Source: Escherichia phage vB_vPM_PD114. Taken from it: a stretch of DNA of 64,000 nt. The translations under genes and the position numbers were made by a program. Below, one piece after another: positions 1-64,000 of the stretch (position 1 is its first letter; each line of letters opens with the position of its first letter). The stretch lies in sequence record MH675927.1; one strand, written 5' to 3'. Under the pieces are notes generated by a model. The model had not been told where the DNA came from. It worked only from the letters and a program-made list of their open reading frames with translations, and did no database searches.

Positions 1-1234
1 CCGCAAAGAACATATAAATACGTCCTGTCTCTGCTCTTTGTGTAATAATTTCTGCCAGAAGATCTCGTGCTTTTACAAACTTCTTCTTAATACGTTTGCG
101 ACTAACTTTTTCATATACTTCTTCAAACTCTTCCTCGCTTTTATAAAGCGCCTCATAGAGTTCTGGTGCTTCGTCATAACTAACTAGCATCCAATCTTTA
201 CCTTTTGCTGCACGGCGCAGGAAAGCATTGTTTACTACGATAGAGTAATCAAGTTTATCTACTCGTTTTTCACTAACAGTAGTTGGGTTTTTCAAACGTA
301 CCAAATCTTCAAAATCAGGTTCTAATATTGTAAACGTTACTGTTGCACTTCCACCACGACTTGCTTGTTTTGATGCTCCAACACTTGTCTCCATCCATTT
401 CAGATATGGTAAAAGACCACCGTGAACGATACGGTTGTTCTTAACACCTTGTCCTGTGGCACGGGTTTGAAGGTTAACACCAATACCTGCATTATTCAAT
501 GTATATTCATGCGCAAGATAGTTAGCAATTGCTAAAGATTCTGCTGTATCATCTGCTCTAAACAGACAACAAGAAGCACTACCTTTAATCTTAGTACGCA
601 AAGTTGTTAAATAAGGCGATGGTAAATTAATCTTAAGATCACTTACGTAGGTATATAGACGTTTAATGTCTTCTACTCTGCGATCTTTTGGTTGGATTTC
701 CATTACCTTCATTGCTACACCAATGAATAAAAACTGTGGTGATTCAAAAACAACATCATTGATCGCATCTTTCACAAGATACTTATCAACCATCTGGCGC
801 AGTACGGAATAACCATAAGTTAGGTTTTTATCGTGATTGACAATTTTACCAATCTCAATAATTTCTTCTTCTGTATAATCCATTTTTCCCCAATAGCCTT
901 TACTTACAGACATATTGTAGAAATCCAGGAGGGAGGGGATATTATGATATCCCCCATGAGCCTGTTTATAAATCATACCAAGAAGTAACCGACCTGCCAT
1001 ATCACTATATGCCTGATCTTTCTTATCAATACATGCTGCTATCATAGCTTTATGTAAATCACGAGTAGGCACACCGTCGTAACAACGTTTAACAGCTTCA
1101 AGTTCAATTTCAGACCAATTTAATTTACCAGCAGCAAACTCTGACCATTTACGAAGTTTTTCTGGATTAAATTCTTCTTTCTTGCCGTTTGTTTTTGTTA
1201 CATAACGGATAGATTTGCTTAGATACTGAGTCAC
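1..1234 (-). CDS. nrdA: Ribonucleotide reductase class Ia alpha subunit (NrdA-like), N-terminal ~410 aa; C-terminal part lies beyond the left window edge
   Basis: Own minus-strand translation: VTQYLSKSIRYVTKTNGKKEEFNPEKLRKW... (ATP-cone-like) then ...YTEEEIIEIGKIVNHDKNLTYGYSVLRQMVDKYLVKD...FESPQFLFIGVAM..., colinear with E. coli NrdA N-terminus. GTG start at 1234 preceded by AGGAG. Frame stays open to position 1. Confidence 0.6.
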   Translation of the reverse strand, partial: MTQYLSKSIRYVTKTNGKKEEFNPEKLRKWSEFAAGKLNWSEIELEAVKRCYDGVPTRDLHKAMIAACIDKKDQAYSDMAGRLLLGMIYKQAHGGYHNIPSLLDFYNMSVSKGYWGKMDYTEEEIIEIGKIVNHDKNLTYGYSVLRQMVDKYLVKDAINDVVFESPQFLFIGVAMKVMEIQPKDRRVEDIKRLYTYVSDLKINLPSPYLTTLRTKIKGSASCCLFRADDTAESLAIANYLAHEYTLNNAGIGVNLQTRATGQGVKNNRIVHGGLLPYLKWMETSVGASKQASRGGSATVTFTILEPDFEDLVRLKNPTTVSEKRVDKLDYSIVVNNAFLRRAAKGKDWMLVSYDEAPELYEALYKSEEEFEEVYEKVSRKRIKKKFVKARDLLAEIITQRAETGRIYMFFA

Positions 1235-1245
1235 TTCCTCTCCTA

Positions 1246-1506
1246 TTAATTGTGCATGTTTAGAACATCTACATCATAACCGCCACGCATCTCATTATAT
1301 AAGCCATTTGCGTATAGAAAACCTTCAAAATGATCTATACCTTCAAAACCTTTTGCCTTTGCTTTGCGGTCTGCTTCTTGTCTTTTTGGGGATAATCTTT
1401 TAGATGTATCAAGGATAACTGTTACATTGCAACCTAATGTTTCATCAAAATAGACTTCAATTTCACAGCCTTCATATTTATTACTTTCTGTCATTTGGCC
1501 TCTCAA
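1246..1506 (-). CDS. hypothetical protein (86 aa)
   Basis: ORF track; tightly packed in minus-strand operon; no recognisable motif. Confidence 0.35.
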   Translation of the reverse strand: MRGQMTESNKYEGCEIEVYFDETLGCNVTVILDTSKRLSPKRQEADRKAKAKGFEGIDHFEGFLYANGLYNEMRGGYDVDVLNMHN

Positions 1507-1917
1507 TTAGAATTCAGAATCATCATCTCGTGATGGATCATGTTCATTTCCGAAGTCTTCCATTTTGATATGAGAGCTACCCCAACCTGTAAAATCTTCT
1601 TCTCCAAAGTGCAAAATATCTACACCTTGATAGATTCGCTTATATTTATAGTCTTGTCGAACTGGGAAAGTATACAATGTAGTATTTGCAAACACCACAC
1701 GTCGATTGTTGTTACTACGAATATTAACACCACGTTCTACTGTATAATGTCCATCGGTAGACATACCAAGCATTACTAATGCTGCTCGCAATGTAGTGTT
1801 ATGATACTCGTGAGGAATTTTTCCTCCGTGTTTTTTAGCCATTTCTTTCCAGATCGGTGTAGCCTTAATGGTAGACATACTTACGGTCGCCCAAATGGTT
1901 GTATTAATTAGTGACAT
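1507..1917 (-). CDS. hypothetical protein (136 aa), acidic C-terminus
   Basis: ORF track; abuts downstream ORF; hairpin GGAGAGC-ata-GCTCTCC lies just upstream at ~1931-1950. Confidence 0.35.
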   Translation of the reverse strand: MSLINTTIWATVSMSTIKATPIWKEMAKKHGGKIPHEYHNTTLRAALVMLGMSTDGHYTVERGVNIRSNNNRRVVFANTTLYTFPVRQDYKYKRIYQGVDILHFGEEDFTGWGSSHIKMEDFGNEHDPSRDDDSEF

Positions 1918-2014
1918 AAATTCTCCTTCTCTCTTTTAAGGAGAGCATAGCTCTCCTAACGTTAGCCTATACTACACGAATCTCAATTAAAAGTCAACTA
2001 TAATTTTAAGTTGA

Positions 2015-2986
2015 TCACCATTTTGTATGGTTAGTCAAAAGTTGACGATGTTGAATCCAACCACAGAAGTTTCCACTCCATAAACGATGTTTACGATCCA
2101 TATGTGTAATACCTTCTTCCCAAGAAGTAGGGAACGGAGGAATATTAATACCACCTTTCTGTTGTTTTAATCCTGACAAATCCATTTCTTTCATTGGTGT
2201 TGCCTGGTGTTCAAACGGGGATGCATGTACCTTTTGTCCAGACAGCAAACGAGAATAGATATCCAATGCTTTATCTTTAGTATCATTCAACTTACGATAA
2301 CTTACCTGAGCGCAACAAGAAGCTGAAATAGCTTTTGCTTCATCTTCTGTCAACATTTTCTCGTTGGAGAAGGTTTCACCCAAGAAATAACGGATCATAC
2401 CAGTTTCTGGATCTCGATCACGATTAACGTAAGGTGTATGCCATTCTCCTGGGAAAAGAAGATATGGTTCAGAAGATTCATACAGTTTTTTAATTTCTTT
2501 AGCAAGAGCCTCAATAGTAGGATCTGCATCAGCATCTACGCGCAACCACAAGAAGTTTTCTAGCTCTGTAGTGGTTACTACAGTCTTCATACGCTGAAAT
2601 GGTTCTAGTAGTCGGTTTGCAACCTGTTTATGATAACCAGCAAGGGCAAACTCTTCTGCAAAACGTGCAGCACTTAGCGCAGCCAAGTCCCACCATTCTT
2701 TTGCAGTATAACCTGCATCAATCAGGGCATCGTGATCTGTGCCTTTATCTTGCATACCTGGTTGGTTAGCACCAAAGCGATAAGGACGTGCTGGAGATTG
2801 CCGTACCATTTCAATTAGAGTTTTAACAGGGATAGCTCGACTTGATGCGGCATTACGAGAAAACAAACGATGCGTCATCAATTCAGAGTGAATGATTCGA
2901 GGATATTCAAGTTCAAAGGTAACAATATCCTTACCTTCGGATGTTTGAGAGTGTGCAATAATTTTTGCTGAAATAGAATTTGTCAT
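2015..2986 (-). CDS. flavin-dependent thymidylate synthase (ThyX)-like protein
   Basis: Motif ...THRLFSRNAASSR... resembles the ThyX signature (RHRxxSxNxxSxR); no ThyA motifs; sits beside thymidine kinase. Assignment tentative. Confidence 0.45.
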   Translation of the reverse strand: MTNSISAKIIAHSQTSEGKDIVTFELEYPRIIHSELMTHRLFSRNAASSRAIPVKTLIEMVRQSPARPYRFGANQPGMQDKGTDHDALIDAGYTAKEWWDLAALSAARFAEEFALAGYHKQVANRLLEPFQRMKTVVTTTELENFLWLRVDADADPTIEALAKEIKKLYESSEPYLLFPGEWHTPYVNRDRDPETGMIRYFLGETFSNEKMLTEDEAKAISASCCAQVSYRKLNDTKDKALDIYSRLLSGQKVHASPFEHQATPMKEMDLSGLKQQKGGINIPPFPTSWEEGITHMDRKHRLWSGNFCGWIQHRQLLTNHTKW

Positions 2987-2995
2987 TATTTCTCC

Positions 2996-3586
2996 TTAAG
3001 GTAGTAAAATACTTTCAATTTCTTCCCACTGATTATCTAAACCAGTGATAATTACATTAGGAAGTTTCTTTAACTCTTCCAAATATGGATCTTCGTAAAT
3101 AGTGTTGAAATATATTTTCAACGTTTCATCTGGAAACAGGACAAGATTTTCAGCCCTATCGTCAATAGTTACATCGCAAGGTAATAAGTATTTTTCTTTT
3201 GTTGCGAAAAAACCATTACCAGATGTTCTACTAAAATCCACTTTATCTAAAGATCGTGTTACGTGTCTATATTTAGAACTAAGGTGTCCACCCTTAGTGT
3301 GGCTTGCTATAGATATATTAGCTCCATTTGCAATTATACGATGAACAACATCTGTACTATTAGGTACTACTCCCATAGTATCATATAGATGTTGGTTATC
3401 CCAAAAAGAGTAAGGATCTACACCAAATTGCTTTTTAAAATCAGGGAAATATTTCGTAATATCATAGTGCACAGTTTTATGTGTCTTATCAAATTTGATA
3501 TTAGATCTACTTACCGCATTTAACCAATTTAACCATTCTATATCCGCTGGAGCTATTACTAAATCCCAATCACATACTAGACGCAT
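2996..3586 (-). CDS. hypothetical protein (start moved to internal ATG with AGGAG RBS; track ORF 2996-3700 would overlap tdk by 131 nt)
   Basis: Minus-strand sequence AGGAGAAATA-ATG at 3586; ORF track. Confidence 0.4.
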   Translation of the reverse strand: MRLVCDWDLVIAPADIEWLNWLNAVSRSNIKFDKTHKTVHYDITKYFPDFKKQFGVDPYSFWDNQHLYDTMGVVPNSTDVVHRIIANGANISIASHTKGGHLSSKYRHVTRSLDKVDFSRTSGNGFFATKEKYLLPCDVTIDDRAENLVLFPDETLKIYFNTIYEDPYLEELKKLPNVIITGLDNQWEEIESILLP

Positions 3587-4133
3587 TATTTCTCCTGTTA
3601 TAACATTTTCTACACATTGTTTCGTAAATGTCTTCTCCTCCAATAACAATCTGTTCTTTAGAGTCGATAAGTCTAGCATTGAAAATAGCTTTTCTTCCAC
3701 ATTTACAAATGCTTTTCAATTCTGTAATTGAATCTGCTATGGCTAATAACCGTTCAGAACCTTCAAACAATTCTGTAGCAAAATCTGTTTTAAGTCCATA
3801 GCAGAATACAGGAATATCGTAATTATCTACCACATCTCCAAGAATGTCAACCATATCTTTAGTTAGGAATTGTGATTCGTCCACAAATACTGCATCTACT
3901 GGATTTTCTTTAAGTTGTGTATAAATTTCCAGCATATCTTCTTTTGTTTTAACTGGTTTTGCTTCCTCTTTAATACCTATCCTGGAAGCAATAGCACCAC
4001 CAGATCTGGTATCTAAAGCTGAAGTTAAAAGAAGAACTTTCATATTTCTTTCTTTATAGTTCCAAGCTGTTTGTAGCAGATGTGTGCTTTTACCACTGTT
4101 CATTGGACTATATCGGAAATAAAGTTTAGCCAT
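3570..4133 (-). CDS. tdk: thymidine kinase
   Basis: MAKLYFRYSPMNSGKSTHLLQ (P-loop), VFVDESQFL, CYGLKTDF, CKCGRKA...CRKCY; near-colinear with E. coli Tdk. Confidence 0.85.
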   Translation of the reverse strand: MAKLYFRYSPMNSGKSTHLLQTAWNYKERNMKVLLLTSALDTRSGGAIASRIGIKEEAKPVKTKEDMLEIYTQLKENPVDAVFVDESQFLTKDMVDILGDVVDNYDIPVFCYGLKTDFATELFEGSERLLAIADSITELKSICKCGRKAIFNARLIDSKEQIVIGGEDIYETMCRKCYNRRNNASSM

Positions 4134-4178
4134 ATTTTCTCCTCTAACGCTCCCATTTGTGGGAGCGATAATACTTTA

Positions 4179-4754
4179 TTATTTTTCTTCATCAAGAAGA
4201 ATTTTTACTATTTGTTTTCTTCGCTTACTTACTGTACTTTCTGGTGAAATTCCGCGCTTCGTTAGCCAATTTTTATCCTTTTTAGACTGGCATAAAGCTA
4301 TCGCTTCCTTCTCCGCTTTTGCTTCCCTGAATGTCATATCGTGCTTGTCAGCATAAGCTAGGATAGCGTTACACTGCTTACAAACTACACGCAGGTCGTC
4401 TTCTGTTACATACAATAGGCGTAAAACAAAACTTGGGATATCTTCATAACAGGTTAATGTACCTGCTGCATTAATATGGTCTACTTGAAAGTCTTTCATA
4501 CCTCCTGTATGTCCACACAATTCACATTTACAATTCCAAACCTGTTTCGGTTTGCCTGTTTTCTTATCTAAAACTACATTGCCATCTTTGTCCAACCTAT
4601 CGGCTTTAAATCGTACAGATTGGATCTTTTTTATCTTATTCGGGTGTCTCACCCATGCTTTCCTTAAGCAACCCCTTAAATATGTATAAAAGGCTGCTTG
4701 AGTTTTCCAAGGTGTTCCATCTCCCCAAATAATTTTAGGTTCTTTATTTTCCAA
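4179..4754 (-). CDS. HNH endonuclease
   Basis: CKCELCGHTG...DFQVDHINAAG...CKQCNAILAYADKH: Cys pairs flanking a His-Asn-His-type core. Confidence 0.6.
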   Translation of the reverse strand: MENKEPKIIWGDGTPWKTQAAFYTYLRGCLRKAWVRHPNKIKKIQSVRFKADRLDKDGNVVLDKKTGKPKQVWNCKCELCGHTGGMKDFQVDHINAAGTLTCYEDIPSFVLRLLYVTEDDLRVVCKQCNAILAYADKHDMTFREAKAEKEAIALCQSKKDKNWLTKRGISPESTVSKRRKQIVKILLDEEK

Positions 4755-4938
4755 TAGTGCTCACCTTTTTAGCTACATAATCTCCAGGTGGAATGTTATA
4801 TTTAAAGAAAAGCATACGGTCTAAACCAGCCTTACACATGTTTTCTGGGATTGTGATTGTATATAGGAGTTTATCTCCACGTTTATTGTATATTTTATAT
4901 ACTTCACCCTCTCCGTATTGTTTACCGTGAGAAGCCAT
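4744..4938 (-). CDS. hypothetical protein (64 aa)
   Basis: ORF track; overlaps neighbours by a few nt (coupled). Confidence 0.3.
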   Translation of the reverse strand: MASHGKQYGEGEVYKIYNKRGDKLLYTITIPENMCKAGLDRMLFFKYNIPPGDYVAKKVSTIGK

Positions 4939-5323
4939 CTACACTCTCCTTCAATTGTTCAATAGCATCTGCTGCTTCAATATACTTACCTTTATACATT
5001 GCTTTTAAAGCCTTACGAACAAGATTATCGTCTGTGTATAAATCAATTAGCTGATTAGCTAACTCAATTTTTACAGGATTTTTTAAGTTAGGGTAGGCTT
5101 CATACAACATATTGTAATATTTATCACTCAATTCTTTTTCAATATGAATAACGTGAATCGCTTTGTTTAGGTTGATCACACGATCACCTTTGTTTCGACA
5201 AGCATACTTAGCTAACTTAGTGAAACAAGGAGTTGCACCAATTAGATATGCAAGTTCCAAAGGTTGCATACGCATACGTTTGTAGTGATCACCATCAATT
5301 TGAATATCCAGTGCTGTAGTCAT
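4922..5323 (-). CDS. hypothetical protein (133 aa)
   Basis: ORF track. Confidence 0.35.
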   Translation of the reverse strand: MTTALDIQIDGDHYKRMRMQPLELAYLIGATPCFTKLAKYACRNKGDRVINLNKAIHVIHIEKELSDKYYNMLYEAYPNLKNPVKIELANQLIDLYTDDNLVRKALKAMYKGKYIEAADAIEQLKESVDGFSR

Positions 5324-5332
5324 AAATCCTCC

Positions 5333-5364
5333 AAAAATAAAGGGGCTTTCGCCCCTTTTTATTA
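5333..5364. terminator. hairpin AAGGGGC-TTTC-GCCCCTT flanked by A/T runs (bidirectional terminator/attenuator candidate)
   Basis: Perfect 7-bp GC-rich stem with TTTC loop followed by TTTTTATT; same hairpin sequence recurs at 58522. Confidence 0.45.
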
Positions 5365-6324
5365 AATTCCAATAACAGTGTTTACACGCTTCTCTTTGCT
5401 ACGCAAATTAACACGTCCACGAGACAGGCTATTACATGATGTGCATCTTAGCACTTGGAATGTACTAACCGCTGTTGTGTAAACCTTACCAGGAACAACT
5501 TCAAGGTGCTCTTTACCGCAACGAGGACAACGAAGTTTTTCATCGTCATAGAATGCAGATACGTTAGGATGTTGTGGAATCCACGCACGAAGTTTGATGT
5601 AAAGATCTCTAAGAGAAACAACATCACCATCGTTGTATGTTTGCATACGGAAGAAGGCGTGTCTGTCTCCTTCACAACATGCTTTCCACAAAGGAAAACC
5701 TTCATTATCAAGTTTAAAGTTTTCTGTATCAAAATACAAACACATTTCTTTAAGCGCATTAGAAGGTAGTGCAAACTGCTTCTTAGCTGCCTTGAGTGTA
5801 TCAATCACAACATAGTGTGATGGTGGCTCCATACCGTGAAAAGCAAAACGTTGGTTAATATAAGCCTTATCAAACTTAATACCGTTGTGTGCGATCACAA
5901 TATCTGCATCGTCAAGCAAGTGCCACAGATCTTGACATAATTCCCAATCATCTGTATGATCTATGTCAAACAGAGGATAATTGCTAAGGTTCTTACCTTC
6001 TACTTCTCCTGTTTCTAAATCAGCAGATGAATAGGAAAGCAAGTAACCTCGACGAATAACTTGTTCAGGTGCAATAAAGGCTTTGAAACGTGAGAAGCTA
6101 TACACAATCTCCGGTGCTGTCTCTACGTCAATAATTTTAATTACTGGCCCACCTTTATCTTGGGGAGCACCGCGATGTGGTGAATTTACACGAGCTAAGT
6201 AATCATTTACTGTGCTCTTCTTAGTAGAACTTCCCAACACCTCTTGTGCAATCTTACGCGAAGAATAACCTTGTGCTTTCATAGATACAATCAAGGCTTT
6301 CTGTTCGTCTGTTAATTTACTCAA
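5362..6324 (-). CDS. DEDD-type 3'-5' exonuclease (DnaQ-like) with N-terminal HTH and C-terminal zinc ribbon
   Basis: IIDVETAP (Exo I), HNGIKFD (Exo II), YNDGDV (Exo III); N-terminal SSRKIAQEV...STVNDYL; C-terminal CPRCG...CTSC. Confidence 0.5.
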   Translation of the reverse strand: MSKLTDEQKALIVSMKAQGYSSRKIAQEVLGSSTKKSTVNDYLARVNSPHRGAPQDKGGPVIKIIDVETAPEIVYSFSRFKAFIAPEQVIRRGYLLSYSSADLETGEVEGKNLSNYPLFDIDHTDDWELCQDLWHLLDDADIVIAHNGIKFDKAYINQRFAFHGMEPPSHYVVIDTLKAAKKQFALPSNALKEMCLYFDTENFKLDNEGFPLWKACCEGDRHAFFRMQTYNDGDVVSLRDLYIKLRAWIPQHPNVSAFYDDEKLRCPRCGKEHLEVVPGKVYTTAVSTFQVLRCTSCNSLSRGRVNLRSKEKRVNTVIGI

Positions 6325-7355
6325 TGTTCCTCCTGCTCTGAAATATATGCTTGTAGCATACTTTCAAAAGTTGTTTCATCATTCGCCCAACGTTTCATAT
6401 ATACCAACTGAAAAATTGTCTCTATCCATTCATCAGTTGTCATCTCTACTTCTTCACCATCCCAAGAAGTAAATTTAACGCCATCTGGGAACCATTCATA
6501 ATACTGATCTTTAACTGTCTGAAAAAGTTCAGCCTGTGTTTTACATTTGGAAATAAGATTAAAGCAAGTAATATCTCCAAACTTAACATCGAAATCTTGG
6601 TAAGGTCGAATACTATCTGTCTTATCGCCCATTAGCATTTGATAAGCTAACCAGTAACTACCCCAACCCTTAATTTCTTTTTTCTTACCTTTTTCTACGA
6701 TCCAGATATCGCCAATAGATTCATCAATCAGAATAATACAAGGATTTTTATAAACACCATCCTCTTTATAAAAGTTAAAGAGTAAACTTGGTGTGTGCAA
6801 GCTATCTTTGTCGATAGATGCTACAATATGAGAAAACTTACCAGTTTCCTTGTAGGCTTTATACCCTGCATATCCATAGATTTCTAAAGCATCATCTGCC
6901 TCAATACCAGTAACAACGTCACCGTTATGTTTTTCAACTAGATAATCTTTAGTATCTGATAAATGGATTGGTCTTAAATCTGATCGTTCTGATTTATATT
7001 CTTTTGGCATTTTGAAAGAATGCCGGAAGGTTTTTCCTACCCCGATGACACCGCAATACTTTTGAAGTTTTAGGTGATCCATCATCTGGGTTATTTTTGT
7101 CTTTGCAGCTTGAAACGTAAAAGAAATATTATCTGGGACTATTTGAACATCTTTTATTTCAAAATCTTCTCTAGAGAACAACTTTTTACCAGCAGCTTCG
7201 CGTTGCGCGTTAAGTGCTCCTAACCATCCTCCAATATTTTTTGAAGATTTACCCCAAAAATCTGTTCTTGTTTCAAACTCTTTTACATTACCGGAAGCCT
7301 TGTGTACAGCGTGGATTTTTCTTTGTTCTAAAGCTGAAGACGCTTGGAACGCCAC
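6321..7355 (-). CDS. putative 5'-3' exonuclease / flap endonuclease-like protein
   Basis: GIEADDALEIYGY resembles the EADD metal-binding motif of T5 D15 / T4 RNase H family; weak. Confidence 0.3.
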   Translation of the reverse strand: MAFQASSALEQRKIHAVHKASGNVKEFETRTDFWGKSSKNIGGWLGALNAQREAAGKKLFSREDFEIKDVQIVPDNISFTFQAAKTKITQMMDHLKLQKYCGVIGVGKTFRHSFKMPKEYKSERSDLRPIHLSDTKDYLVEKHNGDVVTGIEADDALEIYGYAGYKAYKETGKFSHIVASIDKDSLHTPSLLFNFYKEDGVYKNPCIILIDESIGDIWIVEKGKKKEIKGWGSYWLAYQMLMGDKTDSIRPYQDFDVKFGDITCFNLISKCKTQAELFQTVKDQYYEWFPDGVKFTSWDGEEVEMTTDEWIETIFQLVYMKRWANDETTFESMLQAYISEQEEH

Positions 7356-7447
7356 TTGATCGTAGTCTATTGCAAGAATTGTGTTCTCGTCAACATATTT
7401 GTGCAGGTCTTCCGGTTGGATTAAAATGTAACCGCTAATATTACCTC

Positions 7448-7660
7448 CTATTCATCATCTGAACTCTCTGTTGAGAATGTTCGTGTGTAGGGACACTGAC
7501 GACTTGCAGAAACCTCTATAACCTTGTCGTACATACCGTTAGAGTAAAAACAGTATTTTGTACTTCCAGAAACTTGTTCTCCAGAATTAATTAAAGTTAT
7601 TTGACCAGCATAAGAATAAGAACTGATTACTAAAAGTAAACCGACAAGAAGTTTTTTCAT
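7448..7660 (-). CDS. small secreted protein (signal peptide, 70 aa)
   Basis: MKKLLVGLLLVISSYSYA|GQ... classic Sec signal; two Cys in mature part. Confidence 0.4.
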   Translation of the reverse strand: MKKLLVGLLLVISSYSYAGQITLINSGEQVSGSTKYCFYSNGMYDKVIEVSASRQCPYTRTFSTESSDDE

Positions 7661-7734
7661 GGTGTGTCTCCTTAAAAGCCCACCTAACTAAGTAGGTAGG
7701 CATATTAACACATATTAAATTAGTAAGTCAAGTA

Positions 7735-8619
7735 TTATTTTTGAATAGTTGACTTGATAAGGTCTTGCATAATACCACGGATTTCGTTAAAGCACAGAAG
7801 GACAGATGCTTCAAAAGATCCTTCTTCATCATTAAAGTATTTAGGGAATTTAATACCACTCAACTTAAATTCTTTATCAACAATAAAGTTAACGAAACCG
7901 TCATATTCCAGGCCAATGGCAACAACGTGCTTACCATCTTCCATAAGTTCTACTGCACGAGATTCATAAAGGGACTCTTTACTCCATACAACCACACCTT
8001 CCGAATCTTCAAGTTTAATATAATTACCCAGGGTCAGTCGTTCAGCCTCATGTTCTTCTAAGATGGTATCAAAACCTTTAATAATGGCTTCTTCGTGTAC
8101 ACTAAACGGCAGAACTGGGAAAGTACCCAACACCTCACGAAGAAATACAGCAATATCTTCACTAATTTTCTTAGTACCATTAAGAACATAGGTAATACTG
8201 TTTTCAGTGTCTACAACAACATAGTTATAGAAATCATCTGCCTCTGTTTCTGGGAGCAGAGAAAACACAATATCAGCCTCAATTGCTTTTTTGCTTTCTT
8301 TGTCCAAGAAGAACTCTTTAGTAGGATTTGCAGCAATAAACTCTTGTTCCATCTCCTGGAGTTTTTCATTAAGAATGCGTTTAACTTTCTTCTTATTAAC
8401 TTTCTTAACAGACTGCCCTACTTTAATAACCTCTAAACCAGAGAACACTTTTACATAGGAACCATCATCTTCAAAACGAACAAGACCAATGGTATGTGCT
8501 TGTTGCCCCTGTGCCACAACAAAATCCAGCGGTTTGTCTGTTACTGTGTTCAGTGCTGAAATAGACAGACCATCACCAGAAATCAGGGTTACGCAAGATT
8601 TGAAATTTTTAGCAAACAT
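7735..8619 (-). CDS. hypothetical protein (294 aa; start set at ATG after GAGGAG, track start is TTG)
   Basis: Minus-strand GAGGAGAAAACT-ATG at 8619; ORF track. Confidence 0.4.
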   Translation of the reverse strand: MFAKNFKSCVTLISGDGLSISALNTVTDKPLDFVVAQGQQAHTIGLVRFEDDGSYVKVFSGLEVIKVGQSVKKVNKKKVKRILNEKLQEMEQEFIAANPTKEFFLDKESKKAIEADIVFSLLPETEADDFYNYVVVDTENSITYVLNGTKKISEDIAVFLREVLGTFPVLPFSVHEEAIIKGFDTILEEHEAERLTLGNYIKLEDSEGVVVWSKESLYESRAVELMEDGKHVVAIGLEYDGFVNFIVDKEFKLSGIKFPKYFNDEEGSFEASVLLCFNEIRGIMQDLIKSTIQK

Positions 8620-8629
8620 AGTTTTCTCC

Positions 8630-8908
8630 TCAAATAACAACTACAAAATATTTTACACCATCATATTCGACAATATGATCAGGATATTTAAATCCTTTAT
8701 AAGATTTACCAAACAGACTAACAGCTTCATTAGCTTTGTTTTGCGGATTACTCAACCACTGTTCTTCTGTGTAAAACTTAAATTCTGTTCTCTTACCTTC
8801 TTTTTCTAAACCAACAATTTCCTGTGTGATATCTTCAATACCTGCATTCTTCAAGGATTTGATCACCTGACGCAAACCGTGTTTAAAGATATCTTCTGCT
8901 GTTAACAT
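8630..8908 (-). CDS. hypothetical protein (92 aa)
   Basis: ATG preceded by GGAGG (spacing 5); ORF track. Confidence 0.4.
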   Translation of the reverse strand: MLTAEDIFKHGLRQVIKSLKNAGIEDITQEIVGLEKEGKRTEFKFYTEEQWLSNPQNKANEAVSLFGKSYKGFKYPDHIVEYDGVKYFVVVI

Positions 8909-8944
8909 AATACCTCCAATAAGCCCCCGAAGGGGCTTTATTTC

Positions 8945-9667
8945 TTAAGCAATGATTGCTGCGATATTAGGTTTAACAAAGGTAGATGGCTTCATAATTT
9001 TACCTTTGTCATCAAAGAATACGTATACCTTTTGAACTTCGTTATATACAGCATGTACTCCAGTATAAGAACCTTCTGCACGATCTTTGCTTCGCATCTC
9101 GATAGCATCACACTCTTTTTCAAGAGCTTCAACAATATCCTTAGTTTCCCAAATAGCCAGGAGTTGCTTCTTGGTAGGATACTTGGACTCATTGCTATTC
9201 AACACTTCACGCATAACCTTCTTCTCGTTATAAACAGAACGCACCAAAGTATCTCGTGCCATACGTGTAAGTGTAAGAGACATTAGGGCAAATTGCAAGT
9301 CATTTTCTACCATTTTATCAAATTCAATGATAACATCGTAAATGTTTTCTGCCAGAACATCTCCTGTCGGCATTTCCAGGGCTTTATCAACACCTTCTTT
9401 ACCAAAGAACATAAATGCCAGGTAGGATGCTACCACAAAAATATCTGCTGCTGCATCAAGTAATTCAACGTGATCATTTTCCTGTGCTGCTGCTTGGAAC
9501 TCTTTTAGTTCTTCTCGTACAAAAGAAAGTTGAGCTTCAAACATCTCTTGAGTAAATTCTGGGGTTACGCCACCACGTGCCTTAGCATTCCAAGCAACAA
9601 TTTGATCGGCAGCTTTGATAAAGAAGCTATTGTCCACTTTTACTTGTTTGAAAAAATTCTCGATCAT
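8945..9667 (-). CDS. MazG-like nucleoside triphosphate pyrophosphohydrolase (putative)
   Basis: EELKEFQAAAQENDHVELLDAAADIFVVASYLA resembles the MazG/all-alpha NTP-PPase EExxE...D motif; RBS GGAGAAACA-ATG. Confidence 0.4.
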   Translation of the reverse strand: MIENFFKQVKVDNSFFIKAADQIVAWNAKARGGVTPEFTQEMFEAQLSFVREELKEFQAAAQENDHVELLDAAADIFVVASYLAFMFFGKEGVDKALEMPTGDVLAENIYDVIIEFDKMVENDLQFALMSLTLTRMARDTLVRSVYNEKKVMREVLNSNESKYPTKKQLLAIWETKDIVEALEKECDAIEMRSKDRAEGSYTGVHAVYNEVQKVYVFFDDKGKIMKPSTFVKPNIAAIIA

Positions 9668-9676
9668 TGTTTCTCC

Positions 9677-9856
9677 TTATTTAAAATATTGTTCTAACAA
9701 AACACTAATGCGAACTACCGATTCGCCCATATACGCCCCAGCACAGAGGAAAACAACAAATCTACAAAAATTGCAGTACCATTTGTTCACTGGAAACGAG
9801 GCTAACATTATAATTGCAATAGCAATTAACATCATAAGAACTGTTACTAATACCAT
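9677..9856 (-). CDS. small hydrophobic membrane protein (59 aa), not in ORF track
   Basis: Own translation MVLVTVLMMLIAIAIIMLASFPVNKWYCNFCRFVVFLCAGAYMGESVVRISVLLEQYFK; RBS AGAGG upstream; stop overlaps RBS of next gene. Confidence 0.35.
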   Translation of the reverse strand: MVLVTVLMMLIAIAIIMLASFPVNKWYCNFCRFVVFLCAGAYMGESVVRISVLLEQYFK

Positions 9857-9865
9857 ATTTACCTC

Positions 9866-10981
9866 TTACTCTGCTGGTTCCCAAGTACCTGGAATCATCT
9901 TACGTACACGTACCCCAACAGGCTTGGTAGGAATACCTTCGTCTGAAAATTCTTCGTACTCAATTTCAACAAATTGACCAATAAGTGTCAAAGCATTTTC
10001 TTCTTTACGATAGTTAATGGTTTCATCTGAATCCTTACGCATCAGGAATTCGACTACTTTACCATTTTCCATCTCGCCTGTCAATACCCCGTCACCATTT
10101 TTATCACGCTTTGCACTTACCACCTTAACTTCAAGCGTCTGCCGTGGTTTACGTTTAATAACATCATAAGAACGTTTATCAAACTCGTAAACACCTTGTG
10201 CATTACGATACACCACACCTTCCGCTTTCTCACGCAGAGCTTTTGCATAGAATTCATCAAACTGCTCTTGGTTTTCAATGTACTCTGTATGTACTACACA
10301 AATAAGTTCGTCTAAACCTTTATCTTGAACAACTTCTTTTAGAGCAGCCAAAACTTCAACCCTCTTCTCAAATGGTACAGATGGCACAGGAACATCATAT
10401 ACATAGTATTTAAGAAGCGGAGTGTTAGCATTATGCTTTTTCCACGCACTATTAATTTGTTGAAGGCTAAGAACACCCAAACCAGCAAAAACTTCACCGT
10501 CAAGAGGATGACCAACTACTTCTTTAATGAAGGTTGGAATTTCTTTCCAGTGAGGTGGAAGTTTATATACTTCCCCAGCTTTAGATAAGCATTCACCTTG
10601 CATGTTAATCATTGAACGTAGACCATTCAATTTATACTGTGCATAACCTGGAAACAAAACACGATCAGCATAATCTTTATAATCCTGACATTTCATGGGT
10701 GTGGAAGGAACATGGTTTTCAGCTTCCTCTTTTGTTTTATAATACCCATTCTTAAGTTGCTTTGTCCATTTGGCAAGAGCTTCTATTTCAGCTTGTTCTT
10801 CTGCTGTTGTTTCATTTGAGCGACCAATATTTTTAGGTTCTGCTGTATAAGATTTGCTAGTAATCTTTCCACCTAATTGACCATGAGTAACAGTTACAAC
10901 ACTACCTTCGGTATAGACTGACCACTGTTTAATTTTACCTGTAGAAGTTTTACCATACAATGTAGGATTAGTTTGTTTCAT
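9866..10981 (-). CDS. ATP-dependent ligase-family nucleotidyltransferase (probable DNA ligase)
   Basis: Motif I-like KLNGLR, motif III-like DGEVF, motif IV-like EGVVYR, basic KRKP region and C-terminal OB-like domain; start set at ATG after GGAGG (track start 11029 lies 16 codons upstream). Confidence 0.45.
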   Translation of the reverse strand: MKQTNPTLYGKTSTGKIKQWSVYTEGSVVTVTHGQLGGKITSKSYTAEPKNIGRSNETTAEEQAEIEALAKWTKQLKNGYYKTKEEAENHVPSTPMKCQDYKDYADRVLFPGYAQYKLNGLRSMINMQGECLSKAGEVYKLPPHWKEIPTFIKEVVGHPLDGEVFAGLGVLSLQQINSAWKKHNANTPLLKYYVYDVPVPSVPFEKRVEVLAALKEVVQDKGLDELICVVHTEYIENQEQFDEFYAKALREKAEGVVYRNAQGVYEFDKRSYDVIKRKPRQTLEVKVVSAKRDKNGDGVLTGEMENGKVVEFLMRKDSDETINYRKEENALTLIGQFVEIEYEEFSDEGIPTKPVGVRVRKMIPGTWEPAE

Positions 10982-11171
10982 CTTTAACCTCCAGTTGCGA
11001 AAGAACCCATTTAGCCATTTCAATTTCACCGTGTAGTCTGCCTAGTTCATAGGCATCATCAATATTACCACCAGTGTAATCATCCACCATAAAGTAAGGA
11101 TCTTCGCTACTGTTAGGTGCGTTTGCAATTCTCGTTAGTTCTTCAATAAATGTCATAGTTACCCTTACCAA
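10968..11171 (-). CDS. hypothetical protein (67 aa)
   Basis: ORF track. Confidence 0.3.
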   Translation of the reverse strand: MVRVTMTFIEELTRIANAPNSSEDPYFMVDDYTGGNIDDAYELGRLHGEIEMAKWVLSQLEVKDETN

Positions 11172-11389
11172 TTATACACAAGAGTTTGAATCTCTTCCAT
11201 CAAATCTTCAAGATCTGTATCAACGTATTCAGAAGATGTTGCCATAAAGTATGTAATCATTGTGAACCCTTCCGAAGAAAGAGCATCAAGGATATCATTA
11301 AACATATCTTCCATTTCAGTATTCTCACCAAATGAGAATAACATTTGTTGGTCTTCGCTTACACCTTTAACATAGATAGCTGTACTCAT
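11165..11389 (-). CDS. hypothetical acidic protein (74 aa)
   Basis: ORF track. Confidence 0.3.
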   Translation of the reverse strand: MSTAIYVKGVSEDQQMLFSFGENTEMEDMFNDILDALSSEGFTMITYFMATSSEYVDTDLEDLMEEIQTLVYNW

Positions 11390-11392
11390 ATA

Positions 11393-11713
11393 TTAATCCT
11401 TAAGACGTTCATTTAAATCTGCAATAACATCACCTAAATCTTCACATTCCAGTGTTAACTCTGAAACTTGTTCATTCAAACAAGAAACTTCTTCGTTTAG
11501 ATCTGAAATAATGTTTTCTAATGAATCTACTTGGTCATCATATGAACGTTTTGTTTCTTCAAGTTCTTCCGTAAGATCATTAATCAAACGGAGCAAAGAT
11601 AAGATATAGCCGTCTCCTGTCTCGTTCCTCCACTCACTTCCGTAGCGATAAATAATAATTTCACCATTATCGACTACTGTAAAATACTTACCTTCACCAG
11701 AATAAATTTCCAT
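11393..11713 (-). CDS. hypothetical coiled-coil protein (106 aa)
   Basis: ORF track; heptad-like LxxEL repeats. Confidence 0.3.
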   Translation of the reverse strand: MEIYSGEGKYFTVVDNGEIIIYRYGSEWRNETGDGYILSLLRLINDLTEELEETKRSYDDQVDSLENIISDLNEEVSCLNEQVSELTLECEDLGDVIADLNERLKD

Positions 11714-11722
11714 ACACTCTCC

Positions 11723-12127
11723 TTATTGTAGCTTAAGTGAACTGCGAAGACGTTTCTCTTGCTGATCACGAATATGTTGTGGAACCTCATGAATTGAGTC
11801 GTTACCGTGCCTATTTTCAACAACTAAAGAGATAACTTGATAACCAAACTCTTCAGCAAGAGTAAAATAAGGTTTAAGTTCTTTCTCTGTGGTTGAAGTG
11901 TTAGAGACAATAATCTTTTTAATATTAGATGCCATAGCATCACGAACAATACTCTGACACCATGCGTGTGCTTTACCTACATTTTCTGGCTTCCAATCGT
12001 AAACACCACTTTCTGTGTAATGATATTGATCTGCCTCACAGATAGGCCAATAACCTTCAGAAATAATTTCTGCTACTGTAGATTTACCTGCACCTGAAAC
12101 ACCACGTAAAATGATAAGTTGTTTCAT
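11723..12127 (-). CDS. polynucleotide 5'-kinase (T4 Pnk kinase-domain-like)
   Basis: MKQLIILRGVSGAGKST (P-loop) and IIVSNTSTTEKELKPYFTLAEEFGYQV, colinear with the kinase domain of T4 polynucleotide kinase; no HAD phosphatase domain. Confidence 0.6.
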   Translation of the reverse strand: MKQLIILRGVSGAGKSTVAEIISEGYWPICEADQYHYTESGVYDWKPENVGKAHAWCQSIVRDAMASNIKKIIVSNTSTTEKELKPYFTLAEEFGYQVISLVVENRHGNDSIHEVPQHIRDQQEKRLRSSLKLQ

Positions 12128-13060
12128 TTAGCCTCCAAAGAAGTTTTCTATTTCTTTACGTCGCTCTTGTGGATCTAAAGCAGCCCATTGAGTCTTGGTA
12201 AAGTTGTTTCGAAGCCATTCTAGCAAAGTATAATATTCTTCGTCAACAATTTGTTTAGCATTTTTTGGGTTGTCCCAAATCATATCCCACTTCTTATTGC
12301 CACCACGCATAAGGAATTTCTTAGCAAGATAGTATGGTGACTTAATCTTTAACAGCAAGTTAAACGGATAGTTTGTTTCACGAACTACAAACCCTTCGTG
12401 CTTACATTGTTTAGACATTTCAACAACATCTGAAAATTTAATCATCTGATAAACTTCAGGACGTTTAAATTTTGTAACAGATGCAATCCCATCGAGCACA
12501 CCTTCAGGTAGCATGAAACTTGTCCCATCATCATTTTGAATTCTTGCTCCGATTAAGTATGCACCTGGTTCTTCTTCAACAATATGTGGATCAGAAGGAT
12601 CACAGATTTCAAAAAGGAAAGTTGCTTTTGCACTTTCTGTCCACTTAATGAAATATTCTATGTCATCACACTCGGAAACAATATGGTTCTTGGCAAGAGT
12701 TGCAAAATCTGACTCTAGGCTCCCTGTTGTTGATACAATAAGTTGCCCTTTGTACACACCTACAGATGCCATAAAACCGTTTACTTTACGGACAGCATCT
12801 ACAAGTTGGTCTGCTGGAAGATCTGTACCATTCTCAAAACGATTAAAGATTTTAGTAAAAGGCCAAATAACAACATTGTCTTCTGAGTCAACAACCAACC
12901 CACGACAATCTAGAAGTCGTTTGTCAACGTTCCACAAGTTATCCCAGAATACATTGTTTTTGTATTTAAGTACAGCAAGACCAGCATACTCTCCAGATTT
13001 AACTTCTTTTTTATGCACTAAACCTTTTGCAATCAGGTCATCACAATTGAACTTAGCCAC
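12128..13060 (-). CDS. RNA-ligase-like nucleotidyltransferase (putative RNA ligase)
   Basis: KVNGF (KxNG motif I-like), EGFVVR (motif IV-like), KIKSPYY (motif V-like); lies between phosphoesterase and kinase genes. Confidence 0.45.
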   Translation of the reverse strand: MAKFNCDDLIAKGLVHKKEVKSGEYAGLAVLKYKNNVFWDNLWNVDKRLLDCRGLVVDSEDNVVIWPFTKIFNRFENGTDLPADQLVDAVRKVNGFMASVGVYKGQLIVSTTGSLESDFATLAKNHIVSECDDIEYFIKWTESAKATFLFEICDPSDPHIVEEEPGAYLIGARIQNDDGTSFMLPEGVLDGIASVTKFKRPEVYQMIKFSDVVEMSKQCKHEGFVVRETNYPFNLLLKIKSPYYLAKKFLMRGGNKKWDMIWDNPKNAKQIVDEEYYTLLEWLRNNFTKTQWAALDPQERRKEIENFFGG

Positions 13061-13061
13061 C

Positions 13062-13613
13062 TTAATCTCCTTTGATTATCTTATGATGGTCTACAACAAC
13101 AATATCACGCTTATCCATAATAGAGATGATTTCGTCAAAATGCAAGATTTTTCCGTGTGCGTCCCAACCAACGTCCAACATTTTCCCATACAAATGATCA
13201 GGGAATGATCCGTGAGAGTGCCCGTGTAGCATGATTGATCCATGCCCTTGTTTATTCCAGGAAGCCATAGGGTAATGACTTAAGACGAAGAACAGTTTCT
13301 GATATTTCACTTCGTCATAATACACCACCTCGCCATATTCTGCAAGCACTTCTCGGTGTTTGCTGTAATCATGGTTCCCAACACAGTAAGTGATATCACC
13401 TTGAAGACGTGAAGCAATTTTACGGGTATCTTCTTCAGTCCCGAAACAGAAGTCGCCCAAGTGCCACATCTTGACACCAGGACTCGTAGCACATTTATTC
13501 CATGCTTCAATCAGTGCTTCTGTCATATGATCCATATCTTCCCACGGGCGATATTCAGGAGCAAACTCTCGAATACGTTTGTGCATAAAATGCAAATCAC
13601 TTGTAATAAACAT
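13062..13613 (-). CDS. calcineurin-like metallophosphoesterase
   Basis: GDFCFG...(x)GNHDY...HGHSH metallophosphatase signature; 1-nt gap to downstream gene. Confidence 0.6.
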   Translation of the reverse strand: MFITSDLHFMHKRIREFAPEYRPWEDMDHMTEALIEAWNKCATSPGVKMWHLGDFCFGTEEDTRKIASRLQGDITYCVGNHDYSKHREVLAEYGEVVYYDEVKYQKLFFVLSHYPMASWNKQGHGSIMLHGHSHGSFPDHLYGKMLDVGWDAHGKILHFDEIISIMDKRDIVVVDHHKIIKGD

Positions 13614-13975
13614 TAGTATAATCCCTCGCTGAATAGTTCACTGTCGTGACCATTTCTTTCATAGTTAATTTGTTTGGCGTTATCTGCAATGATATAAGCA
13701 TCTTTGCGACTCCACCAATTATAATACTGATCAATAAACCCTTGATTATCAGGTAAGCAAAACAGCTTATCAATCAATCCTGCATCTTTTAAAACATTAA
13801 GTTGTGCAGATAGTACAGGATTTGCATGCCTAACACAAAGAATAATCAATTCTTCGCCATTGTTGAGAATATACTTATTCGCAGCGCATACTATAACACG
13901 TTGAGCATAGTGATCCTCACCAATCCAAGTAAGAGGTTGGTAACAAATATCATGTTGATTAGTAGCGCACATCAA
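13613..13975 (-). CDS. hypothetical protein (120 aa)
   Basis: ORF track. Confidence 0.35.
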   Translation of the reverse strand: MMCATNQHDICYQPLTWIGEDHYAQRVIVCAANKYILNNGEELIILCVRHANPVLSAQLNVLKDAGLIDKLFCLPDNQGFIDQYYNWWSRKDAYIIADNAKQINYERNGHDSELFSEGLY

Positions 13976-14130
13976 TTTTCTCCGTACTCTTTTAATCTAT
14001 CAGCGAAAAAACTGTAATCAGGAAGTAAAAGATCATTACTCGTATCGTTACAGTTTTCTTCATCTTTATAGATAAAACGCCCTTCATCCTCTTCTTGCTC
14101 TGACCAAACTGAGTAATGCATAATACCTAC

Positions 14131-14505
14131 TTAATAGTTAACACGTTTAATTTCAACACCATAGGATGAAATAAAATTTTCCTTAGCTAACATATATTTA
14201 CCGGCAGCAGAAGGATTTGATGTATGAACATAGATAGTTTTAAGAGCATCCCATTCACCAGCGTACAACATACATTCTACGTCTAAGAACGCATGATATC
14301 CTTCTTGATCTTCTCCAAGATCATTATCGAAGTGTATCTCTGAGATATTATTGAAATTATCTTCATCTGAAACAAAAGATAACCAATCCTCAAAAGATTT
14401 TAACCAAATGGCATCCTCATAACCATAATCTTTAGGATCTCTTAAATCGTCTAACCAAAGAATTTTAGCCACTATCAACCCCCTTCCTGTTTCTCTTCTT
14501 TCCAA
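14131..14505 (-). CDS. hypothetical protein (124 aa)
   Basis: ORF track. Confidence 0.35.
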   Translation of the reverse strand: MERRETGRGLIVAKILWLDDLRDPKDYGYEDAIWLKSFEDWLSFVSDEDNFNNISEIHFDNDLGEDQEGYHAFLDVECMLYAGEWDALKTIYVHTSNPSAAGKYMLAKENFISSYGVEIKRVNY

Positions 14506-14666
14506 GTTTTACCATTATCTACCAACTTCTTAGAAACAGCAAATCTTTCTCCATTGATATAAAACAAATAAAGAATAAAGGATTTTCCTATAGTTACAGT
14601 ATCTACTACTTTTACACGCTTCACACCTTGCATGTATTTGGCTTTACCTGAATAAATAAGGAACAT
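14475..14666 (-). CDS. hypothetical protein (63 aa)
   Basis: ORF track. Confidence 0.3.
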   Translation of the reverse strand: MFLIYSGKAKYMQGVKRVKVVDTVTIGKSFILYLFYINGERFAVSKKLVDNGKTWKEEKQEGG

Positions 14667-14944
14667 TACTTATTCCTTTTGTTGTTGATCACATCTAAAG
14701 CTGTGTAAGGTTTGTTTGTACCGCTGTATTCAAGAATAATTGGTACATATTCATAGACCAACTCAAAAGTACCATACATAGAATCTGCAACTGAAATAAG
14801 CATTTCAGTGCCTTTGTCGTTCTTAATTAATGAAAATCTTGCCCCTGGTTTATTGAGCACTTCATATTTCTTACCTGCTGTCAGCAAACCTGAATACCAT
14901 TCATTTTGCACAACAGACAAACACTTCAGATAAGTTTTTCTCAT
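14666..14944 (-). CDS. hypothetical protein (92 aa)
   Basis: ORF track. Confidence 0.3.
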   Translation of the reverse strand: MRKTYLKCLSVVQNEWYSGLLTAGKKYEVLNKPGARFSLIKNDKGTEMLISVADSMYGTFELVYEYVPIILEYSGTNKPYTALDVINNKRNK

Positions 14945-15282
14945 TTCTTTTTGCTCCTTCTTTTAGGTTTCTCGTATAAACCTAACACAGCCGATTCTTT
15001 TGCGCAAATAGGAACTGACTTCATTCCTCGTTTTTTAGCTTCTGGTAGATTCAAAACCCACCAGCCAAACCAGTACAATTCATCTTCTGTGAAAGGATCT
15101 GCCATAGGATCTGCATCACGTTCCTCAAATTTAGCAAGAGCTTCTTCTATCTTTTCTATTGGAGTATCAAAGACAAAAGCCTCTGTGTCAAATTTTTGTT
15201 TCTTAGGAGCGGCTTTTGCCGCCCCATCTTTAGATGCGCGCTTTGTTACGGATCGCTTCTTCGGTGTTTTCGCCATCAACAA
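14941..15282 (-). CDS. hypothetical lysine-rich protein (113 aa)
   Basis: ORF track; basic N- and C-termini (KKRSVTKRASK..., KPKRRSKKK). Confidence 0.35.
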   Translation of the reverse strand: MLMAKTPKKRSVTKRASKDGAAKAAPKKQKFDTEAFVFDTPIEKIEEALAKFEERDADPMADPFTEDELYWFGWWVLNLPEAKKRGMKSVPICAKESAVLGLYEKPKRRSKKK

Positions 15283-15469
15283 CCTCCATGCGGTGTAAGA
15301 AATCTTGCTGGAATCGCCAATACTGTTGACCAGTCCTTACATCTTCGTAGATCACAACAGGATCAAATACTTTAGATACACCCGCTGGTTTAGGAAAGCC
15401 AACTACACGATATAAACCGCCTTTGCTAATACAAGAATATGTTACATCAGTTAAAATTTCTTTTTTCAT
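15230..15469 (-). CDS. hypothetical protein (79 aa)
   Basis: ORF track. Confidence 0.3.
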   Translation of the reverse strand: MKKEILTDVTYSCISKGGLYRVVGFPKPAGVSKVFDPVVIYEDVRTGQQYWRFQQDFLHRMEVVDGENTEEAIRNKARI

Positions 15470-15663
15470 TTCTTAATAAACTCCAATACAGGTACGTGAT
15501 CAGCAGTTAAAGTTACACAATTGTAACTTACCTTTTCAACTTCAGAGAATGCTTCAACCCATAGCAAGAAATTCTCTTTAGCTTCTTCATAATTCAATGT
15601 TGACTTAACAACATGGAACTCACCAAGGATTACTCTATAGATTGTTTGCATAGTTTGATTCAT
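15466..15663 (-). CDS. hypothetical protein (65 aa)
   Basis: ORF track. Confidence 0.3.
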   Translation of the reverse strand: MNQTMQTIYRVILGEFHVVKSTLNYEEAKENFLLWVEAFSEVEKVSYNCVTLTADHVPVLEFIKK

Positions 15664-15729
15664 TTATTTTTCCTTTGTTTAAAATGTGTTAAACAATCGC
15701 AAATGCTTGTGACGCACTTTGTGATCCCA

Positions 15730-16137
15730 CTAATTAACGTCAGCACTATGATTGTTGAGAGTATAGGATACTCCATCGCCCAAGTCAACATGAATCTCAA
15801 CTCCTAATTGTCTTTCTAATGGTAAACGTTTTGAGAATTGATAATTACAAAGTTTACAGTCTAAGTCAAGCAACTCATGTTTGCTTAAACCTGCAACGAT
15901 AACTTTGCTTCCTACTGTCCACTCAATACCTTCAAAGTTATCTCTTCTTTTCAAAATGTCAAGTAAGAAGATGATTTGTTGCCATTCCGTAGACAAGTCT
16001 TCTTCATAGAATGCAGAACAAAAAGTTTTATCATCGTAGAAAGCATACATTATGCCTCCATCTATTGTTTCACTTCTAACGTAACGTGTGACCCTCATTA
16101 TTCCCTCCTGTATGGCTCTGTAACGAGCTAATAGCAC
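15730..16137 (-). CDS. hypothetical protein (135 aa), first gene of the minus-strand block
   Basis: ATG preceded by CAGGAGGG; ORF track. Confidence 0.4.
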   Translation of the reverse strand: MLLARYRAIQEGIMRVTRYVRSETIDGGIMYAFYDDKTFCSAFYEEDLSTEWQQIIFLLDILKRRDNFEGIEWTVGSKVIVAGLSKHELLDLDCKLCNYQFSKRLPLERQLGVEIHVDLGDGVSYTLNNHSADVN

Positions 16138-16228
16138 CTAAGATATGCAATCACCTTACCTCACAGTAAAACTCGTTACAATCGTTTTTAGGAGGTTCAG
16201 GTTGTACTTAAAAATAATCTAAAAGGTG

Positions 16229-16257
16229 TTGACAAACGCAAAAAAGTATGCTACCCT
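16229..16257 (+). promoter_or_regulatory. sigma70-like promoter TTGACA-N17-TACCCT
   Basis: Read directly; followed by GC-rich inverted repeat CCCCCG...CGAGGGGG. Confidence 0.35.
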
Positions 16258-16437
16258 AACCCCCGAAAAACGCCGAGCGCAGCGAGGGGGTGTTATCTAA
16301 TCTTGTGATACATGATCTAACAGACAACTGAGTAGTCTACATATAGCACTATGTTATGTCTATAATACTAACATACATGCTCTATACTAACAATAGATTA
16401 TTTATTAATTTTATTATTAATTAAATAATAAATATCT

Positions 16438-16466
16438 ATTGACTTTAGATCTATCTGTATGTAGAG
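16438..16466 (+). promoter_or_regulatory. sigma70-like promoter TTGACT-N17-TAGAGT with AT-rich UP-like element upstream
   Basis: Read directly; ~40 nt before the Prs-like gene start. Confidence 0.5.
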
Positions 16467-16506
16467 TAGAGAACATAAAGTCCTAACGCAACTAAGGAGA
16501 TAAAGA

Positions 16507-17400
16507 ATGAAAGTTAGTATTCTGCATGGTGTTGACTGTTATGTTACTGATGTAGACGTTAAAGTGTTTACATTCTCTGGTGGAGAACAACATGTTCAAT
16601 TAGATACGAATCTATCAGGTTTCAATCATGCTACAGACAGAATCTTACTCACTTTAGAAGTAAGATCTGCTAAAGACTTGATGACTTTGGTTATGACTAA
16701 GAATGCATTGGACAATATGCTATATCATAAACCATATTGTGTTGATTTACTCATGTTGTATGTGCCGTATGCACGACAAGACAGAGTGTGTGAGCCTGGG
16801 GAAGCATTCGGAGTTAAAGCATTTGCTTCTATAATTAATTCATTAAATTTCTCACGTGTTATCGTTGCTGATCCGCATAGTGATGTTACTCCAGCAGTGT
16901 TTGACAGACTCTGTGTAATACCTCAAGAGGAGATTGCTTACGAAACTTTAAAGTGGAAGTTACGTATGGAGAATTTTGCTCTTGTTAGCCCTGATGGTGG
17001 TGCTCTTAAGAAAATATTTAAATTATCTAAGAAAATGTCTTTAGATGTGTTCTGTGCAGAGAAGGTTAGAGATACCGCAACAGGTGCTATTGTTCGTACA
17101 GACATTTCTGTACAGGATTTCAATAAGCGTAACCTGATGATCGTAGATGATATCTGTGATGGTGGTAGAACTTTTATTGAATTGGCTAAAGTGCTACGTG
17201 CTCGTAACGCAGGTAAGATTGAGTTATATGTTACACACGGTATCTTCTCTAAAGGTCTTAAAGAGTTGAGTGAACACTTTGACTGCATTCATTCTCTTAA
17301 TGTGTGGGAAGATAACATCCAAGAAGATTCCGGTGTTCTTGTTAAGAATCAGTCAGATTTGCAACAACAAATTGTATCTCCATACGTGTGGAATTTTTAA
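16507..17400 (+). CDS. PRPP-synthetase-family pyrophosphokinase; candidate ADP-ribose pyrophosphokinase (Adps) of NARP1
   Basis: PYARQDR, LVSPDGGALKK, LMIVDDICDGGRTF, VTHGIFSKG align with Prs motifs (PYFGYARQDRR, VVSPDIGG, VLVDDMIDTGGT, ATHPIFSG); RBS AGGAG; followed by NAMPT-like gene. Confidence 0.7.
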   Translation: MKVSILHGVDCYVTDVDVKVFTFSGGEQHVQLDTNLSGFNHATDRILLTLEVRSAKDLMTLVMTKNALDNMLYHKPYCVDLLMLYVPYARQDRVCEPGEAFGVKAFASIINSLNFSRVIVADPHSDVTPAVFDRLCVIPQEEIAYETLKWKLRMENFALVSPDGGALKKIFKLSKKMSLDVFCAEKVRDTATGAIVRTDISVQDFNKRNLMIVDDICDGGRTFIELAKVLRARNAGKIELYVTHGIFSKGLKELSEHFDCIHSLNVWEDNIQEDSGVLVKNQSDLQQQIVSPYVWNF

Positions 17401-17410
17401 ATAATAAGTG

Positions 17411-17439
17411 TTGACAATAGGGAGTATGCTTAGTAAGAT
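17411..17439 (+). promoter_or_regulatory. sigma70-like promoter TTGACA-N17-TAAGAT overlapping inverted repeat GGGAGTAT/ATACTCCC
   Basis: Read directly. Confidence 0.4.
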
Positions 17440-17471
17440 ACTCCCACATTAACAAACAAGGAGACATAACT

Positions 17472-19205
17472 ATGAATATTTTTGCACCTTTTGCTACTGA
17501 TTGGTACAAACCTGGTCACAAGCAGATGTACAATCAAAATACAAAACTCATTTTCTCTAATTTAACTCCTCGTAATGATAAAAACTTTGCACACTATGCA
17601 GATCGTGAAGCACGTGGTGTGATTGTTTTAGGTATTCGTCGAGCAGTCACTGATGCTCTTGTAACTATGTGGGATAGCTTCTTTAAAATGTCTCGTAGTG
17701 CAGCAGTAAATAAATTTTATCGTATGTCTAAAAATGCATTAGGTGCTTCTGCTCCTTCTGCTGAATGTTGGGGAGAATTGCACGATTTAGGTTATCTTCC
17801 GCTGGAAGTTCGATCTCTGCCAGAAGGTGTTTTGTGTCCTATTGGTGTTCCTGTGTTTACTGTGCATAATACTTTAGAAAAATTCTTTTGGTTAACTAAC
17901 TATGTGGAAACACTGTTGTCAGATGAAACTTGGAAGACAATGACTAATGCCACAGCAGCTTTTCAGTATAAGCGTATCGCTATGGCATATGCGATGGCAA
18001 CGTGTGATAATATTGATCACGTTAACTTCCAGTGTCATGACTTTAGCCTACGTGGTTTAAGTAATATCGAAGATGGTTATAAGAGTGGTATCGCTCACTT
18101 GGCATCGTTCACAGGAACAGATAATATTCTGGCTATTGAAACTGTGCATGACTATTATGGTATTGATTATGATCAGTTTGTTGCAGGTTCTATTCCGGCA
18201 ACAGAACATTCAGTAGCAACGACTAACATTGGAGCTATTGTTGAAGATCTGAAGAAACATTTCCCACATCTTAAAGATGATGTAGATGGGCTTCGTTATG
18301 TAGCAGAAAAAGAGTTTCTTCGTCGTTATATCGAAGAAATTGTTCCAGAAGGTTTTTGTTCATATGTAGCAGACTCTTATGACTATTGGGCTGTATTGAC
18401 TCGCATTCTGGTAGAATTGAAAGATTCCATTATGTCACGAAATGGTCGTCTTGTTATTCGTCCAGATTCAGGAGATCCGGTTAAAGTTGTTGCAGGATAC
18501 AATGTTGAATCTTTTGATAACTATGAAGACCTCTTAAATAATGGTATTGCGACAGCCACTGAAGTAGTTCATTTGGCTGATGTTAATAAGTATTACAATG
18601 TTCTTCAGGATTGCAGTGTTGCTGACTGTATTGATGAAACTTATGAGATTCCTTATTGTGAAGCAGTAGGTTCTATTCAAATCCTTTGGGAAGTGTTTGG
18701 TGGTACTATCAACCGAAAAGGCTACAAGGTTCTTGATCAGCATATCGGTATGATTTATGGTGATTCTATTACTGTTGAACGAGAACACGAGATCTTACGC
18801 CGACTGAAGAAGAAAGGTTTTGCAGCTTCCAATATTGTATTTGGTGTTGGTAGTTATACTTATCAGTTCAATACACGAGATACTTTTGGTTTTGCTGTTA
18901 AAGCAACAGGTAGTATTATCGGTGAACACGAAATTTTGGTAAGTAAGGAGCCTAAAACTGATCCTGGTAAACGCTCTGCAAAAGGTTTTATTAAGGTTGT
19001 TAAGGATACCAATGGTAATCTGTCTCTTGTAGATAATCTTTCTTTTAAAGATATCCAGGATGAAGACAATGAGTTACAAGTTATCTTCAAGGATGGTAAG
19101 GTTATTACACCACAAGTAGAAGGCCGTGATGAAACATTCACTGATATCCGCAACCGTGTTGACGTAGAGGTTCTTCGTACTATGGGAACCATCCAGGTTG
19201 ACTAA
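17472..19205 (+). CDS. nicotinamide phosphoribosyltransferase-family protein; candidate nicotinamide ADPR transferase (Namat) of NARP1
   Basis: 577 aa, NAMPT/NadV-like length and motifs (e.g. SIPATEHSVATT, GDSITVE); RBS AAGGAG; immediately downstream of the Prs-like gene. Confidence 0.7.
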   Translation: MNIFAPFATDWYKPGHKQMYNQNTKLIFSNLTPRNDKNFAHYADREARGVIVLGIRRAVTDALVTMWDSFFKMSRSAAVNKFYRMSKNALGASAPSAECWGELHDLGYLPLEVRSLPEGVLCPIGVPVFTVHNTLEKFFWLTNYVETLLSDETWKTMTNATAAFQYKRIAMAYAMATCDNIDHVNFQCHDFSLRGLSNIEDGYKSGIAHLASFTGTDNILAIETVHDYYGIDYDQFVAGSIPATEHSVATTNIGAIVEDLKKHFPHLKDDVDGLRYVAEKEFLRRYIEEIVPEGFCSYVADSYDYWAVLTRILVELKDSIMSRNGRLVIRPDSGDPVKVVAGYNVESFDNYEDLLNNGIATATEVVHLADVNKYYNVLQDCSVADCIDETYEIPYCEAVGSIQILWEVFGGTINRKGYKVLDQHIGMIYGDSITVEREHEILRRLKKKGFAASNIVFGVGSYTYQFNTRDTFGFAVKATGSIIGEHEILVSKEPKTDPGKRSAKGFIKVVKDTNGNLSLVDNLSFKDIQDEDNELQVIFKDGKVITPQVEGRDETFTDIRNRVDVEVLRTMGTIQVD

Positions 19206-19276
19206 ATAAAAACTTCGTGATAAGATTAAGGTAAGGAGAGCCTACAACTGCCCTGGATGGGCTTCACGAAGGATTT

Positions 19277-19498
19277 ATGAAACAACATAATTTTTATTTT
19301 CGTTGCCGAGCCTGTAACAGACACTTGACTAATCATTCCCGTAGAGACAGGAATGGTAATATTCAAGAGTCGGATCTATGCTCGATTTGTACAAGTTTGG
19401 CATTCGATGACAGTCCCGAAAGGGTTTATCAACATCAAAGTGTAACTGATCTTCTTCTAAATTACACAACACCAGAGGAGGAATTAGATTTCACATAA
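19277..19498 (+). CDS. hypothetical zinc-ribbon-like protein (73 aa)
   Basis: CRACNRH ... CSIC Cys pairs; ORF track. Confidence 0.35.
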   Translation: MKQHNFYFRCRACNRHLTNHSRRDRNGNIQESDLCSICTSLAFDDSPERVYQHQSVTDLLLNYTTPEEELDFT

Positions 19499-19511
19499 TT
19501 AAGGAAACAGT

Positions 19512-19622
19512 ATGTCTACAGAAATTATTTTTGGCTTATCTGTTTTTATTGCTATTGTATCTTTTGTATGCGGTTATACACTAGGTTACAGATCAAGAAA
19601 AAATATTGTAAAAACTAGTTGA
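19512..19622 (+). CDS. very small hydrophobic peptide (36 aa), not in ORF track
   Basis: AAGGAAACAGT-ATG; MSTEIIFGLSVFIAIVSFVCGYTLGYRSRKNIVKTS. Confidence 0.25.
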   Translation: MSTEIIFGLSVFIAIVSFVCGYTLGYRSRKNIVKTS

Positions 19623-19648
19623 CAACATAGCTAGTTATTTGCTAAGAT
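19619..19648 (+). promoter_or_regulatory. sigma70-like promoter TTGACA-N18-TAAGAT
   Basis: Read directly. Confidence 0.4.
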
Positions 19649-19678
19649 AAGCACAAGTTAAACAAAAAGGAGAAAACT

Positions 19679-19945
19679 ATGACAGAACGTACTTATGGTA
19701 AAGAATTGATTGAGAAGCACGTATTGATTGATAATAAAGGTGGAGCAATCTTTATTTTTGAACCTGAATCAGTTCTTACTGAAAACGAAAATGGTAGCGT
19801 TAGCCTTAAAACAGAAAGTTTGGTAATTGACTTCCTTGCTCTTCTGGATGAAATGGGGCTTCCGCACGAAGAAGAAGCAGCTATTGCTTTGATTACAGTT
19901 CTTCTGGAGAAACGCGAAGCTGGTGAAATGACCCAGTATGCTTAA
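19679..19945 (+). CDS. hypothetical protein (88 aa)
   Basis: AAAGGAGAAAACT-ATG; ORF track. Confidence 0.4.
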   Translation: MTERTYGKELIEKHVLIDNKGGAIFIFEPESVLTENENGSVSLKTESLVIDFLALLDEMGLPHEEEAAIALITVLLEKREAGEMTQYA

Positions 19946-19952
19946 TATTCAA

Positions 19953-20028
19953 GGTTCCATAGCTCACTGACGAGAGCGCACACCTCATAAGTGTCGAGGG
20001 CAGGGATTGTAACCCTGGGGAACCACCA
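19953..20028 (+). tRNA. tRNA-Met(CAT)-like, atypical T-loop
   Basis: Acceptor GGTTCC/GGAACC (position 7 mismatched), D-stem GCTC/GAGC, anticodon loop CTCATAA, T-arm CAGGG-ATTGTAA-CCCTG, encoded CCA. Hand-folded. Confidence 0.4.
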
Positions 20029-20059
20029 TTTAAAAGGAGATGCTATGCATCTCCTATAT

Positions 20060-20145
20060 GCAAGTGTGGTGGAATTGGTGATACACATTGTGCTTAAAAC
20101 GCAACGCTTAAATGATTGAGGGTTCGAATCCCTCCACTTGCACCA
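20060..20145 (+). tRNA. tRNA-Leu(TAA), class II
   Basis: Acceptor GCAAGTG/CACTTGC, anticodon loop CTTAAAA, long variable arm, T-arm GAGGG-TTCGAAT-CCCTC, discriminator A, CCA encoded. Confidence 0.6.
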
Positions 20146-20147
20146 AC

Positions 20148-20253
20148 GCCTAGTAGGGTATTTGGTAATTCCGAGGCCATCAAAGCCTGAAAAATATGTT
20201 AGACCGCTTTGTCTAACTAAATACGAAATATGGTTCGATTCCATAACTAGGCT
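20148..20253 (+). tRNA. tRNA-like element, unusually long (106 nt); possible pseudo-tRNA or tRNA with insertion
   Basis: Perfect acceptor pairing GCCTAGT/ACTAGGC and T-arm TATGG-TTCGATT-CCATA, but 74 nt between them with internal 7-bp hairpin GTTAGAC/GTCTAAC. Confidence 0.25.
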
Positions 20254-20285
20254 TCAATTTAAATAATAATTTTAGTAAAAATATC

Positions 20286-20314
20286 TTGACATTCACTTAG
20301 TTTTTTGTTATAGT
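20286..20314 (+). promoter_or_regulatory. sigma70-like promoter TTGACA-N17-TATAGT
   Basis: Read directly; ~12 nt upstream of next tRNA. Confidence 0.5.
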
Positions 20315-20325
20315 TACTGTGAAAA

Positions 20326-20407
20326 CGGGGTGTATCTCACCTGACTTCTAATCAGGCGTTAACCGAGTAATTGGAGTATGCAGGTTCGAATCCTGTCACC
20401 CCGACCA
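20326..20407 (+). tRNA. tRNA-like with Arg(TCT)-type anticodon arm, atypical D region
   Basis: Acceptor CGGGGTG/CACCCCG, T-arm GCAGG-TTCGAAT-CCTGT, CCA encoded; hairpin CCTGA-CTTCTAA-TCAGG only 7 nt after acceptor, no D-arm found by hand. Confidence 0.4.
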
Positions 20408-20425
20408 AAAAGTTTTAAAAACTAC

Positions 20426-20455
20426 TTGACAAGCAAGATAGTTTTATGTTAGATT
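20426..20455 (+). promoter_or_regulatory. sigma70-like promoter TTGACA-N18-TAGATT
   Basis: Read directly. Confidence 0.4.
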
Positions 20456-20470
20456 TAAAGTATGATAACG

Positions 20471-20560
20471 GGAAGGTAGGGCGCAGCGGTGCGCAACCAG
20501 GTTTGAACCCTGGCCCATTGTAGCGATACGGTGATGGTTCGACTCCATTATCTTCCTCCA
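20471..20560 (+). tRNA. tRNA-Ser(TGA), class II
   Basis: Acceptor GGAAGGT/ATCTTCC (one G-U), anticodon arm CCAGG-TTTGAAC-CCTGG, long variable arm, T-arm GATGG-TTCGACT-CCATT, CCA encoded. Confidence 0.55.
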
Positions 20561-20578
20561 AATTCAACTAGGAGCTTT

Positions 20579-20731
20579 ATGAATTATAAAACTATTGGAC
20601 AGGTTGTTACCGGAGTTAAGATTGTAGATAATAAAGTTGTTTATGAGTATTCTAATCTTCAACAATCTGAAGATGGTAAAAATATTCGTATGGTAAAAGC
20701 AGAACAAAAAGATTCCGGTTGTTTTGAATAA
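20579..20731 (+). CDS. hypothetical small protein (50 aa; track ORF 20531-20731 trimmed to avoid tRNA overlap)
   Basis: TAGGAGC...ATG at 20579 right after tRNA-Ser. Confidence 0.3.
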   Translation: MNYKTIGQVVTGVKIVDNKVVYEYSNLQQSEDGKNIRMVKAEQKDSGCFE

Positions 20732-20739
20732 TTAAGAAC

Positions 20740-20825
20740 GGTAGATTGGTGAAATGGTAGCCACAACAGTTTGCTAAACTGTCGTCGGAAACGGCGTGTA
20801 GGTTCAAGTCCTACATCTACCGCCA
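20740..20825 (+). tRNA. tRNA-Ser(GCT), class II
   Basis: Acceptor GGTAGAT/ATCTACC, anticodon arm ACAGT-TTGCTAA-ACTGT, long variable arm, T-arm GTAGG-TTCAAGT-CCTAC, discriminator G, CCA encoded. Confidence 0.6.
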
Positions 20826-20845
20826 AATTTATGCGAGGAGGATGT

Positions 20846-21226
20846 ATGCCAAGCAATGATTATATGCGGGAATACATGAAAACTCGGTGGCAGAAGCGAA
20901 GAGCTTCCGCAATCCTCCAGCTTGGAGGTAAATGTGTTAATTGTGGGTCTGTAGATGACTTGGAATTTGATCATAAAGATTCAAGCGAGAAGAAGTTTTA
21001 TATTAGTCGAATGAGTTCATGCTCTGAGGCTAAATGGCAGGAAGAACTTGCCAAATGTCAACTTTTGTGCCATGACTGTCACATGAAGAAGACAAGAATA
21101 TCCCAAGACATGGGAAACAGAATTAGAACAACGGTGTGTGTTTGCGGGGCAGTATTTTATAGTACAAAGGCTTATGCTGGACATACACGGTGGTGTAAAG
21201 AGTATGCATCGTTAGCCAAGCGGTAA
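20846..21226 (+). CDS. HNH endonuclease (free-standing, inside tRNA cluster)
   Basis: CVNCGSVDDLEFDHKD...CQLLCHDCHMKK...C-terminal Cys/His cluster; RBS GAGGAGG; last ~7 codons overlap the 5' end of the following tRNA. Confidence 0.55.
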   Translation: MPSNDYMREYMKTRWQKRRASAILQLGGKCVNCGSVDDLEFDHKDSSEKKFYISRMSSCSEAKWQEELAKCQLLCHDCHMKKTRISQDMGNRIRTTVCVCGAVFYSTKAYAGHTRWCKEYASLAKR

Positions 21227-21280
21227 GGCACTTGACTTTTAATCAAGGGAGCGAAGGTTCGAATCCTTCACGATGTACCA
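21206..21280 (+). tRNA. tRNA-Lys(TTT)
   Basis: Acceptor GCATCGT/ACGATGT (G1-U72), D-stem GCC/GGC, anticodon arm CTTGA-CTTTTAA-TCAAG, T-arm GAAGG-TTCGAAT-CCTTC, CCA encoded. Confidence 0.55.
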
Positions 21281-21285
21281 AACAC

Positions 21286-21372
21286 GTAGGTATCGCATAG
21301 CGGCAATTGCTGGAGACTGTAAATCTCCTGCCCTTCGGGGCTTCGTTGGTTCGAGTCCAACTACCTGCACCA
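21286..21372 (+). tRNA. tRNA-Tyr(GTA), class II
   Basis: Acceptor GTAGGTA/TACCTGC, anticodon arm GGAGA-CTGTAAA-TCTCC, long variable arm, T-arm GTTGG-TTCGAGT-CCAAC, discriminator A, CCA. Confidence 0.55.
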
Positions 21373-21379
21373 AATTAAA

Positions 21380-21464
21380 GATGGATTGGCCTAGTGGTTG
21401 GGCGACGGACTGTTAATCCGTGAACGAAAGTTCTAGCAAGGTTCAAATCCTTGATCCATCGCCA
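21380..21464 (+). tRNA. class II (Ser-like architecture) tRNA with GTT anticodon
   Basis: Acceptor GATGGAT/ATCCATC, 3-bp D-stem GCC/GGC, anticodon arm ACGGA-CTGTTAA-TCCGT, 15-nt variable hairpin GAAC-GAAA-GTTC, T-arm CAAGG-TTCAAAT-CCTTG, discriminator G, CCA. Confidence 0.45.
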
Positions 21465-21471
21465 GAATTAT

Positions 21472-21548
21472 GGACTTGTAGAGTTAAGGTAAACCCTCAG
21501 TCGCAAAGAGGCTTCTGGAATTGCAGGTATCGAATCCTGCCGAGTCCA
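21472..21548 (+). tRNA. tRNA, anticodon unresolved
   Basis: Acceptor GGACTTG/CGAGTCC, T-arm GCAGG-(T)ATCGAAT-CCTGC with 8-nt loop; anticodon arm could not be folded unambiguously (possible loop GTCGCAA). Confidence 0.35.
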
Positions 21549-21554
21549 ATTATT

Positions 21555-21629
21555 GCTCCTATCGTATAACGGCTATTACGGTTGCCTTGTAAGCAACTTA
21601 TCAGGGTTCGAGTCCTTGTGGGAGCACCA
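21555..21629 (+). tRNA. tRNA-Thr(TGT)
   Basis: Acceptor GCTCCTA/TGGGAGC, anticodon arm GTTGC-CTTGTAA-GCAAC, T-arm CAGGG-TTCGAGT-CCTTG, CCA encoded. Confidence 0.55.
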
Positions 21630-21652
21630 ATTTTAACTCTAAAGGAGTGTAT

Positions 21653-21976
21653 GTGACAGAAAAAGAGTTAGAGAAATATTTTAATATCAATGTTTTCGAT
21701 GGTTTTGATGATATTGAAGATGTTGAAAGATATTATGAAGTAGAGTTAGATAAGGATAACATTGTAATTCTTTCTGCCACTTATGATTGTGCATATTATG
21801 AAGGTGAATCTCACGTTTATTTTTATGATATGAAAACATCTTTGTTTTATGAAGTACACGCATATCATTGTTCTTGTTATGGTTTAGAAGGTCAGTGGGA
21901 ACCTGAAGAAATAGGTGATTTGAGCTTTACGGTTGCATATCTAAACAGACGTGGTGCATCTACTATTTTAAAATAA
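21653..21976 (+). CDS. hypothetical acidic protein (107 aa) inside tRNA cluster
   Basis: AGGAG then GTG at 21653 (track start 21647 overlaps the RBS); ORF track. Confidence 0.4.
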   Translation: MTEKELEKYFNINVFDGFDDIEDVERYYEVELDKDNIVILSATYDCAYYEGESHVYFYDMKTSLFYEVHAYHCSCYGLEGQWEPEEIGDLSFTVAYLNRRGASTILK

Positions 21977-21990
21977 ATATTAAAAGCCTC

Positions 21991-22020
21991 TTGACAAAGG
22001 GGCTAATAATATGTTAGAGT
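21991..22020 (+). promoter_or_regulatory. sigma70-like promoter TTGACA-N18-TAGAGT
   Basis: Read directly; precedes tRNA-Gly. Confidence 0.45.
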
Positions 22021-22031
22021 AATATTGTTAA

Positions 22032-22106
22032 GCGGGTATAGTGTTAATGGTAGCATATGAGGTTTCCACCCTCCAGGTGCAGGTTCAAGTCCTGTTACTC
22101 GCTCCA
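22032..22106 (+). tRNA. tRNA-Gly(TCC)
   Basis: Acceptor GCGGGTA/TACTCGC, anticodon loop TTTCCAC, T-arm GCAGG-TTCAAGT-CCTGT, CCA encoded. Confidence 0.5.
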
Positions 22107-22537
22107 AGATTATTTAAATGGAATCGCTAGAGAAAATTTCTCTTTTCGCTCATGGTTTTCTCCTTCAAACTCTAGCGGTTCTTTTTAAGTGATTTTTTAG
22201 TTTATTGGAGATTCACTGCCTTAGTGTGAGCTAAAATCGAGGAGCCATCGAACTGTCTGATTAATGATTTGCGAATCATTATAGTTTTAAGACCCCGGCA
22301 GTTTTATGGTGTACCTCTTGAATGTGAATGATGACGGGTTTATGGTTATCCTGGTCGTTAAATATCCAAAAACCTATGTTCCCCTTGAGGGCTTGCGCAG
22401 GCAATGCCAATAAGTCCTGCATTTTCATTTAAAAGAGAATTTATAATGGAAAAAGATGAACTTAAGTATGCTAAGCCTCTGGCTTCTGCTGCACGAAAAG
22501 CAGTTCGTCACTTTGTGGTAACACTGAAGTAATTTAT

Positions 22538-22612
22538 TGGAGATTAGCCTAGTGGGAAGGCAACGGCCTTTGAAGTCGTGATGACTAGGTTCGATTCCTA
22601 GATCTCCAGCCA
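22538..22612 (+). tRNA. tRNA-Gln(TTG)
   Basis: Acceptor TGGAGAT/ATCTCCA, D-stem GCC/GGC, anticodon arm ACGGC-CTTTGAA-GTCGT, T-arm CTAGG-TTCGATT-CCTAG, CCA. Confidence 0.5.
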
Positions 22613-22619
22613 AGATTTA

Positions 22620-22695
22620 CAGTGCGTAGCGCAGTTGGTAGCGTGGGAGCCTTGGACGCTTCAGGTCGCAGGTTCGAGTCCTGCCGCACTGACCA
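22620..22695 (+). tRNA. tRNA-Pro(TGG)
   Basis: Acceptor CAGTGCG/CGCACTG (C1-G72), anticodon arm GGAGC-CTTGGAC-GCTTC, T-arm GCAGG-TTCGAGT-CCTGC, CCA. Confidence 0.55.
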
Positions 22696-22700
22696 AATTT

Positions 22701-22775
22701 GCAGAGATAGCTGAGACGGATTAGTGCTACCCTGAAAAGGTAGAAAGGATGGATCGTTACCATCTCTCTGCACCA
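22701..22775 (+). tRNA. tRNA-Phe(GAA)
   Basis: Acceptor GCAGAGA/TCTCTGC, anticodon arm CTACC-CTGAAAA-GGTAG, T-arm GATGG-ATCGTTA-CCATC (atypical loop), CCA. Confidence 0.5.
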
Positions 22776-22852
22776 AATAACACCATCCAAGGAGTAGACT
22801 TGGTTAACTGTCAATAGCACATTGAGGCTTCTTACAGTGGTGTACTTATTAT

Positions 22853-22937
22853 GGCTAAGTGGTGGAATGGTATACACGATACGCTTAGAACGTATTGCCC
22901 CAAGGGATTGTGAGTTCGAGTCTCACCTTAGCTACCA
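22853..22937 (+). tRNA. tRNA-Leu(TAG), class II
   Basis: Acceptor GGCTAAG/CTTAGCT, anticodon arm ATACG-CTTAGAA-CGTAT, long variable arm, T-arm GTGAG-TTCGAGT-CTCAC, discriminator A, CCA. Confidence 0.55.
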
Positions 22938-22952
22938 AATTATTACAGATTG

Positions 22953-23031
22953 CGCGGGATAGAGGAGTCTGGTCGTCCTCGCCAGTTTCATATGCTGGAG
23001 ATCATCGGTTCAAATCCGATTCCCGCCTCCA
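22953..23031 (+). tRNA. tRNA with CAT anticodon (Met, or Ile2 if lysidine-modified), C1:C72 mismatch
   Basis: Acceptor CGCGGGA/TCCCGCC with unpaired 1:72, D-stem GAGG/CCTC, anticodon arm CCAGT-TTCATAT-GCTGG, T-arm ATCGG-TTCAAAT-CCGAT, CCA. Confidence 0.45.
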
Positions 23032-23089
23032 CTAAATACCTCCCTTCTGGTGTAATGATTAAATTACATTGACACCTCAAGGAACTCAT

Positions 23090-23172
23090 AGCTGGGTAGA
23101 TTTAAAAGAGTATGGTACTCAATATGGCTCCAAACCATAGATCAAGGGGTTCGATTCCTCACCTTGCTGCCA
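23090..23172 (+). tRNA. tRNA-Trp(CCA)-like, boundaries uncertain
   Basis: Anticodon arm TATGG-CTCCAAA-CCATA, T-loop TTCGATT, 3' CCTTGCT-G-CCA; acceptor pairing has a mismatch, D region long. Confidence 0.3.
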
Positions 23173-23177
23173 ATTAT

Positions 23178-23253
23178 TGTGGTATCGTACAGATGGTTAG
23201 TACACTCGACCGATAATCGAGAAACAACGGTTCGACTCCGTTTACCACGACCA
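23178..23253 (+). tRNA. tRNA-Ile(GAT)
   Basis: Acceptor TGTGGTA/TACCACG, D-stem GTAC/GTAC, anticodon arm CTCGA-CCGATAA-TCGAG, T-arm AACGG-TTCGACT-CCGTT, CCA. Confidence 0.45.
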
Positions 23254-23366
23254 AACTCCGTGCCAGCGGTGTCTTCGAAGAACAAGCCTAGTTCCTTCTG
23301 AGATGGAGGGGTGCGACTCCTTAACGCACAATTCTAATAAAGCATTTCAACTTAACAGTATTTATT

Positions 23367-23391
23367 AGCCTCCTTATTGGAGGCTTTTTGC
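23367..23391 (+). terminator. rho-independent terminator AGCCTCC-TTATT-GGAGGCT + TTTTTG at end of tRNA array
   Basis: Perfect 7-bp stem followed by T-run. Confidence 0.6.
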
Positions 23392-23457
23392 TATTTATTG
23401 AATAAAACTTGACTTATTATTTTTTATATGTTATCCTTAAGTAAGGAGGTGCATATT

Positions 23458-23748
23458 ATGCCTAAATTGAAAAGAGGTCGAGGTAGACCTACAGCCGAAA
23501 TGCAACAGATTTATGCTATGGATGCTGCACAGGCGCAAGTAAAAGAAATTTTTGCTGGTCGTTATTTAGATGCTATGCGTTACATTGCAGATCTTGTTGT
23601 AGATGAAAAGGCTTCTGCTAATATTAAGTTGACTGCTTCTAAGATCATCAAAGAACAAGTAGAAGAATGGCTGGAAGAACATTATGAATCTATGGAAGAA
23701 GAAGATATTCTTCCAGAAAATTCTCCCCCTCAAAAAATCGTTATCTAA
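23458..23748 (+). CDS. hypothetical DNA-binding protein with AT-hook-like KRGRGRP (possible small terminase; speculative)
   Basis: AAGGAGG-N8-ATG at 23458 (track ORF starts at 23428); basic N-terminus, acidic C-terminus. Confidence 0.35.
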   Translation: MPKLKRGRGRPTAEMQQIYAMDAAQAQVKEIFAGRYLDAMRYIADLVVDEKASANIKLTASKIIKEQVEEWLEEHYESMEEEDILPENSPPQKIVI

Positions 23749-23886
23749 TTCTCCTCTCTTGGGAACTTTGTTCCCCCCTCTCCTTGTTAATTAACACCCC
23801 TTTCCGAAAGGTTAGGGGGTTTTTTATTTATACCTATTGCTTTTATATATGTTTTTATGATATGATTAATACAGGAGGACTATAAA

Positions 23887-24060
23887 ATGAGAAACTATGT
23901 AGCTAAACACGATTTCAATAGGGCTTCTTATCACAGAGATAAGAAGAACAGTTATTCGCGTAAATGGGATCTGGAGGAAGAATTAGATTATGATTACAGA
24001 AGAACAATGGAAGGAGATTTTGGAGAATGCACAACCGATGGTAGTGAAGAAGATAGTTAA
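23887..24060 (+). CDS. small acidic protein (57 aa), not in ORF track
   Basis: AGGAGG-N8-ATG; MRNYVAKHDFNRASYHRDKKNSYSRKWDLEEELDYDYRRTMEGDFGECTTDGSEEDS. Confidence 0.3.
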   Translation: MRNYVAKHDFNRASYHRDKKNSYSRKWDLEEELDYDYRRTMEGDFGECTTDGSEEDS

Positions 24061-24095
24061 TAATTCACCAAGTCTCCCTAAAGTAAAATTTAAAG

Positions 24096-24527
24096 ATGAT
24101 GATACTGATTATGTTAATAAACCTACTGAAGAATAAATGGGTTAGGTATTTTGTTCTTATTATAGCATTGTTTGGTGGTTTGTATATTGGTTTAAACAAA
24201 TTACACGATGATGTGTATGCACAAGGCTACAACGCAGGTGTTGCTAAACAAGAACAAATATTACAACAAAACCAAATTAAAGCAAAACAGCAATTCGATA
24301 TTTTACAAGCAAAAGCAGATTCAGAAAGATCTAAATTGAATGAAAAAATTCATTCATTAACGAAAGAAAAAAATGATCTTCTTATACAATTGGATAAGAA
24401 GAGTAATAACATAACACAAGAGAGAATAGATTATGCGAAAACATCTTCTGGCGCTATGTCTTGTTTTAGCCCTAATGATGACGGGTTGCGCATCATCAAC
24501 AACAGCTTCCCAGCCTCTACTGATTGA
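24096..24527 (+). CDS. i-spanin-like protein (N-terminal TM helix + coiled coil)
   Basis: TM segment VRYFVLIIALFGGLYIGL followed by Q/K-rich coiled coil; 3' end overlapped by a lipoprotein ORF in another frame. Confidence 0.4.
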   Translation: MMILIMLINLLKNKWVRYFVLIIALFGGLYIGLNKLHDDVYAQGYNAGVAKQEQILQQNQIKAKQQFDILQAKADSERSKLNEKIHSLTKEKNDLLIQLDKKSNNITQERIDYAKTSSGAMSCFSPNDDGLRIINNSFPASTD

Positions 24528-24762
24528 GCAGTGTAAAGCTGTAGCAACACAACAAATAAAAGCCCCTGATTCTGTTAGTATGGAGAAACCATCTACCCCT
24601 GTTTTATATACTCCTAATCAAATAAAGAAAGGAGTTACAAGATCAGAGGTAGTTGATAATCAAACTTTAAACAACGCTTTGTGGGAAAAAGATAGGATAA
24701 AACTTATCAGTTTGCAAAACTATATTAAAACATTACAAAGCGAAGGAATAATTTCTAATTAG
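24433..24762 (+). CDS. o-spanin-like outer-membrane lipoprotein, overlapping the i-spanin-like gene
   Basis: MRKHLLALCLVLALMMTGC lipoprotein signal/lipobox-like; starts within the 3' part of the previous ORF in a different frame. Confidence 0.4.
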   Translation: MRKHLLALCLVLALMMTGCASSTTASQPLLIEQCKAVATQQIKAPDSVSMEKPSTPVLYTPNQIKKGVTRSEVVDNQTLNNALWEKDRIKLISLQNYIKTLQSEGIISN

Positions 24763-24770
24763 GAGGAGAT

Positions 24771-26009
24771 GTGGCAAGGAAACCTGTCAAACAATCTTTT
24801 GAAAATGTAGATATTGAAGTTAAAGCCCAACCTGGCAAACAAACACTAGCTATGGATCTTATGCCTGAAGTAATGATTTATGGTGGTGCGGCAGGTTGTG
24901 TTTCAGCAGAAACAGAATACTTAACAAGAGACGGTTGGAAACAAATAAGTGAATATGATGGTGAGGATATTTATCAATACAATCCAAGAAACAAACGTCT
25001 TGAATTAGTTACACCATCTTTTGTAGAATATGATGCTAAAGATAATCTGTATTGTATTACAAACGGAGTAGGTGTCTTCCAAGAATTAAGTATGGAACAT
25101 CGCTTTGTTTTCTACAAGAAGAAAAAATCCAAAAAACATTTTGAAATTCTTGTTGGGGATCTTATTGCACTACAGCAAGCAGGACACCCATTACGAGGAT
25201 ATATTGAAAATCCTTTTGGTAAACGTGTTCCGTTTAACATTCAAGGTAAACCTAGCACATATCTAAAAATTCATGAGGTAATGACAAGTGATGATAAGAA
25301 ATATTGCTTTGAAACTCCAAGCAGTTATGTCGTGTTTAGACGTGGCGATCACATCTTCGTTACTGGGAATAGCGGCAAAAGCCGTCTGCTACTTCTAAAA
25401 GCACTTAAATACGCATATAAAGATCCACTGTTTGGTGGTATTCTTTTCCGTAAAAATACAACAGCTTTACGTAAATCTGGTGGTTTGTTTACTGAAGCTA
25501 AAAAACTTTATCTACCATTAAAGCCTCACGTAAGAGAACAGGCTATGGAGATGGAGTTCAGAGCCACAAAAGGTGGCACACTTAAATTTGACCATCTTGA
25601 AAATGATAACGTAACTGCTGAAACTAACCATCAAGGTACACAGTATTCGATGGTAGGGTTTGACGAACTTACACATTTTACACAATATGAAATGCTGTAT
25701 CTGTTAGGGCGTATGCGTTCTGAATCAGAAACATCTTTTATGCTGTGTACTTGTAACCCTGATGCTGACAGTTGGGTGTTGAAATGGGTACTTCCTTATT
25801 TGGATGAAGCTGGTTATCCACGGGAAGATATGTGTGGCAAACAGCTATACTTTCTTATTGTGCAAGATGAACCAGTATTTGCTGAAACAGCAGAAGAGTT
25901 GAAAGAAAAGTATCCTGAAAACTGTTTTATGCAAAACCCAAACACAGGTGAAACAGTGGTTATTGAACCACAAACATTTGTGTTCATTGGTGGAACCATT
26001 AATCAATAG
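24771..26009 (+). CDS. terminase large subunit, ATPase domain (contains mini-intein in Walker A)
   Basis: GTG start after AGGAGG; YGGAAG|C...intein...N|SGKS reconstitutes P-loop GGAAGSGKS; Walker B SMVGFDELTHF; followed by portal gene downstream. Confidence 0.7.
   Translation: MARKPVKQSFENVDIEVKAQPGKQTLAMDLMPEVMIYGGAAGCVSAETEYLTRDGWKQISEYDGEDIYQYNPRNKRLELVTPSFVEYDAKDNLYCITNGVGVFQELSMEHRFVFYKKKKSKKHFEILVGDLIALQQAGHPLRGYIENPFGKRVPFNIQGKPSTYLKIHEVMTSDDKKYCFETPSSYVVFRRGDHIFVTGNSGKSRLLLLKALKYAYKDPLFGGILFRKNTTALRKSGGLFTEAKKLYLPLKPHVREQAMEMEFRATKGGTLKFDHLENDNVTAETNHQGTQYSMVGFDELTHFTQYEMLYLLGRMRSESETSFMLCTCNPDADSWVLKWVLPYLDEAGYPREDMCGKQLYFLIVQDEPVFAETAEELKEKYPENCFMQNPNTGETVVIEPQTFVFIGGTINQ
24897..25370 (+). 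mobile_element. mini-intein (158 aa) inserted in the terminase Walker A motif
   Basis: Starts CVSAETEYLTRDGW (block A-like, Cys1), ends ...DHIFVTGN followed by Ser (+1); flanking extein residues join to a canonical P-loop. Confidence 0.6.
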
Positions 26010-26063
26010 TGGCTTTGTGCAGCGATGCACATCGAATAACTTTGTTAATTGCTGGGAAGTCTA

Positions 26064-26092
26064 TTGACAAATAGATAATCAGCAGCTATAAT
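26064..26092 (+). promoter_or_regulatory. consensus sigma70 promoter TTGACA-N17-TATAAT driving the HNH endonuclease gene
   Basis: Exact -35 and -10 consensus hexamers, 17-nt spacer. Confidence 0.55.
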
Positions 26093-26124
26093 CACTTCTC
26101 CAAAAATATTAGTAGGAGAGTAAA

Positions 26125-26805
26125 ATGAAAAACTTAGATTTCATCGGATACCCGCATTATTGCGCCACATACGATGGTCGTATTTTTAGTTTATACACCC
26201 AAAAATTCCTAAGCGAAAATAAGATGCTTGGAGATTACAAGGGAGTAACCATTTGTGAAAATGGTAACAGGATAGAAGAATTACAGCACAGGTTGATAGC
26301 AAAAGCATTTGTGCCTAACCCTGAAAATAAGCCTTTTGTTAATCACAAAGATGGCAACAAACTTAATAATTGTGCAGACAATCTTGAGTGGACAACAGAA
26401 CAAGAGAATACTCTTCACGCTATGTCCACAGGGTTAAGACGAACAGAAGTCATAAATGACTACAGACCTATTCCAGACACTGTTGCTGTGGAAATTTGCA
26501 AACTGTTAGAGCAAGGATCACGTAACAAAGATATCTGTCAGATGTATAATGTGGCACAATCTGTTGTTAGTGATATAAAAGCTGGCAGAACATATAAAGA
26601 CATTTCACAAGACTTTAACTTTAGAAAAATACCCTCTTCCAACAGAATAAGTGAAGATAAAGTCTTAGGGATTTGTGAAAAGCTGCAAGAAAATATTCTA
26701 TCAATAAATAAAATAGCTAAAAAATACGGCGTAAGTTTTAATGTAGTTAAGAGTATTAAAGATAGGAAAACCTATACGTACTTATCTAATAACTACAATT
26801 GGTGA
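26125..26805 (+). CDS. HNH homing endonuclease (HNH_3-type with C-terminal DNA-binding region) inserted within the terminase gene
   Basis: VNHKDGNKLNNCADNLEWTTEQEN core motif; RBS GGAGAG; located between the two terminase reading frames. Confidence 0.65.
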   Translation: MKNLDFIGYPHYCATYDGRIFSLYTQKFLSENKMLGDYKGVTICENGNRIEELQHRLIAKAFVPNPENKPFVNHKDGNKLNNCADNLEWTTEQENTLHAMSTGLRRTEVINDYRPIPDTVAVEICKLLEQGSRNKDICQMYNVAQSVVSDIKAGRTYKDISQDFNFRKIPSSNRISEDKVLGICEKLQENILSINKIAKKYGVSFNVVKSIKDRKTYTYLSNNYNW

Positions 26806-27017
26806 TGTAGTTCAACGACTATCCCGAAAGGGAGTAGGGCAGAAGCAAATGCTGCTCGAAAAGCAAAGCATCTCTTAGGAGATGATGATATAGTCTATTC
26901 TGCACAGTGATGTGCAGCAGTTCATAAGAGAACGTGGAGTAGAGTTGCGACTACTCCAGAATAAAAAGATTTGATAACCCTGAACTAATAAGACTTAACC
27001 CTAAATACTTAGCTTCT

Positions 27018-27824
27018 TTGAAGGCTCAAACCGCCGTTAAGAGAGCACAGCTTTTAGATGGTTGTTGGTTTGCTCGTGCGCAAGAAGAGAGTTTCTTTAA
27101 CAGAGAATGGTTACACGTTATCAAGTTTAAAGATTTACCAAACAATCTTAAATATATGCGAGCGTGGGATAAAGCAGTATCTGTTCCAACAGAATCTTAT
27201 CGTTATCCTGACTACACAACATCTGTTAAAATGGCTAAAGACTCTGATGGAAATTATTACATTTTTGGTGATTATGATTATGATGCTCACGATGAAGGTA
27301 GTAAAATTTTTGGTAGATTCAGAAGACTACCAGGTGATCGAGATAATTTAATTCTAAACCAATGTAAGATTGATGGAGATGAAGTTACAGTTGTATTGCC
27401 AAAAGATCCTTCTGGTGCTGGTTTGATTGAATATACAGAATCAGCTAAAAAACTAATTGCTGAAGGGTTTGTTGTTAAACCAGACGCTATGCCTGGTAAC
27501 AAGAAAAAGTTACAACGCTTTATGCCATTTAGTAGTGCTTGTCAAAATGGTTTTGTTTATATTGTAGAAGAATCTTTCCCTAATAAAGAAACTCTTGATC
27601 ATTTCTATAAAGAGATGGAGTCGTTTAATGGAGAAAGATCTACAGCAACATTAAAAGATGATATTCCAGATGCTGCTGCATCTTGCTTTAATACTTTGTC
27701 AAAAGAACAGATGTTTAAAGCAGTAGCAATACCTTCTGCAACAAATGCATTAACAGGGTATGGTAAGATGGGTGGAAGATCAAGAAACTCTTTATCTTCT
27801 CCATATAGTATCAGAGGAAGATAA
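27018..27824 (+). CDS. terminase large subunit, C-terminal (nuclease-domain) part; true 5' end uncertain
   Basis: In the same frame as the N-terminal terminase ORF; frame open from 26943; track start is TTG; position between ATPase part and portal. Confidence 0.45.
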   Translation: MKAQTAVKRAQLLDGCWFARAQEESFFNREWLHVIKFKDLPNNLKYMRAWDKAVSVPTESYRYPDYTTSVKMAKDSDGNYYIFGDYDYDAHDEGSKIFGRFRRLPGDRDNLILNQCKIDGDEVTVVLPKDPSGAGLIEYTESAKKLIAEGFVVKPDAMPGNKKKLQRFMPFSSACQNGFVYIVEESFPNKETLDHFYKEMESFNGERSTATLKDDIPDAAASCFNTLSKEQMFKAVAIPSATNALTGYGKMGGRSRNSLSSPYSIRGR

Positions 27825-27827
27825 ATC

Positions 27828-27857
27828 TTGACAAAACTATTTAAAATATGTTAAAGT
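27828..27857 (+). promoter_or_regulatory. sigma70-like promoter TTGACA-N18-TAAAGT
   Basis: Read directly; upstream of portal gene. Confidence 0.4.
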
Positions 27858-27921
27858 AGCATTATATGTCTACCCCTTCAATGGGGTAGAGTCATTTGTC
27901 CAGCATTAGCGGAGGTTCTGA

Positions 27922-29490
27922 GTGTCTACAGGTAAGCGTAAGTACACTAAAAGATCGGATTACTGGAACAAAGGCTCAACTGAAAAAGCTGCACTGTCTC
28001 CAACACAAAGTGCAACTAAAGAGAAGAACTTGGTACTTTCACCAGAAATAGGTACTATTGGTCTTAATTCGATTAAAGCCTTTACGAACTTCATGCAACC
28101 GTATGAAACTCGCTTCCCAGAAAACATCCGAACATACAAAGAAATGGGAGAAGACCCTGACGTAGCTACTGCTCTTGATGCTACGTATATCTTTGTAGAT
28201 AGAGCATTCTTTGATTTTAAAATAAAATACAATGTTAGTTCAGCTAAGTCAAGACGTGCTGCAAAGTTTGTAGACTACACACTTCGCAACATGAATGCAC
28301 CACTAAGACAGTATGTACGCTCCTTGCTAACATATAAGCAATTTGGGTTTGCATTTGCAGAAAAGGTGTATGAACTTGATGAAGATCCAAAAAGCCCGTA
28401 TTTTGGTTATTACCGTCTTGTTAAATTGGCGTTTAGACCCCAGGATACAATTGATTTGGCACAACCTTTCACCTATTCTGATGACGGTCGCACTATTCTT
28501 ACGGTAAACCAAAACATTACTAATGCAATGGTAAGCCCCGGTACTAACGCAACTCTGATAGGAAGAAAAGAAATTCCTATGGAGAAAGTTATTTACGTAG
28601 GGAGCAACATTACAGAGAATAATCCATTAGGTGTAAGCCCACTTCTTGCAGTATATAGAAGTTGGCGTGAAAAATCTCTGATTCAAGAATACGAAGTTGT
28701 TGGTGTTTCGAAAGACTTAGGCGGTATGCCAGTGTTGATGGTTCCAAGTGATATTCTCAACAGGGCATCACTAAACCCAAGCGGGGATGAAGCACAATCT
28801 TTACGTGTTCTGCAAGCAAATATCGCTAACTTACACGCAGGTGAACAATCTTATATGGTGTTACCTTCTGATGTTTATGAAGGTACTGTTATGCGCCAGT
28901 ATGATCTTGTATTCCAAGGTGTTGAGGGTAGTGGTAAGCAATTCGATACACAGGCTCTAATAAAACAACGTAAATTAGATATCTACAACAGATTTGGTGC
29001 AGGTGTTCTGATTATGGGTGATGGAGAAGGTGGTAGTTACTCTTTGTCAGATAACAAACAAACCCTTCTTTCACATTTTATTGAGCGTGATGTAGATATT
29101 ATTACAGAAGCACTAAATACTCAAGTAATTCCCCAACTTCTACGTTTGAACGGTATTTTCTTATCTCAAGAAGATATGCCTAAATTTGTTAGTGACGATA
29201 TTGGTGATCCTGATATTGAAGTTAATGCTAAGGCAATCCAACAAATCGTAGCTGCTGGTGCAATACCATTAACGCCAGAAGTAATTAATGAATTCTTCGA
29301 ACGTTTAGGTTTCAATTATAGAATACCTGATGATATTGTTGCTGATCCAGATAAGTTCCAAGAGTTCCTTGAGACTTTTATGCCAGATAAGACTTCAAGA
29401 TCTGGTGATGGTTTAGCGGCTGGTGCTGGTAATGGAACGTCAACATCTCCTGCTGCATTAGATACATCGGCAGCAAATTTGGCAAATTAA
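27922..29490 (+). CDS. portal protein (putative)
   Basis: 522 aa ORF immediately after terminase; GTG start after GCGGAGG; size and position typical. Confidence 0.55.
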   Translation: MSTGKRKYTKRSDYWNKGSTEKAALSPTQSATKEKNLVLSPEIGTIGLNSIKAFTNFMQPYETRFPENIRTYKEMGEDPDVATALDATYIFVDRAFFDFKIKYNVSSAKSRRAAKFVDYTLRNMNAPLRQYVRSLLTYKQFGFAFAEKVYELDEDPKSPYFGYYRLVKLAFRPQDTIDLAQPFTYSDDGRTILTVNQNITNAMVSPGTNATLIGRKEIPMEKVIYVGSNITENNPLGVSPLLAVYRSWREKSLIQEYEVVGVSKDLGGMPVLMVPSDILNRASLNPSGDEAQSLRVLQANIANLHAGEQSYMVLPSDVYEGTVMRQYDLVFQGVEGSGKQFDTQALIKQRKLDIYNRFGAGVLIMGDGEGGSYSLSDNKQTLLSHFIERDVDIITEALNTQVIPQLLRLNGIFLSQEDMPKFVSDDIGDPDIEVNAKAIQQIVAAGAIPLTPEVINEFFERLGFNYRIPDDIVADPDKFQEFLETFMPDKTSRSGDGLAAGAGNGTSTSPAALDTSAANLAN

Positions 29491-29521
29491 AAATATTTTT
29501 AAAAATTTTTTAATTTAGGTA

Positions 29522-29550
29522 TTGACAAATAAGCAAATATCCTGTAGACT
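29522..29550 (+). promoter_or_regulatory. sigma70-like promoter TTGACA-N17-TAGACT
   Basis: Read directly. Confidence 0.4.
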
Positions 29551-29586
29551 AAGATTTATGGGATATTTGTTTTTATGAGGAACCGT

Positions 29587-30066
29587 ATGGAACTTAATAA
29601 AGACACGCTTTGGGAACTCTATAAAACGTTCAGTGGAACGAAAGAGAAAAAGCAAACCCAACAAAATTCCACTCCAGAAGAAACACCTGCTACTATCGTC
29701 AAACAAAATAAATTTGACGAAGAAAAAATGCAAGTGATTGAAGTGATGTATTGTCCACCAGAACACGATGACCTCCACGGTGAACGTATGTCTGAAATTG
29801 AAATCAGAAAGATGGTTGACAACTTCAACGCAAATATTACTAACGTAAGTGGTAATCTTGGTCATATCAAAAACACCGATAAATTTAAACCAGTTAAGGC
29901 TTGGGTTAATGAAGTCGATTGTTATATTGGTGACGAGTTTGTTGTTGAAGGAACACCACTCGTTAAAATTCAATTCTATGATCCTGAACTGTATGAAGCA
30001 AGAAAGAACGGCGTTCTTAAAGGTTTAAGCATTGGTGCAGTAGGATGTAAAGTGAAGAAGGATTAA
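29587..30066 (+). CDS. head morphogenesis protein (possible prohead protease)
   Basis: Position between portal and scaffold; start moved to ATG after GAGG (track 29575). Confidence 0.3.
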   Translation: MELNKDTLWELYKTFSGTKEKKQTQQNSTPEETPATIVKQNKFDEEKMQVIEVMYCPPEHDDLHGERMSEIEIRKMVDNFNANITNVSGNLGHIKNTDKFKPVKAWVNEVDCYIGDEFVVEGTPLVKIQFYDPELYEARKNGVLKGLSIGAVGCKVKKD

Positions 30067-30068
30067 TT

Positions 30069-31184
30069 GTGGCACATACATATCTAGCTGACGTAGACTT
30101 TTCGGGTAAAGCTACGGAAGATTCTTGCGGAGCACACATTGCTTACACCTTCGAATTTCAAGGTGGTGCTGCTTCTGGCTTTAATACCCCTCTACTTTTT
30201 AAATCTGGCGACAACCCAGACATTAGCTTCACTAAATTAGAAGCTCTAGAAAAAATGGGTGAAGACGTTACTGAATTACGTAAATCATATATGAACCAAC
30301 TTATGGGATCATTATCTGATGCCGTTCGTGAAAAATACGAATCTGGTTGGGATTGGGTTTATGTAGTCGATGCCGATTTTGATAATGGCATTGTTATTTT
30401 CTGTTCTGACTATGGAATGTTCTCTACTGATTTTACCATTAACGGACTTCTTGTTGAAGTTGGTGATGTTGCAAAACCAGTAGTACAAACAACGGACTAT
30501 GAAGTAGTAGACGGTGATGTTTTAGTTTCCCTGGATTTCTTTGATAACTTGATTGATGATGCTCTAGGTGATTTAGTTAAGAGCGCAATTAAGTTTGATC
30601 ACGTAAAAGATTATTTAGTAAAAGCTCACGAAGCTCGTACTAATAAAGACTCTGTGATTGCAGAGGATAATCCAGCAGATCTTGAATCTGCAAACACAAC
30701 CGATATAAATAAAGGAGATACCCCTTTGGAAAATATTAACAAAGAAGAATTCCTGAAATCTGCTGAGGTGCAAGACCTTATTAAAGCACAGATTGCAGAA
30801 GCGGTAGAAAAAGCTGCTGCTGAAGCTCGTGCAGAGGCAGAAGCTAAAGCACAGGAAGAAATCAACAAAGCTAAGGCAGAAGCCGAAGAACTTCGTAAAG
30901 CAGAAATTGCTCGTATCGAAGAAGACTATACCAATGTAATTAAGTCTTATGGCTATGTTGAAGAAGACAAAGTTGAAGCACTTGTTAAATACCTAGTAGA
31001 TAACAAAGAAATTGCTGAAACTGTTGTTACTGCATTTGAAAAAGCTCGCGAAGAAGTTGAAACAGTTAAGAAAGAATTTGGCAAAGAAGTAGGTGTTGAT
31101 GTTGAAAACAAAGAACCTGTTGCTAAATCTGCTTCTGAACTGATTCGTCAAAAAGCTGCTGAACTTAAAAAAGCCCAGAAATAA
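30069..31184 (+). CDS. scaffolding protein (putative)
   Basis: Ala/Glu/Lys-rich coiled-coil C-terminal half (AEAVEKAAAEARAEAEAKAQEEINKAKAEAEELRKAEIARIEE); precedes capsid gene. Confidence 0.5.
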   Translation: MAHTYLADVDFSGKATEDSCGAHIAYTFEFQGGAASGFNTPLLFKSGDNPDISFTKLEALEKMGEDVTELRKSYMNQLMGSLSDAVREKYESGWDWVYVVDADFDNGIVIFCSDYGMFSTDFTINGLLVEVGDVAKPVVQTTDYEVVDGDVLVSLDFFDNLIDDALGDLVKSAIKFDHVKDYLVKAHEARTNKDSVIAEDNPADLESANTTDINKGDTPLENINKEEFLKSAEVQDLIKAQIAEAVEKAAAEARAEAEAKAQEEINKAKAEAEELRKAEIARIEEDYTNVIKSYGYVEEDKVEALVKYLVDNKEIAETVVTAFEKAREEVETVKKEFGKEVGVDVENKEPVAKSASELIRQKAAELKKAQK

Positions 31185-31202
31185 TCTAAGGAGATTTAAT
31201 TA

Positions 31203-31595
31203 ATGGCAACTGGAATTTCTTTATCAAACTACCGCCAGGAATTTGGACACCTTGTTCTGGGTGGAGTATTTAGTTCTGACCTAGGTCACTGTGTTCGTGA
31301 AGTGAACCTGGTTAAAACTGCAACCATGAAAATTGGTTCTGTACTGAAAGCTGACAACACAGAAGCTGCTTCTGCTGGTGAAGCTGTTAAAGTTCTGCTG
31401 TGGACTGACGCACTGTTCGGGATCGATGATGTTGCAGTAGGTGACACTTTCACCGCAGTTGTTGGTGTACGTGACCTGACTCTCAACCGTTATGCAGTTT
31501 ACTACAAGAGTGGTGATCTGATTGATGACGCTGGCGTTGCAGCACTGGAAACTCACGATCTGAAACTGACTGAAAAAGTTGTTTTCACTTCTTAA
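31203..31595 (+). CDS. head decoration / minor capsid protein (putative)
   Basis: 130 aa ORF between scaffold and major capsid gene; high-expression-style codon usage. Confidence 0.3.
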   Translation: MATGISLSNYRQEFGHLVLGGVFSSDLGHCVREVNLVKTATMKIGSVLKADNTEAASAGEAVKVLLWTDALFGIDDVAVGDTFTAVVGVRDLTLNRYAVYYKSGDLIDDAGVAALETHDLKLTEKVVFTS

Positions 31596-31616
31596 TTTTT
31601 AATAGGAGATTTATAC

Positions 31617-32618
31617 ATGCCAGCTATTATCTTAGATCAGGTTGTTGACTTTAGCCCAATGATTGAGCTACAAGAAACTCCTGATACACTTATCGCAAGT
31701 CTGAACCTGTTTGATGTTCAGTATCATGCTACCACTGCTATCGAAATTGGCAGACAGAAAAATGCAGATGGTCTGATCCCAGCACGTGAACGTGGTGGTG
31801 AGCGTAACTTCCTGACTATGGACGCTCCAAGCGTTAAAGTCTTCCGTATTCCGTTCTTCCCTCTGGATAAGAACATTAAGGCACAGGATATTCAATCCTT
31901 CCGTAGCTTCGCTATGGGTGGCATCAATGATAACCTGCGTACCGAAGCGGAAGTTGTTAACCGCTATATGACTCAAATCCTGCGTGATGTTGCAAAAACT
32001 AAAGAAAAAATCTTTGCAGAAGCAGTAATGGGTCGTGCATACAATGGTGTTGGTGGTGCAGCTAACTCTGCATACAACTGGTACACCGAATGGGGTGCTA
32101 CCCAGAAATCAGTATCTGTAGATTTCTCTTCTACTACTGTTTCTCCGGCTGCTACCATTGAGAAAGAAGCTCGTGCATACATCATCGATCAGAAACAAGA
32201 CGGTTCTACCGCTACTCGTATCGTTGCTCTGTGCTCTCGTGAGTTCTTTGCTTCTCTGGTTAACTCTCCGTTTGTTCGCCAGGCTTATCAATACTTCCAA
32301 GGTACTCCTAACCTTCTGCGTGACCGCCTAAGCGGTAATATGGACGTTCAAGTATTCGAATGGAATGGTGTAACCTACATCGAAGATATCCACGGTAACA
32401 TTCCTGCTGGTGAAGCGTTTGTTCTGCCAATGGGTATTCCAGATATGTTCCAGGCGCACTATGCTCCAGCGGATACTCCAGAACTGGCTAACACTGTTGC
32501 TCGTGATCTGTATACCTTTATGGTATCTGAACACCGCACTGTACAGCTACAGTCTGAATTCTCCTTGCTGGCGGTTAATACCCGTCCAGAACTGGTAGTT
32601 AAACTGACTACTGCTTAA
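31617..32618 (+). CDS. major capsid protein (putative)
   Basis: 333 aa; strong RBS AGGAG; codon usage biased toward ctg/cgt/ggt; strong terminator follows. Confidence 0.55.
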   Translation: MPAIILDQVVDFSPMIELQETPDTLIASLNLFDVQYHATTAIEIGRQKNADGLIPARERGGERNFLTMDAPSVKVFRIPFFPLDKNIKAQDIQSFRSFAMGGINDNLRTEAEVVNRYMTQILRDVAKTKEKIFAEAVMGRAYNGVGGAANSAYNWYTEWGATQKSVSVDFSSTTVSPAATIEKEARAYIIDQKQDGSTATRIVALCSREFFASLVNSPFVRQAYQYFQGTPNLLRDRLSGNMDVQVFEWNGVTYIEDIHGNIPAGEAFVLPMGIPDMFQAHYAPADTPELANTVARDLYTFMVSEHRTVQLQSEFSLLAVNTRPELVVKLTTA

Positions 32619-32639
32619 TCCTTAACGGGATTCTAAAAA

Positions 32640-32666
32640 GCCTGCCCCTTGCGGGTGGGCTTTTTT
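32640..32666 (+). terminator. rho-independent terminator GCCTGCCC-CTTGC-GGGTGGGC + TTTTTT
   Basis: 8-bp stem (two G-U) followed by T6. Confidence 0.55.
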
Positions 32667-32685
32667 ATTATGTGTCCCACTAACA

Positions 32686-33054
32686 ATGAGAGGAAACACG
32701 ATTATGGGTAACGCTGTACTGAAAACATATTTTAGCTACCATGAAATGATTATGGATTTTGCTTCACTATCTCCTGCCTTAGATGCAGGTAAGACACTTA
32801 GTGTTGCTCCACCTATGTCATTCTATACTACAGATGGTAGAGTAGCCCTTGGCGGTAACTTTATTCACTTCTTAGTTCGTCTACGTGAAGAGACAGGGAT
32901 TCAGGTTCATCCTTTCGGAAGTGAAGAACATCCTGGCTACTATCTCGTTAGCTATGAAGATTATGCCCCTGTAGAATTAAAAACGCAAGATAAAATTGAA
33001 GTTAAAGCAGTAGACACACCAGCAAAGAAACGTGCACAGCGCACTAAAAAGTAA
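32686..33054 (+). CDS. hypothetical structural protein (start possibly at 32703)
   Basis: ORF track. Confidence 0.35.
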   Translation: MRGNTIMGNAVLKTYFSYHEMIMDFASLSPALDAGKTLSVAPPMSFYTTDGRVALGGNFIHFLVRLREETGIQVHPFGSEEHPGYYLVSYEDYAPVELKTQDKIEVKAVDTPAKKRAQRTKK

Positions 33055-33066
33055 CAGGAGGTTTAC

Positions 33067-33615
33067 ATGCTTGTAGCTAGTGACCTTGTACCTATGATCC
33101 GCATATTGGTGTTTAATCCTTCACAAGAAACACTTCCTGATGCAATGATTGAACAAATCATTCAAACGTGGATAGATGTGCTAGGAAATGATGATGCCAA
33201 TAAATGTGCCGTATTGTGGAACAGTCTGATCTCTGTACTTGAATACTTGTGGAATACAGACGTACTAAATCATAATACACAGACAGGTGGTGCTCTTTCT
33301 AGAAAAGAGAAAGTTGGCGAAGTACAGGTTGAAGTAACCTTTGGTACTGGACAGACAGAATACATCTCACCTTGGGAAAATATCTATAAAGGATATCTTG
33401 ATGGTGATATGATGATACCTGGTTGTACTTCTGGCAGAGGTGTAACGAGTAAAGTATTAGTTGGTGGTGTTGATGCTCGTGAAATTGATCGTGTCAACAG
33501 TGATCCTAATTCAGTAAATGGTTTAGGTGGTGTTGGCAGTGTAGATCGACATACGAGAAATATCAAGTATGCCAGAAACTATGGCCCCATTGGTTACTAC
33601 AGAAGGGATAAATAA
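33067..33615 (+). CDS. head-tail joining/structural protein (putative)
   Basis: ACAGGAGG...ATG; ORF track; stop overlaps next start (TAATG). Confidence 0.35.
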   Translation: MLVASDLVPMIRILVFNPSQETLPDAMIEQIIQTWIDVLGNDDANKCAVLWNSLISVLEYLWNTDVLNHNTQTGGALSRKEKVGEVQVEVTFGTGQTEYISPWENIYKGYLDGDMMIPGCTSGRGVTSKVLVGGVDAREIDRVNSDPNSVNGLGGVGSVDRHTRNIKYARNYGPIGYYRRDK

Positions 33616-34103
33616 TGAAATGTGAGATCAAACGTGGCGATGATATGTCGTTAGATGAATATTTTAGTAAAATGCTGGCTCTGGATAATATAGAAATAGA
33701 TGCTGGTTTTCTTACTGCTGTTCGCCATCCAGAATCAGATCTCACTATCCCTGCAATTGCTGCCATACAACAGTTTGGTAATGAAACAAACAATACTCCT
33801 GCACGTCCGTTTTTAACGGATGGTGCAGTCCACGCCAGCAAAGAAATACCTAAACATTTTGATGAAGTGTTTAGAGATTATTTACTTCGTGGAAGGGGTT
33901 TAGCTGCCTTTGAACCTATTGCAAAAGTTTCACGAGAATCTATTGCTAAAGCGATTGCTCTGCAACGTTATAGACCACTATCTCCTGTGACTATCAAAAT
34001 CCGTAGAGATAAAGGTAACTACTCTTCTCATATTCTTATTGATACTGGACACTTAATTAACAGTATTGAATCAGAAATCAAGAAGGGTCGTTCTAAAAAA
34101 TAA
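33615..34103 (+). CDS. structural protein (putative)
   Basis: Translationally coupled (TAATG); ORF track. Confidence 0.35.
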   Translation: MKCEIKRGDDMSLDEYFSKMLALDNIEIDAGFLTAVRHPESDLTIPAIAAIQQFGNETNNTPARPFLTDGAVHASKEIPKHFDEVFRDYLLRGRGLAAFEPIAKVSRESIAKAIALQRYRPLSPVTIKIRRDKGNYSSHILIDTGHLINSIESEIKKGRSKK

Positions 34104-34147
34104 CTTGCAATAAGTCTGTTTTTGATGTATACTAAAAAGGAGATACA

Positions 34148-34564
34148 ATGCTATTAGACCAATTTACTCTCCTTGATCTTACAACGTATCAGGGTCGTAA
34201 AAGAACCTATGTTCAAGATCCTGATTCGCCAATTTCCAATATGGGTAATACAGTAGCATACGAAGACTTTACAATAGAGGCTGCAAGTTTGCAACCAATA
34301 TCAGGTAGAACACTTCAAGCACTGCCAGAAGGATACAGATCTAAGGCACAATATAGCTTCTGGACAAAAACAGAAATCAGAGGCATTCAGCAAGGATCAG
34401 ATCAATTATCTGACCAAATACTAATAGATGGACAATGGTTTTCCATTTATTCTTTGAAAGATTGGACAAGAACATCTTTCTTAATACACACACATTGTGT
34501 TGCTATTCTAGATGACCAGAATAACACCTATTCTTATTCTGAGGAGGGTGGTAATTTTGGCTAA
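34148..34564 (+). CDS. structural protein (putative)
   Basis: AAGGAG...ATG; ORF track. Confidence 0.35.
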   Translation: MLLDQFTLLDLTTYQGRKRTYVQDPDSPISNMGNTVAYEDFTIEAASLQPISGRTLQALPEGYRSKAQYSFWTKTEIRGIQQGSDQLSDQILIDGQWFSIYSLKDWTRTSFLIHTHCVAILDDQNNTYSYSEEGGNFG

Positions 34565-35213
34565 TATCTACGAACAAATTGAATTGTATGAAAATACGAT
34601 ATTATTAAATATCGCTAAGTTCTTACAAAGACTCGTGGGGCTTCCGGTTTATGTTATGGATAAGCCATTTGTTAAACCAACAACCCCATATCTGACATTA
34701 CGTATTGTATCATCTGATGATTCAGGTGGTTGGTCACAAAAATATTCTTTTAGTGAAGATGCGTTTTCATATCTAATGGACAATAAGTATGAAATAGAAC
34801 TTATGGCTTTTAGAGGAAGACCAATGACACTTTTAAGTTATGTTCTTGCGGCACTTCGTGGTGCAGATGAATTAAAATACCAGTATCTTTATTCCAAAGG
34901 TATTAGCTTCTTGTCTGCAACAAATGTTGCACAGGCTAACACTGTTCTGGATGGAGATAAAACTGAACAAAGAGCGAGAATATTTCTTACATTCAATACT
35001 ACGATGGTTATTGAGGATTTAGTAACTACCGAAATTGAAGCAATTAATATGAACATTCATTCGTTCAGAGATGATTACGATGATCCTACTCCAATAGATC
35101 TTCCTTTGGATAAGATTTACATTGTTGCTCACAGAAGTAAAACTTATTACTTTACGACGACTGATGATGGATCATTAATTAAGTATATCCCAACGGATAA
35201 TTCATTGGAATAA
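34557..35213 (+). CDS. structural protein (putative); start set at TTG after GGAGGG
   Basis: Track ORF 34512-35213 trimmed to the start with an RBS. Confidence 0.3.
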   Translation: MANIYEQIELYENTILLNIAKFLQRLVGLPVYVMDKPFVKPTTPYLTLRIVSSDDSGGWSQKYSFSEDAFSYLMDNKYEIELMAFRGRPMTLLSYVLAALRGADELKYQYLYSKGISFLSATNVAQANTVLDGDKTEQRARIFLTFNTTMVIEDLVTTEIEAINMNIHSFRDDYDDPTPIDLPLDKIYIVAHRSKTYYFTTTDDGSLIKYIPTDNSLE

Positions 35214-35233
35214 AGTTTCTAACAGGAGCATAA

Positions 35234-36640
35234 ATGGCAACTTTTCGTGATAAGGTAGTTTCCGTAACCCTTACCTACGGTGCTACTTCAATTAGTGAAA
35301 CACAGTTTGATATCCCTCTAATTCTTACAGGGCATAACGTTACTGGCAATCTTGTAGATTATTTCACTTCTTCAGACGCACTTCTGCAAGCAGGTTTTGG
35401 CACTGCCGATCCAGCTTATAAAATGGCAAAACTACTATTTGACGGTCTGTTCGCACCAGAACAAGTTATCGTCGGTAAGCGTGATGTTTCTAAAACAACT
35501 CTAACTCCAGTAGTTGAAGATAGTGCAACTTACGTTATCACTATTAAAGCAAATTCAAAAAGCAAGGACTTCAAGTTTGTTGCCGATGATACTGCAACTG
35601 CTCAAGAGATTGTTGTTGGTTTAACAGAAATGATCAACGCAGACATGGTGTATAAAGAATTCTTCACTGTGTCAAACGATGGTAGTGTTATCACTGTAAC
35701 CCCAGTTGCAGGTAAATACGCTACTATGGATAGTTCAGGATTCACAACTAAAGTAGAATATGCAAATGATATCTTAGAAGATATTGCTAAAATTGCAGAT
35801 TATGAAAACAGTTGGTTCTGGTTACTATCTGATTCTCACGCAGAACAAGATATTATCGATCTAGCAGGTTATGTAGAAGAGCACGATAAAGTGTATTTCT
35901 TCTCTACCTCGCAACCAGGTGTTCTAACTAAACAAGAAGATAACATTCTAGAACGCTTAGGTGATATGGGCTACAATAACACTTGTATGGCATTGTGGAT
36001 GACTAACGCTGATACAGTGTTCCCAGAAGCTGCTGTAGTTGGTTCTATCTGCTCTGCAACACCAGGTACTACTACCCTGCATGGTAAAACCCTTGTTGGT
36101 ATCGAGATTGAAAAACTTGGTCAGACAGCAGAAAACTTTATCGTTCAACAGAATGGTAATATTTACCGTAAAGAACACGGTGTTCTGTTCTACCGTGATG
36201 GTTTCATGGTTAGTGGTTTCTATGTTGACTATGTGGTACACGCTCTGTGGTTCAAAGCTCGTGTAGAAGAATCTCTGTTCGCTCTATTTAAACAGCAATC
36301 TATGCTTGGTAGTGGTGTTAGAGCAACTTCTGCTGGTCTTGCTTTGATTCGTCAGGCTGTTACTGCAAACCCAATCCAAGTAGGTATTAACAATGGTTCT
36401 ATTGCCAATGAGGTAGTAACTTCAGAGGAAACAGGACTTCTGGTAAGCCTTAAACCTACTATCTATATCCCATCTCGTGCAGATATGACTGATGCTCAAA
36501 TCAATGCACGTTTGGTTGATGGTATGGTTATTGAATACGTATATGCTGGATTCTTCCACTATGTTAAAGTGCAGGTAAACGTTCTGACGAACCGCACTGC
36601 AAATAGCCAGAATTCCAATAGCTCTACTGTATCTTCATAA
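35234..36640 (+). CDS. tail sheath protein (putative)
   Basis: 468 aa ORF directly upstream of a ~160 aa tube-like ORF and tape measure; order and sizes typical of contractile tails. Confidence 0.5.
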   Translation: MATFRDKVVSVTLTYGATSISETQFDIPLILTGHNVTGNLVDYFTSSDALLQAGFGTADPAYKMAKLLFDGLFAPEQVIVGKRDVSKTTLTPVVEDSATYVITIKANSKSKDFKFVADDTATAQEIVVGLTEMINADMVYKEFFTVSNDGSVITVTPVAGKYATMDSSGFTTKVEYANDILEDIAKIADYENSWFWLLSDSHAEQDIIDLAGYVEEHDKVYFFSTSQPGVLTKQEDNILERLGDMGYNNTCMALWMTNADTVFPEAAVVGSICSATPGTTTLHGKTLVGIEIEKLGQTAENFIVQQNGNIYRKEHGVLFYRDGFMVSGFYVDYVVHALWFKARVEESLFALFKQQSMLGSGVRATSAGLALIRQAVTANPIQVGINNGSIANEVVTSEETGLLVSLKPTIYIPSRADMTDAQINARLVDGMVIEYVYAGFFHYVKVQVNVLTNRTANSQNSNSSTVSS

Positions 36641-36698
36641 TTAAAAGCAGCGGGGGAAACCCCGCTTATATGAAAAGTAGTATAAAAGGAGATCCACT

Positions 36699-37178
36699 TT
36701 GGATAAAATGCTTACTGGCGTAATGGCCTATGATCCTTCTCAAGTAATCCTGTCTTTGGGTGGTTGGGAACCTTGGGGTTTCGCCGCAGATACCAAAATT
36801 GTTATTAACAAAACTAACGATATCATCAACCCATATTCAGGTACTGATGGTGACGTTTCCTTGGCGCTTAGTCGTAACCGTTTAGGTACGCTAACAATGT
36901 CACTGCAACGTACTTCTCCAGCAAACGAAGTTCTTGCTGCTTATGCACAAACGATGTATTCTACTCGTCAAGTAGCATTTAGCGTATATCTGGAAGACCC
37001 TCGCGGATATTATATCAGCACAATTGGTTGGATTCAAAGCCAACCGGACGACACTATTGGTGAAACTATTCAAGAAAACCAATGGGTAATTGGTCTTAAA
37101 GATGCAAGCCTACTTCGTTCTACTGTAGGTGTTGGTGTTAACGCACTTAACTCTATTAGTGCTCTAACTATTCAGTAA
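36699..37178 (+). CDS. tail tube protein (putative)
   Basis: 159 aa ORF after sheath; strong RBS AAAGGAG; terminator hairpin follows. Confidence 0.45.
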   Translation: MDKMLTGVMAYDPSQVILSLGGWEPWGFAADTKIVINKTNDIINPYSGTDGDVSLALSRNRLGTLTMSLQRTSPANEVLAAYAQTMYSTRQVAFSVYLEDPRGYYISTIGWIQSQPDDTIGETIQENQWVIGLKDASLLRSTVGVGVNALNSISALTIQ

Positions 37179-37183
37179 TAAAA

Positions 37184-37206
37184 AGGGCAGAAATGCCCTT
37201 TATTTT
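37184..37206 (+). terminator. hairpin AGGGCA-GAAA-TGCCCT + T-rich tail
   Basis: Read directly. Confidence 0.45.
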
Positions 37207-37221
37207 TAAAGAGAGGAAATA

Positions 37222-37704
37222 ATGGAACAACAAAAAGATAATACTATTGCAAAATTTGCTCGTCCAGAAGTAATGGTTGAAATTGATCTGGATGAAGGAC
37301 GCAGTGTAAAATTTAGAGTTCTCAAGTGGAGTCCGACTAAAGTTTTTGAAAGGATTCCAGAACTAGGTAGTGTACTGGCTGTTCCTATGACAATGTATAA
37401 TACTGCTCTTATGTCAGCAGACGAAGATCTAGAAGCTCGTATTGCTATGGCACTGATCCAATTATTCAGTGGTCTGGAAGAAAAAAACTTAGCTGCATTC
37501 TTACGTAAAATTTTAGATGAAGTTTACACAGAAGCAGGACACAGTGTTTCCGATAATTTTGATGAATTGTTTTTTGCTCACCCAGAATTAGTTGTTGACT
37601 TAGCTGCAAAAGTTCTTGAGGTGAACTATGCCCCTTTTTTCAAACGAGGTTTCGGAAAACTGTTGACCCAATTTCAAGGAATAGAGACTCTAGCGAAGAG
37701 TTAA
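37222..37704 (+). CDS. tail assembly chaperone (putative)
   Basis: Acidic 160 aa ORF between tube and tape measure. Confidence 0.35.
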   Translation: MEQQKDNTIAKFARPEVMVEIDLDEGRSVKFRVLKWSPTKVFERIPELGSVLAVPMTMYNTALMSADEDLEARIAMALIQLFSGLEEKNLAAFLRKILDEVYTEAGHSVSDNFDELFFAHPELVVDLAAKVLEVNYAPFFKRGFGKLLTQFQGIETLAKS

Positions 37705-37751
37705 GTCCGGCAATTAAATCAGCAATTGAAATTGCCTCACAAACCCTTAGC

Positions 37752-37979
37752 TTGACATGGTATGAAGTAATTCTTTGTAAGGTAATTAAGAATACCTCCG
37801 AAACCTTGTCCTCGTTAGATAATTATGGTGTAGATTATCTACTTAAAATTTATGAATATTTAACATTTGAAGACTATGTACAAGATCTTCACGTTAAAGA
37901 TGCGGATATTAAACGTGGTCAACAGAGAACAATAAGAGAACTGGATACGGCTATGAAAAAATTAATTCCAGATTCATAA
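37752..37979 (+). CDS. hypothetical protein (75 aa) upstream of tape measure
   Basis: ORF track. Confidence 0.3.
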   Translation: MTWYEVILCKVIKNTSETLSSLDNYGVDYLLKIYEYLTFEDYVQDLHVKDADIKRGQQRTIRELDTAMKKLIPDS

Positions 37980-37998
37980 GTAATACGGAGGATTACCC

Positions 37999-39978
37999 TT
38001 GTTAGAAATTAACACTTCCAAGATTAAGAATACAGTAACGTTTACTGTAGATAAAGACAGTTTAAAAAATACTAAAGACGCAATTAAAAACCTTAAAACT
38101 TTTACAGAATCTATTGAACCATCTTTAAATATGACTAAAATGCGTCGTCAGTTTAAAAGTATGGAAGAGTATGCTAAAAGAATAAGGCAGCAAATGTCAG
38201 GTCTTGGCGGCGGTAATCCTCCACCAATCCCACCAACCGGAGGTTCAAGTGGTGGTGGAAAAGGAGGAAGTGGTAGAGGTGGTTCTGGATCTTCTGGAGG
38301 ACGTAAAACACCAGAAGAAAGAGCCGCAGAAGCCGCCGCTAAACGTGCAGCACTTGCTAATATGAAGCAAGACGATTTTAGTTTTAAAGCTATGCCTTTT
38401 ACAAAAGCAGACAGCAGAATTCTAGAAAAATCTAAAAAGATTGTAGAAGAAACTATTGAACTTTATCGTAAAGGTGTGATCACTAGCCAACAAATGAATA
38501 ATACTTTGGCTAGACAGTTAGAAGAACTACGCAGATCTCATAAAGAGAAGAATGCACAACTTCTTGATGAAGAGAGAGCTAGACGTAGAATTGCCCGTCT
38601 GCAAGAAGCAGAAGATAAAAGAAGACAGCGTATCCGAGAAAGAGAAAGAAAGGATTTCGAACGTCAGCAAAGAAGAGAAAAAGAAGCAAGACAACGCGAC
38701 AGACAACGTAAGCTATCTGGTGTAGGTAATGCTGCTATTGCTCTTAACCCTGCTATGTTTGGTGCTGCTCTTTTAGGTGCTGGTTTATATCAAGGTATAA
38801 GCAAAATAGCTGAAAGTATCACAACTGCGGCAGAACGTATTAATATGGTTAGTAAAGGTGGTCAGAACGTACAGGTAAACCCTAACGCAATTTTAACAAT
38901 GCGTACTTGGGGTGAAATGAACGGTGTAGACTCTGCCAGCATTATTAAAGCCATTGACAATATTAAAGACGTTCGTGAACGTTTAGGTAATACTGTACTC
39001 CACTCTGAATTTGATGAAAAATCAGGTAAATGGAAAGGTGGAGACAGTGGTATTAATGAAATCATGAACCAATTTGGTTGGTCGAAAGAAGATGTTGCTA
39101 AATTCCAGAACAGACCTCTAGACTTTGTTCAAGCACTTGTTAATGAAGGTCAAAAAAGAGGAATGAACTCCGCGCAAATTGGTCGTTTGATGGAAAACCT
39201 TGGTGATGACTTAATGCACTACCAACGTATGTTTTTGGATAACGGTAAAGAGTACATGAAAGTCTTGGATATGTTAAAAAATTCAGGAGCAACTCTTAAC
39301 GATGAAAACATCAAAGCAGCACAAGATTTTGTTAAACTAAGAGCACAAATTAGTGCAGCAGGAGAAGGTTTTACCAATAACTTACTTGTAGGGTTTATGG
39401 ATGGTTTAAAATCTGCACCAGATTTTGCAGAAAATATGAAAACTTTCCAAGAAGCTGCTCGTGGTCTTGGTGAAATGTCTGGTAGTATTGTAAGTAGCCT
39501 TGCAAAAATTGCAAAATATTTCCTTGATTTTTCCAATAAGGTTGGGCCAAAAAACAATACTAAAGAAGCTGTAAGAGATTATTATAATGGTACGCAGTAT
39601 GGGTACGATGCACAGGTTGGTGGTAATCCTTGGGCTTATTGGCCTATTGGAAGAGATCAACATAAACCTGAAAATCAACCTTTAGGTGACTTTGATAGTA
39701 GTTTCTTAACTAGCGCCTTAAATCCAAGTGCTTCTAGTATTGGTTACAATAGACCTGATTTAACAGCATCTATGCTAACACCACGCCAAGGTGTTCCAGT
39801 ACCGTTAAGTCTAGAGAATACGGTTGTTATCCCAGACAACGCATTCCAGATTAATGTTATTCCAGATGGTTATGGTTTTAGTAATTATCTAGATGCGACA
39901 ATGAATACCAGTTTTAGTAACTTCTCACAAGGTTTAACTCTTCAGTTAAGCAGTGGACAATCTTCTACTGGTGGTTAA
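37999..39978 (+). CDS. tail tape measure protein (putative)
   Basis: 659 aa; Gly-rich low-complexity stretch (GGGNPPPIPPTGGSSGGGKGGSGRGGSGSSGG), R/E-rich coiled coil, hydrophobic segment; TTG start after GGAGGA. Confidence 0.55.
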   Translation: MLEINTSKIKNTVTFTVDKDSLKNTKDAIKNLKTFTESIEPSLNMTKMRRQFKSMEEYAKRIRQQMSGLGGGNPPPIPPTGGSSGGGKGGSGRGGSGSSGGRKTPEERAAEAAAKRAALANMKQDDFSFKAMPFTKADSRILEKSKKIVEETIELYRKGVITSQQMNNTLARQLEELRRSHKEKNAQLLDEERARRRIARLQEAEDKRRQRIRERERKDFERQQRREKEARQRDRQRKLSGVGNAAIALNPAMFGAALLGAGLYQGISKIAESITTAAERINMVSKGGQNVQVNPNAILTMRTWGEMNGVDSASIIKAIDNIKDVRERLGNTVLHSEFDEKSGKWKGGDSGINEIMNQFGWSKEDVAKFQNRPLDFVQALVNEGQKRGMNSAQIGRLMENLGDDLMHYQRMFLDNGKEYMKVLDMLKNSGATLNDENIKAAQDFVKLRAQISAAGEGFTNNLLVGFMDGLKSAPDFAENMKTFQEAARGLGEMSGSIVSSLAKIAKYFLDFSNKVGPKNNTKEAVRDYYNGTQYGYDAQVGGNPWAYWPIGRDQHKPENQPLGDFDSSFLTSALNPSASSIGYNRPDLTASMLTPRQGVPVPLSLENTVVIPDNAFQINVIPDGYGFSNYLDATMNTSFSNFSQGLTLQLSSGQSSTGG

Positions 39979-39984
39979 TGCATA

Positions 39985-40012
39985 AAGCCTCGCTTCGGCG
40001 GGGCTTTTTATT
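39985..40012 (+). terminator. rho-independent terminator AGCCTCGC-TTCG-GCGGGGCT + TTTTTATTT
   Basis: Read directly. Confidence 0.55.
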
Positions 40013-40016
40013 TGTC

Positions 40017-40046
40017 TTGACAAAGAGTTGTTTTTCGTGATAAAAT
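40017..40046 (+). promoter_or_regulatory. sigma70-like promoter TTGACA-N18-TAAAAT with TG extended -10
   Basis: Read directly. Confidence 0.45.
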
Positions 40047-40093
40047 GAGTGATAAGGGAGAATGTTTCTTATCACATTAAGAGGTAAAATTAT

Positions 40094-40804
40094 ATGGCAG
40101 CAAACACTCCAGAACAACACGTTCAAGCGGTTTATAAAGCGGAACAAGATATAAATTCTACAAAAAACACAAATAACTCTGCCTCTACTGTGAAAGGGGA
40201 GAATGGTTTTTGTATTTTAGCAAGTGTTTACAATAGTGCAAGTGATCAATATATTCAAAACTACCAGGCTATAGTTTTTGATGCTGTGCCAAATATCGGT
40301 GTAAAACGTCAAGCAGATGTAACTAGTTATCCTGTAGAAAATGGTGCTAATGTATCGGATCACGTTCAAGTTAAGAATAATACTTTCTCTTTATCAGGAA
40401 TGATTACAGAGACACCTGTAAGATTAATGCGAGATATGCTATATAGTGCTGGTGTTAACGGTACTCGTATCAGTCAAGCAATTACTTACTTAGATAAAAT
40501 ATTTGATGAAAGACAGCCTATCATTTTAATAACAGAACATAAGGTGTATGAGAATGTTATTTTGAAAGGCATATCATATGAATATCAAACAGAGTATGCA
40601 ATGCAATTTGACTTGGAATTTGAACAAGTAAGATTAGTTTCCTACGGGGAAACAAATGCTATTGCACTTAAGACAAAACCAAATAAGAATACAGGTGTTA
40701 AAAACAAGAAAGGTACTAGTCCAGATGCTGATTTGGATGCAAGAACAGGGAAAGCAACTGGTACAGAACATCTTAGTGATCACAGTGCAGATGGTAAAAA
40801 ATAA
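40094..40804 (+). CDS. tail/baseplate structural protein (putative)
   Basis: ORF track; position. Confidence 0.35.
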   Translation: MAANTPEQHVQAVYKAEQDINSTKNTNNSASTVKGENGFCILASVYNSASDQYIQNYQAIVFDAVPNIGVKRQADVTSYPVENGANVSDHVQVKNNTFSLSGMITETPVRLMRDMLYSAGVNGTRISQAITYLDKIFDERQPIILITEHKVYENVILKGISYEYQTEYAMQFDLEFEQVRLVSYGETNAIALKTKPNKNTGVKNKKGTSPDADLDARTGKATGTEHLSDHSADGKK

Positions 40805-40815
40805 GGAGAAAATTT

Positions 40816-41235
40816 TTGGCTATTTCATCTTATTCAAAGATCAGTAGAAGCACATCTAATAGTGGCTACAATGCAGTATTTATTGATCGAAATTTAGGTT
40901 ATTATTCTTGGTACTTACCTACAGAACAGTACCCAGACCAAACATATACGGTAACTCTCGATGGAGTAGATTATGATATACGTTTGAGATGGAATACAAG
41001 AGATCAAGCGTGGCAAATGCAATTAGGATTATCAGGAGACAACCCTAGTGTAACTTTTAAAGTAACCAATGGTTTAGATCTTCTAGAACCATATAAGTAT
41101 ATAGAATCTGTGCCGGATGGTCAACTCTATTTGGTAGATACTGTTAAAATAAACGGTAGACCTAATTACTATGACACAGGTGTAGATAAAAGATTTGCTT
41201 TGGTTTATATCGACGCTCTTCCATATCAAGCATGA
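40816..41235 (+). CDS. tail/baseplate structural protein (putative)
   Basis: ORF track. Confidence 0.35.
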   Translation: MAISSYSKISRSTSNSGYNAVFIDRNLGYYSWYLPTEQYPDQTYTVTLDGVDYDIRLRWNTRDQAWQMQLGLSGDNPSVTFKVTNGLDLLEPYKYIESVPDGQLYLVDTVKINGRPNYYDTGVDKRFALVYIDALPYQA

Positions 41236-41251
41236 TAAAAGGAGTTTTTAA

Positions 41252-42262
41252 ATGGCAGAAGAAAGAAATTACACAAAAGCTCCTGCACCCAATCTAAACA
41301 GAGCATACAAACTGTTAATAGGTACAGCTACTAATACTAAAGAAAAAAGGACAAAAAATTCCTCTTTCAAATCTACAGTAGACTTAGATACTAAACTAGG
41401 GGATGCTAAAAAATCAACCCCTAATTTGTATGTTATTACGGAGCACCAAATATCTTTCACAATAAGAAAAGATAATAATAAAGATCCTAATCAAGCCGAG
41501 ATAACTATTTATAACCTAAGTGATGATACTGTTAATTATATTAACAAAGGTATTCGTAACAACTTGGCTGTTGCTTTGGCAGTAGGTTATGAAGGTCAAG
41601 AGTTAATTATGATCTTTAAGGGAACGGTGCAGTGGGTGAGTGATACCTTTAACAATACAGACAGACGTACAGTGTTACATTGTCTGGATGGTGGTATTAA
41701 CATCTCCGAAGCAAGGACAAGCAGAAGTTATCCGAAAGGTACAAAAGTAAGTAAGGTTGTTAAAGATTTAGTTAAAGATTTAGGTACTACAGAAGGTAAT
41801 ATTCACGTAGATACAGAGAAAACTTTATCATCTGCAACAGCTATGTGTGGGAACACATCACATTACTTAGAAAGTATCTGTAAAGGTATTGATCATAATG
41901 TGTCAATACAAGACGGATCTGTTTACGTAACACCAAGATCACAAATGTCTAGTGCAAGATGCGCATATATTAGTGCAGAAACAGGTTTAATTGGTAGTCC
42001 AGAACCTTTCCACAACGATATTAAACCGACACAAAAAGTAACTAAATCTTCTAAGAAAGCTAAAAAGCCTACAGATGGTGTTAAGTTCAGATGTGAAATG
42101 AACGGTGCTATCTTACCAGAAAAAACTGTTTGGCTCAAGAGCCATAATTACGATGGTGGTTTTAAGGTAGTATCTGTTGTTCATACAGGAGATAGGGAAG
42201 GTAAAGACTGGACAACTGAAGTAGAGTCTGTATCTGTATCTGCAATTATTAAGAAGGGCTAG
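41252..42262 (+). CDS. baseplate hub-like protein (putative)
   Basis: ORF track; position before spike-like gene. Confidence 0.3.
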   Translation: MAEERNYTKAPAPNLNRAYKLLIGTATNTKEKRTKNSSFKSTVDLDTKLGDAKKSTPNLYVITEHQISFTIRKDNNKDPNQAEITIYNLSDDTVNYINKGIRNNLAVALAVGYEGQELIMIFKGTVQWVSDTFNNTDRRTVLHCLDGGINISEARTSRSYPKGTKVSKVVKDLVKDLGTTEGNIHVDTEKTLSSATAMCGNTSHYLESICKGIDHNVSIQDGSVYVTPRSQMSSARCAYISAETGLIGSPEPFHNDIKPTQKVTKSSKKAKKPTDGVKFRCEMNGAILPEKTVWLKSHNYDGGFKVVSVVHTGDREGKDWTTEVESVSVSAIIKKG

Positions 42263-42264
42263 AA

Positions 42265-43002
42265 ATGGATGCTTTAAATTTTGTAACAGCAATCCGTGGA
42301 TTAATCAACGAGCAAGTTGCGGAAGTACATACATCTTTACCTGTAAGGGTAATTGGTGTAGATTATGGATCTAAGACAGTAACTTTAGAATCTATCGTAA
42401 AAAATACCAGATCGACTGAAGATGAAATAGATTATCCAACATTCCACGATGTTCCTTTTATGGTAAATGGTGGTGGTACAGGTAGAATTTCATTTCCAAT
42501 TAAAGCAGGAGATATTGGTGTTGTTGTTTTTTCAGAAAGAGATCCGTCGAATGCTTTCCAGACAGACGGAGATACAGCCAGCAGCGGAACATTAATTCAA
42601 CCTTGTGGTTTGTATCCAGCCTGTTTTATTCCTAAGATAGCAACAGCTACAGATTCTTCTGAAGAAGTAGATTCTGAAAAAGTTGTTATCTCAAATAATA
42701 AGCAAACTTACGCTTCGTTTGATCCTAACGGTAATATATCTGTGTACAACACACAAGGTATGAAAATAGATATGACACCAAACAGTATCGTTCTTACTGA
42801 TGCAGGAGGAGGAAAACTTACACTGCAAGGCGGGACTATGACATATAAAGGTGGTACTGTAAATTTAAACGGTTTAACAATCACACCTGACGGTCGTATG
42901 AAAGATAGTGGTGGCATTGGTTTACACACACATACACACCCTGTACGCGGTGTTGAAACTGGTGGTAGCACTGTTACTTCCGACAAACCAAATGGAGGTT
43001 AA
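42265..43002 (+). CDS. baseplate spike protein (gpV-like, putative)
   Basis: N-terminal ...LPVRVIGVDYGSKTVTLESIV... reminiscent of P2 gpV OB-fold N-terminus; Gly-rich C-terminus. Confidence 0.4.
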   Translation: MDALNFVTAIRGLINEQVAEVHTSLPVRVIGVDYGSKTVTLESIVKNTRSTEDEIDYPTFHDVPFMVNGGGTGRISFPIKAGDIGVVVFSERDPSNAFQTDGDTASSGTLIQPCGLYPACFIPKIATATDSSEEVDSEKVVISNNKQTYASFDPNGNISVYNTQGMKIDMTPNSIVLTDAGGGKLTLQGGTMTYKGGTVNLNGLTITPDGRMKDSGGIGLHTHTHPVRGVETGGSTVTSDKPNGG

Positions 43003-43005
43003 CAG

Positions 43006-43641
43006 ATGGGAATACCATTTGATTTAAAACTTGATGGTTCTAACGATTTAATAATGGTGGATGGTGATTTAACACTAACCACAACTAAAAGTGAAATTGC
43101 AGCACAGACGCTTGGAATAACACTTAGAACTTTCCGTGGAGAATGGTTCCTCAATTCTAATTTTGGGGTTCCATATCTACAAGAGATTATTGGTGTTGCC
43201 AAGAAGAAAGAGATTGTTGATCGCATTTTCTTATCAACTATCGCAAGTAATGTTTATATAGATAATATCAATTCCTATACATCCTCTTATGATAGAGATG
43301 ATAGGTATTACTCAATGAACGTTACTGTTACAGTTGGTGAACAAGTTGTTAGTGCTCTATTCAGTACACAGCCGTCTGAAGAATATATCTATCCAGAAGC
43401 TGGTGATGATAATGCAGCAATCACTTGTGAAGCATTTGAAATTGTTGAATCTGCAAATAGACTCTATCGCTTTATTAACATTGTTGGTCTTCCTAAAGAT
43501 ACTTATTCTACTTGGTGGAATGAGTGGTCTAACGAGGCATTGCTTGAAAAATACCTTGTTAACGAAGCCAATAAAGGTCTTGCAACCAATTACAATTATG
43601 CTATAACAGCAACAATGGGAGCTACAAATAATAATGGCTGA
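43006..43641 (+). CDS. baseplate protein with gp25/GPW-like N-terminal motif (putative)
   Basis: SEIAAQTLGITLRTFRGEWFLNSNFGVPY resembles the GPW/gp25 motif. Confidence 0.35.
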   Translation: MGIPFDLKLDGSNDLIMVDGDLTLTTTKSEIAAQTLGITLRTFRGEWFLNSNFGVPYLQEIIGVAKKKEIVDRIFLSTIASNVYIDNINSYTSSYDRDDRYYSMNVTVTVGEQVVSALFSTQPSEEYIYPEAGDDNAAITCEAFEIVESANRLYRFINIVGLPKDTYSTWWNEWSNEALLEKYLVNEANKGLATNYNYAITATMGATNNNG

Positions 43642-44107
43642 TTTAACTACAATCAAGGTGTCTGATCTACCTGTAACAACATCTGTTTCAGACACAGATT
43701 ATTTTGTAACAGATCAATCAGGCATCACTAAGAAAACATCATTACGTGTTCTTCTTGCGGGTGCTGGTGTTACACGAAATCGTCTTTCTGCAAGGGGTAC
43801 TGTCACAAATACCCTAGCTTTAGATATTAGCACGGCAGAGTATTTCTCTGCCACTTTATCTAGCCCAACTTGCAGTATTTCATTTAGTAATGTTCCAGTT
43901 ACAACTAACATTGTTCAAAACTTTACTCTATCCCTACGTCAAGGCAGTGGAGCAAATAAAGTAACGTGGCCTCAATCTGTTAAATGGAGTTTTGGTCGCG
44001 CTCCTGTTTTGAGTTATAAACAGGGAGCTACAGATATTTTTGAATTTGTTAGTTATGATAATGGAGCTACCTGGATAGGTAGTTTAGTGATGGCAGGAGT
44101 GATTTAA
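43634..44107 (+). CDS. tail protein with fibre-type N-terminal motif (putative)
   Basis: N-terminal LP...DY.VTDQ motif shared with the 49160 fibre; overlaps neighbours. Confidence 0.35.
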   Translation: MADLTTIKVSDLPVTTSVSDTDYFVTDQSGITKKTSLRVLLAGAGVTRNRLSARGTVTNTLALDISTAEYFSATLSSPTCSISFSNVPVTTNIVQNFTLSLRQGSGANKVTWPQSVKWSFGRAPVLSYKQGATDIFEFVSYDNGATWIGSLVMAGVI

Positions 44108-46983
44108 TGTCAAGAATTAAGCACAGAATTGACAATGTTTTTCAACTGATCGATGGACATATTCAGTTCTTAGATCGTAATACAGGTTTAACTGTAGATC
44201 CTACAGTGCAACACTATGTATTAAACCCACAAAACGTTCTAGCTAATAACAGACACTTTATAAACTGGACTGCTCAAGAAGGGCAACCAAACGGGGATGC
44301 TACAACAGAAGGTCAATCCGTGCTTATTCTTGGTTGCGCTTATGCATACCTGGCTTCCGGCGATACAAAGTATTTAGACTCTGCTAAAAAATATTGGCAA
44401 GCCTATATAGATTACTTCTTTGGTGGTCAACCTATCCCAGATCCGCCAGCAAAATATCGCCCTAACTGGATTATTAACGGTAAAGAACCACGTCTTGCAC
44501 ACTATCCTCTTACAGATGATGGCTACCCTACACACGGAGGTTTTAAGGGTAGCTTAATGACGTGGACTAACGGTAGAACAGTTATTCCTCATGGTGCTCC
44601 TCATTGGGGAGAATACCTTGACAAAGCATGGTTTGCTTTTAATGGTAATCTAGGATGGAACTCTGTAAACGCTACAGTATATGCTGTTAATGCAGATGGT
44701 ACAACAGATTGGTCTAAGAATGGAGATCAATGGGATGTTGATTGGATCATTGATCGTCTAGGACGTAAAGTTGATTGGGATGGAAATATCTTAGAAGAAG
44801 GTTTTCCAACATCTCAATACGGAACAGTTCAACTAAAAAATACTTCTGTAAACGGTACATATAAATTTAACTACGCGACTTGTAACCCTGTTGAACACGG
44901 TGGTTATTTAATGGAGCGTAACACTATGTGGCATAACAGACCAGTTAACGTTCCGGTAGAAATGGGCTTTCAGGATAATGCGTCAGATGCTGAAACTTGG
45001 TGGTGTGATGCTAATTACCTGATGTACCAAATTACAGGAGAAAGAAAATATTGGCTATGCTGGCAGTCTTCACTGTTAGTGTGTCAAGATTACTCAAACA
45101 TTGATATGTTTGATAAATTCTTCCGTAAGTCTACATATGCAACTATCCCGTTTACAGATGGCATCTCTTACGATTATTCGTATCCATCTACAGCAATACC
45201 TAAATATTCAAGAGATACTTTAGGTTATATTGTTATTAGACAAGATGTTGCTGCTCAAACAACATTAGAACAGCAAGCCATTTGGTTTAAAGTTGATCAG
45301 AACTCTAAGTTACGAGTTCAGTTCCAAGGTGTAGATGACGTAGGACATGGTATCCTTTTCCGTCCAGAATTGGAGCTAAGTAAGACCAAAGATGAAAATA
45401 ACACAGTAACTTACCGTTGTGGTTTACCACTAGGTACAGCTAATATGACAAGCATGGATATTCCATTATCCAGCTTTATGAGAAGTACCCCTCCGAATGG
45501 TGGAACATATATTATCGCAGACCCGCGAATTATTGTTGACTGGGGTGACAATACTGTGGTACAATATAAGTATGTAACAGGTATTGCTGGAACTAATAAT
45601 GACCAGATTGTTACTGCATCAATGGATACGGATGGTGGTGTTACTGTTGGTTTTTGGTTAACTCCTACATCAAAAGCTAATGTTAAGTCTATCACATATA
45701 GAACATATGAAGATGACTTTAACATGACTATCACGGATGCTCAAGGTTGGAGATGGTGGGCTATGCTGCCTAAAACGCAAGGGGCATGGAGTACGAAGAC
45801 TTTATCAGCCTCTGCTTTTAAGTTAAGTGCTTACCAGCCTAATCATCCAGAAACAGATCCTAAACCTTCAGCAATAAATCTTACTGCGGTAGATCAGGTA
45901 AATTTAGTTCTGGATACGGCTCCTGTCAATGGTTTAACAGGAACAATAGATTTCTATTGTATTAACGATGTACCTGAAAGATATTCATCATCTTCTGGTG
46001 ATGATTATACCATGTACTTCCGTATCACTGTACAGGCTTCAAGTTCTCATACTGCTAAGTTAGGTGATTGTACTATTATTGACTATAAGTTAAATAGTCT
46101 TAATTACACACCAGGAATAATTCCATTCTCTAATATCAGTGACCCAAACACTGCATTATACGATGGATGGCGTGGTATTCCATACCCAGGATACCAGTAT
46201 CCTTCCTTATACTGTTTCGCAGGTAGGGATATTGATTGGACACGTTTAAACAACAGTATTGATTTCTTGTATGATGCTCAAATGTGGTTTTATAACACGT
46301 TTGATCCTGTGATGCCTGGGCCTATGGCACAAGCATATGTGTGGGATCGTTGGGATGCAAGAAAATACGGTGAACCTAATACGTTTACAATGAAACACTG
46401 GAATGAAAAAGCGTGGGATGGTTATGAAGCTCGTGCATTCTACTGTGCTTGTCATGCTGTATACGAACTTGTACAAAGAGGAGAAACACCTCCTGAAAAA
46501 CTAGTAACTGTTTGTAAAAATTGGATCAACTACCTTAAATGGTTCCAAGACAATAATGATGGAAGAACACCAACTATCTTTAACCCAGATGGTACAGTTC
46601 TTGCACCTATAGATGACTTTACTAGTCATATGTCTGCACTGTTTATGGCGGGTTGTTCAATCATGGGTTTGGCAGGTTATGATTCACAAATTCCAAACAT
46701 TGGTATTGTAGCAGACAGATGTTTTGATCTGATTCAGCAAAACTATATTGTGCTTTCCCCTAACCATCCGATGAATGGTTCCTGGAGTGTTGCACCACGC
46801 CCAGATTCAGATAACGGAATGTTCTTTGGTTTCCATGCTGGAGAACTATTACGTGGTTTTGGTTTATATGCCTTGTATCGTAAACTAAACCCTCAAAACG
46901 CTTTACCAATTTTGGATAATAGTAACATACCAACACTAACTGTTCTAACTATGAATGATATTAGTGTTGATGTAACCAAATAA
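44107..46983 (+). CDS. large baseplate/tail structural protein (958 aa)
   Basis: ORF track; start overlaps previous stop (TAATG). Confidence 0.4.
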   Translation: MSRIKHRIDNVFQLIDGHIQFLDRNTGLTVDPTVQHYVLNPQNVLANNRHFINWTAQEGQPNGDATTEGQSVLILGCAYAYLASGDTKYLDSAKKYWQAYIDYFFGGQPIPDPPAKYRPNWIINGKEPRLAHYPLTDDGYPTHGGFKGSLMTWTNGRTVIPHGAPHWGEYLDKAWFAFNGNLGWNSVNATVYAVNADGTTDWSKNGDQWDVDWIIDRLGRKVDWDGNILEEGFPTSQYGTVQLKNTSVNGTYKFNYATCNPVEHGGYLMERNTMWHNRPVNVPVEMGFQDNASDAETWWCDANYLMYQITGERKYWLCWQSSLLVCQDYSNIDMFDKFFRKSTYATIPFTDGISYDYSYPSTAIPKYSRDTLGYIVIRQDVAAQTTLEQQAIWFKVDQNSKLRVQFQGVDDVGHGILFRPELELSKTKDENNTVTYRCGLPLGTANMTSMDIPLSSFMRSTPPNGGTYIIADPRIIVDWGDNTVVQYKYVTGIAGTNNDQIVTASMDTDGGVTVGFWLTPTSKANVKSITYRTYEDDFNMTITDAQGWRWWAMLPKTQGAWSTKTLSASAFKLSAYQPNHPETDPKPSAINLTAVDQVNLVLDTAPVNGLTGTIDFYCINDVPERYSSSSGDDYTMYFRITVQASSSHTAKLGDCTIIDYKLNSLNYTPGIIPFSNISDPNTALYDGWRGIPYPGYQYPSLYCFAGRDIDWTRLNNSIDFLYDAQMWFYNTFDPVMPGPMAQAYVWDRWDARKYGEPNTFTMKHWNEKAWDGYEARAFYCACHAVYELVQRGETPPEKLVTVCKNWINYLKWFQDNNDGRTPTIFNPDGTVLAPIDDFTSHMSALFMAGCSIMGLAGYDSQIPNIGIVADRCFDLIQQNYIVLSPNHPMNGSWSVAPRPDSDNGMFFGFHAGELLRGFGLYALYRKLNPQNALPILDNSNIPTLTVLTMNDISVDVTK

Positions 46984-46991
46984 GGAAAATA

Positions 46992-49151
46992 ATGAAACAG
47001 GCTATTTTTACTGTAACTCGAAATACGAGAGTAAATGCCAGTTCATTCAGCTATAAGACCGTCGATGGAACGGCGGTCGCTGGTAGAGATTATGTAGCTA
47101 AACAGGGAACAGTAACGTTCCCTTCTGATGCAGATTCTGCTACTGTAGTGGTTGATGTATATGAACGTCCGGCAAACTCTTTAGATCTTTATTTTACTCT
47201 TGAGATTACTAGCATAAGTCAAAATAACATGATGATCAATGAAGAAATTCGTTGTGTTATTACGACTAATCAATCGAATACAACCCCGCTAACTTGGCCT
47301 GTTGTGAAGTCTAGAATGTTTGATCCTAAGTTTTGGACAATAGATTCTCAAGCAACAGAAAGTTGTTCTATTATCTCTAATGGTGATTCTTTCACAGCAA
47401 GAATGGTTAATAGGACAGTGGCTGGTCTTGCTGGGATTATTTGGTCAACTTACGATAAATATGATCACAAAGGATTAGGCTACCAAGAACATTCTGACTT
47501 AAGTAAAGAGAAACTTTGGTTTAAAATGGAACTTAGTCAAGGTGTTCCTGGATTAAAAGAAGAAAAATTATTGCCATCCTTAACAGTGACACTGAAGGAT
47601 GAAACAGTTCATTATGTATCTCTAAACTTTTATGCAGAAGAAGTTTCAGAGGATGGTAAAACAGCAACAATCAAATTAGATTTCTCAAATTTAAAATCTG
47701 GGCCAGAAAATAATATTGTTGTTGACACTACACAGGTAGATAATATGTTCTTCTCCTTGATCTCCACAAGGTATCAAGAAATTGAAGATATTATTCCTGT
47801 AGAGAATGAGGATCTTTCCTTTAAGTTTACCATACTGGAACCTGATACGGGTTATAGTATGATGAATATGGGTAATTTAAATGTTCCAGCACACACCATA
47901 AGAATGTGTACATCTTATGATGATATGTATAACCTTACCCCAGAGCGAGTTATTTCTAACACCTACAGATTAGGTTATAGGGATATGATTAACCACTATA
48001 ATGGTATGTCACACTATTATCAATTTAGTTGGGACGCTGGCTCTAATAAATGGGCTTTGAACAGAACAGAATATTTAAACCCAGCAACAGAAGCCTGGTT
48101 TGATAACTTCCACGCTAATGCAAAAGCTATGGGCTACACAGTAATGAACTCCTTAAGTTTTGAACTTATGAGTACAGTGTGTCCTGTAGAATGGGTACAA
48201 CATACTTGGAATGATGATCTGGCTGCTACAGGTTATGAGCCACCAAGTTATGTTTTATCTCCTTCAATTGACGAAGGGATGAATTATTTACAAGGTGTAA
48301 TAAATAAGATAGCTTCTATATCCGCTGCTAATGATCTTCCGGTTATTATTCAGGTTGGTGAACCGTGGTGGTGGTATAACACAGCTACCAATGTACCGTG
48401 TATTTATGATTATACAACCAAAGTTGCATTTAATAATGAAACTGGATTATATGCACAAGATGTTGGTACAGTTAAAAATTATAAAACTGGTACACCATAT
48501 GATGAATATTATGCATTCCTATCTAAAACATTAGGACTGCGTGTTGCTAAATTTGCAACAGATACCAGATTAGCATACCCTGGAGCGAAAGTTACATTGT
48601 TACCATTTGTACCATCCATCTTAGGTAATGGTATGATGGAGTTTGTTAACTTCCCTAAAGATTATTATATCCCAGAAAACTTTGACTTTTATTGTTCAGA
48701 ATGTTATGACTGGTTGTTGGAAGGTAAAATGGAAAGATCTTTCGACGCTATCACAATACCTAATGAGCAACTAGGTTTTAGTTACGATAAGATACATTAT
48801 CTTGCAGGGTTTGTTCCAGATGCAACTCTAGCACCATTATATGGCTTTGATCCTGAATCAAACTATAGAACATATTTGTGGAAAATGATTATAGGCAATA
48901 TTGTATTGAATGACCAGAAGTTTGTTGGTTTATATCAATACATATGGGCTTACCCACAAATAATGCATGATTCAATAACTGTTCTTAATTCAAAATCCCA
49001 AGTGTTTTATATGGGTAATGTGCCTTTGAATTGCTACTTGCAAGATATCACTCTTAAACAGGTAAATGTTGAGATTGCCACTATAAGTGGAATTACATTA
49101 GCCACTAAATCTGGAGAAGATTTAGTAACAACACAAAAATTTTATATATAG
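46992..49151 (+). CDS. baseplate/tail structural protein (719 aa)
   Basis: ORF track. Confidence 0.4.
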   Translation: MKQAIFTVTRNTRVNASSFSYKTVDGTAVAGRDYVAKQGTVTFPSDADSATVVVDVYERPANSLDLYFTLEITSISQNNMMINEEIRCVITTNQSNTTPLTWPVVKSRMFDPKFWTIDSQATESCSIISNGDSFTARMVNRTVAGLAGIIWSTYDKYDHKGLGYQEHSDLSKEKLWFKMELSQGVPGLKEEKLLPSLTVTLKDETVHYVSLNFYAEEVSEDGKTATIKLDFSNLKSGPENNIVVDTTQVDNMFFSLISTRYQEIEDIIPVENEDLSFKFTILEPDTGYSMMNMGNLNVPAHTIRMCTSYDDMYNLTPERVISNTYRLGYRDMINHYNGMSHYYQFSWDAGSNKWALNRTEYLNPATEAWFDNFHANAKAMGYTVMNSLSFELMSTVCPVEWVQHTWNDDLAATGYEPPSYVLSPSIDEGMNYLQGVINKIASISAANDLPVIIQVGEPWWWYNTATNVPCIYDYTTKVAFNNETGLYAQDVGTVKNYKTGTPYDEYYAFLSKTLGLRVAKFATDTRLAYPGAKVTLLPFVPSILGNGMMEFVNFPKDYYIPENFDFYCSECYDWLLEGKMERSFDAITIPNEQLGFSYDKIHYLAGFVPDATLAPLYGFDPESNYRTYLWKMIIGNIVLNDQKFVGLYQYIWAYPQIMHDSITVLNSKSQVFYMGNVPLNCYLQDITLKQVNVEIATISGITLATKSGEDLVTTQKFYI

Positions 49152-49159
49152 GAGTAAAA

Positions 49160-51277
49160 ATGTCAACTACAATTACTAATTTACCCGAAACATCAAAAGT
49201 TAATGGTTCTGATTACCTGGTTTTAGACCAACCTGATAAGACTGTTAAAAGCACAGTTTCCAACTTTCTTGCTGACACTGGGGTGGTTTTAGCCACCCAG
49301 TTGAAAGATACAGATGGAGCAGATTTAATACAATCCTCAAATGGTAATACTGTTCAGGAAGAGTTGAATAACAATCTTCTTAATGATCGTGAACAGTGGC
49401 GTCGTAGTCTTGCTGAAGCGGGGTTAACACTTGTTGATGGTAGCTTTGAGGATGGTGCTACATTAAATAATAATACTGATGCTGTTTGGTATATTGCAGG
49501 TGGACAGTGCTATACATGGGGTGGTGCTTTCCCTAAAGCTGTTCCCGCTGACTCAACCCCTACATCAACCGGTGGTGTTGGTCCTAGTGCGTGGGCTAGT
49601 GTTGGTGATGCCACCCTGAGGGGTGATTTAAATAAAACAAATGGCTTGTCTTATATAGGAACTGCATCATCAGTTTCTGAGTTATCATCAATATCAGGAT
49701 CAATTGGTGATTCCATAATACTTGATTCGTATGTGAGCGGTTTTAACTTTGGTGGTGGTATTATGGTAGCTGTTAGCGCGGATACAGCTATAGACAATAT
49801 TGTTACCTTCCCCGGAAACGGTGTGGTATGGAAAAGAAAATTCTTCAATGGTTCCGTGGATGTGTATGATGCTGGTTATACTGGAACCGAAGATTTGGCG
49901 GTATTCATCAACACAATAAACGCTGCCGGGTTTGACTGTGTAGTCCCTGTTTCAGGAGAGATAACAACACCAATTATTTTCGACATAGCAAAAGGCGCAC
50001 TTATTGGAAAAAATAAATGTACTTTAACAGAATCTTCATCTGTAACCGGTGACTACTACCTAACCATCATTAATACAGGCGCTGATTACACTAACAGAGA
50101 TGCAATTAACGCAACTTCTTTGATTAGTGGTGTGTCATTCGTCGGGAAAGGTTCCAGGAAATTGGCTATCGGTGGTTCTACCAGTGGTGAAGTATCAGAG
50201 TTAAGAATCTCTAATAGTGGGTTTATCTCAACTGCCGGGATTGAGTTTCTTGATAATGCATATCGTATTCTTTTTGATAAATGTGCGTTGTCCAGAAGTT
50301 TTACAAATTCTGTTATTTTCAATTCACCAGCAAATTCCGGTGAAGTTATAAGATTTAATCATTGTTGGATGGTTGACAACGGTGGACCTTTCACATTTGT
50401 TAATGGTCAATTTATATTCGATGGCTGCTCTCTGCCAGCAGGTAAAAAATCAGGATATTTTGACCCTGCTGTTGCGCTATCTGATAACGCAACAGTGGTT
50501 TTCACAAACGGTAACATTGAGTACCAACCTGGTCAGAGTTTCGTTGGGTTTACTGTGGAGGGCAGTTCACGATTAACCGTCAGTAATTCGACGATACTAC
50601 TCCCAGACGGGTATACCAGTGTACCTATTGTTAGCAACGGCGATGGGGTTGTTAGCCTAAATAATTGCTCGTTATCCCTCTATGGGAATACAACGATTGC
50701 TACTGGATTTCCCACAAGACAGTTGATAGGTGGCGCGAGCAAAAAAGTAATGTCCAGAGGGTGCTATCCACGGGCAGGATTTATCACAAGTAACTGGAAT
50801 TTAGGGAGCATTGTAAGCCCTTATATTAATAGCATCAGTAATGGCTCAGGACAGTTTTTAAACACATCTAACTGGACACTATCGCAAACTGGAACAGGAG
50901 TTGTCACTGCTACTACAGCAAACGATGTTCCTAATGATTTAATGTTTTCAACTTCTTTTGTTTTATCTGTACCATCAGCTGAGGCAGCAGCTAATTTCAC
51001 CCAAACAATCATTGATTGTGAGCCTGGTCGTTATTTTCAGCTTGGTTTTTGGGCTAAAAATCTAACAACAACCCTGGCGTCAATTAGATTCCTGGACCAG
51101 CAAGGAAATGCTGTTGCGGATTCCATAGGGTATAACATCCCAGTAGGCGACACATTCAATTTTTATGCTTTAGTGGATTCAGTCCCTCAAGGAGCATACA
51201 AGGCTGAGGTGAATTTTAATGTTGGGAACTCGATTGGCAGTTTAACAATACACAATGTAGTGTATGGTTTAATATAA
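49160..51277 (+). CDS. tail fibre / tail spike protein (putative)
   Basis: N-terminal fibre-anchor-like motif; shares YTWGG..PKAVPADSTPTSTGG module with the 58558 ORF. Confidence 0.45.
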   Translation: MSTTITNLPETSKVNGSDYLVLDQPDKTVKSTVSNFLADTGVVLATQLKDTDGADLIQSSNGNTVQEELNNNLLNDREQWRRSLAEAGLTLVDGSFEDGATLNNNTDAVWYIAGGQCYTWGGAFPKAVPADSTPTSTGGVGPSAWASVGDATLRGDLNKTNGLSYIGTASSVSELSSISGSIGDSIILDSYVSGFNFGGGIMVAVSADTAIDNIVTFPGNGVVWKRKFFNGSVDVYDAGYTGTEDLAVFINTINAAGFDCVVPVSGEITTPIIFDIAKGALIGKNKCTLTESSSVTGDYYLTIINTGADYTNRDAINATSLISGVSFVGKGSRKLAIGGSTSGEVSELRISNSGFISTAGIEFLDNAYRILFDKCALSRSFTNSVIFNSPANSGEVIRFNHCWMVDNGGPFTFVNGQFIFDGCSLPAGKKSGYFDPAVALSDNATVVFTNGNIEYQPGQSFVGFTVEGSSRLTVSNSTILLPDGYTSVPIVSNGDGVVSLNNCSLSLYGNTTIATGFPTRQLIGGASKKVMSRGCYPRAGFITSNWNLGSIVSPYINSISNGSGQFLNTSNWTLSQTGTGVVTATTANDVPNDLMFSTSFVLSVPSAEAAANFTQTIIDCEPGRYFQLGFWAKNLTTTLASIRFLDQQGNAVADSIGYNIPVGDTFNFYALVDSVPQGAYKAEVNFNVGNSIGSLTIHNVVYGLI

Positions 51278-51524
51278 AACCCCGCTTCGGCGGGGGAAAT
51301 GAATACTTACTTATTGATGACAAGAGGCCAAAAATGGCATTCCGCACAACCCATACAAACTATGTCCTGCAAGCGCATGTCATCGCCATGTGATAAAATG
51401 ATGAAAACATATCGTAGCAGGGTTAATCTTGTCTTTAGTTACTATCGTACTAACTCAAAGTGTTGTCACTACCACTGCAAGCCCCTCCAAAGAGGGGCTT
51501 ACTTAGAAAAACAAAGAGGTTGTT

Positions 51525-51833
51525 ATGAACGAAATGTTCTCCCAAGGTGGTAAAGGTTCAACCGGAATCTTAACCAATAAACAAGCAGTAGCCCGTCACT
51601 TTGGAGTTAAACAATCTGAGGTTGTTTACTTCTCAGTTGGTGTGGATTTGGGTGGGTATAAGGTTATCTATGATAAGGAGACGCAAAGGGCGTATTCCCT
51701 ACCTGCTGATATTGCCCCAGGTACTACTGCCATTAGTCTTAGTGCTGCTGTACTTGTGCATTCAGCGGGTTCTGTAGACCTTGGGGAATTAGCTGTATAT
51801 CGTGATTTAAAAAGTAATGAGAACGCACCATGA
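51525..51833 (+). CDS. hypothetical protein (102 aa)
   Basis: ORF track. Confidence 0.35.
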   Translation: MNEMFSQGGKGSTGILTNKQAVARHFGVKQSEVVYFSVGVDLGGYKVIYDKETQRAYSLPADIAPGTTAISLSAAVLVHSAGSVDLGELAVYRDLKSNENAP

Positions 51834-52075
51834 GAAAATTTTTAATAGGTATGTTTTGTACATATCCTGATAATAAAGTCAGTTCTACTAAAGTTTGGAA
51901 TGCTATTGGTATGATTGTTATGTCCAGTATGTTTATTTATTTGGGAATTGATAAAGAAATTCCTGAATGGATGGGCTGGGCTTTTGTTTTTATGATCACA
52001 CCATCCAGACTAATGAAGAATTTAATAGATTTACGTTGGGGCAGATCACCTGCCCCTGATAAGGAGGATAATTAA
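51830..52075 (+). CDS. small two-TM membrane protein (holin-like topology; function unproven)
   Basis: Hydrophobic segments VWNAIGMIVMSSMFIYLGI and WMGWAFVFMITP; ATGA overlap with upstream ORF. Confidence 0.3.
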   Translation: MRKFLIGMFCTYPDNKVSSTKVWNAIGMIVMSSMFIYLGIDKEIPEWMGWAFVFMITPSRLMKNLIDLRWGRSPAPDKEDN

Positions 52076-53562
52076 TGGCAGATTATGGTTTAACAGATGC
52101 TGGTTTTGTAATTCCAACGTTTGATGATATTTTAAATAATTATATGACAGCATTGAAAAACACTTTCGGTGCAGATACAGCTACATCTGAAGATACTGTC
52201 TTTGGTCAACTGTTCCGTATTATTGCATACACAGATTACACCCTTTGGGAAGGTATGCAAGGTGTTTACAATACCCAAACCTTAGATGGTGCAGAAGGTA
52301 TTTACCTTGATGAAATCTTCTCTAAAAGAGGTTTTTATCGTAAAGCTGCTTCTGCTGGTAGTGGTCATGCTTATGTTAAATCTAACAATAAGGCAGCTTG
52401 GACTTATGAGCTAAGCACAGATGTTTATTTTAATGCCGATAACGATTTGACATATTATGTCAGTGCACCAACAATGTTGAATGCTAAGATTGGAGCATAC
52501 ACCATTTCTAAAGCAAACGCAACAGCTTCTGGTGAAACTTCTATTACTTTCTACATTCAAAGTGCTATTGATGGTGGTCTTAACAGTAAAACATTAAGTC
52601 CTAGCAATACAAACTTTATTTTAGATCTCACGAATTTCATTAAAGCTAACGTATCAACAACAGATCGTGCTTTAGTATGGAATGATGCTAGTAATGTTTA
52701 TATGGGTTATAATCCAGAAGATAATGTTAACCCAATAGGTCTAGTAACACCAGTGAAATTTTACGCATCTATTGCAATTGGTACAAAATGGAGTGAAATT
52801 CCAGTTACGTGTTCAGACGTTGGTTATAATCCAGTAGGTACAGAAAGTATTACAGGTATTTCTTCAACGTTTACAGGCTTTTTAGATACAGGTAACTTCT
52901 ATCCATTCTCTCCAGGTACGGATGTTGAAACAGATGCAGAATTCCGCTCTCGTTTCAATGATAATATGGATGAAGCTAATGCTGCTACTCGTGCTGCTAT
53001 TGTTAAAGCTCTACTACTGACAGATGGTGTGACAAAGGTTAAGATTTATGATAACCCTACACTACATGATCAGGAACATGCTCCAGCTATGACATTCCAG
53101 ACTATTGTGTATGGTGGTACAGCAGAAGAAGTTGCACAGGTTATTTATAATACTAAGCCTATTAACACCTTAACCTATGGTACAACAGCAATTACTATCA
53201 TAACAGAAGATGGTGGTCAAGAAGTAATTCGTTTTTCTCCTGGGGATAATGCGGAATACTCGCTTAAACTGGTGTATCAAACTGGCAATGGTAGTGTGTT
53301 AAGTACAACAGAAAGGGAAAATATTGTTTCTGCTCTTGCAAACTTACAGGCTTATTTTGAATTAGGGTCAACAGTAACTAACGATCAGATAAAAGGTGTA
53401 ATTTATTCTGCACTTGCGTTCGGACGCTTGACTTCTCTCCGTGTTTATGTTAAACTTAATACTGAGGATGACAGTAAATATAATGAGGGAGATATTACTC
53501 CAGCGTACAATGTTGTACCATCCTTTGACCTTGATAATATTTCCTACGAGTACGGAGTCTAA
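52075..53562 (+). CDS. baseplate/tail structural protein (495 aa)
   Basis: ORF track; TAATG coupling. Confidence 0.35.
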   Translation: MADYGLTDAGFVIPTFDDILNNYMTALKNTFGADTATSEDTVFGQLFRIIAYTDYTLWEGMQGVYNTQTLDGAEGIYLDEIFSKRGFYRKAASAGSGHAYVKSNNKAAWTYELSTDVYFNADNDLTYYVSAPTMLNAKIGAYTISKANATASGETSITFYIQSAIDGGLNSKTLSPSNTNFILDLTNFIKANVSTTDRALVWNDASNVYMGYNPEDNVNPIGLVTPVKFYASIAIGTKWSEIPVTCSDVGYNPVGTESITGISSTFTGFLDTGNFYPFSPGTDVETDAEFRSRFNDNMDEANAATRAAIVKALLLTDGVTKVKIYDNPTLHDQEHAPAMTFQTIVYGGTAEEVAQVIYNTKPINTLTYGTTAITIITEDGGQEVIRFSPGDNAEYSLKLVYQTGNGSVLSTTERENIVSALANLQAYFELGSTVTNDQIKGVIYSALAFGRLTSLRVYVKLNTEDDSKYNEGDITPAYNVVPSFDLDNISYEYGV

Positions 53563-53564
53563 AA

Positions 53565-54194
53565 ATGGCAGTGAGTGTTGACCATGTGACAACGTGGGAT
53601 AGTATCAATGAAGATGTTAAAGACCTACTGATTGAAGATTTTAAATCTTCTCCGAACATTGTCAAACTACTCTATATCATTTCTAGCGAAAAACAAAAGA
53701 TAGATCAGGCAATGATCTATCTTGCCAAACACCGCTTAATCTCTACTGCAACTGGTAAGTATTTAGATCTTATTGGTGAAGAAATGGGAATGGAAAGAAA
53801 TGGTGCTACAGATGAAGAGTATCGTACAATATTAAAAATCAGGGCTTATCGTGTTGCGTCTTCTGGTACGCGAGATGATATCATTGATATGTTCGCTCGT
53901 TTTACAGGAACAGAAAAAGAAACGATTAATACATACGTTGGATTAAATAAAACATTCGACGTATTCTTTTATAATTTGTGTCTACAATCCGATCAGGCAG
54001 TAGCACAGTTACTTAACGTTTTCCCGATCCTAAGTAGTTATCGCTTAGGTGCGAAAGCGGGTTCAGCCTTTGGTTTCACTTCCTATTATGCCACAAATCC
54101 ACCTCATGGTATAGGTGGTTTAGGTTCTCTTTACACAGAGGCTGAAGGAGATGATACAGGGCGAATGACTATGCTGATAGCTCAAATAGAATAA
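53565..54194 (+). CDS. tail structural protein (209 aa)
   Basis: ORF track. Confidence 0.35.
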   Translation: MAVSVDHVTTWDSINEDVKDLLIEDFKSSPNIVKLLYIISSEKQKIDQAMIYLAKHRLISTATGKYLDLIGEEMGMERNGATDEEYRTILKIRAYRVASSGTRDDIIDMFARFTGTEKETINTYVGLNKTFDVFFYNLCLQSDQAVAQLLNVFPILSSYRLGAKAGSAFGFTSYYATNPPHGIGGLGSLYTEAEGDDTGRMTMLIAQIE

Positions 54195-54207
54195 GGAGTT
54201 ACCCTTA

Positions 54208-55191
54208 ATGGCAAAGCCACAATACTACCCTGACTGGGCGACACAAACAGTAACCCTCCCAGGAACGGGAAACACAAACAAGATTAGACCAAAAGAAACC
54301 ATCCGTAATGTCGGTATGGACTTTGGTCAGATTATGACTTGTGAAGAAATGAACTGGATCTTAAACAATATTGGGTCTTGGATTCGCTATATGCAAGATG
54401 AATTCTTCCCAACATTGCCTACGACATATCTTCCTATAGTCGGTACTAAAATTACAATGGCAGGTGATGCTACAGGTGAAGTTACATGGAATGGTAATGC
54501 TGCTGTAACATTATCTATTCAAGTCGTAGATAACAGTCACAATCACTTATCAGCTAACATTACAGACGCAACATCAAGCCAAGTTGTAGGGAATGTCCTT
54601 GTTAAGCGTGATAATGGTGGTGCTATCTATGCAGGTGATATTTACACTTGTGGTACAGGTGCTACAGATCCTGCAACATTATTTTTTAGAAACTATAATG
54701 GACAAACAGTAGGCAATATGTCTTCTGAACCAGGTGCAGGTGATCAACTCTATATTTATAGAATAAATCCATCTACTGGAGGAACATCTTGTGGAGTCCG
54801 TTTGTATGATGCAGGTTATGTTTTAATAGACAATCCTCGTTCTAATTCTGGTCAAGATACTGGCAATGGTAATGCTCTTGTAAGATTAGATTATCTTAAC
54901 TCAAGACTAAACTCATTGCAAAGTACACTGCAAAATAATATTAACAACGTTAATAGCAACTTGCAAGGCCAAATTAATAACATTAACAATAGAGTTTCTT
55001 CTGTTGTGTCTTCTATCCGTCTAGGAGCACGTATCCAAGCTGGTGTGTCCGAGTCTCGTTTCTATGCTGGTCACGTGATCACAGGTTGGGGCTTTGGTGA
55101 TAAGAAAGAACTTCGTGGTGCTTGGTATTGGTCAGCCCCGCTACAATATTATATTAATGGTAGCTGGATAACAGTAACCAACGTTTCATAA
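54208..55191 (+). CDS. tail fibre-like protein (327 aa)
   Basis: N/Q-rich coiled segment LQSTLQNNINNVNSNLQGQINNINNR; ORF track. Confidence 0.35.
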   Translation: MAKPQYYPDWATQTVTLPGTGNTNKIRPKETIRNVGMDFGQIMTCEEMNWILNNIGSWIRYMQDEFFPTLPTTYLPIVGTKITMAGDATGEVTWNGNAAVTLSIQVVDNSHNHLSANITDATSSQVVGNVLVKRDNGGAIYAGDIYTCGTGATDPATLFFRNYNGQTVGNMSSEPGAGDQLYIYRINPSTGGTSCGVRLYDAGYVLIDNPRSNSGQDTGNGNALVRLDYLNSRLNSLQSTLQNNINNVNSNLQGQINNINNRVSSVVSSIRLGARIQAGVSESRFYAGHVITGWGFGDKKELRGAWYWSAPLQYYINGSWITVTNVS

Positions 55192-55200
55192 GGAGAGTCT

Positions 55201-55752
55201 ATGAAAAAAGATGTTATTTTTACAGGTTTTGAATTGTACGAACCGGAATTAACAGAGGAGAACATTCTTTATCTTTCTGTTGGCGGTGGTTTTTTGCAAG
55301 ACAAGGATGGTAATGATTGGTATCAACTTCAAAAAACTTTGATGGCTGAATATCCCGACGCTTATTTCATTACCTTAGATGATAATAATATTGTACGTGG
55401 TGCTACTAAAGATGTTACTACCTATTTCCCTGCCGGACAATCTATTTTAGTTACATATAATGCACCAGATAAAATAGAAGATGAAAGTAATATTGGCTCT
55501 TGGCAATATGTTGAAGGTAAATTTGTTCCTCACAATAGTCTTGCTATTGAAGATGCTACTCTTAAGTTAGAAAAGGAGTTAACTTGGGCTACGAATCAAG
55601 TGTCTGCGATTCAAGATTTAGAGGAATTACAAGGTTTATCTCAAGAACAAAAAGATTGGTTAGGAAAAGTTAAACTATATCGTGCAACACTGATTCAAAT
55701 TAACGTTGAAGATGCACCTAATATAACTTGGCCTACAAGACCTAAGAAATAG
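55201..55752 (+). CDS. tail fibre assembly/chaperone-like protein (putative)
   Basis: 183 aa ORF immediately after a fibre-like gene. Confidence 0.3.
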   Translation: MKKDVIFTGFELYEPELTEENILYLSVGGGFLQDKDGNDWYQLQKTLMAEYPDAYFITLDDNNIVRGATKDVTTYFPAGQSILVTYNAPDKIEDESNIGSWQYVEGKFVPHNSLAIEDATLKLEKELTWATNQVSAIQDLEELQGLSQEQKDWLGKVKLYRATLIQINVEDAPNITWPTRPKK

Positions 55753-55761
55753 GGGTAATGT

Positions 55762-56103
55762 ATGGAGCTAACAGAAGTATGGGATATCGCTAAAGAGGCG
55801 ATTATCCCTCTTATTGGTGTAATCTGGGTGGTCTTCAAACAGAAGATAGATGATATGGCAAGTGATTTGGACAAAATGGAAGAGAAATACCGTGAACTAG
55901 AAAAGAAGTTGGTGTTTGTTGAATCCACTTATGCTACCAAAGCAGAACTTGCTCAAATGCTTAACCAGATCAACTCTACATTAATGGCAAATAATACTGC
56001 CTTAGAACAGAAGATTGAAAAAATAATGGATTTAAAAAATGCTCCTGTTCAATTAATGCTAGAGGAGATTACGAAGCGCACACAAAGTAAGGACAAAAAT
56101 TAA
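55762..56103 (+). CDS. hypothetical coiled-coil protein (113 aa)
   Basis: ORF track. Confidence 0.3.
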   Translation: MELTEVWDIAKEAIIPLIGVIWVVFKQKIDDMASDLDKMEEKYRELEKKLVFVESTYATKAELAQMLNQINSTLMANNTALEQKIEKIMDLKNAPVQLMLEEITKRTQSKDKN

Positions 56104-58517
56104 TGGCGAATTTTCCAACATATCCTGCTACGACACTAGAACAAGGTGTTGATCTGGTTATATTCTCGTCTAACCAGATGCATGATGTTATTAACGGGGA
56201 TGCTACAGCAACTGTAGAAACCGAAACAGGTTTAATACCTACACTGCGTAAAGCACTTGTTGATAACTTCTTCTTTAAGAGTCCTGTTGCTTGGTCAGCA
56301 GGATCAACTGAAACTGTATTTAACCAGTTACGTTATTTTGAAAACGGCATCTTGAGTGGGTACTACTATGCCCCATCTGCCACTACTGCGAACCCTGTAC
56401 CTATGCAGGGTACACCTGTAGGAGACAGTAACTGGACTCTGTACGCTCTTAAAACTGAACAGTTAGCTTCAGATGTGTATCCTTGGTATTTTAAAGGTGC
56501 TACAGGATATGAAACAGAAATCAGTCCTCCTTATATCTTTGATAATGCTATTGTCACCATTAACGGTGTAATTCAGATTCAAGGTGAAGCATTTACTATC
56601 AAAGATAGTAAAATTATTCTGGCAGAACCATTAGGTTTAGATCCGTCTACTGGTCTACCTAACAAATTGTTTGCTTTTATTGGTAAAACAACAGCCTCTA
56701 CTTCTTATGTAGAGAAAAACCTTTTGTCATCTACCACTGGTGCAGCAATGGTTGGTCTTCCATCTGGAGGCAACCTGTTACAAGCTCAATACTTTGTAAC
56801 GCCTGAACAGTTTGGTGCAATTGGTGATGGAGTTACCGATGATACTCAAGCAATTCTAAAAACCATTACTTTCGCTAACACGAATAACATTCAAGTACGT
56901 GCAGATAAGAATTATAGATTCACAAGCTCAATTGCTATGTCTGGTATTCGTTGGTATGGTGGTACATTCACTGGTAACGGTGGAACAATGATTTCTACTG
57001 TGTCCTGTTGGATTGAAAACGTTCGCTTTGAAAAATGTTATGTTAAGATGTTAGGTGGTGATTGTCGATTCTATCGTAATATCTTCTCCAACGCAACATC
57101 TACAGCAGCATTTTTAATGCAAGCAATGACAAGTGAAGGTACGTTGGACTTCAGTTACAACGAAATGTATGGTTGTAAATATGCGATCCTGCAACAAGGT
57201 ACTGGAGAAGTAATGACCTATGGGCGTTACTCTAACAACTACATTCACGATATCAAAGGTGATGCTATTGAACTTAACGTAGTTCAAAGACACTACACTG
57301 AAGGTTTGATCATCGAGAATAACCACATTGCTAACGTAGATGCTTCTGGACAAGGTGCAAACTGGGGTATTGGTATTGGTGTAGCAGGTAGTGGCCCATA
57401 TGGTGTTGATGCTCCTGATTCACAATATGTACGTAACTTCAGTATCGTTGGAAATAGGGTTTACAATTGCCGTCAATGTCTACACGTTGAAATGGGTAAA
57501 AACTTCACAATACGTGATAACGAAGTTTATCCTAACACAGCAGTTTCAACAGGTACAGGTTTAACTACTTGTGGTGTTGCATTATACGGATGCCAAGACT
57601 TTGAAGTTGATGGTTTAACTGGTTATCTGCTTAATGATCCGTCTGTTTCAACACGCATGGTCTTTATTGACTGGGGTGTTAACGGTGGAAGATATGCGGG
57701 GCCACCAATTAACTTTACAATTAAGAATTTGGATATTCCAGAATCTTCGATTGAGATTGCAACTGCTGGATCAGACGACTGGGAAAACTCTACAATTGTT
57801 AGTAACATCAATTGTAATGATTTTAAATGGCGTGGGCTACCATCTAGCTCTACTTTTAATAATATTCGTTGCCGTAGTATTGACTTTATTGGTCAACACG
57901 GAAGCGGAGAAGGAAGTGGTGGCGGTTTCTATGCTCGCAGCCAATTCACGTATATGAAGTGGGTAGGATGTACAGCACTTAGCGGAGATGAAACAACAGT
58001 TTCTTTTGCTAAAATCTACACGGATCGTTGCGATCAGGTTGGAAATAACTTTGGTGTTCCAACTGCTGTTGATGGTACAGGTCATCGTGGGCCAGTCTTA
58101 ACCACTATTTCTGAACAATATTTTACAGATTATGATGAATTCCCAGGTGGGCGTGACTTCCCTACTGGAACAGTTATTCATTGTGCAAGCGGTAAAAAAC
58201 ACGTTGTTACAGCAGGTGGTGCTTTCTTTAGTGATAATGAGAAAATAAAAGCAACTGTTACAGGTCAAACCTATCTACAGTCTAATGCTTTAAACTGGGC
58301 TAGTAATGGCTACGCTAAAGCAGCAGGTACTAAGATTGTTATTCCAGGTGCAGGAGCAAATGGTGGCGATCTTGTGACAACTATAGCACGTGCTACATAT
58401 GTGACAAATAGTTTGTACACAATAGATATTGCAGATCCAATTGTAACACCTACAGCAGAGAATACACAAATTAAAGCTCTGAACCCTGTTACTTTTGTTA
58501 CTGTCAATAATGCTTAA
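56103..58517 (+). CDS. tail spike protein (804 aa; beta-helix/pectate-lyase-like fold suspected)
   Basis: Large ORF with repetitive G/N/T-rich segments typical of beta-helix tailspikes; terminator follows. Fold not verified. Confidence 0.4.
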   Translation: MANFPTYPATTLEQGVDLVIFSSNQMHDVINGDATATVETETGLIPTLRKALVDNFFFKSPVAWSAGSTETVFNQLRYFENGILSGYYYAPSATTANPVPMQGTPVGDSNWTLYALKTEQLASDVYPWYFKGATGYETEISPPYIFDNAIVTINGVIQIQGEAFTIKDSKIILAEPLGLDPSTGLPNKLFAFIGKTTASTSYVEKNLLSSTTGAAMVGLPSGGNLLQAQYFVTPEQFGAIGDGVTDDTQAILKTITFANTNNIQVRADKNYRFTSSIAMSGIRWYGGTFTGNGGTMISTVSCWIENVRFEKCYVKMLGGDCRFYRNIFSNATSTAAFLMQAMTSEGTLDFSYNEMYGCKYAILQQGTGEVMTYGRYSNNYIHDIKGDAIELNVVQRHYTEGLIIENNHIANVDASGQGANWGIGIGVAGSGPYGVDAPDSQYVRNFSIVGNRVYNCRQCLHVEMGKNFTIRDNEVYPNTAVSTGTGLTTCGVALYGCQDFEVDGLTGYLLNDPSVSTRMVFIDWGVNGGRYAGPPINFTIKNLDIPESSIEIATAGSDDWENSTIVSNINCNDFKWRGLPSSSTFNNIRCRSIDFIGQHGSGEGSGGGFYARSQFTYMKWVGCTALSGDETTVSFAKIYTDRCDQVGNNFGVPTAVDGTGHRGPVLTTISEQYFTDYDEFPGGRDFPTGTVIHCASGKKHVVTAGGAFFSDNEKIKATVTGQTYLQSNALNWASNGYAKAAGTKIVIPGAGANGGDLVTTIARATYVTNSLYTIDIADPIVTPTAENTQIKALNPVTFVTVNNA

Positions 58518-58520
58518 TTA

Positions 58521-58543
58521 AAAGGGGCTTTCGCCCCTTTATA
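58521..58543 (+). terminator. hairpin AAGGGGC-TTTC-GCCCCTT (same sequence as at 5341)
   Basis: Read directly. Confidence 0.45.
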
Positions 58544-58557
58544 AAAGGAGTAGTAAA

Positions 58558-60519
58558 GTGATTTTAACACGTCCAAATAGTGCCATTGCAGACATGGTAG
58601 AGTCTCGCTATAGAAAGCGTAGAAGTTTTGCAAGTGGTTTTACCTTAAGAGATGCTCGTGAAGCATTGCTCTTTGAAGCTGACGGTAACTACTATCAGTG
58701 GAAAGGTTCTCTACCTAAAGTTGTACCTGCTAACTCTACTCCTACATCTACTGGAGGGATTTCAGATACAGCTTGGAAAAATGTGGGTAATGCAGATGAC
58801 ATTGCTCAAATAGAATCAGAATTAGATGCTATTGAAGCTGAAATTGAAGATCTTAGAGAATCCATCCCAGAAGCTGGTAAATCAGCTTACCAGATGGCCG
58901 TAGACAATGGTTTCCAAGGTACTGAGACACAGTGGTTGGCTTCTTTAAAAGGTGATCCAGGTGCTCCATTAAAGCTATTAGGGACACTATCTAATACCAA
59001 CCAATTACCTACAAGTGGAAACAATGCAGGGGATGCATGGATTGTAGGCGAGAATATGTATGCTTGGGATGGTACTGCTTGGAGAAAAGTAAACTCACAG
59101 GGGCCAGAAGGTAAATCTGCTTATGAAGTATGGCTTGCAGCAGGAAACGAAGGTACAGAACTAGATTATCTTGCCGCAATTAAAGGTGATAAAGGGGAGC
59201 CTGGCCCAGAGGGGCCACAAGGTGTGCCAGGTAACAATGCTAATGGTTTTGATTACCAAGGTGCAGCTAATTCCGTTTCAGATCTTCCTTCTGCATCTCA
59301 TGGAAACACATCTCAAGCATGGAGTGTTGGTACATATCTATACGTGTCAAACGGTGTAGAATGGATCAATATGGGCGCTATAGTGGGGCCAAAAGGAGAT
59401 AAAGGCGACAAAGGAGATAAGGGTAACACTGGTGATTCAGCTTATCAAGTCTGGTTAAATGCTGGTAACGTTGGTACTATTGACGAATATATTGCCTCTC
59501 TGAAAGGAGAAAAAGGTGATAAGGGAGACAAGGGTGATCAAGGTGAACAGGGTATACAAGGCTTGACGGGGCCAACTGGTGCAGGGTTGACCATTATTGA
59601 CATTCTGACTAGCACTTCTGAACTGCCACAAACTGGAGAAGAGGGTGATGGTTATCTGATCAATAATGAACTTTGGGTCTGGTTGCAAGGAGCCACAGAG
59701 TGGACAAATGTTGGTCGTTTAGCTGGTACTCCAATCACTGCAAAAGGACACGTTGCGTCTGCAAGTGCACTTCCTCCTACAGCTAATTACGGTGATGCTT
59801 ATCTGACGGAAGATACAGGTCATCTTTACATTTACACCTATGATGAACAAACTCAAACTGCTGAATATGTAGATATGGGTAGTTTGAAAGGTGATAAGGG
59901 TGAAAAAGGTGACGCTGGTACTAACGGTACAGACGGTGCAACTTGGATTGTTAAAACAACAGATCCAATCTCTAGTGATGGTAAACAAGGTGATTATGCC
60001 TTTAATATCTCCACTGGCGAGGTGTTCTTAAAAACATCTGCAACTGTCTGGACTTCTCAAGGTACACTACCTAGTATCACAGATGCACCTAGTGATGGTA
60101 AGACTTATGCTCGTAAAGATGGAGCATGGGAAGAACTCACTAGTTCTGTAGATGGTCAAGATATAGTTCCAACAAAAGTAACAACTAATTTTATAGAGGT
60201 TACAGCATATACCAACAATTCTGTTACAGGGGACTGGACACCTCCAGGAACACATAACATGAATGTGTTGAATCTTACTGGTAACTCTACTATAAAAGCA
60301 TGGCCTGGTGTCGAAGATAGCACAAAACCTAAACCATTCTCTGCAATAGTTTATCTTATCCAAGATGCCACTGGAGGTCATACTGTTACTTTAGATCCAT
60401 CTTACAAAGTAATTGGTTCTAGTGATATTAATACAGATCCTAACGGAGTAACAATACTACAACTAACATATTGTGGTGTTGGCGATTACGTGGATGCTAT
60501 TGTTGCTAAACGCACATAA
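58558..60519 (+). CDS. tail fibre protein with collagen-like Gly-X-Y repeats
   Basis: GDKGEPGPEGPQGVPG, GPKGDKGDKGDKGNTGD, GEKGDKGDKGDQGEQGIQGLTGPTG, GDKGEKGDAGTNGTDG; GTG start after AAGGAG. Confidence 0.55.
   Translation: MILTRPNSAIADMVESRYRKRRSFASGFTLRDAREALLFEADGNYYQWKGSLPKVVPANSTPTSTGGISDTAWKNVGNADDIAQIESELDAIEAEIEDLRESIPEAGKSAYQMAVDNGFQGTETQWLASLKGDPGAPLKLLGTLSNTNQLPTSGNNAGDAWIVGENMYAWDGTAWRKVNSQGPEGKSAYEVWLAAGNEGTELDYLAAIKGDKGEPGPEGPQGVPGNNANGFDYQGAANSVSDLPSASHGNTSQAWSVGTYLYVSNGVEWINMGAIVGPKGDKGDKGDKGNTGDSAYQVWLNAGNVGTIDEYIASLKGEKGDKGDKGDQGEQGIQGLTGPTGAGLTIIDILTSTSELPQTGEEGDGYLINNELWVWLQGATEWTNVGRLAGTPITAKGHVASASALPPTANYGDAYLTEDTGHLYIYTYDEQTQTAEYVDMGSLKGDKGEKGDAGTNGTDGATWIVKTTDPISSDGKQGDYAFNISTGEVFLKTSATVWTSQGTLPSITDAPSDGKTYARKDGAWEELTSSVDGQDIVPTKVTTNFIEVTAYTNNSVTGDWTPPGTHNMNVLNLTGNSTIKAWPGVEDSTKPKPFSAIVYLIQDATGGHTVTLDPSYKVIGSSDINTDPNGVTILQLTYCGVGDYVDAIVAKRT
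59390..59580 (+). repeat. collagen-like triplet-repeat coding region (GGN-GAN-AAR periodicity)
   Basis: Nucleotide-level 9-nt periodic repeats ggagataaaggcgacaaaggagataagggt... Confidence 0.5.
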
Positions 60520-60522
60520 TCA

Positions 60523-60547
60523 AAGCCCCTTCGGGGGCTTATTATTT
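60523..60547 (+). terminator. rho-independent terminator AAGCCCC-TTCG-GGGGCTT + TTATTATTT
   Basis: Read directly. Confidence 0.5.
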
Positions 60548-60558
60548 AAGGAGATTAA

Positions 60559-62445
60559 ATGTATCCTATTCCTTTATTTATGTCAACAACATCAGCTTCA
60601 GTAGTAACAGCTACGTCTATAACCACTTCCTCTATTGGTATTGCAATAGTTGGTAGTAAAAAGCAACTGACATACACAGTTTCACCAGAAGATGGTGCGT
60701 TATTTGATATAGCTTTTTCATCTTCAGATAATACCAAAATGGTTATAGATAATAACGGTATGATGGAGTTTGTTGCTGAAGGCGGTTTTGATGCAATAAT
60801 GACAGCTAAAAATAATTTAGGTGCTGTCTTAACTGATCAATCTGGTGGCTATGCTTCAGAATTAAGTGTGTACACTGAAAGTCTGTCTGCTATGGATGCA
60901 GGAACTACTCAACAATTGGTTGCTACAATCAGTCCAGAAGGTGCTAAAGACCTTCCAGACATGGTAATTACGTACACCACAACAGATCCAGAAGTAGCTA
61001 CTGTAAGCCCTACAGGATTAATAACTGCTCTTAAAGATGGCAGTTGCCGTATAGGTTGTACTGCAACTTATCAAGGAACAGTGGTGGCCTCTGATAGTTC
61101 TTATTTAGGTGTTAATGCTATTCCTGTTATTTCTAATGTAACAGCCGTGGCAAACAGCTATGGAGACATTCGTGTTGCTTGGGATGTAGCTGATCCGCTA
61201 GATGGTGATACTTATACTGTAGAAGTATTAGATTTAAGTAATAACAGTGTCCAGTGGACTACAACAACCACGAATACTTACGCTTACTTTGATATCTCTG
61301 ACTCTATTCCTCTTTATGGGTTTGCTCCAACATACCTTAAAATTAGCGTTAAGAGCACCAAAGCAGCACCCGTTATCTTTAATAACTCAATAGCTACAGA
61401 TGATTCATTCATTAAAGAAGTTATTGTCTTTGCTGGACAAGATAACGTAAATGCACACTTTACAGAATTATCTGGTGCAAATAAAGCAGCAATGAGTAGC
61501 ACAACAGCCCGTAACGCATATGCTACGCAACGTGGTTTAGCAAATGCTGAAGTTCTTCCGTTAAATGCAGCTTCTGGATCATCAGCAGCAGATAAATATG
61601 CAGATGATAAAGCCGGAACAGGTACACCAGACAACTACTGGTATGATCTGGATAACGCAGCAGATGGGCCATGCTTAACTAATTTTATCACTAAAGTCAC
61701 ACCTTATGCAAGTAAGGTTAAAGCAATTATTTGGGGACAAGGTGAAAACGATGCTGTATCAGCATCTTCGACTGTTGCAGGTAGGTACAGTAACACTACA
61801 CGTTACCATGATGCTACGATAGCTATCTTTGATAAGATGCGTACAATAGTTCCTGCTTCTCAAGCAAAAATTGTTTGGCAGATCCTAGGACGTTCTTATC
61901 TATATGGTGTAGAAGTTAATGGTGTGGATTGGCAGAAATACAGAAATGTACAAAGAACCATCTCTACAGCACGTGACGATGTTATCATTGGTTCTTGGGT
62001 GGATGGTGCTGAACGCTACAGTGGTTATGTTTATGAAGAAGGTATTGATGGTCGTATCCATTATGTTTCTTCTGTATATCAAACAGCAGCTACAAAACTT
62101 GCTAAATCAGCAGCAGACGGTACAGACTTAACATCAACACCGCCTGTTTGGGTTGATATGTCTGTTCCAACAGGAGGAGCCGCTGTAAGACAAGCTAACC
62201 AAGATGCAATTATTTCTTGGGAACCAGCAGGATATACCAAACATTACTTCCGAAATGTAAACGTCCTCACAGCAGCAATTCTTACAGAACAAACTCTTGA
62301 TACTAACACTTACACATTTACTTATGCAGATCAGGTTGAACAATACGGGTTTGCAGCAGGTACAACAGTGTTTGATGTTGCACACTATGATGCTGATAAT
62401 GACGTGTTATCACCTCTTGTCAGATTTACAGTTAATATTACATAA
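60559..62445 (+). CDS. tail protein with Ig-like (Big_2-type) domains and SGNH/SASA-like esterase domain
   Basis: N-terminal Ig-like repeats (TYTVSPEDGALFDIAFSSSDNTKMV...); C-terminal AIIWGQGENDA motif typical of sialate O-acetylesterase/SGNH hydrolases. Confidence 0.45.
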   Translation: MYPIPLFMSTTSASVVTATSITTSSIGIAIVGSKKQLTYTVSPEDGALFDIAFSSSDNTKMVIDNNGMMEFVAEGGFDAIMTAKNNLGAVLTDQSGGYASELSVYTESLSAMDAGTTQQLVATISPEGAKDLPDMVITYTTTDPEVATVSPTGLITALKDGSCRIGCTATYQGTVVASDSSYLGVNAIPVISNVTAVANSYGDIRVAWDVADPLDGDTYTVEVLDLSNNSVQWTTTTTNTYAYFDISDSIPLYGFAPTYLKISVKSTKAAPVIFNNSIATDDSFIKEVIVFAGQDNVNAHFTELSGANKAAMSSTTARNAYATQRGLANAEVLPLNAASGSSAADKYADDKAGTGTPDNYWYDLDNAADGPCLTNFITKVTPYASKVKAIIWGQGENDAVSASSTVAGRYSNTTRYHDATIAIFDKMRTIVPASQAKIVWQILGRSYLYGVEVNGVDWQKYRNVQRTISTARDDVIIGSWVDGAERYSGYVYEEGIDGRIHYVSSVYQTAATKLAKSAADGTDLTSTPPVWVDMSVPTGGAAVRQANQDAIISWEPAGYTKHYFRNVNVLTAAILTEQTLDTNTYTFTYADQVEQYGFAAGTTVFDVAHYDADNDVLSPLVRFTVNIT

Positions 62446-62450
62446 ACAAA

Positions 62451-62477
62451 AAGGAGCCATTAGGCTCCTTTTCTTTT
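62451..62477. terminator. bidirectional terminator AAGGAGCC-ATTA-GGCTCCTT between convergent genes
   Basis: A-run upstream and T-run downstream of a perfect 8-bp stem; near-identical hairpin at 63621. Confidence 0.55.
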
Positions 62478-62480
62478 ATC

Positions 62481-62912
62481 TTAATCAGTGAAAATTACGC
62501 TTACATCTTCTTTAGAGAAGAGTTTATGATCTTCACCTTTTGTCTCAAGAGTTTCATACAGGTTAAGAAGTTCTGAAACATCTTTCTCTACTAGTTTCTT
62601 CAATGTTGCAATTTTCTGTTTGCGATTTTTAATACGTTCAGCTACAACCTTACGTTGGTATCCAGCAGTACGATAACCTGAGAAAGTTACACCAGTAAGA
62701 CTTGCAGTTACAGGATCGTAGTGACGTTCAATCTGAAATTTATTAAAAGGTACAGCGTCATCACGAATAATCTTACCGCCATTACTTACTTGACGAAGAC
62801 CAGTAACTTGTTCCAGTCGTGCCATAGAAATCTTTGGAGACAGACCAGAGTCCAGGTTCATACCGTTGTTAATCAGTGCTTTCAGGGTGATTTTGCTGTT
62901 CAGTGTACTCAT
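62481..62912 (-). CDS. hypothetical protein (143 aa)
   Basis: ORF track; GGAGG upstream of ATG. Confidence 0.35.
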   Translation of the reverse strand: MSTLNSKITLKALINNGMNLDSGLSPKISMARLEQVTGLRQVSNGGKIIRDDAVPFNKFQIERHYDPVTASLTGVTFSGYRTAGYQRKVVAERIKNRKQKIATLKKLVEKDVSELLNLYETLETKGEDHKLFSKEDVSVIFTD

Positions 62913-63600
62913 TTAGTCGTTCCTCCGCTTGCTTAAAAATATTTACATCGGCTTCACAGCCTAAGTATTCTCTACCTGTTAAAAGTGCCGCAACTTGTGT
63001 TGTTGCACTTCCAGAGAAGAAGTCTAAGACTACATCTCCTTCGTTGGTATGTATATTAATAAGGTCACAAAACAAAGTCAAGTGTTTTTGTGTTGGATGA
63101 AAACGATCTGCTCCTTGATAGATAGGATACTCAAACACACCCTTATGGTAGGAAGCATTGAAGGTTGGCTTCGAACCTTTAACACAAACAATAGCCATCT
63201 CTTTAGCGTTACTAAGGTAGTTAACACCACTGTTGATGGGTACAGGGTTTGTTTTAATCCATTCAATAGTACGGAACATACGAAAACCAAGTGGTTCAAG
63301 GATCTCACGTAGCTCCTGGATCTTCCAGATATCATACCAAACTATGCAAGTACCACCTTTTCTAAGCACCCTATAGGCTTCTTTGAATACTTCTTTAAAG
63401 TAAGGAATATCTACAACATCCCAGTCACCAAAGTTGTAAGATACACGGAATCTATCCGTATCTTTTCCAGTAGGCTCTCCAGATTGAAAATTTGTGTCAC
63501 GAGAAATAGCATATGGTGGGTCAGTAAGAATCAAATCTACACTATTGCTTTCGAGGGTTTGCAGGTAGTTTAATGCAGTGTTGTTTACAAATTCGCTCAT
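62869..63600 (-). CDS. DNA methyltransferase (DPPY motif; probably N6-adenine)
   Basis: VDLILTDPPY (motif IV) and C-terminal VLDFFSGSATT (SAM-binding motif I); RBS GAAGGAG. Confidence 0.7.
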   Translation of the reverse strand: MSEFVNNTALNYLQTLESNSVDLILTDPPYAISRDTNFQSGEPTGKDTDRFRVSYNFGDWDVVDIPYFKEVFKEAYRVLRKGGTCIVWYDIWKIQELREILEPLGFRMFRTIEWIKTNPVPINSGVNYLSNAKEMAIVCVKGSKPTFNASYHKGVFEYPIYQGADRFHPTQKHLTLFCDLINIHTNEGDVVLDFFSGSATTQVAALLTGREYLGCEADVNIFKQAEERLNEYTEQQNHPESTD

Positions 63601-63611
63601 TATATCTCCTT

Positions 63612-63638
63612 CAAAGAAAAGGAGCCGTTAGGCTCCTT
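63612..63638 (-). terminator. rho-independent terminator GGAGCC-TAAC-GGCTCC + TTTTCTTTG (minus strand)
   Basis: Read directly. Confidence 0.5.
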
Positions 63639-63660
63639 ATATTCACACAATATTTAATTA

Positions 63661-64000
63661 TTAGAAACAGTGCAGGAAGTTTCGACCATATTGCAAACCA
63701 ATAGGAGCAAATGGGATATCATCATCGAAATCTTGAACAACAGGTTCTGGTTCTTTCGGTGCTGGCTCTTTCTTCTCTACTTTTTTAGTTTCTTTCTTAA
63801 CTTCTTGTACTGGAATAGACATTCCACGGATAGCAGCAGCTACTTTATCAGACAAAGCAAGAACTTCACGAGCAGCTTCAATAATCTCTTCTGCCGTTAC
63901 AGTTTTACCTGTATGATCACGACAAGCGTTAAGAATTGCGTGTCCAACTGAAGCACCAAGATCATAGTCAGTCACATCAACGCCACGATCTTTAGCAATT
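63661..64000 (-). CDS. partial ORF (N-terminus beyond right window edge) carrying an SSB-C-terminal-tip-like motif DFDDDIPF
   Basis: Frame is open from 63975 to the window end (no stop); Lys/Glu/Pro-rich linker then ...EPVVQDFDDDIPF followed by 18 more residues. Confidence 0.4.
   Translation of the reverse strand, partial: IAKDRGVDVTDYDLGASVGHAILNACRDHTGKTVTAEEIIEAAREVLALSDKVAAAIRGMSIPVQEVKKETKKVEKKEPAPKEPEPVVQDFDDDIPFAPIGLQYGRNFLHCF

What the first reader, a model, noticed from the sequence alone, without database searches (positions are those of the whole stretch)
11723..13613. RNA repair (healing and sealing) cassette: phosphoesterase - RNA-ligase-like - Pnk kinase
Three consecutive minus-strand genes encode a calcineurin-type metallophosphoesterase (GDxxFG...GNHD), a KxNG nucleotidyltransferase of ligase type, and a P-loop kinase colinear with the T4 polynucleotide kinase domain. 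This is the domain set of Pnkp-type RNA repair systems (3'-end healing, 5'-phosphorylation, sealing), here split into separate ORFs with a metallophosphoesterase instead of the T4 HAD phosphatase. With a large tRNA array nearby, a role in repairing tRNAs cut by host anticodon nucleases is plausible.
Basis: partly seen in the sequence, partly recalled or inferred. Interest (0 to 1): 0.7.

Follow-up and report, generated by a model that had tools for sequence, protein, structure and literature searches.

The report
Phage RNA break-repair gene cassette
Three tightly packed genes of a phi92-like coliphage encode a phosphoesterase, an RNA ligase and an RNA 5'-kinase that most likely mend RNAs (probably tRNAs) cut by bacterial defence nucleases; this kind of system is known, and this version has been predicted by comparative genomics but never tested.

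Summary
At 11723-13613 (minus strand) lie three translationally coupled genes. They encode a 183-aa metallophosphoesterase (MPP) with all metal-binding motifs, a 310-aa Rnl1-family RNA ligase (motif I is KVNG) and a 134-aa Pnk-type 5'-OH polynucleotide kinase.

The window is a Justusliebigvirus-like (phi92-like) coliphage, about 99% identical to ECGD1 over the 4 kb compared. GenBank records already annotate these genes in this way.

Structure models place the ligase nearest T4 Rnl1 and fungal Trl1-LIG. They place the kinase nearest the CthPnkp and T4 Pnk kinase domains.

Across 44 dereplicated ligase lineages, the kinase lies nearby in 41 and the MPP in 40, in permuted gene orders. Fusions occur as kinase-ligase, ligase-kinase, Pnkp-like kinase-MPP-ligase, and this MPP subfamily joined to an Rnl2-type ligase.

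Caveats:
- About half of MPP-family loci have no RNA ligase nearby.
- Two close relatives have lost ligase and kinase together but kept the MPP.
- No experiment exists for this cassette.

Iyer et al. (2022) already described the related rV5 gene neighbourhood. The ligase clade carries invariant Trl1-like residues and often sits beside the NARP1 NAD+ pathway. A 2'-phosphate-dependent, NAD+-linked route therefore remains open.

The parts
13062..13613 (-). Dinuclear metallophosphoesterase (183 aa, aq_1665-like MPP subfamily). Proposed healer of 2',3'-cyclic-phosphate or 3'-phosphate RNA ends.
   Evidence: phrog_547 at 7e-55. Metal ligands D6, H8, D54, N80, H81, H113, H132 and H134 are invariant. 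The profile hits PDB 1xm7 at 2e-22 and no lambda-Pase/CthPnkp chain. It lies next to the ligase in 40 of 44 ligase lineages. An orthologue (54% identity) is fused to an Rnl2-type ligase in L093.
12128..13060 (-). ATP-dependent RNA ligase of the Rnl1 family (310 aa). Adenylylated lysine K92 in motif I (KVNG). Short helical C-terminal region of about 65 aa.
   Evidence: PF09511 at 5.5e-15. T4 Rnl1 2c5u at 1.9e-9 by profile. AF2 pLDDT 93. Foldseek top hits are T4 Rnl1 and Trl1-LIG. Invariant residues: R53, K70, K92, N94, G95, E151, H159, E222, G223, K238, K240, K248 and R252.
11723..12127 (-). 5'-OH polynucleotide kinase of the Pnk/Pnkp clade (134 aa). P-loop G9-S16, catalytic D33, lid R106. No phosphatase domain.
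   Evidence: AAA_33 at 1.1e-9. phrog_505 'polynucleotide kinase' at 6e-9. Profile hits: Pnkp1 4xrp at 6e-7, T4 Pnk at 7e-5, CthPnkp at 1e-4. AF2 pLDDT 93. Foldseek top hits are the CthPnkp and T4 Pnk kinase domains. It is fused to the ligase in 11 viral loci.
13613..13975 (-). 120-aa protein of unknown function (phrog_839), translationally coupled upstream of the MPP gene. Possible accessory component; membership uncertain.
   Evidence: phrog_839 at 3e-46 and no Pfam match. TAATG overlap with the MPP start. Retained with the MPP in L090, which lacks ligase and kinase. Found in only 2 of 44 ligase lineages.
14131..14505 (-). cREC (cyclic-phosphate-processing receiver-like) domain protein. Predicted in the literature to open 2',3'-cyclic phosphates. 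A lineage-specific accessory.
   Evidence: PF20274 cREC_REC at 3e-14, above the gathering score. 49% identical to the rV5-type cREC gene beside the ligase. Present in 4 of 44 ligase lineages. The prediction comes from PMC7824862 and PMC9503650.
13972..14121 (-). 49-aa ORF between the cREC and phrog_839 genes. Annotated in relatives; function unknown.
   Evidence: ORF listed. Annotated as hypothetical in MZ501084 and NC_052652. Its stop overlaps the start of the next gene. No Pfam match.

Best explanation
This is a split RNA end-healing and sealing module that the phage expresses as one operon within its leftward DNA/nucleotide-metabolism gene block.

Host defence ribonucleases include anticodon nucleases and many toxin RNases. 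[quoted passage not shown]

Proposed steps:
1. The 134-aa Pnk-type kinase transfers a phosphate from an NTP to the 5'-OH end.
2. The metallophosphoesterase hydrolyses the 2',3'-cyclic phosphate, and the resulting monoester, to give a 3'-OH end. This is analogous to the MPP domain of bacterial Pnkp and replaces the HAD phosphatase of T4 Pnkp.
3. The Rnl1-family ligase is adenylylated on K92, activates the 5'-phosphate as AppRNA and joins the ends.

The likely substrates are host or phage tRNAs broken in the anticodon loop, so the module would act as a counter-defence.

What is shown by sequence, model and comparative evidence: the fold and catalytic residues of all three enzymes, their co-transcriptional packing, their conserved linkage and their fusions.

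What is inferred: the substrates, the chemistry carried out by the MPP, the order of the steps and the biological target.
For: - Enzyme identities are established.
- The genes are tightly packed, with overlapping or abutting stop and start codons.
- Among 86 loci holding this ligase clade, the kinase is within 10 kb in 80 and the MPP in 71. After dereplication at 70% ligase identity the figures are 41 of 44 and 40 of 44. Four different gene orders occur, which argues for selection on co-occurrence rather than inheritance.
- Fusions found:
  - Kinase-ligase ORFs of 421-432 aa in 11 viral loci, and ligase-kinase proteins.
  - 21 of the 150 best representatives are 700-812 aa. The four scanned against Pfam have the architecture AAA_33 - Metallophos - RNA_lig_T4_1. 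In the one tested, the kinase and phosphatase are most similar to CthPnkp (4gp6 at 4e-13, 4j6o at 3e-14) and the ligase belongs to this clade (E 3e-77).
  - An orthologue of this very MPP fused to a PF09414 RNA ligase, followed by an Rnl1-type ligase and the kinase (L093).
- The kinase family sits beside RNA ligases of three different families in 39 of 54 full-flank viral loci.
- A separate ATP-dependent DNA ligase lies 1.1 kb away at 9866-11029 (PF01068, phrog_114 at 6e-76), so DNA nick sealing does not need this enzyme.
- The cassette is on the opposite strand from the tail genes and more than 40 kb away from them.
- Fifteen tRNA genes lie 6 kb away.
Against: - No biochemical or genetic data exist for this ligase clade, this kinase family or this MPP subfamily. 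Literature searches found none.
- The MPP's only solved relative, aq_1665 (1xm7), has no known function. The MPP is not in the lambda-Pase/CthPnkp subfamily, the one for which 2',3'-phosphoesterase activity on RNA is proven.
- Only 28 of 58 full-flank MPP-family loci have any RNA ligase nearby.
- Two close relatives (L090, MPP 92% identical; L092) keep cREC, MPP and the DNA ligase but lack both RNA ligase and kinase. The MPP can therefore be useful without them.
- The ligase lacks the roughly 120-aa C-terminal domain that gives T4 Rnl1 its tRNA specificity. tRNA targeting is therefore unproven.
- Kinase residues equivalent to T4 R38 and D85 are H36 and N76.
Confidence: 0.72

Rival explanations
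1. Yeast/plant-type, NAD+-linked repair. The cyclic phosphate is opened only to a 2'-phosphate, by cREC or by the MPP. The ligase clade recognises, or requires, a 3'-OH/2'-PO4 end, as Trl1 does. The 2'-phosphate left at the junction is then removed with NAD+ by the phage sirtuin (as proposed by Iyer et al.) or by host KptA/Tpt1. The neighbouring NARP1 pathway keeps NAD+ available.
For: - Motif I is KxNG, as in Trl1-LIG, not KEDG as in T4 Rnl1.
- N94, H159, K248 and R252 are invariant in at least 231 of the 236 sequences. T4 Rnl1 has D and I at the first two positions and no aligned residue at the last two.
- Their spacing mirrors the Trl1 sulfate (putative 2'-PO4) ligands N150, H227 (motif III Glu +9; here +8) and R334/R337 (motif V Lys +9/+12; here +8/+12).
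- cREC lies in the same operon.
- In rV5-like phages and several ~145-kb relatives a sirtuin lies next to the kinase. A 47%-identical Sir2 exists elsewhere in Justusliebigvirus genomes.
- Namat lies within 10 kb in 23 of 44 ligase lineages and Adps in 16. By contrast, Osterman et al. recorded NAD+ reconstitution pathways in just over 5% of phages (10.1101/2024.02.11.579819).
Against: - The residue equivalence rests on motif spacing only. No structural superposition was possible, and by sequence the profile reaches T4 Rnl1 but not Trl1.
- The same four residues are invariant in the trifunctional proteins. The one tested has a CthPnkp-like phosphatase, the type that removes the phosphate completely.
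- Sirtuin and cREC each accompany only 4 of 44 ligase lineages, and the window has no sirtuin.
- The NARP1 linkage could simply reflect clustering of counter-defence genes.
Confidence: 0.17
2. Only the kinase and ligase form the RNA repair unit. The metallophosphoesterase has a different main job. It might degrade nucleotide-based immune signals or 2',3'-cyclic nucleotides, process ADP-ribose derivatives for NAD+ recycling, take part in nucleotide scavenging or act as a protein phosphatase. Its position next to the ligase would then reflect a shared counter-defence island.
For: - 44 of 80 MPP-seeded viral loci lack both the kinase and this ligase clade.
- 30 of 58 full-flank MPP loci have no RNA ligase of any of the three families tested.
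- L090 and L092 keep the MPP after joint loss of ligase and kinase.
- The 11 kinase-ligase fusion loci have no MPP in their flanks.
- The closest solved structure has no assigned function.
- Phage phosphatases that feed NARP1 are known, although those are Macro-domain enzymes (10.64898/2026.01.28.702374).
Against: - The MPP is adjacent to the ligase in 40 of 44 lineages, in several gene orders, often with zero to a few bases of spacing.
- This MPP subfamily is fused to an RNA ligase in L093.
- The ligase clade also occurs fused to another MPP type in Pnkp-like proteins, so an MPP partner is the rule for this ligase.
Confidence: 0.2
3. DNA end-processing. The kinase and phosphoesterase clean 5'-OH and 3'-phosphate DNA nicks for the replication/recombination machinery, as mammalian PNKP does and as T4 Pnkp can do in vitro. 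The cassette would then belong to the surrounding DNA-metabolism block.
For: - The neighbours are exonucleases, a recombination protein, an ATP-dependent DNA ligase, thymidylate synthase and nrdA.
- Pnk-clade kinases often accept DNA ends (structures with ssDNA appear among the hits).
Against: - The partner that co-varies and fuses with the kinase is always an RNA ligase family (Rnl1-, Rnl2- or Rnl5-type), not the DNA ligase.
- The ligase model is closer to RNA ligases of four families than to any DNA ligase.
Confidence: 0.05
4. The ligase-like protein acts mainly as a non-catalytic tail-fibre attachment factor. This is the second activity reported for T4 gp63, and the PHROG and GenBank names imply it.
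For: The only support is the name carried over from T4 gp63 (phrog_562; and the annotations).
Against: - All catalytic residues are invariant across 236 diverse sequences.
- The gene is linked and fused to end-healing enzymes.
- It lies in the metabolism block on the strand opposite the tail genes.
- It lacks the T4-specific C-terminal domain.
Confidence: 0.03

Closest known systems
Phage T4 tRNA repair pathway: Pnkp (PseT) plus Rnl1 (gp63/RnlA)
   Same: - Same logic: a phage-encoded 5'-kinase, a 3'-end phosphoesterase and an Rnl1-family ligase.
- The ligase shares the N-terminal subdomain residues and motifs I, III, IV and V with T4 Rnl1.
- The kinase is colinear with the T4 Pnk kinase domain and superposes on it.
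   Different: - Three separate genes rather than two.
- The phosphatase is a dinuclear MPP instead of the DxDxT HAD domain.
- The kinase is a bare 134-aa domain, with H36 and N76 where T4 has R38 and D85.
- The ligase is 310 aa, with a roughly 65-aa helical tail instead of the roughly 120-aa tRNA-specificity domain.
- The ligase carries N94, H159, K248 and R252, for which T4 has no counterpart.
Bacterial Pnkp (Clostridium thermocellum Pnkp of the Pnkp-Hen1 system; also Pnkp1-Rnl-Hen1)
   Same: - Identical domain set: kinase, metallophosphoesterase and ATP-dependent ligase with an Rnl1-like adenylyltransferase core.
- The kinase model's best structural match is the CthPnkp kinase.
- This ligase clade is also found fused to CthPnkp-like kinase-phosphatase modules.
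   Different: - Split into three polypeptides, in the order MPP-ligase-kinase.
- The MPP belongs to the aq_1665-like subfamily, not the lambda-Pase-like subfamily.
- The ligase profile does not reach the CthPnkp ligase (Rnl4) by sequence.
- No Hen1-type methyltransferase is present among the neighbouring ORFs scanned.
Sirtuin-centred phage RNA-repair neighbourhood, type 2 (Escherichia phage rV5 / Proteus phage Mydo) of Iyer, Burroughs, Anantharaman and Aravind 2022 (PMC9503650, section 3.7.3)
   Same: - Same gene families: a T4-like tRNA ligase, cREC, a nucleotide kinase, a MazG pyrophosphatase and a calcineurin-like phosphoesterase.
- The window's proteins are 40-50% identical to the rV5-type ones.
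   Different: - The defining sirtuin is not in the cassette or anywhere in the 64-kb window. In close relatives it lies about 31 kb away.
- Across lineages the MPP is a near-constant partner (40 of 44), not an occasional one. The sirtuin and cREC are the occasional ones (4 of 44 each).
Fungal/plant tRNA ligase Trl1 (LIG-KIN-CPD)
   Same: - The ligase fold is as close to Trl1-LIG as to T4 Rnl1.
- Motif I is KxNG.
- A conserved His follows motif III and basic residues follow motif V, at Trl1-like spacing.
- Ligase-kinase fusions in the Trl1 order exist in the family.
   Different: - No 2H cyclic phosphodiesterase.
- No Trl1 C-domain.
- No detectable sequence similarity to Trl1 by profile search.
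- A 2'-PO4 requirement is untested.

Membership tests
Rnl1 family of ATP-dependent RNA ligases (T4 RnlA-like, Pfam PF09511) | Covalent nucleotidyltransferase motifs I (lysine nucleophile), III, IV and V | tested here: met
   K92-x-N-G95, E151, E222-G223 and K238-x-K240 are invariant in 42 and in 236 sequences. They align to T4 K99, G102, E159, E227-G228 and K240/K242. PF09511 scores 56 bits against a cut-off of 28.
Rnl1 family of ATP-dependent RNA ligases (T4 RnlA-like, Pfam PF09511) | Rnl1-type N-terminal subdomain with the Arg and Lys that bind the ATP gamma-phosphate, plus the adjacent conserved Phe | tested here: met
   R53, K70 and F72 align to T4 R54, K75 and F77 and are invariant or nearly so. 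The fold search ranks T4 Rnl1 and Trl1-LIG first.
Rnl1 family of ATP-dependent RNA ligases (T4 RnlA-like, Pfam PF09511) | T4 Rnl1-type all-helical C-terminal domain (about 120 aa) that confers tRNA specificity | tested here: not met
   The profile alignment stops at T4 residue 250. Only about 65 residues in six short helices follow motif V. Foldseek TM-scores of 0.5-0.64 with high rmsd reflect the differing C-terminal parts.
Rnl1 family of ATP-dependent RNA ligases (T4 RnlA-like, Pfam PF09511) | RNA 3'-OH/5'-PO4 sealing activity | not testable with these tools
   Requires enzyme assays.
Polynucleotide 5'-kinase clade (T4 Pnk / CthPnkp kinase domains) | P-loop, general-base Asp after strand 2, and lid Arg, in a minimal P-loop phosphotransferase fold | tested here: met
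   G9-x4-G14-K15-S16, D33 (aligned to T4 D35) and R106 (aligned within the T4 R122/R126 lid). The model gives TM 0.73-0.79 to CthPnkp and T4 Pnk, and the top 24 structural hits are polynucleotide or tRNA kinases.
Polynucleotide 5'-kinase clade (T4 Pnk / CthPnkp kinase domains) | Arg that binds the phosphate 3' of the terminal nucleoside (T4 R38, Cth R41) | tested here: not met
   The aligned position is H36, conserved in at least 90% of the family.
T4-type bifunctional Pnkp | C-terminal DxDxT (HAD) 3'-phosphatase domain fused to the kinase | tested here: not met
   The protein ends at residue 134 and the next gene starts 9 nt later. No HAD match in Pfam.
Bacterial Pnkp (kinase - MPP - ligase, Hen1-associated) | Lambda-phosphatase-like MPP domain with proven 2',3'-phosphoesterase activity | tested here: not met
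   The MPP profile hits only 1xm7 (aq_1665) at 2e-22. Neither 4j6o (CthPnkp phosphatase) nor 1g5b (lambda-Pase) appears at E up to 0.1. By contrast, the trifunctional relative P0443 hits 4j6o at 3e-14.
Bacterial Pnkp (kinase - MPP - ligase, Hen1-associated) | Adjacent Hen1 2'-O-methyltransferase partner | tested here: not met
   No methyltransferase domain was found among the ORFs scanned between 8945 and 16137 or in the annotation of relatives.
Calcineurin-like metallophosphoesterase superfamily | Five metal-binding motifs: DxH, GDxx(D), GNH(D/E), H, GHxH | tested here: met
   D6-x-H8, G53-D54, G79-N80-H81-D82, H113 and G131-H132-x-H134. The metal-ligand residues D6, H8, D54, N80, H81, H113, H132 and H134 are invariant in 39 sequences. 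31 of 39 members match PF12850 and 26 of 39 match PF00149.
Sirtuin-centred phage RNA-repair neighbourhood (Iyer et al. 2022, type 2) | Distinct-clade sirtuin gene in the same neighbourhood | tested here: not met
   tblastn with the rV5-type sirtuin finds nothing in the 64-kb window. In ESCO8 (97% identical over the 4 kb compared) the homologue is about 31 kb from the ligase.
Sirtuin-centred phage RNA-repair neighbourhood (Iyer et al. 2022, type 2) | T4-like ligase + cREC + nucleotide kinase + MazG (+ calcineurin-like phosphoesterase) | tested here: met
   All five are present between 8945 and 14505 and are homologous to the rV5-type genes.
Trl1-LIG (Rnl6) 2'-PO4-dependent ligases | Asn of motif I, His after motif III and RxxR after motif V forming the putative 2'-PO4 site | tested here: inconclusive
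   N94, H159, K248 and R252 are invariant in at least 231 of the 236 sequences and similarly spaced. The equivalence is by motif spacing only, because neither model coordinates nor a Trl1 alignment could be obtained.

The most novel reading that the evidence does not exclude
This very large phage ligase clade (7211 representative clusters at E<=1e-3) is not a shortened T4 Rnl1. It is a bacterial-virus counterpart of eukaryotic Trl1 and recognises a 3'-OH/2'-PO4 end through the invariant residues N94, H159, K248 and R252. Repair would then leave a 2'-phosphate junction. The phage sirtuin or host KptA/Tpt1 would remove it using NAD+, which would explain why NARP1 (NAD+ reconstitution) genes sit beside the cassette in about half of the ligase lineages. 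If true, bacterial KptA/Tpt1, long without a known bacterial substrate, would have a natural one. RNA-cleaving and NAD+-depleting defences would also be tied into a single counter-defence pathway.
Probability: 0.17. Interest if true: 0.78.

Novelty: new variant of a known kind. Interest (0 to 1): 0.45.

Why it matters
Bacteria often stop phages by cutting tRNAs and other RNAs. The only phage repair pathway studied in depth is T4 Pnkp plus Rnl1.

The cassette described here is far more widespread. Its ligase clade alone has thousands of diverged representatives in coliphages and in Klebsiella, Pseudomonas, Vibrio, Aeromonas, Acinetobacter and Streptomyces phages. It uses different healing enzymes from T4.

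It is present in genetically tractable BASEL phages (Bas62, and probably Bas63). In some close relatives the ligase and kinase genes are missing together. Its role against PrrC, RloC, PARIS, retron tRNases and toxin RNases can therefore be tested directly.

It would also:
- give a function to the aq_1665-like metallophosphoesterases;
- supply small stand-alone RNA kinase and ligase enzymes as possible reagents;
- allow a test of whether phage RNA repair and NAD+ reconstitution are mechanistically connected.

Tried and rejected
1. Single-sequence searches of the ligase against PDB found nothing. A family profile was needed.
2. Raising the E-value limit to 10 did not bring Trl1 or the CthPnkp ligase into the PDB profile hits. 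The Trl1-like pocket therefore could not be checked by alignment.
Spatial clustering of N94, H159, K248 and R252 could not be measured.
4. The whole-library profile search was partly intended to reach Trl1. It did not, but it revealed the fusion architectures instead.
5. I looked for a sirtuin in the window and found none.
6. I considered that the 'phage phosphatases' that rescue NARP1 might be this MPP. They are Macro-domain Adpp enzymes, so I rejected the idea as stated.
7. NCBIfam gave no useful match for the ligase, MPP, cREC or phrog_839 proteins.
8. The promoter/terminator scan was at background level (30 found against 25.8 expected; 5 against 3.7) and defines no internal signals.
9. Burroughs and Aravind 2016 (PMC5062991) is not held in the library.
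10. Cluster look-up of the fusion proteins returned no names or hosts.
11. The tail-fibre-attachment reading was rejected as an inherited T4 label.


Full report
**What the window is.** The 4-kb stretch around the finding is 98.9% identical to Enterobacteria phage ECGD1. It is 97-98% identical to many Justusliebigvirus (phi92-like, Stephanstirmvirinae) coliphages, including the BASEL phage JohannJBalmer/Bas62. Public records already label the three genes 'phosphoesterase', 'RNA ligase (RNA repair)' and 'ATPase / polynucleotide kinase'. The cassette lies in a leftward-transcribed block with nrdA, thymidylate synthase, thymidine kinase, exonucleases, a recombination protein, a MazG-like pyrophosphatase and an ATP-dependent DNA ligase. 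GC skew changes sign at about 16 kb. To the right come a rightward NARP1-type operon, 15 tRNA genes and the structural genes.

**Checking the observation.**
- *MPP (13062-13613).* It has every metal-binding motif, and these residues are invariant in 39 homologues of 35-77% identity.
- *Ligase (12128-13060).* It passes Pfam RNA_lig_T4_1 (5.5e-15). Its motifs I, III, IV and V are invariant.
- *Kinase (11723-12127).* It passes AAA_33 and matches PHROG 'polynucleotide kinase'.
- *Gene junctions.* They are TAATG, TAA-G-GTG and TAA-ATG, each preceded by a GGAG-type ribosome-binding site. The genes therefore look translationally coupled. The consensus promoter/terminator scan shows nothing above background inside the block.

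**The ligase.**
- A profile of 42 homologues hits T4 Rnl1 (2c5u, 1.9e-9) from residue 51 to 250. R53, K70, F72, K92, G95, E151, E222-G223 and K238/K240 align to T4 R54, K75, F77, K99, G102, E159, E227-G228 and K240/K242.
- The AF2 model (pLDDT 93) is closest to T4 Rnl1 and to fungal Trl1-LIG (E about 1e-13). Rnl3, Rnl2, Rnl5 and DNA ligases follow in that order.
- It differs from T4 Rnl1 in having only about 65 residues after motif V.
- It also has N94, H159, K248 and R252, each present in at least 231 of the 236 diverse sequences. T4 has D and I at the first two positions and no aligned residue at the last two.
- The family is very large: 7211 representatives at 50% clustering with E<=1e-3.
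- It occurs in at least 754 sequenced phage records, mainly from Escherichia, Pseudomonas, Streptomyces, Vibrio, Klebsiella, Acinetobacter and Aeromonas phages.

**The kinase.** The family profile's best solved relatives are all RNA/polynucleotide 5'-kinases:
- Pnkp1 of the Pnkp1-Rnl-Hen1 system: 6e-7
- Mucorales tRNA-splicing kinases: 3e-5
- T4 Pnk: 7e-5
- CthPnkp: 1e-4

The AF2 model (pLDDT 93) superposes best on the CthPnkp and T4 Pnk kinase domains (TM 0.73-0.79). The P-loop, D33 and R106 are invariant. The positions of T4 R38 and D85 are occupied by H36 and N76.

**The phosphoesterase.** Its only significant solved relative is Aquifex aq_1665 (1xm7, 2e-22 by profile), a structural-genomics protein without an assigned function. 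It is not the lambda-phosphatase-like subfamily to which the CthPnkp 2',3'-phosphatase belongs. Its proposed chemistry is therefore an inference from superfamily and genomic context.

**Are the three a functional unit?** I collected 80 viral-contig loci and 6 phage records that hold the ligase clade, then searched their ORFs with iterated profiles.
- The kinase is present in 80 of 86 loci and the MPP in 71 of 86.
- After dereplication at 70% ligase identity (44 lineages), the kinase is present in 41 and the MPP in 40.
- Other neighbours in the 44 lineages: Namat 23, DNA ligase 18, Adps 16, HD protein 7, cREC 4, sirtuin 4 and MazG 4.
- Gene order is permuted: MPP-LIG-KIN here, KIN-LIG-MPP, LIG-KIN-MPP, and divergent MPP-KIN / LIG in rV5.

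Fusions give direct evidence:
- 11 loci carry one kinase-ligase ORF of 421-432 aa.
- Ligase-kinase and MPP-ligase proteins also exist.
- 21 of the best 150 representatives are 700-812 aa. The four scanned against Pfam read AAA_33 - Metallophos - RNA_lig_T4_1. In the one tested, the kinase and phosphatase are CthPnkp-like (4gp6 at 4e-13, 4j6o at 3e-14).
- In locus L093 an orthologue of the window's own MPP (54% identical) is fused to a PF09414 (Rnl2-type) RNA ligase in a 524-aa ORF. An Rnl1-type ligase and the kinase follow it.

**Reciprocal tests temper this.**
- *Kinase-seeded loci.* 39 of 54 full-flank loci have an RNA ligase nearby, from three different families (Rnl1-, Rnl5- and Rnl2-type). 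This fits an RNA-end kinase.
- *MPP-seeded loci.* Only 28 of 58 full-flank loci have any RNA ligase nearby.
- *Natural deletions.* Two close relatives lack ligase and kinase together: L090 (MPP 92% and DNA ligase 85% identical) and L092. L090 keeps cREC, phrog_839, the MPP and the DNA ligase. L092 keeps cREC, the MPP and the DNA ligase.

Kinase and ligase are therefore the obligate pair. They behave as an accessory indel, as counter-defence genes usually do. The ligase nearly always has an MPP next to it, but the MPP family also functions without a ligase.

**Mechanism.** The best-supported reading is a Pnkp-like healing-and-sealing pathway split over three proteins: 5'-phosphorylation by the kinase, removal of the 2',3'-cyclic or 3'-phosphate by the MPP, and ATP-dependent sealing through K92-AMP. 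Its role would be to repair RNAs, probably tRNAs, cut by host defence RNases (confidence about 0.72).
- A separate DNA ligase next door argues against a DNA nick-sealing role.
- The gene's position and its invariant catalytic residues argue against the inherited 'tail fibre attachment' label.

**The NAD+ connection.** Iyer et al. (PMC9503650, section 3.7.3) described the rV5/Mydo neighbourhood. It comprises a sirtuin, a T4-like ligase, cREC, a kinase, MazG and sometimes a calcineurin-like phosphoesterase. They proposed that the sirtuin removes a 2'-phosphate in the way KptA does.
- The window has every component except the sirtuin. In close relatives the sirtuin lies about 31 kb away.
- The NARP1 genes (Adps 16507-17400, Namat 17472-19205) were shown experimentally in Bas63 to rebuild NAD+ (10.1101/2024.02.11.579819). 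They lie 3 kb from the cassette.
- Namat accompanies the ligase in 23 of 44 lineages.
- The ligase clade's invariant N94, H159, K248 and R252 mimic, in motif spacing, the Trl1 residues that hold the putative 2'-PO4 (PMC6379707).
- I could not superpose structures, and the same residues persist in fusions with a complete Pnkp-type phosphatase. I therefore keep this as the most novel open reading, at about 0.17.

**Novelty and verdict.** The kind of system is known (T4 Pnkp/Rnl1, bacterial Pnkp). This gene set is annotated in databases and has been predicted in comparative-genomics papers. I found no experimental work on it. What this analysis adds:
- the near-constant MPP partner of a distinct subfamily;
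- the spectrum of fusions;
- the joint kinase-ligase indel in close relatives;
- the clade-specific Trl1-like residues;
- a measure of the NARP1 linkage.

It is a solid, useful but unsurprising finding: a new variant of a known kind, with interest about 0.45.

Noticed in passing
window 16507-17400 (+) and 17472-19205 (+): A two-gene operon annotated as PRPP synthetase plus nicotinamide phosphoribosyltransferase. It corresponds to NARP1 (Adps + Namat), shown experimentally in the related phage Bas63 to rebuild NAD+ against NAD+-depleting defences. It is transcribed divergently from the repair block. Namat lies within 10 kb of this ligase clade in 23 of 44 lineages and Adps in 16.
   Followed up: partly
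L090:7145-10995 and L092:7321-10448 (viral contigs IMGVR_UViG_3300014004_000001 and 3300030441_000047): Close relatives of the window phage lack the RNA ligase and kinase genes together. L090 retains cREC, phrog_839, the MPP, the hol-like gene and the DNA ligase in the same order. L092 retains cREC, the MPP and the DNA ligase. This is a natural presence/absence polymorphism of the kinase-ligase pair.
   Followed up: partly
L093:8001-11224: One 524-aa ORF fuses an orthologue of the window's MPP to an Rnl2-type (PF09414, KIHGTN motif) RNA ligase domain. A 378-aa Rnl1-type ligase and the kinase follow it, so this cassette has two RNA ligases.
   Followed up: partly
L053:9581-13609, L061:9548-10846 and nine further loci: Kinase-ligase fusion ORFs (421-432 aa) occur in loci with no MPP in the flanks. 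In L053 an Rnl5-type ligase (PF09414 with an N-terminal PHA02142 OB fold) sits 1.7 kb downstream, directly before an Adps-like gene. What heals the 3' end in these loci is unknown.
   Followed up: partly
proteins P0402, P0443, P0454, P0481 and 17 others: Proteins of 700-812 aa carry this ligase clade at their C-terminus. The four scanned against Pfam (P0402, P0443, P0454, P0481) read kinase - Metallophos - ligase. In the one tested (P0443) the kinase and phosphatase resemble CthPnkp. Source organisms and any Hen1 partners were not determined.
   Followed up: partly
window 14131-14505 (-): A cREC (cyclic-phosphate-processing receiver-like, PF20274) protein. It has the LWLDD and FDNDLG acidic motifs and lies in the same tightly packed gene string as the cassette. 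The domain family is still experimentally uncharacterised.
   Followed up: partly
window 19953-23253: The two tRNA callers disagree. Rfam finds a tRNA at 20326-20404 that ARAGORN misses. ARAGORN's tRNA-Met at 19953-20028 and tRNA-Ser(tga) at 20471-20560 are not reported by Rfam at gathering score. ARAGORN's tRNA-Asn(gtt) at 21380-21464 is 85 nt, long for an Asn tRNA. The set includes Lys(ttt), Tyr, Asn and Gln, which are typical anticodon-nuclease targets.
   Followed up: no
outside the window; e.g. OM386653.1 48190-48993 and NC_052655.1 101328-102131: Justusliebigvirus genomes encode a Sir2-like protein 47% identical to the sirtuin that sits beside the ligase in rV5-like phages. Here it lies about 31 kb from the cassette. 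Homologues also occur in T5-like phages.
   Followed up: partly
L004:3493-4053, L006:4735-5205 and 15 further loci: In Pakpunavirus, Otagovirus and related Pseudomonas-phage-like contigs, a protein annotated as an HD-domain phosphohydrolase precedes the MPP. The order is DNA ligase - HD - MPP - RNA ligase - kinase - Adps - Namat. The HD protein had no Pfam hit at E<=0.001 and may be a second end-healing enzyme.
   Followed up: no
window 13613-13975 (-): A 120-aa protein (phrog_839, no Pfam match) ending in ...ELFSEGLY. It is translationally coupled to the MPP gene and co-retained with it in L090. Its function is unknown.
   Followed up: no

Follow-up and report, generated by a model that had tools for sequence, protein, structure and literature searches.

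What do the tightly packed small genes beside the strand-switch region of this phage do, and how far do they extend? An initial annotation described them as eight early ORFs of unrecognisable kind, of a class enriched for host-takeover and anti-defence functions. The window, that is the whole 64-kb stretch of DNA analysed here, comes from a phi92-like myovirus (Justusliebigvirus): at the DNA level it shares 98.5-99.3% identity with phi92 and ECGD1, and its gene order agrees with theirs. The block genes all lie on the minus strand, their equivalents in phi92 are gp098-gp106, and public genome records already list them under the label of hypothetical proteins. The features of the region are the following.

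8945..9667, minus strand: MazG-like pyrophosphohydrolase, in the leftward unit of the block (PRA-PH, E = 3.2e-7)
11723..12127, minus strand: gp095, P-loop nucleotide/polynucleotide kinase-like protein (AAA_33, E = 1.1e-9; Walker A GVSGAGKS)
12128..13060, minus strand: gp096, T4 Rnl1-type RNA ligase (PF09511 RNA_lig_T4_1, E = 5.5e-15)
13062..13613, minus strand: gp097, calcineurin-like metallophosphoesterase (Metallophos_2, E = 1.5e-4, below cut-off)
13613..13972, minus strand: gp098 homologue, T4 Arn.3 family, by homology to T4 arn.3
13972..14121, minus strand: gp099 homologue, very acidic (net charge -10), hypervariable slot
14131..14472, minus strand: gp100 homologue, cREC domain (PF20274), predicted phosphoesterase
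14475..14666, minus strand: gp101 homologue, basic (phrog_15376)
14666..14944, minus strand: gp102 homologue (phrog_10169)
14941..15276, minus strand: gp103 homologue, pI 9.6, Lys/Ala/Pro-rich basic tails flanking a conserved helical core
15230..15469, minus strand: gp104 homologue, weakly DUF1653-like (PF07866, below cut-off)
15466..15663, minus strand: gp105 homologue (phrog_15683)
15660..15791, minus strand: 43-aa single-pass membrane peptide, no phi92 annotation (AGGAG site, hydrophobic stretch)
15730..16098, minus strand: gp106 homologue, acidic, first gene of the unit (phrog_14390, annotated as of unknown function)
16140..16170, minus strand: candidate sigma-70-type promoter, TTTACT ... 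CATATC/TATCTT, within a conserved AGGTAAGGTGATT....ATCTTA piece
16246..16296, minus strand: GC-rich conserved intergenic element, CCCCCTCGCTGCGCTCGGCGTTTTTCGGGGGTTAGGGTAGCATAC, with a weak terminator-like hairpin inside
16507-17400, plus strand: PRPP synthetase, NAD salvage, divergent (Pribosyltran/Pribosyl_synth)
17472-19205, plus strand: NAMPT, NAD salvage, divergent (NAPRTase, E = 6e-38)
20060..23250, plus strand: tRNA gene cluster with 14 members (14 Rfam RF00005 matches above gathering score)

Layout, coding status and turnover

The eight ORFs of the initial annotation are indeed present at 13613-16137, all on the minus strand, and they start, as it proposed, directly after the strand switch, a divergent intergenic region of 369 bp (16138-16506) that parts them from the plus-strand PRPP synthetase and NAMPT genes. 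Their number is ten rather than eight, nine annotated genes (gp098-gp106) and one membrane peptide of 43 aa without phi92 annotation; gp099 and this peptide had been overlooked. The lengths of 63-135 aa also need revision: the eight ORFs were the longest in the ORF list (135, 65, 79, 113, 92, 63, 124 and 120 aa), and three of them had been taken from upstream TTG/GTG codons that are not the likely starts. With starts chosen from ribosome-binding sites, the phi92 annotation and homologue N-termini, gp106 to gp101 measure 122, 65, 79, 111, 92 and 63 aa, gp100 (GTG start) 113 aa, gp099 49 aa and gp098 119 aa. For gp106, the homologue N-termini favour the ATG at 16098 over the GTG at 16137 that was used before.

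The tight coupling of the ORFs is confirmed. Neighbouring genes overlap by 1-4 nt or stand no more than 9 nt apart, and gp104 and gp103 overlap by 47 nt; ribosome-binding sites precede nearly every start, and no terminator-like site was found inside the block. The limit at 13613, on the other hand, is not a natural one, as the coupled chain runs unbroken from gp105 to gp095 and thus on into gp097, gp096 and gp095 (the gp097-gp098 junction is a 1-nt overlap). Downstream, the leftward unit carries the RNA-repair genes, a DNA ligase, the MazG-like gene, RdgC, an exonuclease, a thymidine kinase and ThyX, a gene content of the kind usually expressed before replication. These observations support a position of the block at the promoter-proximal end of a long leftward unit.

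The sister genus Phapecoctavirus retains all nine annotated genes, at 42-83% amino-acid identity and with pN/pS values of 0.15-0.53 at near-saturated synonymous divergence. They are under purifying selection in this comparison, and the block ORFs are therefore more than chance ORFs. Identity drops toward the promoter, from 96% (gp097) to 42% (gp106), and Phapecoctavirus has extra genes inserted within the block, while in KP2025 other small ORFs replace gp099, gp101 and gp102. Variable sites number 46.7 per 100 nt in gp099 and 2-9 per 100 nt in the features on either side of it. Two gp099 alleles, mutually about 30% identical, exist in the genus, the window-type allele (at least 80% identical) being found in 39 records; the gene is interrupted by a nonsense codon in ESCO8, and four different small ORFs occupy its slot in KP2025. 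Judging from the identity gradient, the ORF swaps and the gp099 alleles, the upstream genes are accessory in nature. The seven genes other than gp098, gp100 and gp104 are lineage-restricted and fast-evolving.

gp100, gp098 and the adjoining RNA-repair genes

The statement that the block has no recognisable motifs is refuted by at least two of its proteins, gp100 and gp098; for seven of the ten block proteins an informative homologue is absent. gp100 carries a cREC, or cyclic-phosphate processing receiver-like, domain. It matches PF20274 with E = 2.3e-14 and 54.3 bits, twice the gathering cut-off of 27, and its residues 4-92 align to profile positions 2-81 of 88. The motifs W-DD-R-P, H-DNDLG and HTSNP are invariant in six divergent homologues (34-53% identical to the window protein), and so are residues D8, D9, D49, N50, D51 and H83-T-S-N-P87. 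gp100 thus keeps the acidic active-site residues of receiver type, an aspartate pair following strand 1 and an aspartate following strand 3, with the strands assigned by analogy with the receiver fold.

A cREC protein is expected beside genes of RNA repair or NAD/ADP-ribose processing, and never beside a histidine kinase; gp100 has the phosphoesterase, Rnl1 and kinase genes downstream of it, and NAMPT and PRPP synthetase are divergent. In each of the 10 full-length rV5-like loci the phosphoesterase gene is no more than about 2.5 kb from the cREC gene, and in 9 of them the RNA ligase and kinase genes are equally close. Orthologues of this gene set in Seunavirus and in rV5-like phages show 37-79% identity; in Seunavirus KE22 and the rV5-like HMD-6 the cREC gene and the 3' end of the RNA ligase gene overlap, in phi92-like phages three genes (gp099, gp098 and the phosphoesterase) stand between the two, and in T5-like phages cREC is found inside tRNA clusters. 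More distant, mostly partial cREC-like matches have no RNA ligase among their two nearest neighbours per side, where the genes of this kind are limited to some metallophosphoesterases and a single HAD RNA-repair phosphatase. gp100 is thus a predicted cyclic-phosphate phosphoesterase tied to the adjacent RNA-repair genes, its chemistry being part of the prediction; the cREC family is itself known from prediction alone, according to its defining authors (PMC9503650). As for these adjacent genes, gp097 matches PDB 1xm7 (E = 2.5e-6) and its translation shows the motifs DLH, GD, GNHD and GHSH, while that of gp096 shows a KVNG lysine motif.

A set of this kind has been described in rV5-type phages, where sirtuin, T4-like tRNA ligase, cREC, kinase and MazG, joined in some cases by a calcineurin-like phosphoesterase, were proposed to act in RNA-end repair (PMC9503650 section 3.7.3; PMC7824862). 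This rV5/Mydo neighbourhood, known from computation, is predicted to perform NAD+-utilising RNA repair (Iyer et al. 2022, PMC9503650), and the window has its PF09511 ligase, PF20274, AAA_33, PRA-PH and Metallophos_2 members, all on the minus strand at 8945-14472. In the published type, however, the sirtuin is adjacent and cREC overlaps the ligase gene, whereas in the window cREC is three genes away and there is no sirtuin (a tblastn search of the 64 kb with two phage SIR2 proteins gave a best E of 0.42). A SIR2 homologue lies about 30-35 kb away in the near-identical Justusliebigvirus genomes PD06, BME3 and alia. A second parallel comes from T4, in which Pnkp and Rnl1 mend tRNA-Lys after its cleavage by PrrC, an anticodon nuclease of the host. 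The present phage, a large lytic coliphage like T4, also encodes end-healing enzymes and an Rnl1-family ligase in its pre-replicative part. Healing in T4 is nevertheless carried out by one bifunctional kinase/HAD-phosphatase, whereas in the window the kinase is a small protein of its own, accompanied by a metallophosphoesterase and a cREC protein; and a PrrC-type target would be hypothetical for phi92-like phages.

gp098 is 45.5% identical to T4 arn.3 over 112 aa (E = 2e-23), and a precomputed PF26092 domain is present in 21 of 21 close homologues. An exhaustive search returned 1152 representative clusters. The alignment contains 43 invariant columns (homologues 62-97% identical), and this conservation looks enzyme-like. 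The AF2 model (pLDDT 90) has no PDB match below E = 0.8, and in BFVD all matches with E of at most 0.001 are uncharacterised viral proteins, except one labelled 'putative polynucleotide kinase'. We rejected an identification of gp098 with T4 Arn, the DNA-mimic McrBC inhibitor, with which it shares only the gene-name prefix: the match lies in arn.3 (162172-162630), outside the arn locus (161312-161590), and there is no Pfam DM_Arn match. The label "anti-restriction nuclease" is therefore a case of name drift, and it is also at odds with the exceptional sensitivity of this phage group to restriction-modification systems (PMC8594841). The T4 arn-motA early region, like the plastic small-ORF regions of T4-like genomes, resembles the block beyond the gp098-Arn.3 homology, since it too consists of packed early-strand ORFs of 40-150 aa of unknown function whose content varies between relatives. 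It differs in that Arn, AsiA and MotA have no homologues in the block, and in that its early timing is established whereas that of the block is presumed.

Upstream genes and the divergent intergenic region

The promoter-proximal gene, gp106, is 42-45% identical in Phapecoctavirus and KP2025 (pN/pS 0.4-0.5), and a search of 5.8 billion proteins found a single cluster. The 43-aa membrane peptide overlaps its 3' end and is joined to gp105 by an ATGA overlap; a hydrophobic stretch (KD19 = 1.9) is followed by a basic tail. An annotated 38-aa ORF with the same pattern occupies the same slot in Phapecoctavirus anhysbys, and the window and phi92 versions of the peptide differ by 3 synonymous and 0 non-synonymous changes. 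gp105 is 49-62% identical in relatives (pN/pS about 0.3). gp104, at 73-76% identity, matches PF07866 (DUF1653) weakly (E = 0.077, 13.8 bits for a cut-off of 23.5), as do two of three orthologues; a profile search of PDB gave no match. The overlap with gp103 takes up the last 16 codons of gp104, and it is conserved together with its two reading frames. gp103 was found in rV5-like phages only, and in Seunavirus KE22 its homologue is directly upstream of the phosphoesterase gene; it is a possible nucleic-acid binder. The "transposase-like" label that it bears in some records was rejected, as there is no Pfam/NCBIfam match and the AF2 model (pLDDT 73, tails disordered) has no PDB match below E = 1. 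Structure prediction, which the initial annotation had recommended, was thus carried out for gp098 and gp103, and neither model matches any PDB fold. gp102 and gp101 are 64% and 72% identical in Phapecoctavirus, respectively, and both are missing from KP2025. These seven upstream genes (gp106, the membrane peptide, gp105, gp104, gp103, gp102 and gp101) encode lineage-restricted proteins that evolve fast and would most likely act in early host takeover or counter-defence, by separate mechanisms.

In the divergent region, the promoter candidate belongs to a piece common to the window and anhysbys. Its equivalents are TTTACT-17-TATCAT (9/12) in anhysbys and TTGACA-17-TATCAT (11/12) in KP2025, and in all three phages it is placed about 43-45 nt upstream of gp106 or its homologue. 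Because its own -10 hexamer is poor, the window promoter is a candidate only. The GC-rich element occurs once in the window, and a comparison of 6 Justusliebigvirus genomes shows variation at only 1 of its 51 sites. In anhysbys and KP2025 its core, CTCGCTGCGCTCG ... TAGGGTAGCATA, persists amid otherwise unalignable intergenic DNA; the element matches no Rfam family. A sigma-70 scan of the region gave a promoter-like count not above that of shuffled sequence, and we found no expression-timing data in the literature on rV5- and phi92-like phages. For these two reasons the early timing of the block is what we infer rather than observe, and any anti-defence role for it is likewise presumed.

Possible functions of the block

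Given the gene identities, coding status, family memberships and synteny established above, the reading that we favour, with somewhat better than even confidence, is that the block is a promoter-proximal accessory segment of a pre-replicative-type leftward operon, made of ten independently evolving genes in one coupled chain rather than of the parts of a single machine, and linked to tRNA repair. The link would be made by the downstream three, gp100, gp099 and gp098, which run straight into gp097, gp096 and gp095. Host anticodon nucleases or toxin RNases would cut tRNA, leaving 2',3'-cyclic phosphate and 5'-OH ends; the gp100 cREC would open the cyclic phosphate, the gp097 metallophosphoesterase would take off the remaining phosphate, the gp095 kinase would phosphorylate the 5'-OH and the gp096 Rnl1 ligase would reseal the tRNA. 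Related host attacks may be covered by the 14 tRNAs, the NAD-salvage genes and the MazG-like gene of the phage. The surroundings of the block abound in counter-defence-associated functions, namely RNA repair, 14 tRNAs, NAD salvage and a MazG putatively of Atd1 type (PMC11724313; bioRxiv 10.1101/2022.06.09.495361); Atd1 (MazG-like) was reported by AntiDefenseFinder at the level of the genus Justusliebigvirus (PMC11724313). No block ORF matches a validated anti-defence protein. Studies of CBASS and KpAvs2 have employed Bas60, of this genus, as a phage that these systems restrict (bioRxiv 10.1101/2025.07.12.664507; PMC11564622), and the protein sensed by KpAvs2, Ksap2, is Bas60_220 (PMC11564622), outside the locus tags of the block (bas60_0245-0253). 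Together with the sensitivity to restriction-modification, this restriction implies that any counter-defence is narrow. A bolder version, in which the gp100-gp099-gp098 trio functionally extends the RNA-repair cassette, the Arn.3-like protein being a new RNA- or nucleotide-end-processing enzyme and gp099 an arms-race partner (for example an inhibitor of, or a decoy for, a host nuclease), is in our opinion quite improbable; the end-processing part is suggested by the 1152 clusters, T4 included, the invariant R-H/Q-G-F-D/E residues and the confident model without PDB match.

gp100 might instead act on NAD-derived small molecules, such as ADP-ribose 1'',2''-cyclic phosphate or cyclic ADP-ribose-type signals, rather than on RNA ends, and with the divergent NAD-salvage genes blunt TIR/Thoeris-type immunity or clear the by-products of sirtuin-type 2'-phosphate removal. 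The authors who defined cREC offer both substrates as alternatives and note cREC-Nudix fusions (PMC7824862 section 3.4.8; PMC9503650 sections 3.4.5 and 3.7.3), SIR2 directly follows cREC in HMD-6 and comes one gene further in KE22, and NAMPT and PRPP synthetase are about 2 kb from gp100 in the window. We nevertheless regard this as rather unlikely, the window having no sirtuin but a ligase, a kinase and a phosphoesterase close by, and T5-like phages placing cREC among tRNA genes.

It is also conceivable, if on the unlikely side, that the small proteins are mainly regulators of host takeover or phage development, acting on nucleoid, transcription or membrane rather than as defence inhibitors, with a purely positional link to RNA repair. 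The histone-like tails of gp103, the presence of a membrane peptide, the location of T4 arn.3, the gp098 homologue, in the company of motA and asiA, which serve transcription takeover, and the poor resistance of the group to restriction-modification, CBASS and Avs2 (PMC8594841; 10.1101/2025.07.12.664507; PMC11564622) are all consistent with this idea; however, no takeover function has domain-level support, and rapid turnover, the exchange of alleles and the nonsense mutation that gp099 tolerates suit arms-race accessories better than core regulators. The same broken gp099 of ESCO8, the unrelated ORFs that hold several slots in relatives and the near lack of gp106 homologues outside the subfamily could be taken to mean that the majority of the ORFs lack a function or are selfish filler, passively carried in the manner of decaying ORFans or moron-like insertions. 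This we consider very improbable, as the pN/pS values of the nine annotated genes are well below 1, the genes have kept their ribosome-binding sites and coupled stop/start overlaps, and the gp104/gp103 overlap is conserved in both frames.

The small-gene block and its conservation

The block at 13613-16137 (-) is real and of an ordinary kind, and public annotation already includes it as a set of hypothetical genes. The region 13613-16506 aligns over its full length with Escherichia phages ECGD1, W22, SD2 and phi92 at 98.5-99.3% identity, and with about 55 records from Justusliebigvirus, a genus of Stephanstirmvirinae, at 95-99%. The phi92 record, whose coordinates become window coordinates when 31671 is subtracted, names these genes gp098 to gp106A/B, calls them all 'hypothetical' and predicts a ribosome-binding site for each. 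The initial annotation had described eight tightly coupled ORFs of 63-135 aa beside a strand switch, and a mechanical ORF list recovers all eight in place on the minus strand. Their position is also borne out: the block adjoins a 369-bp intergenic region (16138-16506), across which the PRPP synthetase and NAMPT genes are divergent, and the sign of GC skew flips at this point. Three of the lengths (135, 124 and 120 aa) rest on GTG/TTG codons upstream of the likely starts; we prefer 122, 113 and 119 aa, respectively, because ribosome-binding sites, the phi92 annotation and homologue N-termini support them. Coupling is as tight as proposed, with junctions that overlap by 1-4 nt or leave no more than 9 nt between genes and a 47-nt gp104/gp103 overlap as the exception, and the coupled chain runs past 13613 into gp097, gp096 and gp095. 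The count of eight was too low, as gp099 and the following ORF had been overlooked:

15660-15791 (-), 43-aa single-pass membrane ORF: AGGAG site, one hydrophobic helix, basic tail

This ORF overlaps the end of gp106, and its TGA stop overlaps the gp105 ATG (ATGA). Phage anhysbys, of the sister genus Phapecoctavirus, annotates a 38-aa ORF that matches it in pattern and slot. Among the records inspected, phi92, the other Justusliebigvirus phages and most relatives lack an annotation for this conserved membrane-peptide gene.

As a promoter-proximal accessory region, the block is plastic. Each of the nine annotated genes has a counterpart in Phapecoctavirus, with amino-acid identities of 42-83% and pN/pS of 0.15-0.53, synonymous sites being nearly saturated in this comparison. 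Identity drops steadily toward the promoter, from 96% for gp097 through 83% for gp098 to 42% for gp106, and Phapecoctavirus carries two additional genes between gp100 and gp101. Klebsiella phage KP2025 retains gp098, gp100, gp103, gp104, gp105 and gp106, with unrelated small ORFs in place of the others. The gp104/gp103 overlap (15230-15276 (-), out of frame) is kept in both Phapecoctavirus and KP2025, and both frames are constrained; the KP2025 gp104 homologue (5843-6079 of the KP2025 locus, L004) is unannotated in its record. The most variable gene is gp099 (13972-14121 (-)), which encodes a very acidic protein of 49 aa and shows 46.7 variable sites per 100 nt among six Justusliebigvirus genomes, versus 2-9 for other features of the region. 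Two alleles occur within the genus, about 30% identical and equal in length and charge, and the window-type allele is present in 39 records. In ESCO8 the gene has a nonsense codon and is missing from the annotation, and in KP2025 four different small ORFs occupy its slot.

gp100 and the predicted RNA-repair neighbourhood

The block had been thought to lack recognizable motifs. This does not hold for gp100, which matches the cyclic-phosphate processing receiver-like domain (cREC), nor for gp098, a homologue of T4 Arn.3. The gp100 match to Pfam PF20274 (cREC_REC, E = 2.3e-14) reaches twice the gathering score, and six homologues, sharing 34-53% identity with the window protein, all retain the motifs W-DD-R-P, H-DNDLG and HTSNP unchanged. 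Among the ten block proteins, gp100 alone had a function-bearing match in Pfam, NCBIfam and PHROGs scans, and searching the PDB by sequence and by profile gave no match for gp100, gp096 or gp095. The cREC domain was defined by comparative genomics and is experimentally uncharacterized; its predicted reaction is the opening of 2',3'-cyclic phosphates on RNA or of ADP-ribose 1'',2''-cyclic phosphate (PMC7824862; PMC9503650). The cREC gene physically links the distal third of the block to a predicted cassette for tRNA/RNA-end repair. The genes in this neighbourhood are:

gp097, 3' of gp098, same strand: calcineurin-like metallophosphoesterase
gp096, 3' of gp097, same strand: T4 Rnl1-type RNA ligase (PF09511, E = 5.5e-15)
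gp095, 3' of gp096, same strand: P-loop kinase
Further downstream, same strand: ATP-dependent DNA ligase, MazG-like pyrophosphohydrolase, RdgC, exonuclease, thymidine kinase, ThyX
Opposite strand (+): PRPP synthetase, NAMPT, 14 tRNA genes

Seunavirus KE22 has phosphoesterase, hypothetical gene, RNA ligase, cREC, kinase, SIR2 and DNA ligase in that order, with cREC overlapping the 3' end of the ligase gene; in the rV5-like phage HMD-6 the order is RNA ligase, cREC, SIR2 and pyrophosphohydrolase. Among full-length rV5-like loci in IMG/VR, a phosphoesterase lies at most about 2.5 kb from cREC in all ten, and ligase and kinase accompany it in nine of the ten. In T5-like phages the neighbours are tRNA genes: a tRNA cluster encloses cREC in PR1, and 14-24 tRNAs surround it at six T5-like loci. 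Distant, mostly partial cREC-like matches have no RNA ligase among their nearest neighbours, so that the linkage of cREC to RNA repair is solid solely within these phage groups.

The corresponding neighbourhood of phages V5 and Mydo was read by Iyer et al. (2022; PMC9503650) as NAD+-using RNA-end repair. The window resembles it in having cREC, ligase, kinase, MazG-like and phosphoesterase genes, but gp099, gp098 and the phosphoesterase lie between its cREC and ligase genes, and no sirtuin is found within its 64 kb. SIR2 is nevertheless retained in Justusliebigvirus, about 30-35 kb from cREC (PD06 136087-136890; BME3 134269-135069). Coordinate mapping places this sirtuin about 18 kb past the left end of the window; in rV5-like phages and Seunavirus it stands beside cREC. 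If the RNA-repair reading of cREC is true, phi92-like phages (Bas60-62 of the BASEL collection) would make the predicted chemistry of this domain tractable in E. coli, and would reveal whether such cassettes guard against tRNA-cleaving defences.

The other block proteins and counter-defence

gp098 is 45.5% identical to T4 Arn.3 across 112 aa. The homology is to Arn.3 and not to Arn, and the label 'anti-restriction nuclease', which several records carry, is therefore a case of name drift. An exhaustive search placed 1152 representative clusters in the gp098 family, whose invariant residues look enzyme-like. The structure predictions suggested in the initial annotation yielded AF2 models of gp098 (confident, pLDDT 90) and gp103 (pLDDT 73), neither with a fold match in the PDB, and searching the PDB by sequence or by profile also returned nothing for gp098. 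In BFVD, gp098 matches uncharacterized viral proteins and one labelled 'putative polynucleotide kinase' at E <= 0.001, and weakly (E 0.02-0.06) 'large polyvalent protein associated' domains. Ten longer members of the Arn.3 family carry no informative fused Pfam domain, and the neighbours of Arn.3 homologues at 32 diverse loci are those of T4 synteny (MotA, AsiA) plus singletons, with nothing pointing to function. Given the size of the family, to which an unstudied T4 gene belongs, any function found would apply widely.

gp103 (pI 9.6) has a conserved helical core and variable Lys/Ala/Pro-rich tails; some records call it 'transposase-like', but no such domain was found. gp104 is weakly DUF1653-like, with a score under the Pfam threshold, and has no match in PDB sequence and profile searches. 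PHROG matches of gp101, gp102, gp105 and gp106 are limited to families of unknown function, and a word-indexed search with gp106 returned one cluster only.

Takeover or anti-defence roles had been proposed for the whole block. None of its proteins matched a validated anti-defence protein, and two named candidates were rejected: Ksap2 is Bas60_220 (PMC11564622), while the block corresponds to Bas60 locus tags 0245-0253, and Atd1 belongs to the MazG-like class, represented 4-5 kb downstream of the block. AntiDefenseFinder lists the (p)ppGpp-degrading MazG-like Atd1 in Justusliebigvirus (PMC11724313); the MazG-like pyrophosphohydrolase at 8945-9667 (-), in the leftward unit of the block, is Atd1-type by gene class only. 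Vequintavirinae and relatives are reported to be exceptionally sensitive to restriction-modification systems (PMC8594841), and Bas60 has served as a CBASS-restricted phage (bioRxiv 10.1101/2025.07.12.664507). The remaining block genes may plausibly have roles in takeover or counter-defence.

The control region and annotation of related records

A sigma-70 promoter and terminator scan of 13000-17000 gave no excess over shuffled sequence and no terminator-like site inside the block, and the intergenic region has no Rfam family. Within this otherwise unalignable DNA, two short elements are conserved in comparison with anhysbys and KP2025. One is:

16246-16296 (-), GC-rich element: AT-rich surroundings, a weak terminator-like hairpin, then invariant TAGGGTAGCATA

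It occurs once in the window and nowhere in IMG/VR outside Justusliebigvirus, and might act as an attenuator, an unusual promoter or a site for protein binding. The other, AGGTAAGGTGATT....ATCTTA, lies in the gp106 leader and in anhysbys falls on a promoter-like site (TTTACT-17-TATCAT); KP2025 has TTGACA-17-TATCAT (11/12 match) at an equal distance from its gp106 homologue. The candidate promoter of the window itself has a poor -10 hexamer. A literature search turned up no data on transcript timing in rV5- or phi92-like phages; that the block is 'early' is reasonable to infer from its position and operon content, and is not a result.

The practical value of this work lies mostly in better annotation. 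cREC homologues are misnamed 'RNA ligase and tail attachment protein' or 'nudix hydrolase' in GenBank records, and among those examined only HMD-6 has the correct name. Four records labelled 'Campylobacter phage', host Campylobacter jejuni (MG065639, MG065645, MG065656, MG065689), are 98.4% identical to the region; a wrong host assignment or contaminant isolates might explain this. Within the NAMPT coding sequence, the phi92 record has a 151-nt feature named 'hypothetical tRNA' (49736-49886; 7453-7603 of the phi92 locus, L001; window ~18065-18215 (+)); an Rfam scan of 11000-26000 found no tRNA at this position. At 59392-59912 (+), runs of 9-nt repeats (AAAGGTGAT-like) encode collagen-like Gly-X-Y repeats and presumably belong to a tail-fibre gene. 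Finally, a near-identical copy pair of AAAGGGGCTTTCGCCCCTTTTTA (5339-5361 and 58521-58543) and a second pair resembling ATAAAGCCTCGCTTCGGCGGGG (39982 and 51274) look like recurring terminator-type hairpins.

Follow-up and report, generated by a model that had tools for sequence, protein, structure and literature searches.

The gap between the leftward and the rightward gene block of this phage genome raises the question of which of its sequence elements are functional, and whether they act as DNA or as RNA. A preliminary description of the window (the whole stretch of 64,000 nucleotides of DNA that was analysed) had seen there two plus-strand promoters, an AT tract and a GC-rich palindrome, and had proposed that the gap may be a major early control region or may hold an origin of replication or an operator. 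In this study we favour, with moderate confidence, a reading in which the gap is the tandem-sigma70 rightward promoter region of the prs/NAMPT-like/tRNA unit, and in which the RNA made from the first promoter, P1, would open with a conserved stem-loop serving recognition or stability.

Genomic context of the gap

The source phage is a Justusliebigvirus, a phi92-like E. coli myovirus: the stretch is 94.5-99.5% identical to 55 Justusliebigvirus records, and its gene order is common to Citrobacter phage Tr1 and to Klebsiella phages. The gap divides a minus-strand from a plus-strand block, as had been described, and is one of two divergent junctions in the genome. Its size, previously put at 370 bp, has to be corrected to 408 bp (16099-16506), because the leftward gene starts at an ATG (16098-16096) behind an AGGAGG ribosome-binding site and not at the GTG at 16137, in agreement with the annotation of phi92 gp106A. 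This gp106A homologue belongs to PHROG 14390, a PHROG of unknown function, and gave zero Pfam hits. To the left of the gap lie leftward genes of nucleotide metabolism, and to the right prs, a NAMPT-like gene and a cluster of tRNA genes (Table 1).

Small ORFs have been called in the gap in several GenBank records, with differing extents in Eryne, 92CQ, VEcB, KMB37 and Tr1. These are not genes: in the window a 1-nt indel ends the frame after 25 codons, and the ORF list has none of at least 40 aa there.

Table 1. Coordinates of the features in and around the gap (positions in the window).
Feature	Position	Strand	Basis
First gene of the leftward block, 122 aa, phi92 gp106A homologue	15730-16098	-	ORF list; annotated CDS in phi92, Eryne and inny
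P1, candidate sigma70-type promoter with extended -10	16229-16257	+	Conservation in relatives and paralogous copies
Invariant 11-mer TGCTACCCTAA (extended -10, -10 hexamer and first two discriminator bases)	16249-16259	+	
Palindrome of the preliminary description, CCCCC-N21-GGGGG	16260-16290	.	CCCCC 16260-16264, GGGGG 16286-16290
Predicted P1 transcription start, 7-9 nt past the -10, first purines after a pyrimidine run	16264-16266	+	sigma70 geometry
Predicted leader stem-loop at the putative 5' end of the P1 RNA	16265-16296	+	Basal-helix covariation; RNAfold
Conserved block GATCTAACAGAC, then 17-bp dyad AGACaACT-G-AGTaGTCT	16314-16338 (dyad 16322-16338)	+	
Three direct CTAACA repeats	16317, 16368, 16387 (16317-16392)	+	
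AT tract, length-polymorphic, with partial dyad symmetry	16383-16437	.	A/T-only run 16397-16435; inverted repeats I4, I8, I9
P2, candidate sigma70-type promoter, TTGACT-17-TAGAGT	16439-16467	+	Scan match 9/12; promoter at the same position in Tr1 and Klebsiella relatives
RBS AAGGAG	16494-16499	+	Upstream of prs
prs	16507-17400	+	Pfam Pribosyltran, Pribosyl_synth; annotations in relatives
NAMPT-like gene	17472-19205	+	Pfam NAPRTase; annotations in relatives
tRNA genes, n=15	19953-23253	+	tRNAs above the Rfam gathering scores

Promoters and AT tract

P1 is composed of a fully consensus -35 (TTGACA, 16229-16234; 6/6), a 17-nt spacer, the TGc (16249-16251) of a TGn extended -10, and a -10, TACCCT (16252-16257), that matches the consensus at three of six positions (T-12, A-11, T-7), which is why it is absent from the output of the consensus scan. 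The scan found 7 promoter-like matches in the region against 7.7 +/- 3.4 in shuffles; since this count does not exceed that of shuffled sequence, the support for P1 and P2 comes from conservation and not from the scan. Both rightward sigma70-like promoter sequences of the preliminary description, placed at 16229 and 16438, are indeed present in the sequence, the latter at 16439, and their positions are kept in Tr1 and in the Klebsiella-phage relatives. The 11-mer TGCTACCCTAA is found in five of five fetched clade representatives and has a single zero-mismatch match in the 64-kb window, and TTGAC together with TGCTACCCTAA is invariant across Justusliebigvirus, Tr1 and the Klebsiella-phage relatives. 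P1-type promoters recur as two paralogous copies per genome, the -35 of the type-3 paralogues being TTTACT. At the distance from the -10 where transcription would start, all copies show a pyrimidine run followed by GAA, AAA or AGA.

A wider search for TTGACW-N14/15-TGCTACCCTAA returned 96 IMG/VR stretches from about 35-40 independent families, against 17 for a GGG-for-CCC control. This enrichment is only modest, so that TGCTACCCTAA was rejected as a special, widespread phage promoter, and matches outside the subfamily may be ordinary extended -10 promoters.

P2 consists of a -35 with five of six consensus positions (TTGACT, 16439-16444), a 17-nt spacer and a -10 with four of six (TAGAGT, 16462-16467), and follows directly on the AT tract. 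The tract had been given as a 50-nt run of A/T at 16385-16437; it is AT-rich as claimed, with an uninterrupted A/T run of 39 nt and not of 50. Positions 16383-16432, with 6% G+C, form the lowest 50-nt window of the 64 kb, and in a whole genome of 145 kb no other 50-mer is as poor in GC, and no other A/T run as long, as those of the orthologous tract. The tract is kept across clades, with 12-bp tandem duplications in inny, KMB37 and PD06. Its earlier label, UP-like, is reasonable, given that an AT-rich stretch directly upstream of TTGAC is the usual layout in this phage: AT-rich sequence followed by TTGAC[AT]-17/18-(TGn)TAnnnT is a recurrent intergenic promoter form in the window, with about ten examples besides P2. 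P2 and the AT tract thus look like the ordinary promoter type of the phage.

No convincing leftward promoter was found within the gap by the consensus scan and comparison with relatives. Two candidates, TTGTAA(16181)-17-TAAGGT(16153) with 7/12 and TAGACA(16362)-17-TAGACT(16334) with 9/12, are not conserved, and the clear leftward TTGAC(A/T)-17-TA(T/C)C(A/T)T carried by relatives is missing from the window.

A promoter-hairpin cassette in three copies per genome

P1 and the GC-rich element form a cassette of about 70 nt, composed of the -35, the invariant TGCTACCCTAA, a linker of 7-14 nt and a hairpin of the form CGAGC-G(N)NA-GCGAG. It is the most conserved part of the gap across clades (TTGAC-N17/18-TGCTACCCTAA-N11-14-GCCGAGCG(A/C)AGCGAGG). 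In the 145-kb Eryne genome nhmmer found exactly three cassettes (E <= 5e-16; next match E = 4.6), and BLAST across Justusliebigvirus records likewise gave three places per genome: one before prs, one in the replication block, ahead of a gene for a small membrane protein, and a third with no ORF downstream. Neither of the two non-prs copies has an AT tract.

The cassette is conserved in the Citrobacter and Klebsiella relatives and in metagenomic phages, and 36 distinct copies were collected from IMG/VR, metagenome and MAG contigs. Among the copies examined, only the loop N varies within the 13 apical bases of the hairpin and the other 12 are fixed, an invariance that beyond the five fetched clades is partly built in, the search patterns having fixed the apical stem and the 11-mer. 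In a Chloroflexi MAG the 11-mer and hairpin lie inside a MITE-like element with inverted ends. A host mimic or host-derived element is ruled out by the lack of a counterpart in 5,426 E. coli genomes. In a Klebsiella-type phage both coding copies precede genes of NAD salvage (prs and NAMPT-like; NadR-like and PnuC). A NAD-specific control element was considered and rejected, as in the E. coli phage neither NadR nor PnuC follows the second copy, and the third is followed by no gene at all. In copy B of the Klebsiella phage, a second hairpin, terminator-like and with a U-run, stands between the cassette hairpin and the first gene.

Structure of the hairpin

The GC-rich palindrome of the preliminary description is present, 3 nt to the left of where it had been placed, and does not hold as a functional unit. 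Neither Tr1 nor the Klebsiella relatives conserve its CCCCC/GGGGG arms, the length of the 3' G-run varies within the genus, most of the 5' arm would lie upstream of the P1 start, and the palindrome has no folding advantage over shuffles (z = -0.6 to -1.05). Conservation instead falls on the inner portion, 16272-16287 (GCCGAGCGCAGCGAGG). The conserved unit is the inner hairpin fused to P1, and because it recurs at two other loci per genome, it is not an operator or origin element peculiar to this junction.

The apex of the hairpin, CGAGC-GCA-GCGAG (16274-16286), is formed by a C-G pair, tandem G.A/A.G pairs, a G-C and a C-G pair, and a GNA loop, and is flanked by an imperfect basal helix; across copies the loops are GAA, GCA, GAUA, GAAA and GUAA. 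RNAfold returns the ((..((...))..)) hairpin in seven of eight copies, the exception being the window's own. The folding energies, -5.5 to -8.7 kcal/mol, are modest and in most copies do not surpass those of shuffles; nor does the 179-nt leader fold significantly better than shuffles, and in the type-1 leader RNAalifold supports the first hairpin only. In the basal helix 69.8% of cells are paired compared with 60.0% in shuffles, and the covariation score is 0.309 compared with 0.144 (0/500 shuffles reach 0.309; slid controls give at most 0.197), statistics that are inflated by the relatedness of the sequences. The -1/+1 pair is CG in 14 sequences, AU in 7 and UA in 1. The many G.U pairs, together with G.A pairs and loops of the form G(N)NA, render the structure sense-strand-specific, and the covarying, G.U-rich base suggests a sense-strand RNA.

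Some pairings extend beyond the hairpin. In several copies the GAA at the predicted +1 pairs with UUC past the hairpin, and in several the discriminator pairs with +4 to +8 (AAAC/GUUU, AACC/GGUU, ACCC/GGGU), a pairing that an RNA leader leaves unexplained. In the type 3 and L032 copies the complementary flanks begin right after TAA, upstream of the canonical start, which would fit a DNA-level structure or an upstream start better.

Further elements of the gap

The block formed by GATCTAACAGAC and the dyad is nearly invariant between the window and Tr1, and related TAGATCTA...AGT(A/T)GTCT blocks occur in other type-1 copies; the dyad was not called as a helix by RNAalifold. The CTAACA repeats mark the sole place in the window and in the Eryne genome where three copies fall within 100 nt on one strand, a density reached by 4 of 300 shuffles, and two of the three are kept in Tr1. 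Two further roles were tried and rejected. For a trans-acting antisense RNA, complementarity elsewhere in the genome was limited to chance matches of 11-14 nt, and pairing of the post-hairpin segment with the anti-Shine-Dalgarno is clear in the Eryne type-2 leader and not general.

Comparison with known systems

In layout only, the cassette resembles the nut sites of lambdoid phages, whose boxA and boxB hairpin lie just past the early promoters PL and PR. As there, a small conserved hairpin with a GNRA-like loop, here a predicted RNA one, would lie shortly past an early sigma70 promoter, copies are few, one per transcription unit, and the tip of the hairpin is fixed in variable surroundings; a hairpin preceding a terminator-like hairpin is found in the Klebsiella-phage copy B. 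However, the cassette hairpin has tandem G.A pairs and a loop of 3-4 nt, whereas nut boxB is a 5-bp stem with a pentaloop, and it would stand at the very 5' end, with no downstream terminator at the window copy. For a boxA (CGCTCTTA / TGCTCTTTAACA) upstream of the hairpin the sole candidate is TGCTACCCTAA, which differs in the core and is better read as a -10 because it lies 17 nt from the -35.

With its predicted stem-loop starting no more than a few nucleotides from the 5' end, the cassette RNA also resembles bacterial and phage mRNAs with stabilising 5' hairpins, such as that of the ompA 5' UTR. Such 5' stabiliser hairpins need no fixed sequence; that 12 of 13 apical bases do not vary here implies specific recognition, unlike in those hairpins.

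Only tRNAs pass the Rfam gathering scores, and a permissive scan adds nothing but a sub-threshold match to GA-cis (RF02987), the top Rfam match, at 16187-16301 (21.1 bits; gathering score 34.7). The 3' hairpin of the GA-cis consensus (CcGAgcGaAagcGAgG) equals that of the cassette, with its C-G, GA/GA, G-C and C-G pairs and GNRA loop, but the match to the 5' helix requires an insertion of 60 nt, in which the promoter lies, and relatives do not conserve this helix. At eight other cassette loci no GA-cis match was found at E <= 1. With a score below the gathering threshold and the other copies unmatched, membership of GA-cis was rejected.

The PeSLs of T4-like phages are likewise composites of an early sigma70-like promoter and a stem-loop, repeated in the genome (PMC2839356, PMC4122927). 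They are, however, promoter-terminator composites in many copies, found in hyperplastic regions and with loosely conserved stems (PMC4122927), while the cassette hairpin lies downstream of the -10, in the presumed transcript, and the cassette occurs in three copies with -10 and hairpin tip fixed base for base. The position of the hairpin and the three copies per genome do not fit the definition of a PeSL, and this assignment was rejected as well.

Discussion

On the reading that we favour, host sigma70 RNA polymerase would initiate at tandem P1 and P2, with the AT tract serving P2 as an upstream (UP-like) element, and the consensus -35 of P1 together with the extended -10 in TGCTACCCTAA would set its start at about 16264-16266. 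The first ~30 nt of the P1 RNA are predicted to fold into a stem-loop whose tip (tandem sheared G.A pairs, GNA/GNRA loop) does not vary among the copies examined, and whose base varies yet stays paired. This 5' stem-loop could be a cis-acting RNA signal common to three transcription units, and could serve as a docking site for a coordinating protein, in antitermination of the nut/boxB type or in regulated stability; its minimal role would be that of a 5'-terminal hairpin protecting the transcripts. Antitermination would have no obvious target at the window copy, as a terminator scan found no terminator between P1 and prs. For rV5, the genome paper describes host-type promoters only and no T4-like late factors (PMC3606486).

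We also put forward, tentatively and as a rather unlikely extension, that the three cassettes form an undescribed phi92-like regulon, in which the fixed TGCTACCCTAA core and the RNA hairpin would be read by one phage factor, be it a nut-like antiterminator, an RNA-binding switch or a stabiliser. Such a factor would jointly switch on the prs/NAMPT-like/tRNA unit, the replication-gene unit and an orphan RNA, the last being produced from the third cassette, with a length of ~120 nt (estimated by eye), and running antisense into the early-gene block.

Other explanations start from the same elements. The region could be, or contain, a transcription-activated replication origin, in which P1 would transcribe into the easily melted AT tract while the CTAACA repeats and the dyad would be protein sites. 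The primary origin of T7 and oriF and oriG of T4 have a promoter with an AT-rich unwinding element downstream of it, the transcript priming replication or opening the DNA; by analogy, the promoter(s) here precede an exceptional AT tract at a strand switch, although this tract also lies exactly where the UP element of P2 would be. An origin would suit the location of this genome-wide AT extreme 120-175 nt downstream of P1, the occurrence of the triple CTAACA cluster here and nowhere else in the genome, the conservation of the GATCTAACAGAC-plus-dyad block in Tr1, and the presence in the phage of genes for a fused primase/helicase and for a DNA polymerase of its own. The cumulative GC skew has its global minimum at this junction, but it tracks gene orientation and turns at each of the four strand switches, and the same confound is described in the rV5 paper (PMC3606486). 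AT-rich sequence upstream of TTGAC is moreover the promoter style of this phage, and a TTGACA is also found at the site that ranks second in AT richness in the window; the other two cassette copies have no such tract; and the tract itself gains and loses 12 bp freely. A Dam/SeqA cluster is excluded, GATC sites not being enriched (2 in 406 bp, against 3.9-4.5 per kb genome-wide), and neither an initiator protein nor DnaA boxes were identified. We regard an origin at this locus as possible but doubtful.

The GC-rich element might otherwise act as DNA, either as an operator over the P1 start, bound by a protein of phage or host, or as a single-strand GCGNAGC mini-hairpin, extruded while the transcription bubble is open or the DNA replicates, that would tune initiation at three promoters, which we consider improbable. 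Its GCG(N)AGC does match the GNA DNA mini-hairpin, reportedly a very stable one from the work of Hirao and Yoshizawa, and orthologues and paralogues alike conserve the primary sequence between the -10 and about +30. The complementarity that begins in the discriminator of several copies, upstream of the canonical start, and the MITE-like element of the Chloroflexi MAG, with its inverted ends around 11-mer and hairpin, point the same way. Yet the element differs from its reverse complement and so, lacking dyad symmetry, is unlike a classic dimer operator; its flanks vary while staying paired, and on the opposite strand the frequent G.U pairs would turn into A.C mismatches, which favours an RNA-type structure of one strand. 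No candidate binding protein was found either, the genes neighbouring the gap having no DNA-binding domain recognisable in Pfam or PHROG. Hardly credible, in our view, is a minus-strand intrinsic terminator (CGCTGCGCTCGGCG, then TTTTT) that would insulate the leftward block from read-through or from the weak promoter-like match at 16362-16334. The scan did give one minus-strand terminator-like site (16284-16271), and through T.G wobble the inner stem is slightly better on that strand, but the T-run is missing in Tr1 and the Klebsiella relatives (AAACTT, GAACTT), where the inner stem is weaker, and this loss led us to reject the terminator. On the minus strand, furthermore, the G.A pairs become C.U and the G(N)NA loops become pyrimidine loops, Tr1 does not conserve the putative leftward promoter, and neither of the remaining two cassette copies stands where a terminator would.

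What was first described, a strand-switch promoter region, is ordinary. If the AT tract were an origin, it would be the first mapped in the subfamily. The cassette, present at three places per genome and in phages of Escherichia, Citrobacter and Klebsiella, provides a concrete handle on how phi92- and rV5-like phages order the expression of their genes, and it predicts three co-regulated transcripts, a defined target for RNA pull-down and a short orphan RNA. Should the three cassettes indeed form a regulon read by one phage factor, this would constitute a new timing mechanism for a large group of phages.

Results

The gap is the boundary between a leftward and a rightward gene block. The 1.3 kb around it shows 97.7-99.5% identity in the best 30 of the 55 phage records it matches, almost all Justusliebigvirus (phi92-like E. 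coli myoviruses, subfamily Stephanstirmvirinae), and the ~406-bp gap by itself is 94.5-99.5% identical to 55 Justusliebigvirus-type records. Its limits had been drawn differently in the preliminary description; with the start codon of the leftward gene placed at ATG 16098-16096, preceded by AGGAGG, they become 16099-16506. The small ORFs annotated inside the gap were discarded, as their extents disagree between records and the reading frame is broken in the window. The complete genome of the related phage Eryne contains two divergent junctions, one being the gap orthologue and the second lying at ~71.4 kb. Elsewhere in the window, runs of 9-nt repeats (AAAGGNGAN, 59392-59912) would translate into collagen-like Gly-X-Y stretches; the gene is presumably one for a tail fibre.

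Features of the gap, its flanking gene blocks and the cassette copies of the window and Eryne
Feature	Location	Strand	Description
Leftward block	left of gap	minus	phi92 gp106A homologue, small function-unknown genes, Nudix hydrolase, phosphoesterase, RNA ligase
P1	16229-16234 (-35), 16252-16257 (-10)	plus	TTGACA, 17 nt, TGc, TACCCT
GC-rich element	16260-16290		
AT tract	16383-16437		
P2	16439-16444 (-35), 16462-16467 (-10)	plus	TTGACT, 17 nt, TAGAGT
Rightward block	right of gap	plus	prs (Pfam Pribosyltran + Pribosyl_synth), NAMPT-like gene (Pfam NAPRTase), 15 tRNA genes
Cassette type 1	window copy	plus	5' of prs
Cassette type 2	Eryne L026 18613-18760 (record 68.6-68.8 kb)	minus	2.7 kb into leftward replication block
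Cassette type 3	Eryne L026 47650-47816 (record 97.65-97.82 kb)	minus	-35 TTTACT, without downstream ORF

All elements previously named in the gap are found in the sequence. A consensus promoter scan listed P2 and missed P1, and gave no excess of promoter-like sites in the region over shuffled sequence, so that the scan alone proves nothing. When all TTGAC[AT]-16/18-TAnnnT sites of the window were listed, about 10 intergenic ones were AT-rich upstream and often carried TGn, including sites 5' of the NAMPT-like gene and inside the tRNA cluster; P2 with its AT tract appears to be the ordinary promoter type of the window. The tRNA cluster (19953-23253) is interspersed with several TTGACA-17/18-TGnTAnnnT promoters (20286, 20426, 21991, 23409).

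The AT tract is present and AT-rich as proposed, but its pure A/T run measures 39 nt (16397-16435) and not 50. This run and the segment 16383-16432, with 6% G+C, are both extremes of the 64-kb window, and the orthologues are extreme for the 145-kb Eryne genome. Three related records (inny, KMB37 and PD06) contain 12-bp tandem duplications in the tract, which is labelled repeat_region in the inny annotation (L003 1821-1846). The deposited genome of another relative, ALITA (L005), stops within it, at the equivalent of window 16392, probably because the assembly broke, or the sequence was linearised, there. Second in AT richness within the window is 29483-29550 (34-nt A/T run), which lies directly 5' of TTGACA-17-TAGACT; its counterpart in the collinear Eryne record is located between the portal and DNA methyltransferase genes.

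No leftward promoter was identified within the window's gap, whereas relatives carry a clear one there. The best leftward sigma70-like match near the junction, TTGACT-17-TATACT (10/12; 15760-15788, minus strand), sits inside the first leftward gene's own coding sequence; this gene may therefore be expressed apart from the rest of its block.

The only distant relative matching at the DNA level is Citrobacter phage Tr1, with 70.8% identity over window 16222-16428 and the same synteny around the gap; Klebsiella phages and one IMG/VR contig were found through the prs protein. Across clades the left third of the gap cannot be aligned, and the strongest conserved island in the clade alignments is TTGAC-N17/18-TGCTACCCTAA-N11-14-GCCGAGCG(A/C)AGCGAGG. 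Conservation extends to GATCTAACAGAC and its accompanying dyad, AGACnACT-G-AGTnGTCT; two CTAACA repeats out of the three are kept as well, as are an AT tract and a promoter where P2 lies. The GC-rich element is indeed present, but the palindrome does not hold as a functional unit: its outer arms are lost in relatives (CCCCC to ACCC or ACAC; GGGGG to GTAAG or GGGAG). The 3' G-run varies in length within the genus, and neither strand of the element folds better than shuffles. Its reading as a minus-strand terminator was dropped, being not conserved.

We call cassette the ~70-nt unit formed by a P1-type promoter (-35 and a fixed 11-mer with extended -10) and its downstream hairpin. The window contains one, and Eryne exactly three, by motif scan as well as by nhmmer profile (E = 1e-22 to 5e-16; next match E = 4.6). 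The type 2 copy of Eryne lies 78 nt 5' of a 66-aa membrane-protein gene, and the orphan type 3 copy is directed antisense into a block of small early genes; 3' of the latter comes a hairpin, TTCCATG...CATGGAA, which read on the other strand resembles a terminator for the early gene upstream. A pattern search revealed a second copy in a Klebsiella-type contig, ~71 kb from the first and upstream of small membrane-protein, NadR-like and PnuC genes. In IMG/VR contig 3300030441_000047 (L023 4703-7627, Klebsiella-phage type), after the second cassette come, in order, a strong hairpin with a U-run, the small membrane-protein gene, the NadR-like gene (AAA_28) and the PnuC gene (NMN transporter); thus both coding cassettes of the Klebsiella-type phage head NAD-salvage genes. 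A NAD-regulon role of the cassette fails in the E. coli phage.

BLAST with the Klebsiella-type second copy matched 133 phage records at 301 places, with three places per Justusliebigvirus record among the matches listed; Phapecoctavirus-named records were also among them. Overall, 36 distinct copies were collected from IMG/VR, metagenomes and species genomes, mostly in contigs of ~150 kb. By itself, the promoter core is found in numerous unrelated viral contigs, but at only a few times the frequency of a GGG control. In three unrelated IMG/VR contigs with this core, transcripts would likewise begin with a hairpin: CCAC-GA-GTGC/GCAC-GA-GTGG, again with tandem G.A pairs, in L115 (1561-1600), and GGCC-GAGA-GGCC within a perfect terminator-like stem with a U-run in L116, the third being L119. 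The 11-mer TGCTACCCTAA with a CGAGCGAAGCGAG hairpin is also found in an Ardenticatenaceae MAG (L071 4840-5140; also L036 and L064), within a ~280-bp MITE-like element with inverted ends, between bacterial ABC-transporter genes of a GC-rich genome; this could reflect coincidence or shared ancestry.

The hairpin core is CGAGC-loop-GCGAG in all copies, with loops GAA, GCA, GAUA, GAAA or GUAA. When paired up as a hairpin, it comprises C-G, tandem G.A/A.G, G-C and C-G pairs closed by a GNA or GNRA-type loop. Since the search patterns fixed the core in pattern-found copies, its invariance is independent only for the window, Tr1, the Klebsiella phages and the three Eryne copies. No such constraint was placed on the flanks, yet they remain complementary: in a set of 24 distinct sequences, pairing is seen in 69.8% of cells, as against 60.0 +/- 1.8% in shuffles. 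Covariation scores 0.309 vs 0.144, with 0/500 shuffles as high, a statistic that overstates significance because the sequences are related; the slid control (partner moved 1-3 columns), which reaches at most 0.197, is the fairer comparison. The pair adjoining the core is C-G in 14 sequences, A-U in 7 and U-A in 1, and the third flank pair forms in 23 of the 24. Frequent G.U pairs, G.A pairs and purine-started loops are seen on the sense strand only, which favours an RNA structure, or in any case a single-strand one, in the P1 direction. RNAfold returned the ((..((...))..)) shape in 7 of 8 copies, the exception being the window copy, with energies of -5.5 to -8.7 kcal/mol and mostly weak z-scores.

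In the mechanism we infer for the cassette, the P1 RNA would start 7-9 nt 3' of TACCCT (window 16264-16266), so most of the CCCCC arm would lie upstream of the RNA, and the basal helix would extend to, or nearly to, its 5' end. At this distance every copy has a pyrimidine run followed by GAA, AAA or AGA; in Klebsiella copy A and Eryne type 2, the putative first bases GAA pair with UUC 3' of the hairpin. Two features fit this start poorly: the complementary flank begins directly after TAA in type 3 and in comparison stretch L032, and the discriminator of many copies complements +4 to +8 (AAAC/GUUU, AACC/GGUU, ACCC/GGGU).

Discussion

The T7 primary origin and T4 oriF/oriG are built with a promoter upstream of an AT-rich tract, and the gap likewise has P1 upstream of a tract that is extreme for the genome. 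Together with the conserved dyad, a CTAACA cluster that is unique in the genome (reached by 4/300 shuffles) and the global minimum of cumulative GC skew at the junction, this would suit an origin of replication. We nevertheless consider an origin unlikely: every strand switch shows a turn in GC skew, as also described for rV5 (PMC3606486), GATC sites are not enriched, and the AT tract occupies the expected place of an UP element, is free to vary in length and has no counterpart at the other two cassettes.

At gathering scores, Rfam returned tRNAs only. In a permissive scan the best match was GA-cis (RF02987; 21.1 bits vs a gathering score of 34.7), whose consensus has the cassette's hairpin as its 3' hairpin, CcGAgcGaAagcGAgG. 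The remainder of the model is matched only via a 60-nt insertion and 8 other copies give no match, so that with its sub-threshold score the cassette is not a GA-cis member. GA-cis is not mentioned in the main text of the paper introducing 224 candidate RNA motifs. The first helix used by the model pairs a 20-nt segment containing AGGAGGTT (16183-16202) with ACCCTAACCCCCGAAAAACG (16253-16272), 80% complementary and spanning P1, and is not conserved outside the genus. The layout resembles that of lambdoid nut sites, with a promoter followed by a small fixed-tip hairpin, one per transcription unit, but the cassette lacks boxA and has another stem design. The PeSL cassettes of T4-like phages combine a promoter with a terminator stem-loop in many copies (PMC4122927), an arrangement unlike that of the three-copy cassette. 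Neither trans-complementarity nor an E. coli counterpart was found, nor was a prior description of the cassette in the literature searched or the GenBank annotations examined.

The gap thus keeps its interpretation as a strand-switch promoter region with a UP-like AT tract, while the palindrome as drawn is incidental; its true feature is the three-copy promoter and 5'-hairpin cassette.
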